IMG/VR virus record: IMGVR_UViG_3300037722_000136
Coordinates: 1 to 46,642 of that record
DNA from: a virus
Lineage: Duplodnaviria; Caudoviricetes
Reading direction: 5' to 3' (one strand)
Length of the DNA stretch: 46,642 bases
The stretch's first letter is position 1, and each line of letters begins with the position of its first letter. This document shows, one piece after another, positions 1-46,642 of the stretch. The notes under the pieces were generated by a model that saw nothing but the letters and a program-made list of their open reading frames with translations, was not told the DNA's origin and ran no database searches. Made by a program: the position numbers and the translations under genes.

Positions 1-16
1 ACTAGAACTGGAAAAA

Positions 17-142
17 GCGATCGGCCTTTCCTTACGTTCTTTTGAGTAAGTTGGAAGCATTAGTGTCTCCTATCGATTTTTCCAGTTCTAGTCGATTTCG
101 ATATTCCGCAATCACATCCCCGTGGCAGGCGAGCGGTTTACA
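17..142. repeat. Terminal direct repeat (assembly overlap), copy 1; indicates a circular 46,500-bp unit
   Basis: 17-142 is identical to 46517-46642. The ORF 45559..46560 starts at the position equivalent to 60 and overlaps the end of ORF 32..364, so gene order is continuous across the join. Confidence 0.95.
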
Positions 143-364
143 ACAACATTCCAGAACCGCATCGCGGGGGAGGGACGATGCAATGCGACGGTGTGTTACA
201 GCCCCGGGATCAGGTGACATAAACCATGCCCGATATTTTCGCACCGCTTCGCCTCGGTCGTACGGCCCATATGGTTTCACCCTAAACGGATTTCCCAAGG
301 GACCCGGCCGCATGATACTATGCGTACCTTTGGCGTGGTGTTGGTTCACTACGGTCACGGTCAT
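32..364 (-). CDS. DUF4326-family protein
   Basis: VVN...RPGPLGNPF...R.EAV.KY..WF...LECCCKPLACHGDVI matches the family pattern GNPF / L.C.C.P..CHGDV. Confidence 0.8.
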   Translation of the reverse strand: MTVTVVNQHHAKGTHSIMRPGPLGNPFRVKPYGPYDRGEAVRKYRAWFMSPDPGAVTHRRIASSLPRDAVLECCCKPLACHGDVIAEYRNRLELEKSIGDTNASNLLKRT

Positions 365-666
365 GTCTTACGATCCAGATGCTCAATCATAGCGACGGCG
401 ACCGCCGCCACCTGTATGAGTTCGTTGCGAAGGGCGTTCCGGCGTTCCGGGGTGTCCAAACCGTGAACCCCTATCTCGCAGACTTCTTCTGCGACCTCAC
501 CGAATTCTTCAGCGAGAATCGCAAGCCAGTTCGGTAGGGGGCGGGAGTCGAAGTTGTCGATCGAACCCCACTTCTGATCCTGACGGTGACGTTCACGTAC
601 CACTAAATCGAGAACTTGGGCCAGTACATCCGTCGTATATCTATCGGAACTAATAAGCACTGCCAT
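361..666 (-). CDS. MazG-like all-alpha NTP pyrophosphohydrolase
   Basis: RER.RQD.KWG, WLAILAEEFGEVAEE and ELIQVAAVAVAMIE; SD AAGGAGA upstream. Confidence 0.75.
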   Translation of the reverse strand: MAVLISSDRYTTDVLAQVLDLVVRERHRQDQKWGSIDNFDSRPLPNWLAILAEEFGEVAEEVCEIGVHGLDTPERRNALRNELIQVAAVAVAMIEHLDRKT

Positions 667-678
667 CGTAGGTCTCCT

Positions 679-3033
679 TTATCCCGGACGACCGAGGTAT
701 TTTCTCTCGGCCCAATCCTTCAGTTGAATTCCTCGGAACACACTCATCTTGTGTGCCCCTTTCACATAGGTCTCACGGGTCACGAACTGTGCATTCGACT
801 TGATTCTCTCGAAGAACTTCGACTTCGTCCACGTTCGCAGCCCACGTTCTGTGGCCCACGCGAGCCACGCATCGTACAGTTGATTCTTCAAAACCTCGGC
901 CCCATCTTCCTCATCGCAGCATTCTTCAAGGAAGGCCGCGACCGGGGACGTAGTTGTCCGCCATTCACGCAACGACTCAACGCTCTCATCCGGCAGGGTG
1001 AACCTGTTCCCGTTGTCCCGCAACATCCGCAAACCTTCGAGTGCCCAGACCACAATGCCGGGGGCCTCGGCGATCAGCTTATCCCGCAACCCGAAGTCTT
1101 CTTGCCCCAAGAAACTTTTCTTGAAGTCGATGATGTTCAACCGGGCTTCCAACGCCCCGGCGTGGTCAGGCAGTTCGGGCAGTTCGTTCGATGCGATCGT
1201 GAACTTGCATTGCAGCCTGTGATTCCGCAGCGGCGAGATGTACTTCCGGTCTATATTAACCGGGTCCTCACCCACTATATTCAGCAAAACTTCGAGAGCC
1301 TGCATATTATCTGCTTTGTTCGGAAGGCGGGCATCGGGCATAACCGCGATCTGCGTGCCCACCAACGACTGTAATCCAAAACGCTCTGTAAGCTGTCGAA
1401 AGTTAATACTTGCACACTGGTCGATCCCGACGATGGATTCAAGAACAGCCAGAGCCGTTCCCTTCCCTGATCGTCTCGGTCCACGCAGTAGCATAAGTTT
1501 ATGGAGACTTGTGTCCGGCGTGAGGCAATACCCAAACCACTCCCTGAGAAGGTGCACTTTAGAGGAGTCGTCCCCGAGTGTAGACGCAAGGTATCGACGC
1601 CACTCAGTACACTTAGCGATTGGGTTGAACGGGAAGGCCAGAGCGAACGTAGTAAAGAGATCAGGCGTGAGATCATGGAGGTATTCCTGCTCATCGGCAC
1701 CGATGAGATATTTTTCAACGTCGAGGACGCCGTTACTGAAAGTGATGAGGTTGCGGGGGTCGGGGCCTGTGGCATCGTTGATCCAGCAAGGGACGCGATC
1801 TGCTCGCACAGGGCATGGGTAGAGCAGGGCATCCATGATGTTGTTGACGGAATTTCTGGTGCAGACAAGCGGTTCCAGTGTGAAGTCCCCTGTTGGGGTG
1901 GGCTTCCGCACGAACTTGTTGTCGCACCACCCGTAGAGCGGCCCCCGGACATCCATTTTCTCATCGACTTCAACATACTTTAATCCATTGTATCTGAACC
2001 ATTGGTTGTTGTGATACCGCAAGGTATATCGCGGCCCCATCTTGTGCTCATAATCGAGCCATCCCCGGGCGATCGTCAAGGGCTTATTGTCTGGGAGAAC
2101 AATGTCCTCAGCACTCTCCCGCCCATGCTCACCTGCATATGATAGTAAGTCCTGTTGCGATACTGAATCTTTTCGTACCCATTCCCGCAAATCCTTGCAG
2201 TGATCTGGCGGCAACACCATGACGCATGAGGGGCAGATTCGACGCAGGACTTGGAAAGTAGCAATGAGTCCTTCGTGACCGGGGCGTTGTCCGGTCTGAG
2301 GATTGATTTCGTCATTCTCCCCGACAATAATGACCGGCCGAGATCGCGCCAAATCTGCAACCATGCTAAGCCCCGCAAGGTTGCTAGGGCGTCCGACCGC
2401 GACAAACCCGAGATCAAGAGCCGCTGCTGCATCAGACATTCCCTCTACGATAATCACCGGATGATCGCTCGGGGGCAGGATCGTAGCCCCCTTCTTCAGT
2501 ACACCCTCTGGTTTGAGGATATGCAAATAACCCATCTTCTCGGGCTTCGTTGCACCCTCGCGGACGCGGATACAGATCACGGATTTAGGGTCCTCCGGGT
2601 CCTCGGCGGACAGCAGGCACCCGTCCGGTTTGCGGCACACCGGGCAGTCAATCCCGGCGTCCATCGTGCGTACCCAATTGTGCCGGCCGGGAACGTAGGC
2701 ACGGGCACCCTGTTCGTGGTCGGGATTGATCGGGTACACCAGACCGTGCTTTGAAGCAGGGAACATGGGCTTCCCCTTGAAGTCCGGGTTCGTACTTCGT
2801 AAACTTAGCCCCACCACCGACCCATCGACATCACGCTCGGGGACGCACCACCACCCCTGATAGTTCTTCCCCTTCTTGAACTCGACGATCGGAACCCACC
2901 CGACGCCGAATTGAGCGAGGGATGCCGCCGACACGCCAAGTTGCGTGGCGAAACTATCAAGCATCGCGGGGTATACGTTCCCTTGAAATGCCTCTGCTAG
3001 TTTGTCAAATTTTTTCGACAAAGGGGACCCCAA
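679..3033 (-). CDS. DNA primase-helicase (TOPRIM primase + Zn finger + D5/P4-type SF3 helicase + C-terminal winged helix)
   Basis: TOPRIM IIVEGMSDAAA and GEND; CPVC..PDGC..C Zn motif; D5_N-like LITFSNGVLD; Walker A GPRRSGKGT; motif C IASNELP. Start codon uncertain (TTG). Confidence 0.9.
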   Translation of the reverse strand: MGSPLSKKFDKLAEAFQGNVYPAMLDSFATQLGVSAASLAQFGVGWVPIVEFKKGKNYQGWWCVPERDVDGSVVGLSLRSTNPDFKGKPMFPASKHGLVYPINPDHEQGARAYVPGRHNWVRTMDAGIDCPVCRKPDGCLLSAEDPEDPKSVICIRVREGATKPEKMGYLHILKPEGVLKKGATILPPSDHPVIIVEGMSDAAAALDLGFVAVGRPSNLAGLSMVADLARSRPVIIVGENDEINPQTGQRPGHEGLIATFQVLRRICPSCVMVLPPDHCKDLREWVRKDSVSQQDLLSYAGEHGRESAEDIVLPDNKPLTIARGWLDYEHKMGPRYTLRYHNNQWFRYNGLKYVEVDEKMDVRGPLYGWCDNKFVRKPTPTGDFTLEPLVCTRNSVNNIMDALLYPCPVRADRVPCWINDATGPDPRNLITFSNGVLDVEKYLIGADEQEYLHDLTPDLFTTFALAFPFNPIAKCTEWRRYLASTLGDDSSKVHLLREWFGYCLTPDTSLHKLMLLRGPRRSGKGTALAVLESIVGIDQCASINFRQLTERFGLQSLVGTQIAVMPDARLPNKADNMQALEVLLNIVGEDPVNIDRKYISPLRNHRLQCKFTIASNELPELPDHAGALEARLNIIDFKKSFLGQEDFGLRDKLIAEAPGIVVWALEGLRMLRDNGNRFTLPDESVESLREWRTTTSPVAAFLEECCDEEDGAEVLKNQLYDAWLAWATERGLRTWTKSKFFERIKSNAQFVTRETYVKGAHKMSVFRGIQLKDWAERKYLGRPG

Positions 3034-3038
3034 TTTAA

Positions 3039-3171
3039 GACCACAGACGGGACTCGAACCCGCACCTTCCCATTATCCGATCCAAGTCTCGTCTGTGTAC
3101 CCGCCTTGGCGGACAGGACGTACGACGATTAGTTCACGGGTGGGTTTGCAACCAATTACAACACTGTGGCC
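3039..3171 (-). tRNA. tRNA-like gene (His-GUG-like) with a 59-nt insertion in the anticodon loop
   Basis: Acceptor GCCACAG/CTGTGGT with G-1 and C73; D-arm TTGT-AATTGGTT-GCAA; anticodon stem CCCA/TGGG; 5-nt variable loop; T-arm GCGGG-TTCGAGT-CCCGT. Fills the gap between two genes. No encoded CCA. Confidence 0.7.
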
Positions 3172-3187
3172 TGCCAGATATCAGTGG

Positions 3188-4081
3188 TCAAGAACCCAGA
3201 GCAAGGTCCTTGACAACGAGATCGCGGACCTTGGCCCAAAGCTGTTCGGTGAATTCGCTTTCATCGAGGTTATCATTGTCGCCGGAGATTTCCTGAACCG
3301 ATTCAATCCACGCCTGCTCGATGTCGTTGTCGGAATTACCGCCCTTGTGGTTGCAGACGTATTCCCACGCATCGCCTTGTGACACGGCATCCGGGCGATC
3401 GTCTGCCGGGGATTCGGCAGTCGCCTTCGGTGGGGTCTTCGTCGCCTTCGGTGCGGTCGAAGGGGCCGGTTTAGAAGGGGCAGTTTCCGATGTAGACGGC
3501 TTCGCTCCCTTCGTGGCCGTAGGAGACGACGCGGCTGCTGACGGCTTTCCCGGCTTCGCGGCCTTCGCGGCGGCGGGCTTCGCAGTCTTACCACCGACCT
3601 TGATCTTCGGGAGGGCGGCGAGTTTCGTCGCATCGAGTTTCATCAGTTCGCGGTTCGGCGGTGCGTCGGCAGCGTCGATCCAGTTCAAACGGATGGTGGT
3701 CTGTTCGTTGTAGAAGTTCTCCTCCATGCGGAACAGAACTTCCTTGCCGACGAACTTCTCACCATTGAGGTCATCGAATTCCTGACCGTCCCAACCCAGA
3801 GCAAGTTGCACCTGCTCGTAGTTCATCAAGGCAGTTTCTTCGGTGAACTCCTCATTGTCCTTGAACAGCACGAGGAAGCCGGTCGTGGTCTCGTCGAACT
3901 CCGACCAGTCGATGTACTGCTCCGTTTCGAGTTCGTAGTGCTTCAGTTCAGCCGGGGAATCAATGTATTTTTCTGTGGCCTGAACCTTGATAACGAGTTG
4001 CGGGAACCCGTTCTTCGTGAGGGCGAGGCCATGTTCCAACACCACGCCCTTGTACGTTCCGATCGTGTCAATCTTTCCCAT
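3188..4081 (-). CDS. Putative single-stranded DNA-binding protein (DUF669-like OB fold, Pro/Ala/Lys linker)
   Basis: GTYKGVV...TKNGFPQL...FVGKEV.F..EENFYN pattern, low-complexity linker, position after a Sak4-like ATPase. Confidence 0.55.
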   Translation of the reverse strand: MGKIDTIGTYKGVVLEHGLALTKNGFPQLVIKVQATEKYIDSPAELKHYELETEQYIDWSEFDETTTGFLVLFKDNEEFTEETALMNYEQVQLALGWDGQEFDDLNGEKFVGKEVLFRMEENFYNEQTTIRLNWIDAADAPPNRELMKLDATKLAALPKIKVGGKTAKPAAAKAAKPGKPSAAASSPTATKGAKPSTSETAPSKPAPSTAPKATKTPPKATAESPADDRPDAVSQGDAWEYVCNHKGGNSDNDIEQAWIESVQEISGDNDNLDESEFTEQLWAKVRDLVVKDLALGS

Positions 4082-4096
4082 TATGATCTCCTTGAA

Positions 4097-4516
4097 TTAC
4101 GCTGTCACCAGCTTGGGTCCGCCGTTAAACGGCTTTACTTCGTTGTCGTCGTCCGAACTCACTGCCTTGCGATCCGGGTCGGGGTCAGCGAGAATAGCCA
4201 CGATCTGCACCTGATCCACAAGGATGAGGTTGCGGCCACCGTCGTCCTTGTACTTTACGCCAGCCGGTTGCAGGGCGACGTGATCCTGACTGATTCGACG
4301 TGCGGCGTTGATCTTCACCAGCACCCGCTGCCCAACCGCTAAGTCTCGGGTCAAGGGCAGTTCATCGGCGTGATCGCACATTCCGGGGCCGACCGCTACG
4401 ATTTCGCACTCCTGATATTCATTGCTGTTCTCGCGGGGCAGAATAATGCTTCCGACTTTTTCCTCCGCTTTCCGAATTTCAACGACACTGACGAGAGTGT
4501 TCCGGGGTTTCAACAT
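4097..4516 (-). CDS. groES: GroES/Cpn10-like co-chaperonin
   Basis: MLKP.N..V.V, mobile loop EEKVGSIILP, EIVAVGPG, LAVGQRVLV, C-terminal LVDQVQIVAIL. Confidence 0.8.
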   Translation of the reverse strand: MLKPRNTLVSVVEIRKAEEKVGSIILPRENSNEYQECEIVAVGPGMCDHADELPLTRDLAVGQRVLVKINAARRISQDHVALQPAGVKYKDDGGRNLILVDQVQIVAILADPDPDRKAVSSDDDNEVKPFNGGPKLVTA

Positions 4517-4640
4517 CGTTATCCCTTTCCTTACTATGGGCCCTGTGCATCACCGCTACCATTATGTTAAGTGATGCAAGAGCGATCACGAACAGACAGA
4601 CATCCACGACCGCCGTGTGGAAAAGTTGAACATCGATCAT
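4479..4640 (-). CDS. Small single-TM membrane protein (53 aa, not in ORF track)
   Basis: MIDVQLFHTAVVDVCLFVIALASLNIMVAVMHRAHSKERDNDVETPEHSRQCR; ATGA overlap with the upstream stop; GGAGG SD. Confidence 0.5.
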   Translation of the reverse strand: MIDVQLFHTAVVDVCLFVIALASLNIMVAVMHRAHSKERDNDVETPEHSRQCR

Positions 4641-5566
4641 CCATCCACCTCCGCACCTTCAAACATTAGAAGCCAAAGTGAGTTGTCTTCCGGCGAATCG
4701 AAACTAATGATGGGCGGAAGGTGACGCCCGTCAATAGGTCTCGATTTCGCCATGTAATACTGAGCCCCGCCCGTGAAGATCGCCCGGCTCGAATCACCTG
4801 TGACCTTCCCGACCCGTGATTGATCGTTGTCCTTCGTCACTTCCATATCGTCGTATCCGATACGGAAGACGTGGTCAACCCACTCGCAAATCTCGGTGCG
4901 GATCGGGCCTTGCTTGTTCTCGGTCAGCTTGGGCACATCCTCGTAGTAGTCCACGCCGGCCGCGTTTGGCACCGTCGCCTGATCCAACTGTGCAATCAAG
5001 ATCACGTTGCGGCCAGAGCGGATCACCGTGTCGAAGTCTGTCAACAACAGGCGGAACTGATCGAGAACGTGACGATAGCCCTTTCCGTACCCGAACTGTT
5101 CAAGGTTGCGGGCCTTGCCGCCTTTCTCCAGTGGCACGTTCTCAATCACGTACGCCTCACAGAGCGGGATCGCACGGGTGATTGTATCAACTACCAGACT
5201 GCCCCCCTTCGGAACCAGAGATACGGATTGACGAACTGCGTCCCGTAAGTCTTGCCACGTTTCCACACCGTCGATCGCGGCCACAGCTTCGCCGGTGATC
5301 GGGTTTGCGATCTTCCGGGCACCGTCGTCAAGGGGGATGAACACCGCACCGTCGAGTTGAGCAACTAGGGTGGTCTTGCCCGTTCCGCTCTTTGCGTAGG
5401 CCAGAATCTTCTCACCTTCGCCTTCGCCGGTCAGGGGCTTGACGCTGAATGACTTCGCTACGTGAGTCGGCTTATCCACCCGTGCGGGCGGGGCTTTCGC
5501 CATAGGCTTCGGCCTCGGCTTCGTCGCCGCAGCAGGGGGTTTCGCTGTCGGGGGTTTAGTCGCCAC
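4637..5566 (-). CDS. Sak4-like / AAA_24 recombination ATPase
   Basis: Walker A AKSGTGKTT, Walker B LVVDTIT, GYGKGY, VILIAQ, EWVD.V, AKSR. Confidence 0.85.
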   Translation of the reverse strand: MATKPPTAKPPAAATKPRPKPMAKAPPARVDKPTHVAKSFSVKPLTGEGEGEKILAYAKSGTGKTTLVAQLDGAVFIPLDDGARKIANPITGEAVAAIDGVETWQDLRDAVRQSVSLVPKGGSLVVDTITRAIPLCEAYVIENVPLEKGGKARNLEQFGYGKGYRHVLDQFRLLLTDFDTVIRSGRNVILIAQLDQATVPNAAGVDYYEDVPKLTENKQGPIRTEICEWVDHVFRIGYDDMEVTKDNDQSRVGKVTGDSSRAIFTGGAQYYMAKSRPIDGRHLPPIISFDSPEDNSLWLLMFEGAEVDG

Positions 5567-5620
5567 TGGTCTCTCCTTTATGATTGTCGCCGTGGGCCAA
5601 CGATTTTCGTACGTAAAGCA

Positions 5621-5845
5621 TTACGATTTGTCTCCGTAACGGGCGGTTGCTTGTTCGTGGATCAGTTGGATGCGTCCGGCCAATTGCATCATACAGTCAT
5701 TGTTGTTAACACCGCAAATATCGAAAGGCTCGGCTGGAAGCCACCCCTCGCCCCACGGCTTCAGGGTTGTCGAGCCCACGAGCCGGGGCCTAGGATTGCC
5801 GGCGGGGAAGGACATGGTGATCGTGAGGTCATAGGGCTGTCGCAT
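5621..5845 (-). CDS. Hypothetical protein
   Basis: ATG at 5845 preceded by AAGGAGACCC. Confidence 0.5.
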   Translation of the reverse strand: MRQPYDLTITMSFPAGNPRPRLVGSTTLKPWGEGWLPAEPFDICGVNNNDCMMQLAGRIQLIHEQATARYGDKS

Positions 5846-5855
5846 GGGTCTCCTT

Positions 5856-6236
5856 TTAGTCGCCATCAATCATGTCTCCGTTAATAGTGGGGTCTACGAA
5901 AATGGTACGGCCGTGGGCCGTATCGTGATGTTTGCGGCAAAGCCACCGAACATCTAGCGGCCGGTTATAGTCATCGTGATGGGCTTCCGATTTGCCCCCG
6001 CAAATTTCGCAGGGACGCCTTATCATACGCCCATCACGAATGGCGTTATTAACAGCGTTTCTCGCTCGAACTTTCTCTGGATGTTCCGCCCGATACGCGG
6101 CCATCCTCTCCCGATCCCGGGCACGATGTTCTTCAGTATCCCGCTTAATTTTCAGCGAGTCCTTAATCTTGTGGTAATACGCCCGTTGATAATCTCGGTG
6201 AAACTGACGCCGCTTTTCAGGATCAGCATAAGGCAT
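5856..6236 (-). CDS. HNH endonuclease-like protein
   Basis: A...VNNAIRDGR..R.PCEICG..SEAHHDDY.RPLDVRWLC.KHH..AH. Confidence 0.8.
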   Translation of the reverse strand: MPYADPEKRRQFHRDYQRAYYHKIKDSLKIKRDTEEHRARDRERMAAYRAEHPEKVRARNAVNNAIRDGRMIRRPCEICGGKSEAHHDDYNRPLDVRWLCRKHHDTAHGRTIFVDPTINGDMIDGD

Positions 6237-7459
6237 TAGTCCTCGTCTCCCAACGACTCACCATGAATGGCAGGGTTGAATATGCGGCGGTACCCATCGG
6301 GGGTTGTCTTGCCGTCACACACTTCGTCGGCACCCGGCCCATAGCAAATCTTCAACATCGGGCAGGGGAACGGGGATCGGCAACTGTGTTCATTCTCAGT
6401 CCAGCACCCGTTCTTCTCGTACATCTTCATCGCCTGATAAGTATTGTAGACCTCAATGCGGGCCTTCGCTAAGTCCTTGTCAGTTCGGGCGATTTCTTTC
6501 CTCTGAAAGTAGAAGTCAGGGCGGGTATAAATGTCTTGCAGCAGACGGGCACCGTACATTGCCGGGGTTTCGCGGATCGCAAACCCCTTCTTACCGGGCG
6601 TAACATCGGCCGGCGACCCGTCCACTGCCACGGTCGCACTGACTTGGGCTTCCTTACCCTCGCCGATCGAGAACGGCTCGGCCGCGATATCGAATGTCAC
6701 CCCCTCGTATTCTCCGGTTTCAATCAGGGTCGCGGTCGCACCTTGGGTAAGGGTCGCGGGTTTAATCGTCGGCTTACGCCATACGTCGTATAGCGTGTTG
6801 CCGAACTGAGTGTCGGGGTTCGCTTCGAGGTACGCGGAAACTTCATGGGGAAACTGCCCGGCTTCGATCATGTCGTGAAACGCGAGAGCGTACATGCTTA
6901 CCTGAGTGTCCTTCTGCGACTTCTCCCAGAAGTCAGAATCAGGATCGATGCTACGGCTAGTAGACTTACGCTCGACATTGCCGACCATCCCTCGCCACTT
7001 GACTATGTGATCGATCTTCCCCACCCGTATAACTTCAGACGTAAGCAACGGTAAGCCGGTGCGGGGGGCGTGGAGCGGGAGGTCGAACTTGATTTCGCTT
7101 GCGATCGGGGTGACGGGGTCGTTGCCCCAATGCCACAGATACCCGATGAACGACATCACTAGAATCTGACGCTCGATCTCCCATTCCTCGGAGGTCTTCG
7201 ACGCAGGGATCGTGTCGCCGGTGTAGCATTCGTTCAGGTGTTCGACTACCGCAGCCATCGCAGCGTCGGCGTCGGATGCCGTGCCCATGCTGTTGTGGTA
7301 TATCTCGTGAATGCAGTGCCACGCCGTCCCGACTCGCTGCGAATCCGTGTCTTCGGCCAGACGCAACCCTTCGCGGTATGCTAGTCTGAAAGCCGTGGGG
7401 CACTTCTTGAAGGTCTGGATCGACGATGCCGATAAGTGATAGCATTGGGGGTTTGACAT
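6236..7459 (-). CDS. PD-(D/E)XK (RecB/Cas4-like) exonuclease
   Basis: LSASSI.TFKKCP, GTAWH, GKID, VERKS, QVSMYA, C-terminal C..C...C. Start moved to ATG 7459 because ATG 7480 overlaps the predicted -10 box. Confidence 0.85.
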   Translation of the reverse strand: MSNPQCYHLSASSIQTFKKCPTAFRLAYREGLRLAEDTDSQRVGTAWHCIHEIYHNSMGTASDADAAMAAVVEHLNECYTGDTIPASKTSEEWEIERQILVMSFIGYLWHWGNDPVTPIASEIKFDLPLHAPRTGLPLLTSEVIRVGKIDHIVKWRGMVGNVERKSTSRSIDPDSDFWEKSQKDTQVSMYALAFHDMIEAGQFPHEVSAYLEANPDTQFGNTLYDVWRKPTIKPATLTQGATATLIETGEYEGVTFDIAAEPFSIGEGKEAQVSATVAVDGSPADVTPGKKGFAIRETPAMYGARLLQDIYTRPDFYFQRKEIARTDKDLAKARIEVYNTYQAMKMYEKNGCWTENEHSCRSPFPCPMLKICYGPGADEVCDGKTTPDGYRRIFNPAIHGESLGDED

Positions 7460-7471
7460 AGGTCTGCTCAA

Positions 7472-7499
7472 AGTATACATTCAAACTTGTCAAAGTCAA
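7472..7499 (-). promoter_or_regulatory. Sigma70-type promoter TTGACT-N16-TATACT
   Basis: Directly upstream of the recombination genes; near-leaderless ATG at 7459. Confidence 0.75.
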
Positions 7500-7502
7500 G
7501 GA

Positions 7503-8141
7503 TTATTCTGATGGTAATCTCAATCGTCTCCGCCCCTGTTTCCCCATCATCAGGATGTGGGCTTGGGCTTCGAGACTGTCCTTCCCGAACTTATCGGCCA
7601 CTGTCTTCATCCCAGAGAACGACCGGGTCCGCAGGAAGTGAGCGATCAGAAGTGCGTCGAGACGGCCGTCGAGGATACCTCCCCGGGGTCCAGCAATCAT
7701 CGCCGCTGCTTCTGGATAATAGGTCCTGAACAGATCAGCCCCGATCTTGTTGGCGTTAGAATGAGTTTTTCCGGGGACGCCGAGCCGACCCTTCCAAAGT
7801 TGGGGTGAGATGAGGTAGTATTCGAGGCCCTTAGCGTGTGCAAAGGCATGGAGAATCCCTTTCTGACGACCGAACCGTTCGCTTCTCTCGGCCCCTTCAC
7901 CAACCCTCGTACTAGGCCACTCAATCCCGACCACACAATCAGGTATACTACGAAGGTGCGTAAAAATTTCCCATAGTTTTGCCAAGTCGATTTCACGTTG
8001 ACGCTCTTTCTTATACGGGCATACCGGCATGTCCCATGTTTTTATAGATGTACCGTCCGCGTTCATCAGAGCGACGGCTCCCTTGAACCCTGCGTCCACG
8101 CCGGCATAGAAAGCATGGGGACCGAGGGGTAGTTTAGCCAC
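7503..8141 (-). CDS. RuvC-like Holliday junction resolvase
   Basis: AGVDAGFKGAVA, VGIE, RFG..KG, ISPQLWK, DGRLDALLIA. Likely GTG start at 8141 with GGAG SD, overlapping the upstream stop. Confidence 0.85.
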   Translation of the reverse strand: MAKLPLGPHAFYAGVDAGFKGAVALMNADGTSIKTWDMPVCPYKKERQREIDLAKLWEIFTHLRSIPDCVVGIEWPSTRVGEGAERSERFGRQKGILHAFAHAKGLEYYLISPQLWKGRLGVPGKTHSNANKIGADLFRTYYPEAAAMIAGPRGGILDGRLDALLIAHFLRTRSFSGMKTVADKFGKDSLEAQAHILMMGKQGRRRLRLPSE

Positions 8142-8670
8142 GTAGCGAACTCCATATATTACACATCCACTCGGCTTGATATACCGCATCAGCAAGGGCG
8201 TCGTGTAATACTGTTTCTCGTGGGGGCTTCTCTGTTGAAATACCGAGTCGCTCCCCCAACTCCATGAATGTTCGCATATCCAAGTCTCGGCGGAAACTCC
8301 ACGGGGTTTTGATCCCGCAATGTACATACGCTTCTCGCAGAATGCGGTTGTCAAAGTTACTGCCGTTTCCCCAGACATAGGCATTATTGGGCAACCATAC
8401 CGCAAGGTACGTCAACACGCGATTAATAGATAGTCGCGGGGAGGCGGTAAACACCGGTAGCCGGGCATCGTCATCCTGCCGCATCCACCACAACACGGTA
8501 TCGGAACACAATCTAAATCCCTGAGCCGCAGAATCCCGAATGTCAACGTAATAGTGAAACCGTTCACCGAGTTTCCCGGATTCAAGATCAAATTGCACGG
8601 CCCCAATCGATGCAATAACAGGCAAGGTACCTGTTCCAAGAGTTTCGATATCAACCATTACGTCACGCAT
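8134..8670 (-). CDS. DEDDh 3'-5' exonuclease (exonuclease VIII/Rv2179c-like)
   Basis: VMVDIETLG, SIGAV.FD, TVLWW..Q, WGNGSNFD..IL, RD.RT, HDALADA..QA. Confidence 0.9.
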   Translation of the reverse strand: MRDVMVDIETLGTGTLPVIASIGAVQFDLESGKLGERFHYYVDIRDSAAQGFRLCSDTVLWWMRQDDDARLPVFTASPRLSINRVLTYLAVWLPNNAYVWGNGSNFDNRILREAYVHCGIKTPWSFRRDLDMRTFMELGERLGISTEKPPRETVLHDALADAVYQAEWMCNIWSSLRG

Positions 8671-8971
8671 TCAACTCTGGCCTCCACAACAAAGCGTCGA
8701 TCTCTTTCTTATCTAACGGTGGGTGGGACACGAACATGTCCTTCACCTTATACATCCGCGACGGGTGGGTACGACTGTTCTCTGCGATCTGTTGCCACAG
8801 TACGAGAGCCGCTCGCAACTGATTGCGTTCCTTTTCAGACAGTGTCGAGAGATACGGCAACAAGTTTACGCTCCTCCCTAACTGCGAACGTATGAATCGT
8901 GACGCGACACGCAATCGGGTCGTATTCAACTGCACGAAAAGTGCCTTGGGTGCGGGTACGTACCATGTCAT
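8663..8971 (-). CDS. Hypothetical protein (start uncertain)
   Basis: Stop overlaps the exonuclease start; no motif recognised. Confidence 0.4.
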   Translation of the reverse strand: MTWYVPAPKALFVQLNTTRLRVASRFIRSQLGRSVNLLPYLSTLSEKERNQLRAALVLWQQIAENSRTHPSRMYKVKDMFVSHPPLDKKEIDALLWRPELNA

Positions 8972-9080
8972 CGGTGATTTGCCCGACAGTCGAAGCGTGG
9001 GGTGATACCGCGTAGTCCTCCCAAGTCTTATCTTGCGGGCTCCCGACCATTTTTTGAAACAGGACTATCATCGCGGTCAT
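8835..9080 (-). CDS. Hypothetical protein
   Basis: ATG immediately after the polymerase stop. Confidence 0.4.
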   Translation of the reverse strand: MTAMIVLFQKMVGSPQDKTWEDYAVSPHASTVGQITDDMVRTRTQGTFRAVEYDPIACRVTIHTFAVREERKLVAVSLDTV

Positions 9081-9082
9081 CC

Positions 9083-11269
9083 TTATCCGGGTTTCTTATA
9101 GGTCTTCGAGATGATACCCTCGGCTCCGAGGGAACAGTCGGGTGCCCACGCCGGACGCTCAGATAGGGCTTTGATTGATGCGTCGAGTGCGGCCGGTCCC
9201 TGTTCTTCAGGTACAACCGCGATGATTTCGTCGTGACAGTGGTGGGCTACGTGGTATCCCCACGATTCCATACGCTCGATCCCCATCCACAGTATGTGCC
9301 GGCTCATGGCTTGTACTATGTTCTCCGTAAGCGATCCGCCCCATGTATGTTCCCACGTCCGATCTAAGGCGTTGTAAATCTGAGCGGACTCGCCGCCAAA
9401 CCGACCTTCACCCATTCGCACCTTGAGGTATTTAAGTTCGTGCCCGGACGGTAACGTAATAATGACATCGCAATCGTCGGTGCTGTCAAACCGCAGGCCC
9501 CGAGCCATTTCACACGGAAGTTTATACTTGAAGGTGTAAATAAACGCACGTTCTACATCCTTCCAGAACTTCACGATCGCGTGGTTTTCTTCGCGGTAGG
9601 TCTTAATCAGGCGTTCGGCAGTAGGAAGATCGATTGCCCCCTCGGCGTAGTCTACCGCCTTCGCGGGGCCCATGCCGTACCCTCCCCCAAGTACGCCAAC
9701 TTTTCCGATACTGTTTCGTGCCCACGCCATCTTCGCCTCGATCGCCGGGATACCACCCTTGCGTGGTTTGCGGCACGGATACCCAAGCACCTTCTCTGCG
9801 AAACCGCAGTAGAGTTCTTCGCCCGCTTCAAATTTAGCGACGAGGTCCCATTGCCCGGCGATCCACGCAAGAACCCGGGGTTCGATCTGGGCCGCGTCGG
9901 TGATGATTAGTACCTCGCCGGGCGGGGCAACGATAACTTCTCGGATCGCCTGCACAAGGTCATGGCTCTTGCGACCTCCGAGGTTCTGTAGGTTGATACG
10001 TTCTCCGCCCGACCAGCGTAGAGTATGGGCACCGCCGTATCGCAGCGGTACCGGAAGCACCCCGTCGTTCGCCCGCGATTGTGATACGATACGCTTCACT
10101 CGCTTTATGTGGTTAGGCCATGATCCGACTGCCACCTTCGCCGCCATGATCTTACGTACAGTTTCGTCCGGGTGCTTTACAAGTTCATCACGTTCGGGGT
10201 CGTCTTTTGCCGTCGCCATCTTTACGCCCGCTTTGTTCTTCGCGGGTTTCCAATAACGCCTCGAGTCATCGCCGGCCGCTTCGATAGCTTGACACAACAC
10301 GGGCTCGAAAGCCGCCCCGCGAAACTCGGTCAAGGTCATCCCTGTACCGGATTCCGCAATCACCTTATCCATTTCCGCTTGCATTGCCGTAGCGAGTTCT
10401 CCGGCCCGAGAATAGGCTACCCGCAACACCGGCTTCGTAAACAGTTCAAGGGTATGTTTGATCGCATAGAGTTCGGTCTTCGGGGCACTCAACTTCGGCA
10501 ACATGAGCGTAAACAATTCCCACTGACGCATCACGTCATTGTTCGCGTACTCACCGAGTTCTACCCGCTGGTCGTCGGTCATCACCGGCAATTGAACAGG
10601 CATCTTCGGCCCCTTCTTCCGGGACTTAGGTTTGTAGAACCGCTGCCGGTTCGTCCAGTTCTTGAACTTCTTCGTGTCGCCCTTCGGGGGCAAGCCGAAC
10701 CGCTTAGTGAGTGTGGCGAGGTCGTTCTTGTCGCGGGAATTCCAGTGCCGTGCGAGCCCAATCAGGTCGATAGGGTGAGCGGGGTATATCCCATACCGAA
10801 ACGCAAGAATTGAAAAGTCGAAGGTCGCGTTGTGTGCGACGACCGAACACCCGTCCAGCGATTGTCCGTAGGTGTTCTGTAGGTGATCCAGAACCATCTT
10901 CGTCCCGGTTTCGCCGTCCCACCAATGGGTAGTCTGTGTGTAATCAGGGAAGGATTGCGACACTTCGAGGACCGACGTGCCCAAAACCTCGAACCGTTTG
11001 TCCATGACGTATTCAATCGTAGACGACTTCTTTATTTCGTAGTCGTCCCCGAAGAATGTTTCAAAGTCAATCATCACAACCGGGAGCGGCCACCCGCAAT
11101 CCTGCAACACCGCCCGCCATTCCGGGCAGTACATCGACCGCATCGGCATCTTATAATGCCCGAAGTCGTGCCATCCCGTGATCGTACATGGGCGGGGTGA
11201 TGCGGCCTCCCGGTCCGGTAGTTTCGGGGGTAACTTAGTCTTCGCTTTGATAATGGTCTTCGACATCAT
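9083..11269 (-). CDS. polA: Family A DNA polymerase with 3'-5' exonuclease
   Basis: Exo I DFET, Exo II AHNATFD, Exo III YANND; T.RWSG, NLQNL; motif A DAAQIEPR; motif B R...GK...LGGGYG; ENIVQA; motif C HDEII. Frame is open to 11392; ATG 11269 preferred. Confidence 0.95.
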   Translation of the reverse strand: MMSKTIIKAKTKLPPKLPDREAASPRPCTITGWHDFGHYKMPMRSMYCPEWRAVLQDCGWPLPVVMIDFETFFGDDYEIKKSSTIEYVMDKRFEVLGTSVLEVSQSFPDYTQTTHWWDGETGTKMVLDHLQNTYGQSLDGCSVVAHNATFDFSILAFRYGIYPAHPIDLIGLARHWNSRDKNDLATLTKRFGLPPKGDTKKFKNWTNRQRFYKPKSRKKGPKMPVQLPVMTDDQRVELGEYANNDVMRQWELFTLMLPKLSAPKTELYAIKHTLELFTKPVLRVAYSRAGELATAMQAEMDKVIAESGTGMTLTEFRGAAFEPVLCQAIEAAGDDSRRYWKPAKNKAGVKMATAKDDPERDELVKHPDETVRKIMAAKVAVGSWPNHIKRVKRIVSQSRANDGVLPVPLRYGGAHTLRWSGGERINLQNLGGRKSHDLVQAIREVIVAPPGEVLIITDAAQIEPRVLAWIAGQWDLVAKFEAGEELYCGFAEKVLGYPCRKPRKGGIPAIEAKMAWARNSIGKVGVLGGGYGMGPAKAVDYAEGAIDLPTAERLIKTYREENHAIVKFWKDVERAFIYTFKYKLPCEMARGLRFDSTDDCDVIITLPSGHELKYLKVRMGEGRFGGESAQIYNALDRTWEHTWGGSLTENIVQAMSRHILWMGIERMESWGYHVAHHCHDEIIAVVPEEQGPAALDASIKALSERPAWAPDCSLGAEGIISKTYKKPG

Positions 11270-11642
11270 GTGTTTGTGGACGGCCGGCCTGATCCCGGGC
11301 TTTGATACTGAGCGGACCTTTGAGACCGATATACCCCCACATTCTCTTACCGGCGTATTCCCGTCGAACTCGGTGGGCTTCCCGGTCATCATCGAGATGC
11401 GGATAGACCCGGCACAGTGCAGCCCCGAACTGCCGGGGCGTCAATTCCACGGCATCGCTGTATTCATCCGTGAACCGAACCCGGTATTCCCTGTATAGTT
11501 GATACAAGATACGGGTCGGTACGAAATCCGTGATTGACGCCCCGTTATCAAGATGAACATAGTCCGACAGGGCTCGCTGTACTTCCTGTTCTTCCGGGGT
11601 TAGGTCGTCTTCAGGCCGTCGTCTTTTCTTCAGGTAGTACAT
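11235..11642 (-). CDS. Stand-alone winged-helix DNA-binding protein resembling D5-helicase C-terminal/RFX-like domains
   Basis: FVPTRILYQLYREY...LTPRQFGAAL..VYP...RR...GKRMWGYIGLK. Confidence 0.55.
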   Translation of the reverse strand: MYYLKKRRRPEDDLTPEEQEVQRALSDYVHLDNGASITDFVPTRILYQLYREYRVRFTDEYSDAVELTPRQFGAALCRVYPHLDDDREAHRVRREYAGKRMWGYIGLKGPLSIKARDQAGRPQTHDVEDHYQSED

Positions 11643-12225
11643 CGCCCCGCCCCATCTGCTTCCGCTCGAACGCTTCGTCCGCTTCCCGTGCTTTCTTCTT
11701 AGCGTATTCCCTAGTCACCAAATGATACCCTGTGGAATCGCTGCCGAACGGGGTGAAATCCTTCGGGTCAAAGGCGAGGAATTGCAGATTTACGATACTC
11801 GCGTCCAGAGAACTCGGATTGCCTAGGACCGCCCGGTAATACTGAAGAACCGCGTGGCCTACGTAACAACAGATTAGATCGCCGAAAGACGACACAGAAA
11901 ATCGCGGGATCGAACCGTCCTGTTTATACTTCACCGTGCGAGGGAGCGGACTGTCTCCGTGCACGGCAAACGACGGGCTTACAGTCTGGACGTATCGATC
12001 AAGAACCGACTGAAGGCTACCGTCGCACTTATCCCGCAGTTGGATAATCAATCCCTTAAGCACAGTCGCTTTTTGGGATAGGGTTTGTTCCATAGGAGTA
12101 TGTGATGACGATGTCGCGGGAAGGGGCTCGGAGATTGGCGTTGGCGATGTGCCGGAAGTCGTTGAGATGGATGAACCACTTACGGGGACACTGGCCGGAA
12201 TCTTCGGTGGTTTGTTGTGTTGCAT
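11611..12225 (-). CDS. Hypothetical protein with Ser/Pro/Thr-rich N-terminus
   Basis: Long ORF packed in the operon; no motif recognised. Confidence 0.55.
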   Translation of the reverse strand: MQHNKPPKIPASVPVSGSSISTTSGTSPTPISEPLPATSSSHTPMEQTLSQKATVLKGLIIQLRDKCDGSLQSVLDRYVQTVSPSFAVHGDSPLPRTVKYKQDGSIPRFSVSSFGDLICCYVGHAVLQYYRAVLGNPSSLDASIVNLQFLAFDPKDFTPFGSDSTGYHLVTREYAKKKAREADEAFERKQMGRGDVLPEEKTTA

Positions 12226-12228
12226 TAG

Positions 12229-12480
12229 TTACCCCTGCTTTGGAAAAGAACCGCCATCCGCGATGGTGAGGGTGCCTGTTAAAACGATACCTGTGTTATT
12301 CCACCGTACCCCGGCTTCTCCGAGAGTGGCGTAGAATCTGTTCACAATTTCTCGATTGGGGCCATTCCCGTTTACATTACCCATCACCCGGAACAGTACC
12401 TCCGCCTCCCGTTCGGACATTTCAATCGTCACACGCTTCGGGGGTTCGGGTTGCGGGATCGATGTTACGGTCACTTTCAT
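12229..12480 (-). CDS. Hypothetical protein
   Basis: ATG 12480 preceded by AAGGAGACTC. Confidence 0.55.
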   Translation of the reverse strand: MKVTVTSIPQPEPPKRVTIEMSEREAEVLFRVMGNVNGNGPNREIVNRFYATLGEAGVRWNNTGIVLTGTLTIADGGSFPKQG

Positions 12481-12664
12481 TTGAGTCTCCTTGTTCAAAT
12501 TTGTATTCGCGGTGTAGACGCCGGCAGACAATGCAGCCAGAAAACGGCGTCTGCGTCGGATTATACGAGCGATGTGTTTCGCATCGTCCAAAGACCAGAT
12601 CGAAGTTATCACGATATTGCTCCGGGTTTGCGATCGGGCGGGGTGTATCACCTTTGCCAGACAT
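12422..12664 (-). CDS. Small conserved phage protein (GKG..PRP...Y..N.D..FG type)
   Basis: MSGKGDTPRPIANPEQYRDNFDLVFG; start abuts the upstream stop. Confidence 0.5.
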   Translation of the reverse strand: MSGKGDTPRPIANPEQYRDNFDLVFGRCETHRSYNPTQTPFSGCIVCRRLHREYKFEQGDSNESDRNIDPATRTPEACDD

Positions 12665-12930
12665 TACGACATAGCCCACCCGACAGAATGCCTTGTTCGT
12701 GTCGGTTCAGGTTCTTCACCCCGGGCCAACGCTTGCTTTACTTTACGGCGTTCCGCACCCCACCAGTCTTCGCAGTGGGTACGCAGCCGTGAATTACGGC
12801 GGGACCGGACCTTCCACCATTGGAATTTATCCCATTCCGAATCCTTTACGGGATCGCGGGTATAGCCCCAACCGGAAGTTGGCCACTCTAGTTTGCGGTC
12901 CTTGTGGGTGCGACTCATTTTCAACCTCAT
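12664..12930 (-). CDS. Small basic Trp-rich hypothetical protein
   Basis: MSRTHKD... pattern; coupled start and stop codons. Confidence 0.5.
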   Translation of the reverse strand: MRLKMSRTHKDRKLEWPTSGWGYTRDPVKDSEWDKFQWWKVRSRRNSRLRTHCEDWWGAERRKVKQALARGEEPEPTRTRHSVGWAMS

Positions 12931-13853
12931 CAGAACGGAATGTCGGCTTCAGTGATCGGAGTCCGTGATTTCACCGCCGCAACTTTCCGGGCGGGGGCGA
13001 TAACGAGGTCGGGGCATTCCCGGGCCAACACCGCACGGGCCGCAGTAACCACGCTCTGAATCTCGTCCTCGGTGGGGGGCCTGATATCCCCTAGATCGCA
13101 GATCACCCGAGCCGCGAGCCCCAGAGGGGTTAACCCCTTCTCAGTCGAGAAACGAGGGGACTTGAAATCGACCCCCTTCACATTGATCTGAGGACCGATA
13201 ACCTTCGGGGGCAGTTTCTTGATCGACGGCGGGGCGGACTTCTTCGCCTTCGGCGGCGTTGTTGGTGCCGGTGCAGACGGGGGCATGGCCCGTGGCGGCA
13301 CCTTCGGTGGCCCGGACTTAGGGGCAGAGGGGGCGGCGTGTGCCGGCGTCGTCTCAGCCAGTGCGGGGGCCGCAGATGTGTTAGATGCCCCGCCATACGC
13401 CGTCACCGCCCAACCCCCCCATGCTTCCTTGCAATCCGCCATTTTGGCGTGAGTGCCGAACGAAGGTTCGTCTTGGATCGCCCAATTGCCGTCCCGCACC
13501 ATGATCGCTTCGAGTTTACCCGCCCCTTTGCCATAGCTGAGAGTGTATGATCCGTCGTCGTTTCGTTTATTGCGAACTTTGAAGTATGTCATGTCCGAGG
13601 TCTCTACAAGAATCAGGTGATCGGGAATTGTGTCGGCGATGAAATCCAGAGGGATGAGCCCCAATCCGGGGCGGGCTTCCTCGGCTTCTTCGACTGTGCC
13701 CCACCCCATGATCGTGCCGCCCGGGTGCTTCAGCCAAGGGCACTGGATTCCGGGGGTTGGGACACGTAGGCCGATCATGGTGTAAAGAATACCACACAAC
13801 CGGACGAAGTCAAGCTGCGATTTCCTTATTTCTCGGGAGTGCCTAGGCAGCAA
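12930..13853 (-). CDS. Hypothetical protein with Pro/Ala/Lys linker and C-terminal DIPF (start uncertain)
   Basis: Long ORF; ends EADIPF, like SSB acidic tails. Confidence 0.55.
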   Translation of the reverse strand: MLPRHSREIRKSQLDFVRLCGILYTMIGLRVPTPGIQCPWLKHPGGTIMGWGTVEEAEEARPGLGLIPLDFIADTIPDHLILVETSDMTYFKVRNKRNDDGSYTLSYGKGAGKLEAIMVRDGNWAIQDEPSFGTHAKMADCKEAWGGWAVTAYGGASNTSAAPALAETTPAHAAPSAPKSGPPKVPPRAMPPSAPAPTTPPKAKKSAPPSIKKLPPKVIGPQINVKGVDFKSPRFSTEKGLTPLGLAARVICDLGDIRPPTEDEIQSVVTAARAVLARECPDLVIAPARKVAAVKSRTPITEADIPF

Positions 13854-14139
13854 TAGTCCGGTAAGTCACCCGTCGTTTCATCCGCCCCGCCCACAGTTCG
13901 ATCAGCCTCCAATCCGTATCCGACCGATCACGCTCCGCGACATGTCGCAGCACGTAGCGGACAACATCCCTGATGTGCTTCCAAGCGAGACGACGGGCTG
14001 CGTGATTATGCTGCCTCGGTTCGTCCAACACAACAAGGGCGTGCTTAAGGTCATCTGTACACACGGGACAAAGACGGGGTCGTCCATCCTTACGGGGTTT
14101 CTTGGTTCCGGGGCATCGTGAATAAGTATACGGTTTCAT
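13843..14139 (-). CDS. Basic hypothetical protein with C..CPVC
   Basis: ATGA coupling with the upstream gene. Confidence 0.5.
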   Translation of the reverse strand: MKPYTYSRCPGTKKPRKDGRPRLCPVCTDDLKHALVVLDEPRQHNHAARRLAWKHIRDVVRYVLRHVAERDRSDTDWRLIELWAGRMKRRVTYRTIAA

Positions 14140-14399
14140 TCGCGGTCTCCCGCATCATCCTCTTCACCCATGCCGTCTTCGATGTCGTCTTCGATGTCGT
14201 CTTCGATGTCGTCATCGAAATCATCGTCCTCAAGATCGAAATCGTCTTCGATGTCGTCATCGAAATCATCGTCCTCAAGATCGAAATCGTCTTCGATGTC
14301 GTCATCGAAATCAGTGTCGTCGAGCAATTCCCCCAGATCAAATTCGGGGTCACGAACAAGACCTTCGCGGTCGTCGATATCACTGTATTGCATTATCAT
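14136..14399 (-). CDS. Hyper-acidic small protein (50 of 87 residues D/E), candidate nucleic-acid mimic
   Basis: Translation; 45-nt and 12-nt tandem repeats; coupled at both ends by ATGA overlaps. Confidence 0.7.
   Translation of the reverse strand: MIMQYSDIDDREGLVRDPEFDLGELLDDTDFDDDIEDDFDLEDDDFDDDIEDDFDLEDDDFDDDIEDDIEDDIEDGMGEEDDAGDRE
14174..14313. repeat. Coding tandem repeats: 45-nt unit x~2.5 and 12-nt unit x3
   Basis: Unit cgtcttcgatgtcgtcatcgaaatcatcgtcctcaagatcgaaat encodes a 15-aa repeat (DDFDLEDDDFDDDIE). Confidence 0.9.
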
Positions 14400-14605
14400 T
14401 TGGTCCCCCGGTTGTTTGGGTTAAAGTCACCCCGATGAATTTTATCTAGCAGCATTATCGCCGCATCACGTTCTGTCTTTCCGCGAACCTGTCTGTCTCC
14501 GAGTCGGCCGACCCACCACCCCCCAGCCTCAAACAGCCGCCCGCCCCGCTGTTCAACTTCCCTGATCGGATTCGGTTTCGTCTTCACCTTCGGCGGGTTC
14601 TGCAT
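14396..14605 (-). CDS. Hypothetical protein
   Basis: ATG 14605 with AAGGAG SD. Confidence 0.55.
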   Translation of the reverse strand: MQNPPKVKTKPNPIREVEQRGGRLFEAGGWWVGRLGDRQVRGKTERDAAIMLLDKIHRGDFNPNNRGTK

Positions 14606-14846
14606 TCTGCCGCTCCTTATAGGTCCGGTACACCTGATTCCACCCCAACCACATACAGTGAAACAATATGTTGAACCCGGGGTGCCCCGTCTGTTTAACA
14701 CCTTGGGACAGCACATGAAGCTGGTTCACCATCATATCGATGGTGGTTTCGATGCCGAATGCCAGCATTAGATCGACGGCTTCGGTTTCAGCGTGTTCTT
14801 CATCCCGCAGTAGGCTCAGGTCTTCGTAATCGAACTCATGGTTCAT
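14553..14846 (-). CDS. Hypothetical acidic protein
   Basis: ATG 14846 lies one base after the upstream stop. Confidence 0.55.
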   Translation of the reverse strand: MNHEFDYEDLSLLRDEEHAETEAVDLMLAFGIETTIDMMVNQLHVLSQGVKQTGHPGFNILFHCMWLGWNQVYRTYKERQNAEPAEGEDETESDQGS

Positions 14847-14847
14847 C

Positions 14848-15636
14848 TTATGCCCCACACAATTCATCGACCCAATCCGCACCGGGCGATCCGAGATCAC
14901 GGAGAATTTCTTCGCCAATATTCGCTGCTTCGATCAGGACTTTGTCTGCTTCCGCCGCCCCTGCCGCCCCTGCCGCCCGTGCCGCCGCCCCTGCCGCCTC
15001 TGCCGCCTCTGCCGCCTCTGCAACCCATGCCGCCCCTGCCGCCTCTGCCGCCGCTCGTGCCGCATACCCTGCCGCCCCTGCCGCCTCTGCCGCCGCTCGT
15101 GCCGCATACCCTGCCGCCCCTGCCGCCCCTGCCGCCCCTGCCGCCCCTGTCGCTCGTGCCGCCCATGCCGCCCATGCCGCATCTGCCGCCGCTCGTGCCG
15201 CCCCTGCCGCCGCCTCTGTCCCTTCAACCCGGCATCGTTCAGCCGCAGATTCGAGCGAGTTTTTATGAGATGGGATCAGAGCCGCAACCGCAAACAGGGC
15301 CATTGGAATAATGCGGCGGATGGTTTGTTCAATCAATCGGTTTACACTCTCCGTTGGATCGACCGTACCAGCAGACCCAAGCTGTGCAATCGCAATACGA
15401 CGAAGCCCGGAGGCACGAGCCCCATTCGAGGACCACGGCCCATCGTTGATCCTGATCTTATAGGCACGCCAAACCGGATCGACGCACGGCGGATCATCCC
15501 CGTGGGGCAGACCCAACGCGAAGCACACCGCCGCCTCAACGCACATTTCCCCCGGTACGGGGTTCCCTTTGCCGCGACACAGCCCGGCATCCACAGTTTC
15601 CAGCACTTTTCTTGCATGATCGATTGTAATCAACAT
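14848..15636 (-). CDS. Ala-rich repeat protein 1 (globular GLC.G.G.P.PG.MCVEAAVC N-domain + AAX repeats)
   Basis: Own promoter and AAGGAGACC SD; AAX repeat block ~14950-15220. Confidence 0.8.
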   Translation of the reverse strand: MLITIDHARKVLETVDAGLCRGKGNPVPGEMCVEAAVCFALGLPHGDDPPCVDPVWRAYKIRINDGPWSSNGARASGLRRIAIAQLGSAGTVDPTESVNRLIEQTIRRIIPMALFAVAALIPSHKNSLESAAERCRVEGTEAAAGAARAAADAAWAAWAARATGAAGAAGAAGAAGYAARAAAEAAGAAGYAARAAAEAAGAAWVAEAAEAAEAAGAAARAAGAAGAAEADKVLIEAANIGEEILRDLGSPGADWVDELCGA

Positions 15637-15661
15637 CGTGATAGGTCTCCTTATTACGTAA

Positions 15662-15689
15662 AGTTTACCCCGCGTCGGAGAGAAGTCAA
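15662..15689 (-). promoter_or_regulatory. Sigma70-type promoter TTGACT-N16-TAAACT
   Basis: Follows a terminator and precedes the SD of 14848..15636. Confidence 0.7.
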
Positions 15690-15690
15690 G

Positions 15691-15723
15691 AAAAATCCCC
15701 GGACGAAATCAATCGACCGGGGA
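15691..15723 (-). terminator. Intrinsic terminator
   Basis: TCCCCGG...CCGGGGA stem followed by TTTTT on the minus strand, just after the stop at 15730. Confidence 0.7.
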
Positions 15724-15729
15724 CGGTTA

Positions 15730-16017
15730 TCAGTCACTATTGGGGTCGATCTGTCGGATGGAGATCACCGTGCCCGGTGCCATGCGGGTAAACGGGGAAT
15801 ATGATATAATGGAATCCAAATCCGTATAGACATATTCACCGCTAAGCAACGCAAGCCCGGACTTAGTCCCGTCCGACAGCAAGATGTCCCCGCCGTCATT
15901 CTGAAACAGGCCCGATGGTCGGTCATATTCAGAACCCCTCATATCACGCAGCATATCCGCCGTGATAGCGTCACCGGGGGTAGAATCTTCAAACGATGTT
16001 TCTACTTGCAAGTTCAT
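15730..16017 (-). CDS. Hypothetical protein
   Basis: GAGGAG SD; ATGA coupling. Confidence 0.65.
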   Translation of the reverse strand: MNLQVETSFEDSTPGDAITADMLRDMRGSEYDRPSGLFQNDGGDILLSDGTKSGLALLSGEYVYTDLDSIISYSPFTRMAPGTVISIRQIDPNSD

Positions 16018-16460
16018 GCTTTCTCCTCGTTAAAGGGTGAATTGTAGGCATTGGCCCATGCCGGGGCAATGGCACGCTTGTAATCGGACAGTGCCGGGGC
16101 AGTGACACGCTTGTACTCGTCCCATGCCGGGGCAGTGACACGCTTGTACTCGTCCCATGTCAGGGCAGTGACACGCTTGTATTCGGCCAGTGCCGGGACA
16201 ATGGCACGCTTGTACTCGTCCCATGCCGGGGCAGTGACACGCTTGTATTCGGCCAGTGCCGGGACAATGGCACGCTTGTAATCGGACAGTGCCGGGACAG
16301 TAAGCAGATTAGAAGCGGCCCAGCCCCAGTTCCATTCATCCGCATGTGTCTGGCACAACTCTGGGGTCACATCTACAGCGTCCCCGAACACACGCTTTAA
16401 CCTCTTACGAGCAGATGAACAAGCCCCGGCCTCTTTCAATTGTGCCAGTGTAAGTCTCAT
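16014..16460 (-). CDS. Repeat protein with ~7.5 x 11-aa repeats (TAPAWDEYKRV)
   Basis: 33-nt coding tandem repeats ~16055-16301; N-terminal TL.QL...GAC motif. Confidence 0.8.
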   Translation of the reverse strand: MRLTLAQLKEAGACSSARKRLKRVFGDAVDVTPELCQTHADEWNWGWAASNLLTVPALSDYKRAIVPALAEYKRVTAPAWDEYKRAIVPALAEYKRVTALTWDEYKRVTAPAWDEYKRVTAPALSDYKRAIAPAWANAYNSPFNEEKA

Positions 16461-16639
16461 TGTGTCTTCTTTTCGGTTGCCGAGATAAATCGAATCCGAT
16501 CAAACGCGGGGTTCTGGGTGGCGAGGAAGGCGGCGAACGCATCACGCATCGTCGCCCATTGTTCTCTAGCGGGTTCGGGTTCCGGCCGGTGCAAATTCAA
16601 CACGTCGGCGATACCCTGAAAATGTTTACGAGTCATCAT
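16457..16639 (-). CDS. Small phage protein (MTRKHF..IA...NP.FD..RF family)
   Basis: Recognisable pattern; AAGGAGACC SD. Confidence 0.7.
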   Translation of the reverse strand: MMTRKHFQGIADVLNLHRPEPEPAREQWATMRDAFAAFLATQNPAFDRIRFISATEKKTQ

Positions 16640-16666
16640 ATGGTCTCCTTAGTTGAATTGTGATTC

Positions 16667-16712
16667 TCGATCATTCAGTCTCTACTCCGCGGAGTAGAGT
16701 GTGAAGGATCGA
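16667..16712. repeat. 46-nt intergenic hairpin element, copy A
   Basis: TCGATC..TTCA..CTCTACTCC-GC-GGAGTAGAG..TGAA..GATCGA; one mismatch to 17358-17403. Confidence 0.9.
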
Positions 16713-16713
16713 A

Positions 16714-17328
16714 TCACAGGGAATGGAGTATATCTTCAATCTGTGACTCATATTCCGCCCCTGCCGCTGCCCGTGCCGCTGCCTCTGCCGCCGCCCATGC
16801 CGCTGCCTCTGCCGCCCGTGCCGCCTCCCATGCCTCTGCCGCCGCCCCTGCCGCTGCCCGTGCCGCCCGTTCCGCCGCCCATGCCCGTGCCTCTGCCGCC
16901 GCCTCTGCCGCCCCTGCCGCTGCCCGTGCCGCCCGTTCCGCCGCCCATGCCCGTGCCTCTGCCGCCCGTGCCGCCTCCCATGCCCATGTCTCTGCCGCTG
17001 CCCATGCCGCCGCCCGTGCCTTGGTCCCTGCCGCCGCCGAGCGATCTGCACCAGACAACCAACCCGCCGCCCACAGTTCGACACCGGGAATGCCACAGTG
17101 CAGAGCATGGTTTGTGACAATGCGAATCAACGTCTTTTCAATCGCCTTGCCCGCCGCCGCCTCAGGGGTCAATCGCCACATGACCCACGCTCTGTCGCAT
17201 ACAGGAATCGGCAACGTGGCAATCTCGGGGATTGTCAACCCGATCCGTCCCTCAGGGAGCATGGCGGAGTATTCCTCACGCTCCCCGCACGGCCCCAGAG
17301 CCATGATATCGTCGAGTGTGTATTCCAA
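16714..17328 (-). CDS. Ala-rich repeat protein 2 (paralog of 17407..18027)
   Basis: TTG start with GGAGACC SD; AAX repeats; C-terminal EYESQIEDILHSL. Confidence 0.8.
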   Translation of the reverse strand: MEYTLDDIMALGPCGEREEYSAMLPEGRIGLTIPEIATLPIPVCDRAWVMWRLTPEAAAGKAIEKTLIRIVTNHALHCGIPGVELWAAGWLSGADRSAAAGTKARAAAWAAAETWAWEAARAAEARAWAAERAARAAAGAAEAAAEARAWAAERAARAAAGAAAEAWEAARAAEAAAWAAAEAAARAAAGAEYESQIEDILHSL

Positions 17329-17357
17329 GGTAGGTCTCCATTGTCAAAAAGTTAGAA

Positions 17358-17403
17358 TCGATCATTCAGTCTCTACTCCGCAGAGTAGAGTGTGAAGGAT
17401 CGA
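17358..17403. repeat. 46-nt intergenic hairpin element, copy B
   Basis: Near-identical to 16667-16712. Confidence 0.9.
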
Positions 17404-17406
17404 GGG

Positions 17407-18027
17407 TCATAGAGAATGCAGGATATTCTCAATTTGTGACTCGTACTCCGCCTCTCGTGCCGCCGCTCGTGCCGCCGCTCGTGCCGCCCCTGCCGCCCCT
17501 GTCGCTCGTGCCACCTCTGCCGCCCCTGCCGCCGCCTCTGCCGCCTCTGCCGCCTCTGCCGCCGCCTCTGCCACCTCTGCCGCCCCTGTCGCTCGTGCCA
17601 CCTCTGCCGCCTCTGCCGCCGCCTCTGCCACCTCTGCCGCCCATGCCGCCGCTCGTGCCACCTCTGCCGCATACCCTGCCGCCGCTCGTGCCGCCGCTCG
17701 TGCCGCCCCTGCCGCCCCTGCCGCCGCATCTGTGGTCCGGTCTTTTCCGGATAGCCATGTTTTCGCCCATCGCTCAACCGCAGGAATGCCGCAATGCAAA
17801 GCGTTAGCCGCAACGGCACGGGTTACGGTTTTCTCAACCGCCCTTTCCGCAGACCGTTGCGGAATCAGCCGCCACAGTACCCACGCTCTGTCGCATACAG
17901 GAATCGGCAACGTGGCAATCTCGGGGATTGTCAACCCGATCCGTCCCTCAGGGAGCATGGCGGAGTATTCCTCACGCTCCCCGCACGGCCCCAGAGCCAT
18001 GATATCGTCGAGTGTGTATTCCATCAT
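17407..18027 (-). CDS. Ala-rich repeat protein 3
   Basis: 17879-18023 is identical to 17183-17327; C-terminal EYESQIENILHSL. Confidence 0.8.
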   Translation of the reverse strand: MMEYTLDDIMALGPCGEREEYSAMLPEGRIGLTIPEIATLPIPVCDRAWVLWRLIPQRSAERAVEKTVTRAVAANALHCGIPAVERWAKTWLSGKDRTTDAAAGAAGAARAAARAAAGYAAEVARAAAWAAEVAEAAAEAAEVARATGAAEVAEAAAEAAEAAEAAAGAAEVARATGAAGAARAAARAAAREAEYESQIENILHSL

Positions 18028-18098
18028 ATGGTCTCCTTAGTTGGGGTTAGGGTCGGTCAAAGTCCACGCTATCCAATCAAGGATATCGCGGATTGTAG

Positions 18099-18302
18099 TC
18101 AATCCATATAGACGATACCGCACTTCGCACAAGTCGGAAGCGGGGCACCGATGGATGGTACCATGCGGATAGCGGGTTCCGATCCGCAATGCTCACAGAC
18201 CGGATTGCCGCCGGGCCAGCGGAGTTCGCGCATGTACTGTTCGCAGCGGTGAAGGTCGCTGAAATACCGCACGGCTTCAATAAGAGTTTGTGGATCGTTC
18301 AT
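18099..18302 (-). CDS. IS1595-family transposase N-terminal zinc-ribbon fragment (67 aa, no DDE domain)
   Basis: PQTLIEAVRYFSD...C.QY..ELRWP.G.PVC.HCG...C.KC; GGAG SD at ATG 18302. Confidence 0.7.
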   Translation of the reverse strand: MNDPQTLIEAVRYFSDLHRCEQYMRELRWPGGNPVCEHCGSEPAIRMVPSIGAPLPTCAKCGIVYMD

Positions 18303-18574
18303 GGTTTCTCCCCTGATAAATGCACATACGCGGCGGCGCGGCCATCCGGCGTGTTCGTCGCCCCGATGCGCTGCATGGTCCGCACGACTCGCCAAACGTG
18401 CCAGCGATGCACTCGGATTGGCACACCGGGCAGATCATGCGCGGTCTGCCTCTGCGCGGCCTCCACCAATTCGCGGAGCAATTCTGGATCGGCTTCGCAC
18501 ATTCCGAGCGAAGCGGCGAGCGCGTGTTCATCGGCGCGCGGAAGCCAGAAAACAACTTGTTCTGGAACGGACAT
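18299..18574 (-). CDS. Hypothetical protein
   Basis: ATG after an intergenic hairpin; stop coupled to the next gene. Confidence 0.5.
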   Translation of the reverse strand: MSVPEQVVFWLPRADEHALAASLGMCEADPELLRELVEAAQRQTAHDLPGVPIRVHRWHVWRVVRTMQRIGATNTPDGRAAAYVHLSGEKP

Positions 18575-18611
18575 AAATCGCCGACGCACCTTTAGGCGCG
18601 GCGGCGGTGAT

Positions 18612-18854
18612 TCAGAAACTAACTGCGCTGCCAATGCTGCCGTCATCTTCAATGGCGGTGACTCGATATCTTGTAACCCCGAAATTTGCCATTGCTTGCT
18701 CGCGCTTCGTGAGCCACGAGAACCACACGCTGGCGTCATCCTGCGCCTCGGCTTCGATCTCCCGGAATGGCGAGTCAATATCAGCCGGGCGGCTGCTGCT
18801 GTATTCGCCCCAGCCCTGAAAAACCACGTCGCCGACTTGGAATTGCTTTGTCAT
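18612..18854 (-). CDS. Hypothetical protein
   Basis: ATG 18854 with AGGAG SD. Confidence 0.55.
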   Translation of the reverse strand: MTKQFQVGDVVFQGWGEYSSSRPADIDSPFREIEAEAQDDASVWFSWLTKREQAMANFGVTRYRVTAIEDDGSIGSAVSF

Positions 18855-18952
18855 TTTCGACTCCTGCGGCTTGGCCGCGTGTGTGGGTTCGGATCGGCCT
18901 CGCCGATCAACTGTGTACATGATACACCGTATCGGCGTAGTGTTGGGGATAA

Positions 18953-19171
18953 TCAGGCGAATACTGGGTCAAAGTCTATACGCTCAGCAGAGTCAAAATT
19001 ATGGCCGATCGACAACCACAACAGCATGGCCAATTGTGGTTCGTCAACTGGCGGGGTGAACCCGCCCGAGCGAATCCATTGCAGTAGGTCTAGTGCACAT
19101 TGTCGGATTGTTTCGGGATCGTGGGTGATGTACGCTTGTCGCATCACGGCTAGTGTAAAGGCAGGGTCCAT
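18953..19171 (-). CDS. Small early protein, MDP...L..W...GGF.P family
   Basis: MDPAFTL...ALDLLQWIRSGGFTP; AAGGA SD; first gene of the leftward arm. Confidence 0.65.
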   Translation of the reverse strand: MDPAFTLAVMRQAYITHDPETIRQCALDLLQWIRSGGFTPPVDEPQLAMLLWLSIGHNFDSAERIDFDPVFA

Positions 19172-19223
19172 ATCAATTCCTTTCAAGGGTCAGCGATTGT
19201 ATACTGTACGCAGTAGATCATAG

Positions 19224-19979
19224 AATCGGCCGGATGCAATTAAAATGTCCAAGATTCATGCAGAATTGTGGATGTTGATCGTTGAGGGAAGGTCCGAATA
19301 ACCAAACAATTGTCCCATAGTCGATATTTGGCTGGAAACGCCATAATGGGGTGTATACTCGATTCTGGGGGTGTGCAGATTACCCAGATTACCAAAACAA
19401 TTGTCCTATAGACCGAACGAGAAAACTTTTGTAGAGAGAATATCTCTCGAGCCTATACAGCATGGTGCACTAGAAAGTCTTTTAGATTCTCATCTCTACT
19501 AAGCTACGCGGGGGAGATAATAAATAGGGTATAGAGAGATAATGAGGTCGTCAATCGTAAACTTGTTCAGTCTATGGGACAATATTAGTGGCGTTTTTGG
19601 CGAAATATCGGGGGTGTGTTGCGTTTAGGCATCATTTCCCCCCCCCAATGATGCTTTTTTGCATCATTCCCATCTCCCATAGTGCAGTATATACCCCACT
19701 ATCGTCCGGCCTGCCATATTGGCAGTCCTTGTGAATTGTTTCACAATGTATGCTCGATACCGCACCGCTGCATAGTGCAGTATATAGTGGACTATGGGAC
19801 GTAGCGACTGCTGTATGGTAGCTGTTAGGTACCCCCGGGTGCCACCCTTTGCTTGCGTGTTGCGTCGGAGTCCCGGGGATGGGTATCTATCACCCACATA
19901 AATTTTCATTTGCGAAACTTGCCCTTTTCCATTTGCATAAGGGCAAGATTCGGGGTACACTTGGGATAGGAGAACCACT
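19224..19979. other. Non-coding divergence region; candidate origin, control region or physical genome end
   Basis: AT-richer, no convincing ORF, multiple direct and inverted repeats, lies between the divergent gene arms. Confidence 0.6.
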
Positions 19980-20435
19980 ATGCCTCGTAAGCCCGCATTC
20001 GACGATCCTACTCCGATGTTCAAAGACTATATAGCCGGTATGCGATTGAACGACGTATCGCTGAAATACGGCGTGAGCGACACCACCATTCAAAAATACC
20101 TGAATGCCGGGGGGATAAAACGCAGGTCTCCTTGGCGTCCCAGACGGTGCGGTAAGCGATTTAACTATCTAAAGCACATAGAGGGGGTGTATGGTCTGCC
20201 CATGCCCGAATTCTTATCCCTGTATCGAAAACAGAGAGGTCGTTGTGCGATTTGCATGTCCCGCATACGCTGCCGTAATGGGGATACGCGAGCCACAATC
20301 TGTGTGGACCATGACCACGCATCGGGCAGGGTACGCGGGTTGTTATGCACGTCCTGTAATAATGGACTTGGCATGTTCAAAGACAGGGCAGACCTGATAC
20401 GTACGGCATATTTCTATATAAGCGGGGTACTTTGA
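19980..20435 (+). CDS. HTH + endonuclease VII-type (HNH-fold) nuclease
   Basis: N-terminal LNDVSLKYGVSDTTIQKYL helix-turn-helix; YGL...Q.GRCAIC...VDHDH.SG.VRGLLC.SCN.GLG.FKD. Confidence 0.9.
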   Translation: MPRKPAFDDPTPMFKDYIAGMRLNDVSLKYGVSDTTIQKYLNAGGIKRRSPWRPRRCGKRFNYLKHIEGVYGLPMPEFLSLYRKQRGRCAICMSRIRCRNGDTRATICVDHDHASGRVRGLLCTSCNNGLGMFKDRADLIRTAYFYISGVL

Positions 20436-20501
20436 CAACTTTTACATAGCCCTCTTTTTACGCCGAGTACCGTTGCGTTAAACATTTATGCGGAATTTTT
20501 C

Positions 20502-20530
20502 TTGACCAACCCCGGTTTATCGTGTATACT
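20502..20530 (+). promoter_or_regulatory. Sigma70-type promoter TTGACC-N17-TATACT (head of the morphogenesis arm)
   Basis: Near-consensus boxes, AT-rich upstream, followed by AAAGGA SD and ATG 20554. Confidence 0.75.
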
Positions 20531-20553
20531 TAAAGACCGAAAGGACTTCCCCT

Positions 20554-20709
20554 ATGCCTAGCAACAAACTGACACTGGCCCAACTCGACAAAGCTGCGAA
20601 CCGCCTCTTCAAGAAGCAGAAAGCAGCCGGCAACCCCATCACCCAACGGGAAGCGTTCTTGCAGATTCAGGGGGCCCACGAGAAACGCATGGCCCGGCGT
20701 AAGAAGTGA
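20554..20709 (+). CDS. Small basic protein (51 aa, not in ORF track)
   Basis: MPSNKLTLAQLDKAANRLFKKQKAAGNPITQREAFLQIQGAHEKRMARRKK; has promoter and SD. Confidence 0.65.
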   Translation: MPSNKLTLAQLDKAANRLFKKQKAAGNPITQREAFLQIQGAHEKRMARRKK

Positions 20710-20715
20710 TCCGCT

Positions 20716-21090
20716 ATGCCCATTGTCCCTGTATGGGGCGAGGGCCCTCCCTGTATACCGGGTCTCGTACGGGTTGAAGCGGCCCCGCCCCATACCGGGA
20801 CAACCATCGACTTGATAAGGAGAGACCCAACATTGAAAGAAATCCGATGGGCATCGCTGAAAGCAGGAGCAGTCGTAGCAATCGACTTCCTCGACCATGT
20901 AATGAACAGCGACGACGTACTCGAAGCAACCGCGTACGGTCGGGTCCATAAAGTCACGACCCACAGCGTCACCCTTGATTGGTGGCACCCGATTGGGTCC
21001 GACCATGGCCGCGATCTGAAGAATGACACCGAATGCGTCACCCTGATCCGAAACACCGTTTCATCTATCCGACTGCTTGATTCAGACTGA
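20716..21090 (+). CDS. Hypothetical protein
   Basis: Packed in the operon; C-terminal beta-rich SH3/Sm-like pattern. Confidence 0.5.
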   Translation: MPIVPVWGEGPPCIPGLVRVEAAPPHTGTTIDLIRRDPTLKEIRWASLKAGAVVAIDFLDHVMNSDDVLEATAYGRVHKVTTHSVTLDWWHPIGSDHGRDLKNDTECVTLIRNTVSSIRLLDSD

Positions 21091-21099
21091 TCTTCGATA

Positions 21100-21858
21100 A
21101 TGTCAATACTAGGACCTATAATCGGCGGTGATGTGCGTCCTCACGGGGACGCGGTCCCGTTCTCCCCGGAAGACATCGACGACCTGTTCGGGTGGTGGGA
21201 TGCGTCTGACACGGGTACCGTGTTCACGACATCGGCCGGGGCGACCCCATCGGGCGACACCGATCCGGTCGGGCGGTGGGAAGACAAAAGCGGGAACGGG
21301 AATCACCTGATCCAAGCGACTGACGATAACAGGCCCGTCTATGATACCGTGAACCAGAATTCTCTGCCGGCGATTCTGTTCTCCGGGGCATCTGACAACC
21401 TCGCCCGAACATTCGCATCGACTCAGGCCCAACCATTCAGTATCCTGCTGGCGTTTACGCTATCGAGTCATGGGGGTGTGGTAAACATATGGGATTCGGT
21501 GAATTCAACTAATCGTATCACGCTGTACTCATCGGCCACTGGAGCAGGGTCAATACGAACTTTTGAGTCAATCGACCGTTCATCTATCCCACAGCTATAC
21601 AACACCCCGCAATTTGTAACCGCTACGTTTGGTGCGACAGTCACCGACCTTCGCCGGTACCTAGGGGGAGCCCTCGTAGATCAAGACCTCGATGCAATGT
21701 CGCTCGAATCTATGGATGGGTGGTTGCTCGGGGCCCGGAATGACGGCGGGCAAAATAGCAACATCGTTGCGTATGAAGCAATGTGGTATAACCGCGTACT
21801 CACAGACGGCGAACTTCTGACGTTGGCCAACTACATAGCCGGGAAGTGGGATATCTGA
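21100..21858 (+). CDS. LamG/concanavalin-A-like jelly-roll virion protein
   Basis: WWDASD...VGRWEDKSGNGNHL.QAT...RP and YNRVLTD.E...L.NYI..KW. Confidence 0.75.
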   Translation: MSILGPIIGGDVRPHGDAVPFSPEDIDDLFGWWDASDTGTVFTTSAGATPSGDTDPVGRWEDKSGNGNHLIQATDDNRPVYDTVNQNSLPAILFSGASDNLARTFASTQAQPFSILLAFTLSSHGGVVNIWDSVNSTNRITLYSSATGAGSIRTFESIDRSSIPQLYNTPQFVTATFGATVTDLRRYLGGALVDQDLDAMSLESMDGWLLGARNDGGQNSNIVAYEAMWYNRVLTDGELLTLANYIAGKWDI

Positions 21859-21859
21859 T

Positions 21860-22219
21860 ATGTCGGACTTCGCAAAGATCATCGGTAACGGAATCTTGAA
21901 TCCGGGAGACGGTGGGGGAGGAGACCCCGATCCGCCCGTTCCTGTGTCCGCTGTATTCTTTACGGCGACCAACCGCATCATGTTGGAATTCGATAGGGAT
22001 ATCACGCTCGCCGACAGTGATACGTCGGTATGGGCGTACACCGGGGAAAGCGTCGAACCGAACGGCGTATTCCAAACCAACGCGAACACGCTTCGACTTA
22101 CGTTCAGCGAATTCCATTCAGGCAATTTGTTCTACAGCCCGCTGCCTGACGCCGTTGTAGGCGATCCTGACGGTGTCCCCGTCGAGGCATTTTCTAATTT
22201 CACAGTGACCATTGAATAA
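21860..22219 (+). CDS. Putative Ig-like (SwmB-like) structural protein
   Basis: Beta-rich; I.L.FD..I, TLRLTF, G.PV.AFSNF.VT. Confidence 0.5.
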   Translation: MSDFAKIIGNGILNPGDGGGGDPDPPVPVSAVFFTATNRIMLEFDRDITLADSDTSVWAYTGESVEPNGVFQTNANTLRLTFSEFHSGNLFYSPLPDAVVGDPDGVPVEAFSNFTVTIE

Positions 22220-22234
22220 TTAGGAGTCTTCATA

Positions 22235-22648
22235 ATGTCCCCATGCGGCGAACCAATCCGAGGCTTCGTGCATTCTACTGATGCGTCGTCCGGTGTTGAA
22301 ATCCCTATGTTCAAGGACGGGAGCGACACCGCTTTCACGCTCCGTTCCGACGAATACGTGGAATACCATCAGGTCGATCTCGTCACCGCACCGGGCGGTG
22401 ATTGCATCGTGTTCTCCGACAGCGACGACGATAACTCCGCTGACACGGGTGAAGTCATTCTTCGCGGAACCTTCGCGGCAAACGGAGGGATGGTCAAGGA
22501 ACTGTGCCCGCCTTACGTCGGTCTGCCCGGTGCCAAACCCCATGTTACCGCCCCGGCCGGCGTGGTCGATGTGTCATTCAAGGGCACGCTTCGACGGCAG
22601 GCTGGTATTGATCCGCGTCCCGCATGGCGGGAACCTGAACAGGCATAA
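22235..22648 (+). CDS. Hypothetical (possibly structural) protein
   Basis: AGGAG SD; beta-rich. Confidence 0.6.
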   Translation: MSPCGEPIRGFVHSTDASSGVEIPMFKDGSDTAFTLRSDEYVEYHQVDLVTAPGGDCIVFSDSDDDNSADTGEVILRGTFAANGGMVKELCPPYVGLPGAKPHVTAPAGVVDVSFKGTLRRQAGIDPRPAWREPEQA

Positions 22649-23058
22649 TGGCTAAGAAGGCATCCATCGGGTCGAGGGACCTTACGAGGTACCTCAAAGA
22701 ACTGGCGGCTCAGGCACATGATATGGCCGAGGCTGACGGTACCGTTTTGACTCGCGGTGAGGCACTGGCGAAGCTGGTGTGGGACCGAGCCTTGGGATGG
22801 ACCGAGGTAAAGATCGACGACACGGGTAAAGAATCGTTTCTGTATCACGAGCCGACCTCGTGGGCTATGCAGTTGATTTGGGACCGCATCGAAGGCAAGG
22901 TTCCGATGGCCGTCACCGAAGACGATGATAAGCCCAAGGTCAAGGACCGGGTCGATGAGATGGCGACAACCCGCTTCAATGATCTCGCATCCCGTGCCCA
23001 CGACGAAGTTGAGGAACTGAAGAAGAAAGTCCCGCCGAAGCGGAAGCCCGTTGAATAA
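22648..23058 (+). CDS. terS: Putative terminase small subunit
   Basis: Helical EALAK.V..RALG...AMQLIWDRIEGKVP; coupled immediately upstream of TerL. Confidence 0.65.
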   Translation: MAKKASIGSRDLTRYLKELAAQAHDMAEADGTVLTRGEALAKLVWDRALGWTEVKIDDTGKESFLYHEPTSWAMQLIWDRIEGKVPMAVTEDDDKPKVKDRVDEMATTRFNDLASRAHDEVEELKKKVPPKRKPVE

Positions 23059-24986
23059 TGGCCGCTACGTTCACGCAAAAACCTGATGTGAAAGAAGTCA
23101 CGCTACCTGATTGGTGGGCGTGCCCGATCACCGGCCTCCGTGTCCCTAAGGACCCGGTGGCCAATTTGCGTTATCGTGTGGCCCTTTTCAATGCGGCCGA
23201 CGAAGACATGCAGCTACGCGATGATCTGTACACGGCTTGCTCGAAGTCTGTACTGTTCTTCGTGAACGCCTTCTGCTACACTCTCCGGGTATTTGAATCG
23301 GACATGGAGAAGGAACAGCAGCAGGCCGAACATGCTGTTATTCCCTACCTTACGTGGCCGATTCAAGACGATCACATTCTTGCGATCGAAAAGGCGATCG
23401 ACGTAGGTAAGGACCTCGCCACCACAAAATCTCGTGATATGGGTGCGACGTGGGATCACGTCGTCGAATACGCCCACCGATTCATATTCAAGGATGAAGA
23501 ATCGCATCTGTGGATTTCGCGTAAAGAAGATGCTGTCGATTCGCTTGACGGTCTGCCGCGTGAATACCCGCATGGATCGCTTGCAGACCCCGGCACCATG
23601 TTTGGGAAAAGCGACTTCGTCTTGTCGAAACTGCCGGAGTGGATGCTGCCCCGCATCATGCGGAAGAAGCTGCACCTAATCAATCTAGACCGCAAGAATC
23701 GCATTGTTGGGGAATCCGCTAATGCAACAGCCGGTAGTTCCAATCGCGTCAAAAGTATCTTCCTCGACGAAATGGCAAAGATGGCTGAGGGAGAATCAAT
23801 TAAGCGGTCCACACGCGACGTATCGAAGTGCCGGCTTCCCTGCTCTACGCATGATGGAGCGGGAACTGCATTTGCGAAATGGGTTACGTCCGGCACGATA
23901 CCCGTCTTCCAAATGATGTGGTGGTCGCACCCGGAGAAGTCGAAGGGGTTGTACGTAGCCCAAGATGATCTCGGCCGGTATAAGATTCGCAGTCCGTGGT
24001 ACGACCACGAAGCATCGATCCGTTCCCCGAAGGAAATGGCAATCGAAATCGACGCCGACCCTATCGGGTCCGGTGATATGTTCTTCGAGACGCATGTGAT
24101 CGAAGAACACCGCAAACTGTTTGCGAAGCCCCCGATCCGAACGATGCGTATTCAATTCATGCCGAAGATTTCAGATTCTCAAATCCCCGATGCCTGTATC
24201 AAGCGGGATACGAAGGCAATCGACATCCGGGGTAAAGGTCCGTGGCAGGTGTGGACCCGACTTATGAGCGGCCGGCCCGATCAGACAAAGACGTTCACCG
24301 TATCATGCGATATCTCGAAAGGCATGGGGGCATCAAACAGTGTCATCAACATCACCAGTAACGAAGACAAAGAAAAAATCCTCACCTTCGTCGATGCTAA
24401 CACTCCGCCCTATGAACTCGCCAAACTCGCAGTTGCCGCTTGCATCTGGGCTGGCGGTCGCAACCGTTATCCGCTCCTTATCTGGGAAAACAACGGAGAC
24501 CCCGGATTCGACTTCGGCCGACAAGTAACTAAGGTGTTGCAGTACCCGAATGTGTACTTCGACCGCGTCCCCGGCACTCTGAGCGAGAAACGAGGGAAGC
24601 GGTGGGGTTGGAGATCGAGCCCGGAGAAGAAGGCGACCGCGATGGGGTTGCTGCGTCGGGCGTACGCCCACGGCGGATACATCAATCACGACGAAGCGGC
24701 ATTGGACGAGGCCCTCACTTACATCAATTTCCCTGATGGGTCCCTCGGCCCGGCAGAACTGGTGGAAGAAAATGCGTCCGCCCGTAAGACCCACGGTGAT
24801 CGCGTCATCGCAGACATGCTCGCGGTCGTAGGGATGGACGAAGGCCCGAAGAAGTCTCGCAGAGCAGAGACATCGGCACCTAAACGATCGCCCGGGTATC
24901 GGTTTGAGCAGTGGAAACGCAACAAAAAACGAAAACAGCAAAGCGACCGCTTTGATTTTCGAGTAGGACACGACTATGCCATCTGA
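23058..24986 (+). CDS. terL: Terminase large subunit
   Basis: Q motif WPIQ, Walker A KSRDMGATW, Walker B IFLDEMA, ST coupling motif, nuclease CDISKG, WENNG, HGDRVIA. Confidence 0.92.
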   Translation: MAATFTQKPDVKEVTLPDWWACPITGLRVPKDPVANLRYRVALFNAADEDMQLRDDLYTACSKSVLFFVNAFCYTLRVFESDMEKEQQQAEHAVIPYLTWPIQDDHILAIEKAIDVGKDLATTKSRDMGATWDHVVEYAHRFIFKDEESHLWISRKEDAVDSLDGLPREYPHGSLADPGTMFGKSDFVLSKLPEWMLPRIMRKKLHLINLDRKNRIVGESANATAGSSNRVKSIFLDEMAKMAEGESIKRSTRDVSKCRLPCSTHDGAGTAFAKWVTSGTIPVFQMMWWSHPEKSKGLYVAQDDLGRYKIRSPWYDHEASIRSPKEMAIEIDADPIGSGDMFFETHVIEEHRKLFAKPPIRTMRIQFMPKISDSQIPDACIKRDTKAIDIRGKGPWQVWTRLMSGRPDQTKTFTVSCDISKGMGASNSVINITSNEDKEKILTFVDANTPPYELAKLAVAACIWAGGRNRYPLLIWENNGDPGFDFGRQVTKVLQYPNVYFDRVPGTLSEKRGKRWGWRSSPEKKATAMGLLRRAYAHGGYINHDEAALDEALTYINFPDGSLGPAELVEENASARKTHGDRVIADMLAVVGMDEGPKKSRRAETSAPKRSPGYRFEQWKRNKKRKQQSDRFDFRVGHDYAI

Positions 24987-26853
24987 AATCGGACCCCGGA
25001 AACTCCAAGCCGTCGCCCATCGCGGGATCGAGAGGTTTGAAAACTTCAGGAATGCCCGTCTTCTTTTTTTGCGTAACTACGTCGGTGCGTACTATGACCA
25101 GTGCCACGGAAATATCGGGTCCGAAGCCCTGAATCTCATCTTCAATGCGATCCGATCCTTGATCCCGCACATCGTAATGAGTTTTCCGAAGCATTCGGTC
25201 ACGAGCGAATACCTCGCGTACAAGGAATACGCCGAACTTCTCGCCCTCGCCCTGTCGAAACACGATAAAAAAGTCAATATCACCGACGTTTACCGCCGCG
25301 TGATCGTCGATGCGGTGTTTACGCTCGGTATTTTGAAGACCGGACTCGCGGAAAGCGATTCCCTATATGCTTTCGACACGTACGATCAGATTGACAATGG
25401 CGAACTCTACACCCTTGCGGTGGATTTCGACAACTTTGTGGTTGACCCTGATTCACGCGAGCATATGTTCATCGATGCGGCCTTCATGGGCGATCGTATT
25501 TGTGTCGCCCGCGAAGTTTTGCTGGAATCCGGGAGGTATAACAACGAGTTAGTAGAACGACTCCCGTCCCTCGAACAGCAATACAACCGTGATTCGCGGG
25601 CGTACGATCTGTCGATGGGTGATTCCCGTCGCGGAGATGAATCGTTTCTGCGGGAAAAAGTAGAGGTGCTTGAACTCTGGGTCCCGGAGGCCAACGCCAT
25701 AGTTACGGTGCCGGGTGCGAAGAACGTGACCTTTGAAGATTACCTTCGGGTGGACGATTACTACGGGCCGGACACGGGTCCGTATACTTTGCTCGCACTG
25801 ACACCCCCCGTCCCCGGAAACCCACTCCCGGTACCGGCTGTCGGTGTGTGGAATGATTTGCACGTCCTCGCAAATAAGATGGTGAAGAAGATCGTCGATC
25901 AGGCGATGGCCCAGAAAGACGTTCTCACGTACCGACGTTCCGCTGCCGACGATACACAAGAACTCGTCGATGCAAAAGACGGGTCCACGATTGCGATGGA
26001 CGACCCTGACGGGGCTCAGGTCAAGAGTCTCGGTGGGCAACAGCAGAGCAACGAGATTCATCTGGCTCACCTTCAGAACTGGTTCAACATGATGGCGTCG
26101 AACCCCGAAGCCCTCGCCGGTCAGCGTACGGATGTGGGGTCTGCGACTGAGGCTAAGATTCTCGCCGGCACGGCGTCAGTCGGTCTTGAAGACATGAAGG
26201 ACCTCGTCTATAAGATGGCGGCTGAAGAAGGCCGTAAGCGAGCGTGGTATATCCACACTGATCCCATGCTCGATCAGGCTCTCGTCCGTCGAGTTGAACG
26301 TCAACCCACCGTGATTATGACCGCTCAGGGTCCGATGGTAACAGACCCCGGTGGTATGCAGGATGTGCAAGTGTTCCTCACCCCCGAAGCTCGACGCGGT
26401 GATTTCATAGACTATCATTTTGAAGTCCAGCCCGAATCTATGGGCCGCAAGGATAGTCAAACTCGGTTCATGGAATCTATGGACTTCGCGGTTAAGATTC
26501 TCCCGGCCGCAACGCAAGCTGCTCAGACCATGCTGATGATGGGCATCCCGTTCGATGTTAAGATGTTCATTATGAACATGGCCCGGGATCGCGGGATCGA
26601 ATGGATGGACGAAGTCTGGTATGATCCGATGTTCCAAATGAAGATGGCGATGCAAATGATGCAGTCGCCGCAGCCGGAAGGGTCGAAGGGTGAAGCACGC
26701 CCGAACGCGAATCCGATGGCCGCGATCATGCAGAACGGTCAACCCGGGCAGGCGATGGGTGGAACCCCCGACTCCGAGGGACAAATGCGTTCTGACTTCC
26801 AATCCGGGGCGAACGACAGCCAGAGACAATTGAAACAAGGAGCGGGGTACTAA
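24976..26853 (+). CDS. Portal protein (P22/podovirus-like)
   Basis: 625 aa after TerL; DA..TLGILK.G, FVVDP, SATEA, Q/M-rich tail. Confidence 0.85.
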   Translation: MPSEIGPRKLQAVAHRGIERFENFRNARLLFLRNYVGAYYDQCHGNIGSEALNLIFNAIRSLIPHIVMSFPKHSVTSEYLAYKEYAELLALALSKHDKKVNITDVYRRVIVDAVFTLGILKTGLAESDSLYAFDTYDQIDNGELYTLAVDFDNFVVDPDSREHMFIDAAFMGDRICVAREVLLESGRYNNELVERLPSLEQQYNRDSRAYDLSMGDSRRGDESFLREKVEVLELWVPEANAIVTVPGAKNVTFEDYLRVDDYYGPDTGPYTLLALTPPVPGNPLPVPAVGVWNDLHVLANKMVKKIVDQAMAQKDVLTYRRSAADDTQELVDAKDGSTIAMDDPDGAQVKSLGGQQQSNEIHLAHLQNWFNMMASNPEALAGQRTDVGSATEAKILAGTASVGLEDMKDLVYKMAAEEGRKRAWYIHTDPMLDQALVRRVERQPTVIMTAQGPMVTDPGGMQDVQVFLTPEARRGDFIDYHFEVQPESMGRKDSQTRFMESMDFAVKILPAATQAAQTMLMMGIPFDVKMFIMNMARDRGIEWMDEVWYDPMFQMKMAMQMMQSPQPEGSKGEARPNANPMAAIMQNGQPGQAMGGTPDSEGQMRSDFQSGANDSQRQLKQGAGY

Positions 26854-27195
26854 ATGCCAATCTATGTATATGTCTGTGACGATTGTTTACATCAGGACGA
26901 AGTGTACCAAATGATGCGAGACGAGCCGTTGGTTCACTGCCCTAATTGTGATCGGGATACGTATCACCGGGTTCCATGTTTACCCCATATCAACATGAAA
27001 GAGTTTTCCACCCCGATTGAAATGCACAGCATCGCCTGTATCTACCCGGAACAGATCGAGGAGTTCAAACGGGACTGCCCCGGCGTCGATTGTTCCGATA
27101 ACCCGGAGGACCCTCTGTACGGGGTTCCGATTGCCCGGAGTCGGCGGGATAAGCTGAAGGCCCTCGATTCGGCGGGATTCGTCGAAAAGAATTAA
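26854..27195 (+). CDS. FmdB-family zinc-ribbon protein
   Basis: MPIY.Y.C..C....E..Q.M.D.PL..CP.C. Confidence 0.85.
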   Translation: MPIYVYVCDDCLHQDEVYQMMRDEPLVHCPNCDRDTYHRVPCLPHINMKEFSTPIEMHSIACIYPEQIEEFKRDCPGVDCSDNPEDPLYGVPIARSRRDKLKALDSAGFVEKN

Positions 27196-27205
27196 CGGAT
27201 TTTGC

Positions 27206-27233
27206 TTGACTGAGCCTGTTTTTATGGTATACT
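27206..27233 (+). promoter_or_regulatory. Sigma70-type promoter TTGACT-N16-TATACT with extended TG
   Basis: Upstream of the scaffold/capsid genes; followed by AAGGAGA SD. Confidence 0.75.
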
Positions 27234-27249
27234 TCAACAAGGAGACGCC

Positions 27250-28359
27250 ATGACCATCCATGACCCCGAACTCGCTTTTAAGACCGCCGAACCGGACGGC
27301 GATGCTTCAGCCTCGGCTGAGGAATTCAACGACGCAGACCAGACGTTGCTGGAACAAACCACGAAAGACCGGATGGCGGCGGTGTTTGGAGACACGCCCG
27401 AACCCGAACAAACTACTGACGAAGACACTGACCCGGCTCAGGAAACTGAACAGCCGGGCGATGATTTTGAAGAGACGCCTGCCGGGGAAGCAGCAGCCGA
27501 AGACGCTGGAGGTGCAGTTGATGATGAAATCGGCACTTCAACGCCTGACGCCCCTACCCTTCCCGACGCGATGCGACGATCCCTTCAGGCAAACGGGTGG
27601 GATGACGAGGACATCAATCGAAATCTGAAAGCCCCTCATGCAGATGGGTTTCTTCGGATGGCGACGAAAGTCCATGCTGACCGTCAGGCGGAAGTAGAAC
27701 GGTACGCTGAAGCCGGCCGACAACTTCGGACTGAACAGACTGCTCCGTCTTCTCAGCAGATCGCACAGCCGAGTTCGGCACAGACGGGGGTATCCCCGCT
27801 GAAGCCGATTGACGCAGATGCGATGAAGAACAAGTACGGTGCGGATGAGATGATCGACGAAATCGTTGCCCCAGTAAACGCGGCAATCGAGGCCATGAAT
27901 CAGGTCATCCCGCAGATTCAGCAGGGTCATCAGGCATCACAGCAGAATGAACTCGACCGGGTTATCGTACAGGTCGAGGGGTTCTTCGGAGACGCGAGGA
28001 TGGGGCCGTACGCCCCACTCTACGGTGATCCGAAGTCAGGTGTGACGCCTGCACAGAAGGCAAAGCGTGACGAGGTTCTGGACAACGCTTACAGTCTCGT
28101 GATCGGGGCTCGGGCGGCGACCGGACGGAACCTACAACTTGACGAAGCACTGACCCTTGCACATGAGATGGTGTCGAAGGATTACAAGGTTCAGGCAATT
28201 CGACAGGAGATTAAGCAGGCCACGCAAAAGCGTCAGTCCGGCATCTCTTTGAAGCCGTCTCGCTCTGGGACCCCCGCGTCAAGTGCCGGGGGTCGCCCTG
28301 TAAGTCGTGCCGATCTCGAAGGTCGGACGAGAGAAGGACTCGCAAAAGTCTTCGGCTGA
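27250..28359 (+). CDS. Capsid scaffolding protein
   Basis: Acidic N-terminus, helical/Q-rich body, basic C-terminus; lies between portal and capsid. Confidence 0.75.
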   Translation: MTIHDPELAFKTAEPDGDASASAEEFNDADQTLLEQTTKDRMAAVFGDTPEPEQTTDEDTDPAQETEQPGDDFEETPAGEAAAEDAGGAVDDEIGTSTPDAPTLPDAMRRSLQANGWDDEDINRNLKAPHADGFLRMATKVHADRQAEVERYAEAGRQLRTEQTAPSSQQIAQPSSAQTGVSPLKPIDADAMKNKYGADEMIDEIVAPVNAAIEAMNQVIPQIQQGHQASQQNELDRVIVQVEGFFGDARMGPYAPLYGDPKSGVTPAQKAKRDEVLDNAYSLVIGARAATGRNLQLDEALTLAHEMVSKDYKVQAIRQEIKQATQKRQSGISLKPSRSGTPASSAGGRPVSRADLEGRTREGLAKVFG

Positions 28360-28385
28360 TTGTAGCCGGATGAAAGGAATTACTG

Positions 28386-29504
28386 ATGAGTGTTGATATC
28401 GATCAATTGGCGGACCTGCTCAATACTACCCTGAAGGATTTGCCCAAGGGTCAGTTTGAAATGATGTGGGATTCGCAGCAGTATGAATTCTGCCAGATTT
28501 ACCAGCAGCATCGCCGCAAGATTGACGGCGGTACGTCGATTCAGCGTAACGTGATTCTCGACCGTCATGGTCGGGCACGCTATCGCAAGCTGTATGATAC
28601 CGATACACCGACCGTGGATCAGAACATGCAGACGATTGATGTCCACTGGACTCGGATCGGCACGGACTATTCGTGGGATGTGTTCGAGATCATGCTGAAC
28701 AAGAACTCCGAGAAGGGGTTCATCAATCTGCTCGAATCACGCCGCGAGGAGCGGATGTGGGACCTGTCGGAACTGATTGAGGAGCGTGGTTGGCTTACGC
28801 CGACTTCGGCGACGGACAAGACATTCCCCTTCGGAATTCCTTATTACCTCAACTTCCTCAACAACGGCAGCACCACGGGCGGCTTTCACGGTCAGACCAT
28901 TCGGTATCAGGGCGGCACCACGGGCACGATTTGTGCTGGTATCGACGCGGCTCTCGAAGCAAAGTGGCGTAATTACGCGGATGTCTACACGAAGGTCGAT
29001 AACTCCCTGCTCCGCAAACTGCGTCATGCCGTTCGTCGCACCCGGTTCAAGCCGTCTCCATATGTCAAGTCGAAGGGTCAGGACGGCGTGGGTTCGCCCA
29101 TCAAGTTGTATGCCAACGACGACATCGTGACTGAACTCGAAGACCTCGGTGATAAGCGGGATGACAACAACGAGCCCAAGGACCTCGCGGGTAAGATGTT
29201 GCACAATCACGAAGGCACCGTGTTCTTCAACCGCATGGCTGTTATCTACATCCCGCAGTTGGACGGCGTCACGGTGACTGATGGTGCTTCGGCATCGTTC
29301 GCCCCTGATCCGATCTACTGTGTGGACTGGTCGAAGTTGCAGCCGATCGTCCATGATGGTTACTGGATGGATGAAGGCAAGCCGATGATCGACCGTGGTC
29401 AGCACACCACGTTCACGGTCTACCTTGACGGTGCCCACCAGAACCTTTGTATCAACCGTCGTACGGCTGGCTTCGTGCTTCATCGCAGTATTCCCGGGGC
29501 CTAA
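28386..29504 (+). CDS. Major capsid protein
   Basis: 372 aa after the scaffold; TTL, GG..I, AGID.....WRN, C..RR..; strong codon bias. Confidence 0.85.
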   Translation: MSVDIDQLADLLNTTLKDLPKGQFEMMWDSQQYEFCQIYQQHRRKIDGGTSIQRNVILDRHGRARYRKLYDTDTPTVDQNMQTIDVHWTRIGTDYSWDVFEIMLNKNSEKGFINLLESRREERMWDLSELIEERGWLTPTSATDKTFPFGIPYYLNFLNNGSTTGGFHGQTIRYQGGTTGTICAGIDAALEAKWRNYADVYTKVDNSLLRKLRHAVRRTRFKPSPYVKSKGQDGVGSPIKLYANDDIVTELEDLGDKRDDNNEPKDLAGKMLHNHEGTVFFNRMAVIYIPQLDGVTVTDGASASFAPDPIYCVDWSKLQPIVHDGYWMDEGKPMIDRGQHTTFTVYLDGAHQNLCINRRTAGFVLHRSIPGA

Positions 29505-29538
29505 TCTGTTTTTCACTCTTTCATAGGAGATAACATCG

Positions 29539-30396
29539 ATGCAATTCGGAGAAATCGGTTTTAGTCAGGTAGGCGAAGCGGCTCAACCTTCACCTTCTAT
29601 TTGGTCGGACTGCCCCGGCGAAACTCTTAATTCCAACGCCGAAGGTTTCTACTTCGACGTACAGTTCATGGGTCCCCCGACCGGGATTCTGGCTGCGGCT
29701 CTCGATGTCAACATGGTTTCGTTTGGTAACGCACTGAAGCTGGACGCGGATACCGATACTGTTCTTGCGATGGTTGCCGATGCTCAGGGCGGGGCCCTCA
29801 GTATTGAAACTGACGGCGACGACAACGACGCAGCCGCTCTATTTTCGCAGCCCTTCGGCAAGATCACCAAAAACAGCGGACAGCGTCTTTGGTTTGAAGC
29901 GATTGTTGCGGCCGGCGATGTCGATGCCGACATGGGTATTTTTGTCGGTATCGTGGAAGCGGATGCTGTGGACGGCACCACAACCACGGCCCGCGATGTC
30001 CTGTCCAACGATGTCGCCAGCAACAGTCTGGTAGACGAATCCCTGATCGGTTTCGTTCAGGACAACGGCGATGATAACGCCTTCGATGCCGTCTATAAGA
30101 AAGACGCTGGCACGTTGGTCAACGTCCTGAACGATGTAACGAACGCGACGGCGATCCCGCTTGCGTCCCGTGCAGCGTTGACTGACGGTGCCTTCTTCAA
30201 ACTCGGGCTTCGGTTTGATGGCCGTGATAAGCTGACGTTTTATGCGAACGGCTATGAAGTTGCGGTACAGACCGTCGATACCACGATCGATCAGGCCAAG
30301 GATTATTGTGCCGTCGTCGCAGTCAAGACAGGTGCGGGTGCGGCCGAGCAGGTGCATGTTCGACGTGTTCGCTTTGCGTCTAAGGTTCGCGGTTAA
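29539..30396 (+). CDS. Putative capsid decoration/minor structural protein (beta-sandwich)
   Basis: Directly after MCP and before a terminator; LWFEA, KLGLRFDG, FYANG. Confidence 0.6.
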   Translation: MQFGEIGFSQVGEAAQPSPSIWSDCPGETLNSNAEGFYFDVQFMGPPTGILAAALDVNMVSFGNALKLDADTDTVLAMVADAQGGALSIETDGDDNDAAALFSQPFGKITKNSGQRLWFEAIVAAGDVDADMGIFVGIVEADAVDGTTTTARDVLSNDVASNSLVDESLIGFVQDNGDDNAFDAVYKKDAGTLVNVLNDVTNATAIPLASRAALTDGAFFKLGLRFDGRDKLTFYANGYEVAVQTVDTTIDQAKDYCAVVAVKTGAGAAEQVHVRRVRFASKVRG

Positions 30397-30409
30397 TAAA
30401 TCGTGATCG

Positions 30410-30437
30410 CTCCGGGGGATCGGCCCCCGGAGTTTAT
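30410..30437 (+). terminator. Intrinsic terminator
   Basis: CTCCGGGGG-ATCGG-CCCCCGGAG-TTTAT. Confidence 0.7.
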
Positions 30438-30451
30438 CCCTTGGAACACCC

Positions 30452-31480
30452 ATGTCCACAGAACCTACGAGCGTACTCACCTTTAACGACCTCATCCTAG
30501 AGGTTGCACAGATGGTGGGGTGGGCTGAATACGGGGACGCAGGCGACGAAGCTGCCCAAATTCCCGTGAACGTCCACGACCTTGACGAATGCAAACGGAT
30601 TGTCAACAAGGCGATCCGCATGTTTATTTCGCAGGCCCCGCCTGCTGGCTGGCGGTGGGCACAGCCTGTGGCATCGCTCGCCCTGTGGCCAACCATCGCA
30701 GAAAATGTGGCGGTCACGGTAACAGGTGGTGCGTTCTCCGGAGGCGTGACAACGATCACGGCATCGGCCGACTCGTTCTACCCTTCGATGGAGGAAAAGA
30801 CGATCTCGATCGACGGGGTCGGCGACTTCACGATTCAGACATACACCAGCCCCGCCGTGATTGTAGTCACGGGTGATGCTTCCACTGCCTCGGCGGATTT
30901 GTGGAGCATCTCATCGAACGGAAATTACACCCTGCCACGCACGTTCAGCGGTCAGTATGCCGGCGAGATTACGTATGCGGCCGGGACAGATCAAGGAACC
31001 TCAATTGCGTGGTCAACCGACGCCTTGATTCGTCAATGGCGGGAGAATGTGGATTCTGAAAACGGTGATCCGTTCCTTGCTGCGGTGCGTGTGATGGACA
31101 CAGGTACGCCTCGGCGGCGATGGGAACTGATGGCGTACCCAAACCCTGATGAAGTGATTACGGTGGAATTTCCCTTCGACCTTCATTTTGATTCGCTAGT
31201 GGATTTGACTGAGGTTCCCCCCACCCCGTTTGCCCACGATGAATCAATTCGTGCGGCCTGTCGGGCCTTGGCGGAAACCGATATTCAAGACGGTAAGACT
31301 TCTACCGAGCAGAATTATTACCAAAACATCTGCCTGCCTAATAGCTGGAAGATCGATGCTCGGTCTGCCCCGAGGCGGCTCGGGAATTTCGGCGGTCCTC
31401 AGATGATGGACCGAGCCGCTGCGTTCAAGCAGTGGCGTGACAACTGGTATCAAAGACCTGATGTTACCATAAATCTTTAA
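30452..31480 (+). CDS. Head-tail adaptor / tail tubular protein A-like
   Basis: LTF.DL..EVA, RIVN.AIR, W.W, Y.LP..F, YPNPD, P..F.H..I. Confidence 0.7.
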   Translation: MSTEPTSVLTFNDLILEVAQMVGWAEYGDAGDEAAQIPVNVHDLDECKRIVNKAIRMFISQAPPAGWRWAQPVASLALWPTIAENVAVTVTGGAFSGGVTTITASADSFYPSMEEKTISIDGVGDFTIQTYTSPAVIVVTGDASTASADLWSISSNGNYTLPRTFSGQYAGEITYAAGTDQGTSIAWSTDALIRQWRENVDSENGDPFLAAVRVMDTGTPRRRWELMAYPNPDEVITVEFPFDLHFDSLVDLTEVPPTPFAHDESIRAACRALAETDIQDGKTSTEQNYYQNICLPNSWKIDARSAPRRLGNFGGPQMMDRAAAFKQWRDNWYQRPDVTINL

Positions 31481-31519
31481 CCGTGACTCTCCGAGTCACC
31501 ACGCTCTAGGAGAATTCCA

Positions 31520-32323
31520 TTGAAATTAAGCGTCTCGAATTTCCTCACGCATATCAAAGCCCTCGTAACAGGCGGTGGGCGTGACAGCAACGGCGAACCC
31601 CAAATCGACTGTGGGTACCTTACTCGTCTTGAAGGGGTAGGGCTTGAATCGCTTGCCCCGTCAGCAGCGGTTACTGCAACGGCCGGGGCGTTGACCGTAA
31701 CTGACGGTGCCGGCACGAACGACGGAACCATCCCGGCCATTAGTACGGGCGCGGCGGCGGCGGATCAGGATGATACGATTGCGGCTATCCAAGAGATTGC
31801 GGCGGCATATAACGCCTTGCGAACTGACGTAGCCAATCTTCGATCACAACTCGGCCTCACCGCAGACGAAACCAACGCCCGGGTTCTGGTTATCGAAGAA
31901 GGGGTGGATAGTGCCGGCAACATTAACGTGGTCATTCCTCGGGACTACGACGAGGCCACCGACGAACTGATCCTTCGAGTCCTTGCTTCACAACTGACGG
32001 TTTCCACTGACGACGACGTTAAACTCGATGTCGAGGTTTACCGCAAACGTGCCAGGTCCGCCCTGTCGGCTGATCTCGCCCCATCATTCACCGATGATGA
32101 TGATGTCCCTGTTCTCTCCACAACCGAACAGTGGGTCGAATTCGACCTCGGTCAGTTGGGGATGCTGCGTGACGACGTGTTGACGATCGAACTGATTACG
32201 AACGGGGCTAACGACACGAATGCCGAAGAAGTCGTCCTTCATGGCATGGAGTTGGTGTACCGTTCTTGCCTTGTCAGCTACCACGAATTTGAGGATGCGG
32301 CCCAGACGCAACCCCTTCGATAA
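31520..32323 (+). CDS. Virion structural protein with a short coiled-coil insert
   Basis: TTG start with AGGAG SD; IPRDYDE; AIQEIAAAYNALRTDVANLR. Confidence 0.6.
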   Translation: MKLSVSNFLTHIKALVTGGGRDSNGEPQIDCGYLTRLEGVGLESLAPSAAVTATAGALTVTDGAGTNDGTIPAISTGAAAADQDDTIAAIQEIAAAYNALRTDVANLRSQLGLTADETNARVLVIEEGVDSAGNINVVIPRDYDEATDELILRVLASQLTVSTDDDVKLDVEVYRKRARSALSADLAPSFTDDDDVPVLSTTEQWVEFDLGQLGMLRDDVLTIELITNGANDTNAEEVVLHGMELVYRSCLVSYHEFEDAAQTQPLR

Positions 32324-32330
32324 CATCGAT

Positions 32331-32360
32331 CCCGGCCCCTTAAATGGGGTCGGGTTTTTT
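32331..32360 (+). terminator. Intrinsic terminator
   Basis: CCCGGCCCC-TTAAAT-GGGGTCGGG-TTTTTT. Confidence 0.8.
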
Positions 32361-32364
32361 ACCT

Positions 32365-35085
32365 ATGCCCACTCCGCAGACAAACATCTTCCCGTTCAAA
32401 GGTCTGAACATCACAGCCGGCTATGATAAGATGCCGGAAGGGATGACCGATCAGGTCCTTAACGTACGCCCGCACGATACCCTAGAAGGCCGTCTTCGTG
32501 GCGGTCGTCGCGGTGGATTGTCGAAATGGGTCGGGGCCGACATAAACGGCACGAACCCCATACAATCCATGATCCGTCTGGTACGGCCAGCCGACTATCC
32601 GGTGCCGTCTGATGATCTGCTAATCTTGCCGGATAATTCAGGCGGGGCTGGCGGTATAATCCGGGCGAATGCAAACCGTGTCTTGTTTCAACAGGAGTGG
32701 GACGGGATCGGCCCACAAGAACTCGAAGCCGGGGATTACGACGGCCGGTTCTATTACGTCGGAGGGGATCGAGCAACTATAACCGGAGTGGATGGGGGCG
32801 GTAGTAATATACTGTGGAAGATCGACCCGTCGTTTGAGACCGTTGCCAGCAGCATAGCCGGGGTGTGGGACGCGGCTGGTACGAGCCAGAGATTAACGGG
32901 GCTGGTATACGACGAAAGCCGACACGTTATTTTCGTGTCGGTTTACACGCGAACCGCTACATACGATGGCACCACCGGGTCCACAGCCAACCTGTTCTGC
33001 TTGGATGCGGATACGTTTGCTATAGTGTGGGTACGTGATTTACAGACCCCCACCACAGACGGGACCCTGAGTCACTTGTTTCAGTTGCGTCTCGATCCGT
33101 TTGGTAATTTGTTCATATTCGCTAATGTCAACACCCTCTTCCAAGACTACGACCTCACCCTATTCAAGATAAACGGGGACACTGGGGCAACGATGGCGTC
33201 TCACCATTTCGGTGAAGATATGACATTCGCCGATACGGAAGCGACAGATTTCGGAAACAGGGCAGATATTGCCATACGGCCAACTGATGGCCGAGTGGTT
33301 GCCGCTGTATTCGTTCAGCCGGCGGGATCGCTAACAGGTATACTATGGGTCTGGGATAACGATCTCGTATTGCAGCAGCAACTCATCCCTGCTGATTTCG
33401 CCCCGGATTTGACAGGAGATATAAACACCGTTGCTTGGGTCCCGGAAAGTCAGCATGTGGTATTCGCCGCACGTCCCCTAGCGGACGCGGGCGGGACCAC
33501 TAAGATCATACGTAGCGACCAGACCGGGATCATTCAGTGGACTACTCTTATCTCCACACAGAGCGACGCAGACTATCGGGTTCGGGCTGACCACAACTTG
33601 CGTAATATCTTTGTTACCGGGATGGAATCGACTACGTGGGTCGGGAGTTCTGGGGCGACCGCGAATTTCTGGGTACTCGACCTCGACGGGGTTATCGTAG
33701 CGGACCTCGATCTTGATTATGATTTTTCCAACGTGGCGAACGATGCCGTGCAGCTACAGGTATTGAGCGGAGCATCGAGCCCGATCCTCCCACGCCGATC
33801 AGCCCTCGTCGTGATATCAAACGGGAATGTGAAGATCATCGAAGACGGGACAATCCATCTTCCGACGAACGGAACCAACGTCGCAACCACGAACCCTTTC
33901 AGAGTGCAGATGGCTACGTTGAACGACAAGGCGTTTTGGGTGGACGGGACGAACAGCCGCTATTATGACATCGACGATGACACGGTGTATGACTGGGAAG
34001 ATGAAACATTGCAGGGGACTTTCCCTGCTGGTAACACGCTTGTCGCACGGTATCGAAATCGAATTGTTCTCGCCGGTGATGCATCAGGAAACTGGTATAT
34101 GTGTCGTGCCGGGAATCCGCTAGACTGGGATTTTTCCCCTGACCCCCCGGATGCCACGCAGGCGGTCGCCGGCAACAACGGCAACGGCGGCGTGATCGGT
34201 GATCTCATTACTGCTCTGATTCCGATCGGAGATGACACCCTGATCTTCGGGTGTATGAATTCGATCCACCAGATGACCGGCGACCCGGCCGCAGGCGGTC
34301 AGGTTGACCTGATTACTGGGGGCATGGGTATTGTCTTTGGTAAAGGGTGGGCACAGGATCAGAGCGGAACGATATACTTTGTCACCCGCGACGGCGTCTA
34401 CACAATGTCGATCGGCCATGCCCCAAAAAGCATAACTGCCGGCCGGCTCGATGAACTGTTCCGTGAAACCGACTTCTCTACAACCCGCACCCTTGCGGAA
34501 TGGGACTACAAGAATAAGCAGTTGTGGGTTCTGTTGAGTCCGGCAAACTTAGGGTCACAGGCGACCGTGTTGCTGTGGGACGCTCGCACTGATTCGTGGT
34601 GGAAAGACAATTACCCGGTGTCGATCGGCCCCTTCTTCTTGTATGCGGACATCGGGGACAACCCCAACGAGAACGAGTTTTTAGTGGGTTCCCGCGACGG
34701 GTTCATTCGCAAGGTTGATCTCGACGCGGCAGACGATGACGGGAATACTATTTCGAGTCTCGTTAGAATCCCGCTGGTAAACCACCCCGACCCATCGGAG
34801 CAGTTGAAACTCACTGAGGTTACGGGGTTGCTCGCCAACGGAAGCGGACCTGTCGTGATGAAGGTGTTTTCCGGGGAAACCTCGGAGCAGGTATCGAAGG
34901 CGTCATCCCCCCGGCTGAGCCGCGTGTGGTCAGCGGGTCGGAATCTTCAGGTTCATCAGAAAGTATCCGCCCACGCGATTGCATTGGAGATCAGTCAAGA
35001 CGACGCAGATGCCGACGCATGGGCGTTGGAGCGGTTAGCGACTAACATGTCTGAATCCGGCCGGGCCAGAAAGAGGGTGTCTTAA
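32365..35085 (+). CDS. Tail nozzle / tubular protein B (P22 gp10-like beta-propeller) with an extra propeller insert
   Basis: FP.KGLN, NVRP, YRNRIVLA, G.PLDWD, GD.ITAL, YFVT.DGVY, LLWD.RT.SWW. ATG 32365 preferred because ATG 32344 lies in the terminator. Confidence 0.75.
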   Translation: MPTPQTNIFPFKGLNITAGYDKMPEGMTDQVLNVRPHDTLEGRLRGGRRGGLSKWVGADINGTNPIQSMIRLVRPADYPVPSDDLLILPDNSGGAGGIIRANANRVLFQQEWDGIGPQELEAGDYDGRFYYVGGDRATITGVDGGGSNILWKIDPSFETVASSIAGVWDAAGTSQRLTGLVYDESRHVIFVSVYTRTATYDGTTGSTANLFCLDADTFAIVWVRDLQTPTTDGTLSHLFQLRLDPFGNLFIFANVNTLFQDYDLTLFKINGDTGATMASHHFGEDMTFADTEATDFGNRADIAIRPTDGRVVAAVFVQPAGSLTGILWVWDNDLVLQQQLIPADFAPDLTGDINTVAWVPESQHVVFAARPLADAGGTTKIIRSDQTGIIQWTTLISTQSDADYRVRADHNLRNIFVTGMESTTWVGSSGATANFWVLDLDGVIVADLDLDYDFSNVANDAVQLQVLSGASSPILPRRSALVVISNGNVKIIEDGTIHLPTNGTNVATTNPFRVQMATLNDKAFWVDGTNSRYYDIDDDTVYDWEDETLQGTFPAGNTLVARYRNRIVLAGDASGNWYMCRAGNPLDWDFSPDPPDATQAVAGNNGNGGVIGDLITALIPIGDDTLIFGCMNSIHQMTGDPAAGGQVDLITGGMGIVFGKGWAQDQSGTIYFVTRDGVYTMSIGHAPKSITAGRLDELFRETDFSTTRTLAEWDYKNKQLWVLLSPANLGSQATVLLWDARTDSWWKDNYPVSIGPFFLYADIGDNPNENEFLVGSRDGFIRKVDLDAADDDGNTISSLVRIPLVNHPDPSEQLKLTEVTGLLANGSGPVVMKVFSGETSEQVSKASSPRLSRVWSAGRNLQVHQKVSAHAIALEISQDDADADAWALERLATNMSESGRARKRVS

Positions 35086-35753
35086 TGGCCGGTGGACTAG
35101 GACGATTTGTCCGACAAGCACGAACCAACGCACGGGATAGACGCAATGCCGCGACACTTGCCCAACTCGAAGAAACCATCGCCGGTCTTGGCCTCGCTGT
35201 CAGCAATGGTCAGATTGTGGTTGACGGGGCCGCTGTCGATCATGGTACGTTGGGCGGACTCGGAGATGATGACCACCCGCAGTATACTCGCACGGATACC
35301 CTTACTACCAAAGGCGATCTTTATGTACGTAATGCTACTGTAGTTACGCGACAGGGTGTAGGGTCGAACGGAACGGTTTTGGTCGCGGATTCAGTGCAAG
35401 CAAACGGCGTTCGCTACGGAGACCACGGGGATATCAATGGGTTGTCTGATGACGACCATACACAGTATCTCCTTGACGACGCAGGAACCGGGGGCGACGG
35501 GATCGCGGTTGCAAGCCGCGTCGTATCCGTTGATCTAGTTGCGGGCGGCGGGCTTGAATTCGCGGGGGGTCAGCTTCAGGGTGCTGCCGCCACACCGACT
35601 ATGGCCGGCGTATTGCGGCAGTTGAACAACATCGCGGAATTGAACCAAACAATATCTGATCCTCCCACGCAAGTCGAGGTTCAGGCAATTTCAGATAAGA
35701 TAGACGAGTTGCTCGCTGAACTCATAGCACAGGGCGTGATGGCAGGCCCGTAA
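35085..35753 (+). CDS. Tail fibre/needle-like protein
   Basis: Two DHG.L.GL.DDDH.QY motifs, LTTKGDL, C-terminal PTQ.EVQAI..K.DELL..L...G.M. Confidence 0.65.
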   Translation: MAGGLGRFVRQARTNARDRRNAATLAQLEETIAGLGLAVSNGQIVVDGAAVDHGTLGGLGDDDHPQYTRTDTLTTKGDLYVRNATVVTRQGVGSNGTVLVADSVQANGVRYGDHGDINGLSDDDHTQYLLDDAGTGGDGIAVASRVVSVDLVAGGGLEFAGGQLQGAAATPTMAGVLRQLNNIAELNQTISDPPTQVEVQAISDKIDELLAELIAQGVMAGP

Positions 35754-35763
35754 GGAGATAAAA

Positions 35764-36315
35764 ATGCCCCCCGCAAATTTGTCACATTCAGCCCGGTTGT
35801 CGCAGTCACTTGGCCCCCGCCCCGCAGGTCGTGTGGTAAGCGTACGTGGCGGGGGGGGATCGGGCGGTGGGGCGAATCAAGACCTGATTCGTCAGCTAAT
35901 GGAATCCTTCAAAAGCGGAAGCGGCGATGCGAACAGTGCTGCGAACGCTCAATACAGGGAACTGATGGATTACGTCACTGGCCTCGAACGTGACGTGATG
36001 GGCGATCTCGCCGGCGTCGGGAAGACCGAGGAGCGTAGAATCGGCGAAGACCTGACTAAGAACCTCGCATCGTCGCAGCAGAGTCTTATGGATCGCGGGT
36101 TGTTCAATACTACGATCAAGGACACGACCGAACGCGGGATTCGCAGCGATGCGGAAAACGCTCGCGGCGATCTGGCTGAACGTCTGGCTATGTTACGGTC
36201 GGGTACTCGTATGGACCTCGGTCGTCTTCGTTCTGATTCAATCCTTAGTCGTGATATTCAAGGCCCGGATCAGGGTATGTACCTTAATCTGTTGACCGCG
36301 TTGGCCGGAGGATAA
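35764..36315 (+). CDS. Putative internal virion (ejection) protein 1
   Basis: Helical, Gly-rich, RGLFNTT motif; position after the tail genes. Confidence 0.6.
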   Translation: MPPANLSHSARLSQSLGPRPAGRVVSVRGGGGSGGGANQDLIRQLMESFKSGSGDANSAANAQYRELMDYVTGLERDVMGDLAGVGKTEERRIGEDLTKNLASSQQSLMDRGLFNTTIKDTTERGIRSDAENARGDLAERLAMLRSGTRMDLGRLRSDSILSRDIQGPDQGMYLNLLTALAGG

Positions 36316-36316
36316 T

Positions 36317-37195
36317 ATGCCCGCACCTGTACCAATTCGTGTCCGATATGGTGATGCCGGCGTCCTCGGGGCGGCGGCTGTCGGTGTTGGTCAACAGCGG
36401 TCATGGCAGCGGCAGAAGGCCCTCGATATGGAATTCTTGTCGCGGGAGATGGACCGCCGTGAAGAAGGCCGTCAGGCCGACATGGCGTTTCAGCTTGATT
36501 CGATAAAGGCCGAACAGGCTCGGCGTCTTGGGTTTCAGCAGCAGGCGAAACCGTTGTCATCCGAGACTATCGCCCCGGTTGAAACCGAGACGGCTGAACC
36601 TGTCGATATCATGGCGGAAGACAAAAACCGCTACATCGACACCGTGGCCCCGGGGATGGGTCTCCCTACCGAAGAAGTTGAGGGGTTGAAAATCCTGAGC
36701 AAAGACCCGAAGACTACGTTGGAGAAACTGCGTATCGCCGCACAAGATGCTGCTCGCCGTAGCCGCAAAGGTCTTACACCGGCTGAAACCGGGAAGCAGA
36801 GGGTCAAAGGGATCGACGATGAATTGCGGGTCGCGGAACGCGAAGCCGCGAACATGCGGAAAGCCCTCGAATCTTCGGGGTATGATCCGTTCGGCCCCGG
36901 TTCGCAGTTCACACAGCAGGGGTACGACGCCCCGACATCTACGCTTGGGAGATTCCTCTATAACGTGAACCCGTTCGGGGAACCGGAAGATGCCGGTTCT
37001 CATACTGATATCCCGGGTCTCAACCGATTCACCGAATATCAAAAACTGCTACAGAAAATCGACACGCTCCGTCAGCAACGCGGGGGCTTGATCGAAGGAA
37101 CCACCTCCACTTCGGGGGCGAAACCAGCACAGACACCCCAATCAAACCCGCAACAGGAAATGCTCGATCTGTTACAGAAGATAGCACAAGGATAA
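36317..37195 (+). CDS. Putative internal virion (ejection) protein 2
   Basis: Coiled-coil rich; second of three genes of increasing size. Confidence 0.55.
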   Translation: MPAPVPIRVRYGDAGVLGAAAVGVGQQRSWQRQKALDMEFLSREMDRREEGRQADMAFQLDSIKAEQARRLGFQQQAKPLSSETIAPVETETAEPVDIMAEDKNRYIDTVAPGMGLPTEEVEGLKILSKDPKTTLEKLRIAAQDAARRSRKGLTPAETGKQRVKGIDDELRVAEREAANMRKALESSGYDPFGPGSQFTQQGYDAPTSTLGRFLYNVNPFGEPEDAGSHTDIPGLNRFTEYQKLLQKIDTLRQQRGGLIEGTTSTSGAKPAQTPQSNPQQEMLDLLQKIAQG

Positions 37196-37199
37196 ATGA

Positions 37200-40100
37200 A
37201 TGCCCGTTTCGTACGATGAGTATGACCGCCTCCACCAGCTACGCAGCGGAATGCAAACAAGCGGTGGATGGAACGATGCTCTGGATGAAGCGTTCACGCA
37301 AGCAGAATCACGCCTGTTGCGAGACCAGCCAGAACTGATGATCCAACGCACCCTTCGCACGAAGGGCTTTGCGAAAGCGAACGTGACCACGGCCCCGCCC
37401 GGTTCTCTGGGTCAGGCCCCGACGTTCGCACCTGATAAGAAGACCCCGGTCCACACAGCATATGAGCGGTTGACGCCGGCCCTCGACGACTTGCCTGAGA
37501 TGAATGAGAGGTTCGCGGCGATCGGCGGTAAGACGCACGTTGATCTCACCCCCGAAGGCGTAGGCCGGGCTATGGCTGCGGCTCAGCCCGATATACCCGG
37601 TGCCCGGGCCGTGGTGTCGGGGTTGCAGCAGTCGGTCCTCGGCGGATCGTCCCTGATGGCCCGGGTTTTTCAGCAGGAAAACGCCGCCAGAGAAATGTCC
37701 GCTATGCAAGGAGAAGTCGCCGCAAGCGACGACACCTTTATGGGCCGTGCGTTGGCGGGCTGGACACGGTCGATGATCGATATGCTTACTGCGGCGGGGC
37801 TAGGTCCTGCTGGAGTGATCGGCTATTTCACATCCCTTGCTACGAACAACGCAATCGACGAAGGCCGTGAACAGGGCCTTGAACGAGGGGAACTCGTAGC
37901 ATACGCCCTTGAACAAGGGGCAATCGAAGGTGTTGTAACGTCCGCGTTTCAAGCTGTCGGCCTCGGCGGTATGGAATCCATGAAGGCCCCGCTCAAAGCC
38001 GGCATAAAAAACGGGTTGAAAGCGTTCGGTAAGCGATCCCTCGCTGAGTTCCCCGAAGAAGTTATTATAGACTTGGGTCAGCGAGTGAGTCGCTACGCCC
38101 ACGATGTCGATCCCGACGCATTCGACCCCGATCGTATGGCTGAAGACTTAGCATCTCTCACCCTTCAGGTGTTAATGGGCACAGGGTCGGTTGAAGCTGT
38201 ATCAAGGATAGGGCGGACTATCACGCCGGAAGCCGAAGTTGACCCAACTCCGATGGCGGGTCGCCCCGAACAACAGCCCGGCCCGGCCCGTCAACTAGGA
38301 CCTGATCGTCTGCTCCCTTCTCCTGAGCAAGTGACAGAGGGACAACATGCCGGTATCGACGAACGAGCCGGGCGTCAGCAGGCCGCTGCTATGCCGTTGC
38401 CTTCATCTGGACAGACGATCTTCGTGTCGCCACAAGGTGCCGCGATGTCTGAAAGCCAGATGCGGGAACGTGATGAAGCTGTTCGTCTTCAGACGCAGGA
38501 ACGGGAAGAACGTATGTCACGCCCCGCGTTGCCCCCTGCATCCGAGGCAAGGTTCCTTGTAGGTGATGACGGCACAGCAGTCGATCTCCTCCAACCCGCC
38601 CCCGCTGAACAACGTACTGCGGAAATGGCTCGCGGGCGTGCCGAAGTTGATGCCCTCATTGCAGCCGGTAATCCTGAAGCCGCACAGGCCCGTATCACCG
38701 AACTCGAAAAAGAACTCCGCACTGATTCTCTCACAGGGGTCGGTAATAAGCGATCGTGGGATGAGGGGCTTCAAGAACTAAAAGGGCGGGCGGATAAGAA
38801 TAAGGTCGGTCAATCATTCATCTGGTTCGACGCTGCGAATTTGAAGATTGCGAACACCCAACTCGGCCATGAAGGGGCCGATCAAGTTCTCCGTGAAATG
38901 GCCCAGAAGATTCAGCAGGTTGTTGGTGATCGCGGTACCATTACGCGGCAGGGTGGCGATGAATTCGGCGTGGTCCTGAAGAAGAATACGTCGAAGCGGA
39001 AGGCCAAACAAATCCGTGATGAGATCGAGACTGCGATCGGCGACCGAGAGATTGTTCCCGGTGCATCGATGTTCCTCTCGGGCGGCGTCGGTGTGCTTAA
39101 GCCGGGGCAGGGTATCACTTCGGCTGTAACCGAAGCCGACATGGATTCCGAGGCCCGTAAGAAACAGAAGAAAGAACGTCTCGGCCAAGAAGTCGATCGT
39201 ACAGTGATCGAGAGGAAGCTGCAACAGGCGGCACAGCAGGTATCCGGGACGCCTCTGAATTTAGTGCCTGAGGCGTCGGTTGACGCCGCCCGTCGTCGGG
39301 AGTTTCGTCGCATCGAAATGGTTCGTCGCCGACTGCATGAAGCCGCTGATCGGATTGCGGAGCAGTCCGCGTTAGCCGCGATTCAGAACGACCCTGATGC
39401 CTTAGCAGCGGCCACTATCGGTACGCCGGCGAAGGGTTCGCCACGTCAGCCGGGCCGTCTTCGGTCCATGATTTCCACGATCGGGGTGCCGGTCAGCACC
39501 GTAGTCCGTAACTTCTCGCCGCGTCTGTATGGCCGTATGAAGCAATACGAACACACAGTAAAGATGGAGCAACACGACGCTAAGAGCGTCGCCAAGAAAT
39601 ACTACGACCGGCTTCGGAGGTCTGGTCTCACAAGGGAACAACAGCGACAAGTTCAGTTCTTGCGGCGTTTCCGTTCCTCGGCAGACGCGAATCTGTTCAT
39701 ACAAGAGAACGTCAAGGACCCGGCGAAGCAGACTGAATTGCTGGCGGCGTTCGATTCTATGCGGTTGGTGAAGGACAGTATCTACGATCAGGCTCGGGCT
39801 ATGGGTGTGGGCAAGGGGTATATCGAAGATCACATGCCGAGTTCCGTCCGGGACTACGATGCGTGGGTCGCCGATATGCACGGTACCGACAACGATAGGA
39901 TTGCGGCTTCCATCCGTATCGAAGAAGCGAAGAAGGGCCGGGCACTGACGACTACGGAAAAAGTCCATGTCGCTAACCTTGTTGTGCGTGGGTACGGCCC
40001 ACGGAAGCCGGGGCAGATCGCCCCGCGTCGTCTTAGTCAGCGTACCGTCGAGGACCTGACTTTCGAGCAGTTTGATAAGCACTATGTCGATGAAGAACAA

Positions 40101-41522
40101 GCCATGTACGAATACTTGGACGCTGTAATCATCGCCAAGGAGAAAGCTAAGCTGCTCGGTAAGGCCCACGAAGACGAGGATATTAAAGAATCGGTCGGGC
40201 GTTTGATTCTCGAAGGTAAGTTCGGGGCATCCGATCTGCAAGGTTGGCAGCGTGATCGTCTAGTGGCGATCATCACGTCGAGGTTCACCACAGGTGAACT
40301 CGCCCCGAACTGGTTCCTTCAGGCGACCCGGCAGATCGGGTACGTCGCAACGCTCGCGGACCCATCCGCCGCCGCAATTCAATTCGGCGACATTGGGTTG
40401 ATTATGGCCCGCGACGGTGTACTACCCGGCTTGGCTGCTATTCCCGCTGCAACCCGCGAAGAAGTTCTTACGGCCCGGAACATGGGCTTAGACATGATTG
40501 GCGAGGAATTCGCGGATCGTAATGGCGTAGCGAAACTTACGCAGGCTATGATGACGTGGTCCGGGTTCCGTCGCCTTGACACATCCATGAAGACCGTGAA
40601 CATGGTGTCGGCGGTTGCGGAGGCCAAGCGACGAACCGGAAAACCCGACAGTAAAGAGTTCGCGGAATTTAAGCAGGAGTGGGAACCTGTTCTTGCTCCG
40701 GGCGAATTCGATAGTTTGGTCCGGGATATACAGGCCGGACGGAAATCCGACCTTGTCCTGCTGTACGCCTATATGCGGATGTCCGACACACAGCCGGTCG
40801 ATCTAATGGAAGTACCACAGTCGTATCTCGCGGCACCGAACGGGCGTATCTTCTATATGCTGAAGACGTTTGCGATGAAGCAGTTCGACTTCTATCGACG
40901 CAACACTATGGATCGCATTGTGCGTGGTGTCAAGGAACGGGATACGAGGGAAGCCCAGAAAGGTATGCAGGAATTAGTCCGAATGGCTACGATCCTGTCG
41001 CTCACCTACGCATCCTTCGACTGGCTTCGAGACTGGCTGCTCGGCCGGGAACCAGATTTTACCGATTCGATGCTGAACGGTCTACTCGGTATATTCGGCG
41101 GTTCAACATACGTGATGGGGTCCACCGTTAAGGACGGCGTCGGGTCGGCAATCTTCGACTTCCTCGCCCCGCCGACATCACATATCGACGATCCGGTGAT
41201 CGACCTCGTAAACTTCTCGAAGTCTATCAGTGAGGAAGACCCGGATAAGCGTACGCTCCGCACCTTGCGGCACGTACCGCTGATTGGTCGGTTCTTGTTT
41301 TGGAGGTTCGGCACCGGGGCGAAGTGGGTTGGTAGACAAGACCACGACGATGCCCGTGATCTGGCGGTTGACGCCGTATTGAAGAATGACATACGCGGGG
41401 CGAGTGCGATCATAAACGCCTACAACGACTCCGCGAAGTCGGATCAGAAGAAATTATCGATGATGAGCATCCGCAGCACCGCAACACGGCGGGCGAATGA
41501 GGAGAAGAAAGATGACAAATGA
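37200..41522 (+). CDS. Large internal virion/ejection protein containing a GGDEF (diguanylate cyclase) domain
   Basis: 1440 aa, helical, Gly/Ala hydrophobic segments; aa ~508-655 TDSLTGVGNKR...FDAANLKIAN..LGH..AD..L...RQGGDEF...S.GV...AD....K. Confidence 0.85.
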   Translation: MPVSYDEYDRLHQLRSGMQTSGGWNDALDEAFTQAESRLLRDQPELMIQRTLRTKGFAKANVTTAPPGSLGQAPTFAPDKKTPVHTAYERLTPALDDLPEMNERFAAIGGKTHVDLTPEGVGRAMAAAQPDIPGARAVVSGLQQSVLGGSSLMARVFQQENAAREMSAMQGEVAASDDTFMGRALAGWTRSMIDMLTAAGLGPAGVIGYFTSLATNNAIDEGREQGLERGELVAYALEQGAIEGVVTSAFQAVGLGGMESMKAPLKAGIKNGLKAFGKRSLAEFPEEVIIDLGQRVSRYAHDVDPDAFDPDRMAEDLASLTLQVLMGTGSVEAVSRIGRTITPEAEVDPTPMAGRPEQQPGPARQLGPDRLLPSPEQVTEGQHAGIDERAGRQQAAAMPLPSSGQTIFVSPQGAAMSESQMRERDEAVRLQTQEREERMSRPALPPASEARFLVGDDGTAVDLLQPAPAEQRTAEMARGRAEVDALIAAGNPEAAQARITELEKELRTDSLTGVGNKRSWDEGLQELKGRADKNKVGQSFIWFDAANLKIANTQLGHEGADQVLREMAQKIQQVVGDRGTITRQGGDEFGVVLKKNTSKRKAKQIRDEIETAIGDREIVPGASMFLSGGVGVLKPGQGITSAVTEADMDSEARKKQKKERLGQEVDRTVIERKLQQAAQQVSGTPLNLVPEASVDAARRREFRRIEMVRRRLHEAADRIAEQSALAAIQNDPDALAAATIGTPAKGSPRQPGRLRSMISTIGVPVSTVVRNFSPRLYGRMKQYEHTVKMEQHDAKSVAKKYYDRLRRSGLTREQQRQVQFLRRFRSSADANLFIQENVKDPAKQTELLAAFDSMRLVKDSIYDQARAMGVGKGYIEDHMPSSVRDYDAWVADMHGTDNDRIAASIRIEEAKKGRALTTTEKVHVANLVVRGYGPRKPGQIAPRRLSQRTVEDLTFEQFDKHYVDEEQAMYEYLDAVIIAKEKAKLLGKAHEDEDIKESVGRLILEGKFGASDLQGWQRDRLVAIITSRFTTGELAPNWFLQATRQIGYVATLADPSAAAIQFGDIGLIMARDGVLPGLAAIPAATREEVLTARNMGLDMIGEEFADRNGVAKLTQAMMTWSGFRRLDTSMKTVNMVSAVAEAKRRTGKPDSKEFAEFKQEWEPVLAPGEFDSLVRDIQAGRKSDLVLLYAYMRMSDTQPVDLMEVPQSYLAAPNGRIFYMLKTFAMKQFDFYRRNTMDRIVRGVKERDTREAQKGMQELVRMATILSLTYASFDWLRDWLLGREPDFTDSMLNGLLGIFGGSTYVMGSTVKDGVGSAIFDFLAPPTSHIDDPVIDLVNFSKSISEEDPDKRTLRTLRHVPLIGRFLFWRFGTGAKWVGRQDHDDARDLAVDAVLKNDIRGASAIINAYNDSAKSDQKKLSMMSIRSTATRRANEEKKDDK

Positions 41523-41808
41523 AGCACTCAACTCGGCTCAGGTGCGTGAAGTCGAACACATCTCGGAGATCGAGGTTAGGAAATACTTCGACTACTACCT
41601 GAAAGAGATCGTCCCTGTCCAGCAGCGGGCCGAACGCGAACGATCCCACCTGCTGATCGAGAAGCACGATGCTGATGACAAAGCCCACGGCGGCGTCGAA
41701 GGTAAGTTCAGTCGGTTTGTGTGGACTCTGTTGGGGGTGTCAACGGCCGGGGGTCTCGGCGGCGGAGCGTTGGCAAAGCTGCTAGCTTCGGTTCTGGGAG
41801 TCGGGTAG
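41512..41808 (+). CDS. Small protein with C-terminal TM segment (holin-like candidate)
   Basis: GAGGAG SD; FVWTLLGVSTAGGLGGGALAKLL; last gene of the rightward arm. Confidence 0.55.
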   Translation: MTNEALNSAQVREVEHISEIEVRKYFDYYLKEIVPVQQRAERERSHLLIEKHDADDKAHGGVEGKFSRFVWTLLGVSTAGGLGGGALAKLLASVLGVG

Positions 41809-42023
41809 GTACCGTCTGCGACCACTGAATCATGCCGGCATTCTTAGGTGTATCTCCGCTCGGGTGTCGCTCCATGAACACCCGGGCGTTTTCTGCTGCC
41901 CATATAGCGTTAACCCACGCTCCAGCCGGAATTCTGCGGGTGTGTCCGTTCCGTTCCCAGAACACAACCACGTCTGCGTCCGGGGTGGGGAACTCCCAAT
42001 CCTGCACGTAGAAGAACTCGGCG

Positions 42024-42224
42024 TCAAGCGATAGAAGACATAAAAACATCGACTTCCCTTTCGGTGGTGAACATCTGCCCGCCCCGGGTTATGGACCCCA
42101 ACTTAACGTCACCTTTGCCGGCCTTGATCCAGTTGTAGATCGTCTGCCGGGTTACGTCTAGGCGGTGCTGTCTCTGTATGTACGCCCGAGCATCGTCGAT
42201 TGTTAGGGCTTCAGGAGATTTCAT
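42024..42224 (-). CDS. Excisionase/MerR-like HTH DNA-binding protein (DUF1580-like)
   Basis: LTIDDA...VTRQTIYNWI..G...VKL....GG..FTT...V..F. Confidence 0.7.
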   Translation of the reverse strand: MKSPEALTIDDARAYIQRQHRLDVTRQTIYNWIKAGKGDVKLGSITRGGQMFTTEREVDVFMSSIA

Positions 42225-42486
42225 CTGGGTTCGTTCTCCACATACGCAGGCGGGTGGCAAACACGCTTCTCACGTAGGACACGTCTCCCTCCGTGATATC
42301 GCGGTGATCGATATGTACAGCCGTAAGTACCGCCCCATCTGTGTTCGGGCTGTGTCGTTTCGACAAGGATTTTTCCCGGTCATTTGTAAATCGGGTGAAG
42401 TACACCCGGGGGTATTCTTTCCCGTGGTACTTAAAACAACCACGACTAATTGAATACCTCTTATGTGAGAACCCGGGGACTTTCAT
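42211..42486 (-). CDS. Hypothetical protein
   Basis: ATGA coupling with GAGG SD. Confidence 0.45.
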   Translation of the reverse strand: MKVPGFSHKRYSISRGCFKYHGKEYPRVYFTRFTNDREKSLSKRHSPNTDGAVLTAVHIDHRDITEGDVSYVRSVFATRLRMWRTNPDEIS

Positions 42487-42857
42487 GTTCTTACCTCTCT
42501 GGAAAGTCGAAGTTCTCGTTTTTCAGCGAGGACCTCTTCCGCTGCTATCCTACAATCCCGATCTCGATTTTCCCGGTAGAAAGTCCCTTCGACTCCACGG
42601 GTGTTATTCGGGTCTAGGCCGAGGGCCACGAGCATATCCCGGACTATTTGATCTGTGGGTTTCCAATCAAGGAGATGTAATCCAACTCCAACAGCAAGCG
42701 GACAATAGTGCCCATCCACATAATTCCCGTTTTTCGTATCGCCCCGATCGTGGGCCATAGTACCCGCGTATGATAGTACACGAAGCAACTGCCGTTCGGT
42801 AAGCTGCCGCAACCCTTTTTTCAATGCAGTCTTTCTTAGGTCTTCAACGGTCATCAT
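42483..42857 (-). CDS. Hypothetical protein
   Basis: AAGGAG SD at ATG 42857; YCPLAV and N.RGV.G.FY. Confidence 0.6.
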   Translation of the reverse strand: MMTVEDLRKTALKKGLRQLTERQLLRVLSYAGTMAHDRGDTKNGNYVDGHYCPLAVGVGLHLLDWKPTDQIVRDMLVALGLDPNNTRGVEGTFYRENRDRDCRIAAEEVLAEKRELRLSREVRT

Positions 42858-43209
42858 GTTCCACTCCTTCTGCACGATAGAGCCGATACAGCCGGGGGTC
42901 GTCTCCGTCCGCGAAGTTCGCGGGCTGTCGATCGGATTCCTGCCCCATGTAATGCTTCCACTCAACGATATCTGGGTACTCGTACTTGATCCTAAGATGT
43001 TCTTCGTCGATCACCACGGCTATGAACCACCGTCGCCCGAACTTCGAGTCCACCTGCACAATAAACCGAGGAAGGCCCTCCGGCTCACTAAAGAGCCCGA
43101 GGACTGTTGCCCTACCTTCCCTGATAGCCCGCCCGCAGGCCGGCGTCGGGGGCCGCTGACTGACCAGATCGATCAGGTCTTGACGACTGTGTAGGGCACG
43201 AAACCGCAT
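42844..43209 (-). CDS. Hypothetical protein
   Basis: TAATG coupling. Confidence 0.55.
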   Translation of the reverse strand: MRFRALHSRQDLIDLVSQRPPTPACGRAIREGRATVLGLFSEPEGLPRFIVQVDSKFGRRWFIAVVIDEEHLRIKYEYPDIVEWKHYMGQESDRQPANFADGDDPRLYRLYRAEGVEHDDR

Positions 43210-43409
43210 TAGAGCCCACCTTCGGGGGGCAGGCCGGGATCGTTGTCCGTCCCCTTGCTCTGGGCTTGGCGAACCAGTTCTTCACGCACCGCGTTTCGGG
43301 CGTGGAGGTACGCTTCCAACTGTTCAGGCGTCACTTCCTGATTCTGCTGGACCCTCACAATCAGATCGATACCCTGAAAGAGTGCTTCAAAAATAAGATT
43401 CAAAGGCAT
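43209..43409 (-). CDS. Small amphipathic protein
   Basis: AAGGA SD; follows the lipoprotein gene. Confidence 0.6.
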   Translation of the reverse strand: MPLNLIFEALFQGIDLIVRVQQNQEVTPEQLEAYLHARNAVREELVRQAQSKGTDNDPGLPPEGGL

Positions 43410-43428
43410 AGGTCATTCCTTCCCGGGG

Positions 43429-43767
43429 TTAGTCCCCGAAGTGTGCACCAGCTTCAAGCAAGAACGGACGCAGTCGGTCGAGCAGGAACCGAATCTGTTC
43501 CAGCACAGTATCACCCTCGAACCCGGCCGCAGTCATTGCGTCGTATTCACGCATCAGCTGATTGACCGTGGTGATGACCGGCTCGATGTCTTCCTCCCAC
43601 TCTTCAGGGGTGAAAGTATCGGCATCGTACGCGGTGTTCAGGGTAGTCACCGTCGCAATAAAGGCATCGTTCGCCTGTGCGTACGACTTCCGAGACGTAA
43701 CCCCTTGACACCCCACCTGTGCCAGCACAAGAAGGCCGGCTGCGATCAAACCCATGAATCGTTTCAC
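43429..43767 (-). CDS. Lipoprotein (spanin-like or superinfection-exclusion candidate)
   Basis: GTG start with AAGGAG SD; KRF + hydrophobic stretch + lipobox-like QVG-C. Confidence 0.7.
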   Translation of the reverse strand: MKRFMGLIAAGLLVLAQVGCQGVTSRKSYAQANDAFIATVTTLNTAYDADTFTPEEWEEDIEPVITTVNQLMREYDAMTAAGFEGDTVLEQIRFLLDRLRPFLLEAGAHFGD

Positions 43768-44258
43768 TTGTTCTCCTTTCCAAGATATGCCCATGTATCA
43801 CCATTTACGATATTAGTGATCGTGGGGCGTGCTACGTTAAATGCTGCCGCGAGAACCCGATCTGCAATGCGGCCCCCTAGGTGCCGTATTGCCCGAACTT
43901 CTCGTTCGGTGAGTTTAGACTGTGGCACCCGCTCACCCCGATTCCACGTTCCGTGTTTTATTCGGTCGAGGGCGTTGGTTCTCCGTGTTCCCCAAACCAG
44001 ATTATTCAGTCGGTTATCGACGCCGTCTCCGTTTAAGTGCCGGGCTTCCAAACCGTCTGGTCGCAATCCCCGAAAGCATTCTAAGACTAGGGTTTGCATT
44101 TGAACCTGCCGCTTTTCAGACCCGCAGGATAATGTCACCTTCAGATATTTCACGGACTTCGTGGGGGATAGTAAATAGGAACCACGGCGAATTCGGCCGA
44201 ATGCGGAAACTTCATATGCCGGCCAATTTGGGACCTGTTTCCAGATTTCACGACCCAT
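43764..44258 (-). CDS. NUMOD4-HNH homing endonuclease
   Basis: EIWKQVP..PAYEVS..GRIR; LVL.CF.G.RP.GLEARHLNG...DNRL.NL.WGT...N; SKLTE..V..IR; HTH tail. Confidence 0.9.
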   Translation of the reverse strand: MGREIWKQVPNWPAYEVSAFGRIRRGSYLLSPTKSVKYLKVTLSCGSEKRQVQMQTLVLECFRGLRPDGLEARHLNGDGVDNRLNNLVWGTRRTNALDRIKHGTWNRGERVPQSKLTEREVRAIRHLGGRIADRVLAAAFNVARPTITNIVNGDTWAYLGKENK

Positions 44259-44457
44259 TGCCTTTGTCCTTCGCCCTACCAACGATGCCGGCAACCCACT
44301 CTACCACCCTGTAGATATTTTTTACCCATTGATCGTCTCGGGGGGTTGGCGTCATTGCGACCACCACAAGTGCGAGGGCGTGAGCCGCCAGTATGACTCC
44401 GAGCCATGTGAATAGCTGAGGGTGCTGTGTGAACAAATCCAACAGAATGTCTTCCAA
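44248..44457 (-). CDS. Small holin-like membrane protein
   Basis: TM helix then TPTP.DD..V...YR..E..AG; GGAGG SD, TTG start. Confidence 0.6.
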   Translation of the reverse strand: MEDILLDLFTQHPQLFTWLGVILAAHALALVVVAMTPTPRDDQWVKNIYRVVEWVAGIVGRAKDKGNGS

Positions 44458-44458
44458 T

Positions 44459-44815
44459 TCAATCCTCCTTGTTGTCGGTTAGAACGTCCACGGATACGAC
44501 GCCGGGGTTCCTAAATGAACGAATGACCTCGGAAATACAGATGTAGTCTGTGATGATTAGCCGGTACTTCGACCCGACCCCACCCACATCATTTATTGGG
44601 TGCGACCTCGGTAGGTTATCCCAGACCCAATCCCTCGCTGCCATCACTGCGTTATGGCTTCGTTGGAGGTCTACGTCCCAATTCAGAAATGGGTCCGGGC
44701 TTTGGTTATATGCGTCTACGATAAGCTGTTCACCAGACTCCGTTAGGGGAACATCCGCCCACACCCCGTCCCACAACTCATATTGGTACAATACGCGGGT
44801 TCTGCTGTCGGACAT
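44459..44815 (-). CDS. Hypothetical protein
   Basis: AAGGA SD; packed in the operon. Confidence 0.55.
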   Translation of the reverse strand: MSDSRTRVLYQYELWDGVWADVPLTESGEQLIVDAYNQSPDPFLNWDVDLQRSHNAVMAARDWVWDNLPRSHPINDVGGVGSKYRLIITDYICISEVIRSFRNPGVVSVDVLTDNKED

Positions 44816-44818
44816 CGA

Positions 44819-45562
44819 TCATCGTCCTTTCTTTTTCTTGAACTTTTCCCGGCTATACTTTTCACCGGGACCGCAGGCCATATATTCGATATAGGGGTGG
44901 CCGTCGATCACCACTCCGCAGGCCATGATCGGTTTCTGACTCCCGGACTCTGAATACTCCATCGCGGGGTGAAGACGGTCTACGAGGCACCCGACGTTCA
45001 TGCCCCAACGCAAGGTCTTGCGTCCGGCTAATGCAGAAATACCGCTGCGGGTGTGGTAATGTCCTAAGACCACCGGCATGTCAAGACCTTTTTCCAAAGT
45101 CAGCATGGCCGGGTGTTTCCCGCCGCCACATCCTTTGTGTCCGTGCGTATAGAGAACGCCGTCCAGTTCCCATTCGTTATCCCACTTCCAATCCGGGGTC
45201 TCCCACACTTCCGACAGTTCATACAGAAACCGATCAGTGATACCGTGTACCGCAGCTACACGCTTAGGTCTCAAATCATGGTTTCCGGTTGTCACCAGCA
45301 TCGGCTTTTTCGCTGACACCCACCCCGCTTCGTGCAACAGTGCATCGAGTGTGCGTATGCAATCGCGGGCCTGTATAAATTCATCAAGGGGCCCGGGCAT
45401 TTCGGGGTGATGGTCGTGGAAAGACGGCCCGTGCAGATCGCTCACGTCGCCGATATGTACCACCCGCTGTATGTCCCACGCTTCGAAGATGTCCATAAGG
45501 AAATCGATTGCTGCGGGGTGGCAGGCAGGAAAGTGTGTGTCGCTGATGACGCCAATTCTCAT
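44819..45562 (-). CDS. Calcineurin-like metallophosphoesterase
   Basis: ISDTH, HIGDVSD, GNHD, THGH, GHYH, NVGCL. Confidence 0.92.
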   Translation of the reverse strand: MRIGVISDTHFPACHPAAIDFLMDIFEAWDIQRVVHIGDVSDLHGPSFHDHHPEMPGPLDEFIQARDCIRTLDALLHEAGWVSAKKPMLVTTGNHDLRPKRVAAVHGITDRFLYELSEVWETPDWKWDNEWELDGVLYTHGHKGCGGGKHPAMLTLEKGLDMPVVLGHYHTRSGISALAGRKTLRWGMNVGCLVDRLHPAMEYSESGSQKPIMACGVVIDGHPYIEYMACGPGEKYSREKFKKKKGR

Positions 45563-46560
45563 TGTTTACTCCGAAGGTATGACGCGAAGGCGTTACTCAT
45601 AGTGTAACCGTTGAACTTCTCCGGGTCAAGAGGTTTCATGGTGGTAGCGTCGATAATTTTCAACCCGATCCACCGGGCAAGCCCCACTTCAGCGAATCCG
45701 CCAGTCGATCTCTCCCACCCCGGAAGCACAACCAATGCATCACGGTCGGTGCTAGTCAGAAGGTATCGGATCGCAGGATAATCCCGATCGATGAACACTC
45801 GCGGGTCTTCGGACGCATTCTCTGCCTGTTCCGCTGTCATGTTAGCCGCCCGGTCGATGTCGGCGGGGTTTATGACCATATATCCCCGCGAGGAAAACAA
45901 ATCCCGGGCCTGATCGAACATAGGGAAATTGGCATCCGGGTACCCCCGCATAGGCCCGGCTATATAGACACGGCCTTGTAAATTATAACCGCCAGAAGGG
46001 GTGGTGCCGCGAGCAATCAAATTCGCTACGCTTGCATCTACCCGCGACTCGGCGAGTTCCGCGTAGACTCGTTGTTCAAACGGGGTGAGTTTGCTCCCTT
46101 GATGACATGATTCAAAAACTTGCTGTTTTATTGCGTCGGGGTCGTTCACCACTACTTTGCCGTCCAAAACGTGTATCTTACTCAATCTATCAGCTTTGAT
46201 TAGAAATTCGCCCGCTTCGATCTGCTTCACAATTTCCCTGTTGGTTGGGTCAGCCGTATCAAAGGAATTGGACGCAGCTTCGATTTCCAACTGCAAATTC
46301 GCCAACGCCCTCCAAGCTAACTTTGCACTGTGGCGAAGACCGTCGGTGTCGATCGTGCCGCGTTCGGTCAGGTGGCGGGCAATGCAGTCAGCGTGATCGC
46401 TGCTCTTGTCACGCGACCAGTGCATTTCTTCGCCGGGGTTGTGCTGTTTGTTCCCGATGTAGCTTACGTGGGCAACCGCCGCGACGGCATCAGGGAAGTA
46501 ATCCAACACCCCCCGGGCGATCGGCCTTTCCTTACGTTCTTTTGAGTAAGTTGGAAGCAT
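45559..46560 (-). CDS. Fusion of a dATP/dGTP diphosphohydrolase-like domain (DUF5664) and a DUF4406 nucleoside-deoxyribosyltransferase-like domain
   Basis: N: FPDA.AAVA.VS..GN.QHNP...W.R.KS.DH.DCI.RHL...D.DG.RH...AWRALA.L. C: VYIAGPMRG....NFP.F...V.NPA...LPGWERS.G..AE..LA..IG. Confidence 0.8.
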   Translation of the reverse strand: MLPTYSKERKERPIARGVLDYFPDAVAAVAHVSYIGNKQHNPGEEMHWSRDKSSDHADCIARHLTERGTIDTDGLRHSAKLAWRALANLQLEIEAASNSFDTADPTNREIVKQIEAGEFLIKADRLSKIHVLDGKVVVNDPDAIKQQVFESCHQGSKLTPFEQRVYAELAESRVDASVANLIARGTTPSGGYNLQGRVYIAGPMRGYPDANFPMFDQARDLFSSRGYMVINPADIDRAANMTAEQAENASEDPRVFIDRDYPAIRYLLTSTDRDALVVLPGWERSTGGFAEVGLARWIGLKIIDATTMKPLDPEKFNGYTMSNAFASYLRSKQ

Positions 46561-46642
46561 TAGTGTCTCCTATCGATTTTTCCAGTTCTAGTCGATTTCG
46601 ATATTCCGCAATCACATCCCCGTGGCAGGCGAGCGGTTTACA
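46517..46642. repeat. Terminal direct repeat (assembly overlap), copy 2
   Basis: Identical to 17-142. Confidence 0.95.

Follow-up and report, generated by a model that had tools for sequence, protein, structure and literature searches.

A conserved tRNA-shaped element ahead of the primase gene in a family of phages, a candidate processing signal without a decodable anticodon loop

Between the single-stranded DNA-binding protein gene (ssb) and the primase gene of the phage analysed here lies an RNA element shaped like a tRNA. Sequence comparison with related phages establishes it as a family-wide, conserved, non-decoding element that is tied to the start of the primase gene. With a probability that we put at roughly 0.55, it is a tRNA-derived processing (punctuation) signal acting in cis on the phage replication transcript, with no decodable anticodon loop. 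An earlier note on the same DNA had read the element as a tRNA-His gene with a 59-nt intron or, failing that, an unspliced tRNA mimic. The intron reading is almost certainly wrong.

The window, that is the whole stretch of DNA analysed, is an entire virus record of 46,642 nt (IMGVR_UViG_3300037722_000136, Caudoviricetes). Its genes include those for DNA polymerase A, a Holliday junction resolvase, exonucleases, Sak4, GroES, a P4/D5 primase-helicase and an SU10-like portal. The element and its surroundings, all on the minus strand, are laid out as follows.

3039 to 3171, minus strand: the whole tRNA-shaped element, 133 nt, from G-1 at 3171 to C73 at 3039 (Rfam RF00005; minimum free energy (MFE) fold)
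3164 to 3171, minus strand: 5' strand of the 8-bp acceptor-like stem (position -1 plus 1-7), pairing with 3039-3046 (from the sequence; -1:73 covaries in relatives)
3146 to 3161, minus strand: D arm, with U10 in place of G10 and with A14, A15, G18 and G19 retained (Rfam alignment)
3069 to 3144, minus strand: anticodon-like arm, a 5-bp stem with a C-A mismatch that closes an irregular 66-nt extension (3074-3139)
3047 to 3063, minus strand: canonical T arm, 5 bp, loop TTCGAGT (Rfam and the alignment of elements)
3022 to 3038, minus strand: trailer from C73 to the primase start, with an in-frame TTG at 3033 (+5) or 3021 (+17)
3188 to 4081, minus strand: upstream gene, an OB-fold ssDNA-binding protein (ssb, DUF669-like; AlphaFold model and ESM Atlas)
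679 to 3033, minus strand: downstream gene, a P4/D5-type primase-helicase (Pfam DUF5906, Pox_D5 and D5_N; PHROG DNA primase, E 1.5e-68)

The ssb product is without a Pfam or PHROG match. Its AlphaFold model (pLDDT 81.6) resembles PrgE and bacterial SSBs (E 4e-5 to 1e-3), its structure row in the ESM Atlas is PF05037, and the gene has a strong Shine-Dalgarno (SD) sequence (-7.1 kcal/mol). A phage-encoded GroES co-chaperonin lies directly upstream of ssb (4097-4516, minus strand). Elsewhere in the window, a 1440-aa protein of the structural gene block (37200-41522, plus strand) carries a GGDEF domain at residues 508-659 (E 1e-21), an unusual domain in what is probably a virion protein or an ejected one.

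Among the scored candidates, 211 are relatives of the primase, and many of these lie on contigs of 45-48 kb. Its nearest relatives in cellular genomes lie, in four of six loci, in metagenome-assembled genomes (MAGs) of Phycisphaerae. Because these MAG loci sit in satellite-like contexts without ssb, a planctomycete host (class Phycisphaerae), putatively assigned from the primase relatives, is only a lead. The assignment is also unconfirmed because no spacer-like match was found among the matches listed when positions 1-20000 of the window were searched, as DNA, against 401 genomes of the putative host class; the matches were to low-complexity sequence and to the primase. Many weak DNA matches in bacterial genomes fall in GC-rich low-complexity stretches at about 14170-17720. 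At four of the loci in Phycisphaerae MAGs (L113-L116), close relatives of the phage primase stand behind a small ORF, which we take to resemble an AlpA-type regulator, with no ssb; this arrangement suggests P4-like satellites that share their primase with the phage.

The tRNA fold at 3039-3171 is real. A search of positions 2500-3700 with the Rfam tRNA model (RF00005) gave 33.8 bits at 3039-3170 on the minus strand (gathering threshold 29, E 5e-5), with a long insertion standing where the anticodon loop belongs. The whole-window search at the gathering threshold missed the element, and the search of the shorter region recovered it. The MFE fold has the same cloverleaf frame as the Rfam alignment, and the element was the sole match when the window was scanned for a T arm joined to an acceptor stem. 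Default ARAGORN made no call at the element; with relaxed settings it was labelled tRNA-Pro(cgg) with a 57-nt intron. The sequence and coordinates first quoted for it agree with the window, and a contig from a second study spans 2995-3145 with no differences. In three DNA runs no joint skipping the insert was found among the matches listed; both of the best runs came from 2020 sediment, possibly from one campaign. No RNA dataset was listed as containing positions 2700-3700, a result that says nothing about expression. An exact-flank pattern of the element found no match in viral_contigs, and BLAST against GenBank phages gave nothing beyond short T-arm matches to ordinary tRNAs. A consensus pattern built from one subgroup of elements found 23 loci in other viruses; most of them are ordinary tRNAs, and none has a link to this ssb or to this primase.

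Two minor features overlap the element. A 12-codon mini-ORF (3035-3073, minus strand) crosses its 3' half and ends one base ahead of the TTG at 3033, and the ten bases round its ATG are those at the ssb start; both are within the range of chance. A sigma-70-like site within the insert (3099-3072, TACACA-16-GATAAT) matches at 9 of 12 positions, three such sites having been found against 0.8 expected in shuffled sequences; it too is within the range of chance.

Related loci were fetched through primase and ssb alignments and their junctions were then read. In this family of ~46-kb phages, 45 distinct ssb-primase junctions were placed on a tree, and a tRNA-shaped element is present at 16 of them, the present window included. 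At most of the other 29, a GC-rich hairpin, in many cases followed by a T run, comes ahead of an SD sequence; five junctions with degenerate T-loop-like remnants (L029, L042, L068, L070 and L077) are tallied among the 29. The counts leave out duplicate records, L164, distant hits that matched the zinc-finger part only, junctions that have inserted ORFs but lack an element (L018, L028, L035, L069, L071, L072 and L076) and satellite-like loci without ssb (L058, L059 and L113-L116). A mechanical scan for a T arm plus acceptor stem over both strands of 1.37 Mb of primase-fetched loci gave 17 distinct hits, 12 of which lie on the sense strand at the ssb-primase junction; a looser scan, restricted to the junctions, gave the 16 distinct elements including this one. 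All 16 share the T-loop consensus, with G53-C61 in every one, and paired acceptor and T stems of very different sequence; U8/A14 and the 5-bp T stem are retained. The only Rfam family matched at the relatives' junctions is tRNA. The relaxed ARAGORN labels range over Pro, Cys, Lys, Ile, Val, Stop and '???' across the family.

The stems covary. In ten aligned elements, 11 of the 13 acceptor and T-stem pairs change on both sides, and 93.8% of cells pair; none of 500 shuffles reaches this, and slid registers pair at 31-51%. Such pairing percentages are biased upward because the scan that chose the elements selects on pairing, and kinship among the phages also biases the counts. Comparisons between sister phages are the cleaner test of covariation. 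Here the element is 51-74% identical, its D/anticodon middle 36-59% and the first 600 nt of the primase gene 76-87%, and the changed stem positions listed between sisters remain paired, save for a T-C pair in L047. Between L008 and L022, two T-stem pairs differ and are fully compensated, and the anticodon arms are unrelated yet paired.

These sister comparisons bear directly on the idea that the elements are decaying tRNA pseudogenes, without present function, at a hotspot of gene insertion. The distribution is indeed patchy: on a quick tree used for placing the element label, the label changes four times, at least two of the changes being forced by strongly supported branches, and several junctions hold the degenerate remnants or inserted ORFs described above. 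Thirteen of the 16 elements fall within one weakly supported clade, and the present phage lies outside the main element-bearing group, again with weak support. Decay would not, however, be expected to leave compensatory stem changes beside scrambled loops, and no intact decoding tRNA was found among the Rfam tRNA matches in 22 related records. The pseudogene reading thus appears largely refuted by the sister-pair covariation, and we regard it as very improbable.

What varies freely is the anticodon arm. In four close phages whose primase-start DNA is 83-87% identical, the arm has a 7-nt loop (L013), a 6-nt loop (L025), a 29-nt extension (L047) or is a 3-bp stub (L048). Across the family, the loops of the arm measure 4-9 nt; some arms are truncated, as in L048, and long extensions occur in this window, L047 and L062. 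In L060 the insertion is in the D loop instead, and L027 has a reduced middle. A 7-nt anticodon loop is present in two of the 16 elements, both with A33, so that a 7-nt loop with U33 occurs in none.

This variation also counts against a tRNA-His(GUG) gene with a protein-spliced intron at 37/38. The 59 nt at 3075-3133 do exist, within the 66-nt extension at 3074-3139, and their removal leaves 74 nt. Likewise, a cut at 36/37, 37/38 or 38/39 leaves GTG in the anticodon position, and G-1 and C73 are both present; sliding the cut, though, gives GGA, GTA or GTG. Every possible excision from the extension yields C33, never U33, and the product would also carry the C31-A39 mismatch. The earlier note listed C33 and that mismatch; three further defects are U10 for G10, U for A at position 21 and no encoded CCA. 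Unspliced, the element has the extension where a 7-nt anticodon loop with U33 and GUG would be needed, and a 7-nt loop with GUG is found in none of the 15 other junction elements. The proposed identity agrees with G-1 and C73 but fails on the 7-nt loop with U33 and GUG and on conservation in homologues.

The insert itself does not look like an intron. Two of the helices described for it (CTAA/TTGG and TCGTC/GACGA) are in the MFE fold, but the third (CCGC-CAAG-GCGG) appears in suboptimal folds only, and the folding energy of the insert, -15.8 kcal/mol, is ordinary (z = -0.08 against 500 dinucleotide shuffles). The suggested bulge-helix-bulge motif is no better than chance, with three of four central pairs (P = 0.17 in shuffled inserts), one of three pairs of the upper helix in strict register, and C-A at 31:39. 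The catalytic core of a self-splicing group I or II intron takes 200 nt or more; at 59 nt and with no Rfam intron match, the insert was rightly judged too short for one. The absence of EndA was borne out as well: the splicing endonuclease family PF01974 was found in none of 61 genomes of the putative (inferred) host class but in four archaea that served as controls, and the 58 ORFs of the window gave no match to families of tRNA splicing endonucleases or RNA ligases. The free variation of the anticodon at the homologous position, even across the four close phages, is the very outcome that the earlier note had named as refuting a tRNA-His intron. Small tRNA introns of unknown mechanism in Lak megaphages are the nearest phage precedent for the idea, the likeness being a phage tRNA-like gene made longer by extra sequence in its anticodon arm (Devoto et al. 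2019, PMC6784885). From one Lak phage to another the introns are typically identical, and the same tRNA also occurs in alleles that have no intron, whereas here the length and sequence of the arm are free, the exons would make a poor tRNA, and the insert with its exact flanks recurs nowhere in viral_contigs. We consider the spliced tRNA-His extremely improbable. Because the anticodon arms of the relatives vary freely, the 66-nt extension is best regarded as the largest example of a free arm and not as an intron.

The G-1/C73 pair, offered as a mark of histidine identity, has a different explanation. In the ten elements with a paired 1:72, position -1 pairs with 73 in nine, as A-U in four, G-C in three (one of which has an ambiguous register), C-G in one and G-U in one. 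The remaining six elements combine a pyrimidine-C mismatch at 1:72 with A73. Because -1:73 covaries in this way, G-1/C73 is a structural eighth pair of the acceptor stem, of which the present copy has one state among several. The discriminator base is A in seven elements, U in five, C in three and G in one.

A further regularity is how closely a start codon follows. Of the 15 elements that adjoin the primase gene, 11 have an ATG 3-9 nt past N73, with no unpaired SD sequence there; in the other four (L026, L027, L045 and this window) the start lies 17-22 nt after the element and has an SD-like motif. A free SD is thus present at 4 of 15 element junctions versus 21 of 29 others (Fisher p 0.009, the rows not being independent), and 6 of 15 versus 21 of 29 (p 0.05) when SDs are scored over the full upstream stretch, paired bases included; two to three automatic start picks in the hairpin rows look wrong. 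The lack of an SD at the primase is not a host effect, because an SD precedes ssb at every one of the 32 loci (12 of 12 element-bearing, 20 of 20 other), and 15-25 of 25-31 long ORFs per genome have one in all eight genomes checked. Inserted genes can occupy the slot directly behind the element, as in L015 and L159, the element of L159 matching that of L013. Further elements lie at G002:C1:10707-10781, with A-1:U73, and at G002:C1 about 7690-7740, ahead of a 463-aa ORF, each with an ATG within about 2 nt. Three tRNA-like elements (G001:C1:36944-37013, G003:C1:4478-4548 and G003:C1:331-396) have no long ORF right behind. The extra elements in G001, G002 and G003 have odd or missing anticodon arms.

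The half of the tRNA shape that is kept (acceptor stem, T arm and D/T elbow) is what tRNA end-processing enzymes read, and the half that is free is what the ribosomal decoding site and most synthetases read. In the mechanism that we propose, host RNase P would read the acceptor/T-arm half and cut 5' of the 8-bp stem, parting the ssb message from the primase message. A cut of RNase E/G type in the U/A-rich trailer would free a small RNA and shorten the leader of the primase mRNA to a few nucleotides. Most relatives would translate this mRNA by a leaderless-type route, and the present phage would start from a TTG with a weak SD. Overall this would bring about a step-down from abundant SSB to scarce primase, and the hairpin-plus-SD junction probably gives the same step-down in other family members. 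The 59-nt 'insert' would be a tolerated expansion of an arm that neither RNase P nor RNase E/G is expected to read. The leaderless step is less secure in this phage than in most relatives, because the start codons in frame are TTG, one at 3033 (+5) and one at 3021 (+17), the latter with a weak SD-like GGGGT (-6.0 kcal/mol).

We infer the RNase P cut at the 5' side and the RNase E/G cut at the 3' side from the kept half of the tRNA, the U-rich trailers and the enzymes of the putative host class, in which RNase P RNA was found in 39 of 41 genomes, RNase E/G in 31 of 31 and canonical RNase Z, over the TIGR02651 cut-off, in none of 61. Because of this last result, the 3' nuclease is only a guess. 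The alternative raised in the earlier note, an unspliced mimic serving as an RNase P/Z processing signal 5' of the primase, is favoured by the comparative data in its main part and doubtful as to RNase Z. RNase P tolerates acceptor stems of 8 bp and also acts on RNAs other than tRNA, phage RNAs and mRNAs among them (PMC11143913), and E. coli RNase E is described as cutting 1-3 nt past the CCA of tRNAs (PMC2190699). Planctomycetes are described, for one genome, as having few SD genes and a bias that suggests leaderless or S1-dependent initiation (PMC5397173). Further points count against processing. The elements lack an encoded CCA, the absence of which lowers RNase P efficiency on T4 precursors (PMC11143913); the present copy is one of the four elements, out of 15, that have a longer trailer and an SD-like motif, and its starts are TTG; and the three elements in G001 and G003 have no long ORF directly behind.

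Some of these features would suit a stable tRNA mimic that is cut out and acts mainly in trans, as a decoy that draws off synthetases, defence nucleases aimed at tRNAs or other proteins that bind tRNA, with the site before the primase being secondary. The middle of the element diverges faster than the adjoining gene, as in an arms race, and this could equally reflect diversifying selection on a trans-acting RNA; some genomes also have several elements, not all of them ahead of a gene. E. coli HisRS charged some irregular G-1 tRNAs of which translation made no use (Mukai et al. 2017, PMC5389517), and by analogy the present G-1/C73 copy might be chargeable by HisRS if CCA were added. A decoy should not need the fixed position, however, with ATG 3-9 nt past N73 in 11 of 15 cases. 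Moreover, no common synthetase identity is apparent, because the discriminator and the -1 base vary. The elements also lack the anticodon loop that anticodon nucleases would be expected to require. We think a trans-acting role unlikely.

Slightly less likely again, in our estimation, is a folded block that stays uncut in the mRNA, as a 3'-protective or terminator-like structure for the ssb message, a damper on primase translation or an SD-replacing, ribosome-recruiting leader. Such a block would explain why the element alternates with a hairpin and U run at the same site, many elements ending U-rich, and why SD-less starts adjoin the stem, and it sits easily with the lack of canonical RNase Z in the 61 genomes. 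But neither a roadblock nor a terminator needs the T-loop consensus, U8/A14 and 5-bp T stem that are retained, and a scan of the minus strand from 2600 to 5000 found no terminator-like site. A stable stem 3-9 nt ahead of an AUG should, we reason, also hinder initiation unless it is removed.

In animal mitochondria, tRNA punctuation yields leaderless mRNAs. Excision of the tRNA shape here would similarly leave the next message almost leaderless, whereas the mitochondrial punctuation marks are real decoding tRNAs in an organelle and the phage elements cannot decode. A broader and more tentative version of our proposal, which we judge possible without favouring it, is punctuation in the mitochondrial style: tRNA shapes would replace hairpin plus SD, host nucleases would make near-leaderless mRNAs for the primase and other genes, and the released arm would diversify quickly. 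Phage DNA replication would then be tied to the tRNA maturation machinery of the host.

The t-elements of plant mitochondria, tRNA-like structures at mRNA ends with a proposed role in guiding cleavage by RNase P/Z (Forner et al. 2007, PMC1920247), are the closest in design. They too keep a T-arm motif and acceptor stem in a non-decoding tRNA-like fold, and the phage element likewise stands, by its position in the sequence, at a putative mRNA boundary, intergenic and directly before a start codon. Unlike them, it adjoins that start codon (3-9 nt in most relatives), its cuts are predicted, and a search of the putative host class found no canonical RNase Z. We call it t-element-like rather than a t-element since two of the defining features are found in it and the third, mapped cuts, lies beyond sequence analysis. 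The irregular or allo-tRNAs share non-canonical cloverleafs and extended acceptor stems with the phage elements, and some with G-1 are charged by HisRS yet non-decoding. They differ in having 8/4 or 9/3 branches and anticodon loops and in lying in polycistrons near toxin-antitoxin genes, with no tie to a start codon downstream (Mukai et al. 2017, PMC5389517). The C4 antisense RNA of phages P1 and P7 is alike in that host RNase P processes a phage RNA (PMC11143913).

Other RNA classes were tried and rejected. The CI RNA of P4 lies in the operon of a P4-type primase; for an antisense RNA of the C4/CI kind, there was no Rfam C4 match, and the longest complement of the variable arm in its own locus was within the range of cross-locus controls for 14 of 14 elements. 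The insert had no match to its own genome above those of shuffled sequences (12 nt versus 9-16). In YrlA and other bacterial Y RNAs the tRNA-like domain is permuted and its acceptor end is closed by a loop, and a terminal stem binds Ro60; here the 5' and 3' ends form the acceptor stem, and Rfam gave no such match. For tmRNA, the third pair is C-G and not G3-U70, a D stem is present, and ARAGORN and Rfam found none.

Descriptions of processing marks in the shape of a tRNA have so far come mainly from organelles. If the preferred reading holds, such marks would be a regular device of gene expression in bacteriophages, and would offer SD-less genes a route to translation where other genes use an SD. 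No description of such elements in phages was found in open-licence PMC papers and bioRxiv full texts, supplements excluded. Sister phages that have either a hairpin plus SD or an SD-less tRNA shape at the same junction constitute a natural experiment. The family also calls for caution with tRNA finders: what they report in phages as odd suppressors or as 'tRNAs with small introns' can be non-decoding elements.

Further RNA structures accompany the element in some relatives. Upstream of it in five phages (L013:4819-4917, L025, L047, L048 and L154) is a conserved hairpin with the loop TACTCC, which is complementary to an invariant GGAGTA just ahead of the element; the two probably pair as an H-type pseudoknot. 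The outer stem pair of this hairpin varies between T-A and C-G. Two fairly distant phages share a conserved multi-stem RNA motif of ~90 nt, without an Rfam match, right behind the ssb stop codon (L011:4788-4880 and L023:4678-4770), and L023 seemingly has a second, degenerate tRNA-like fold ahead of its main element.
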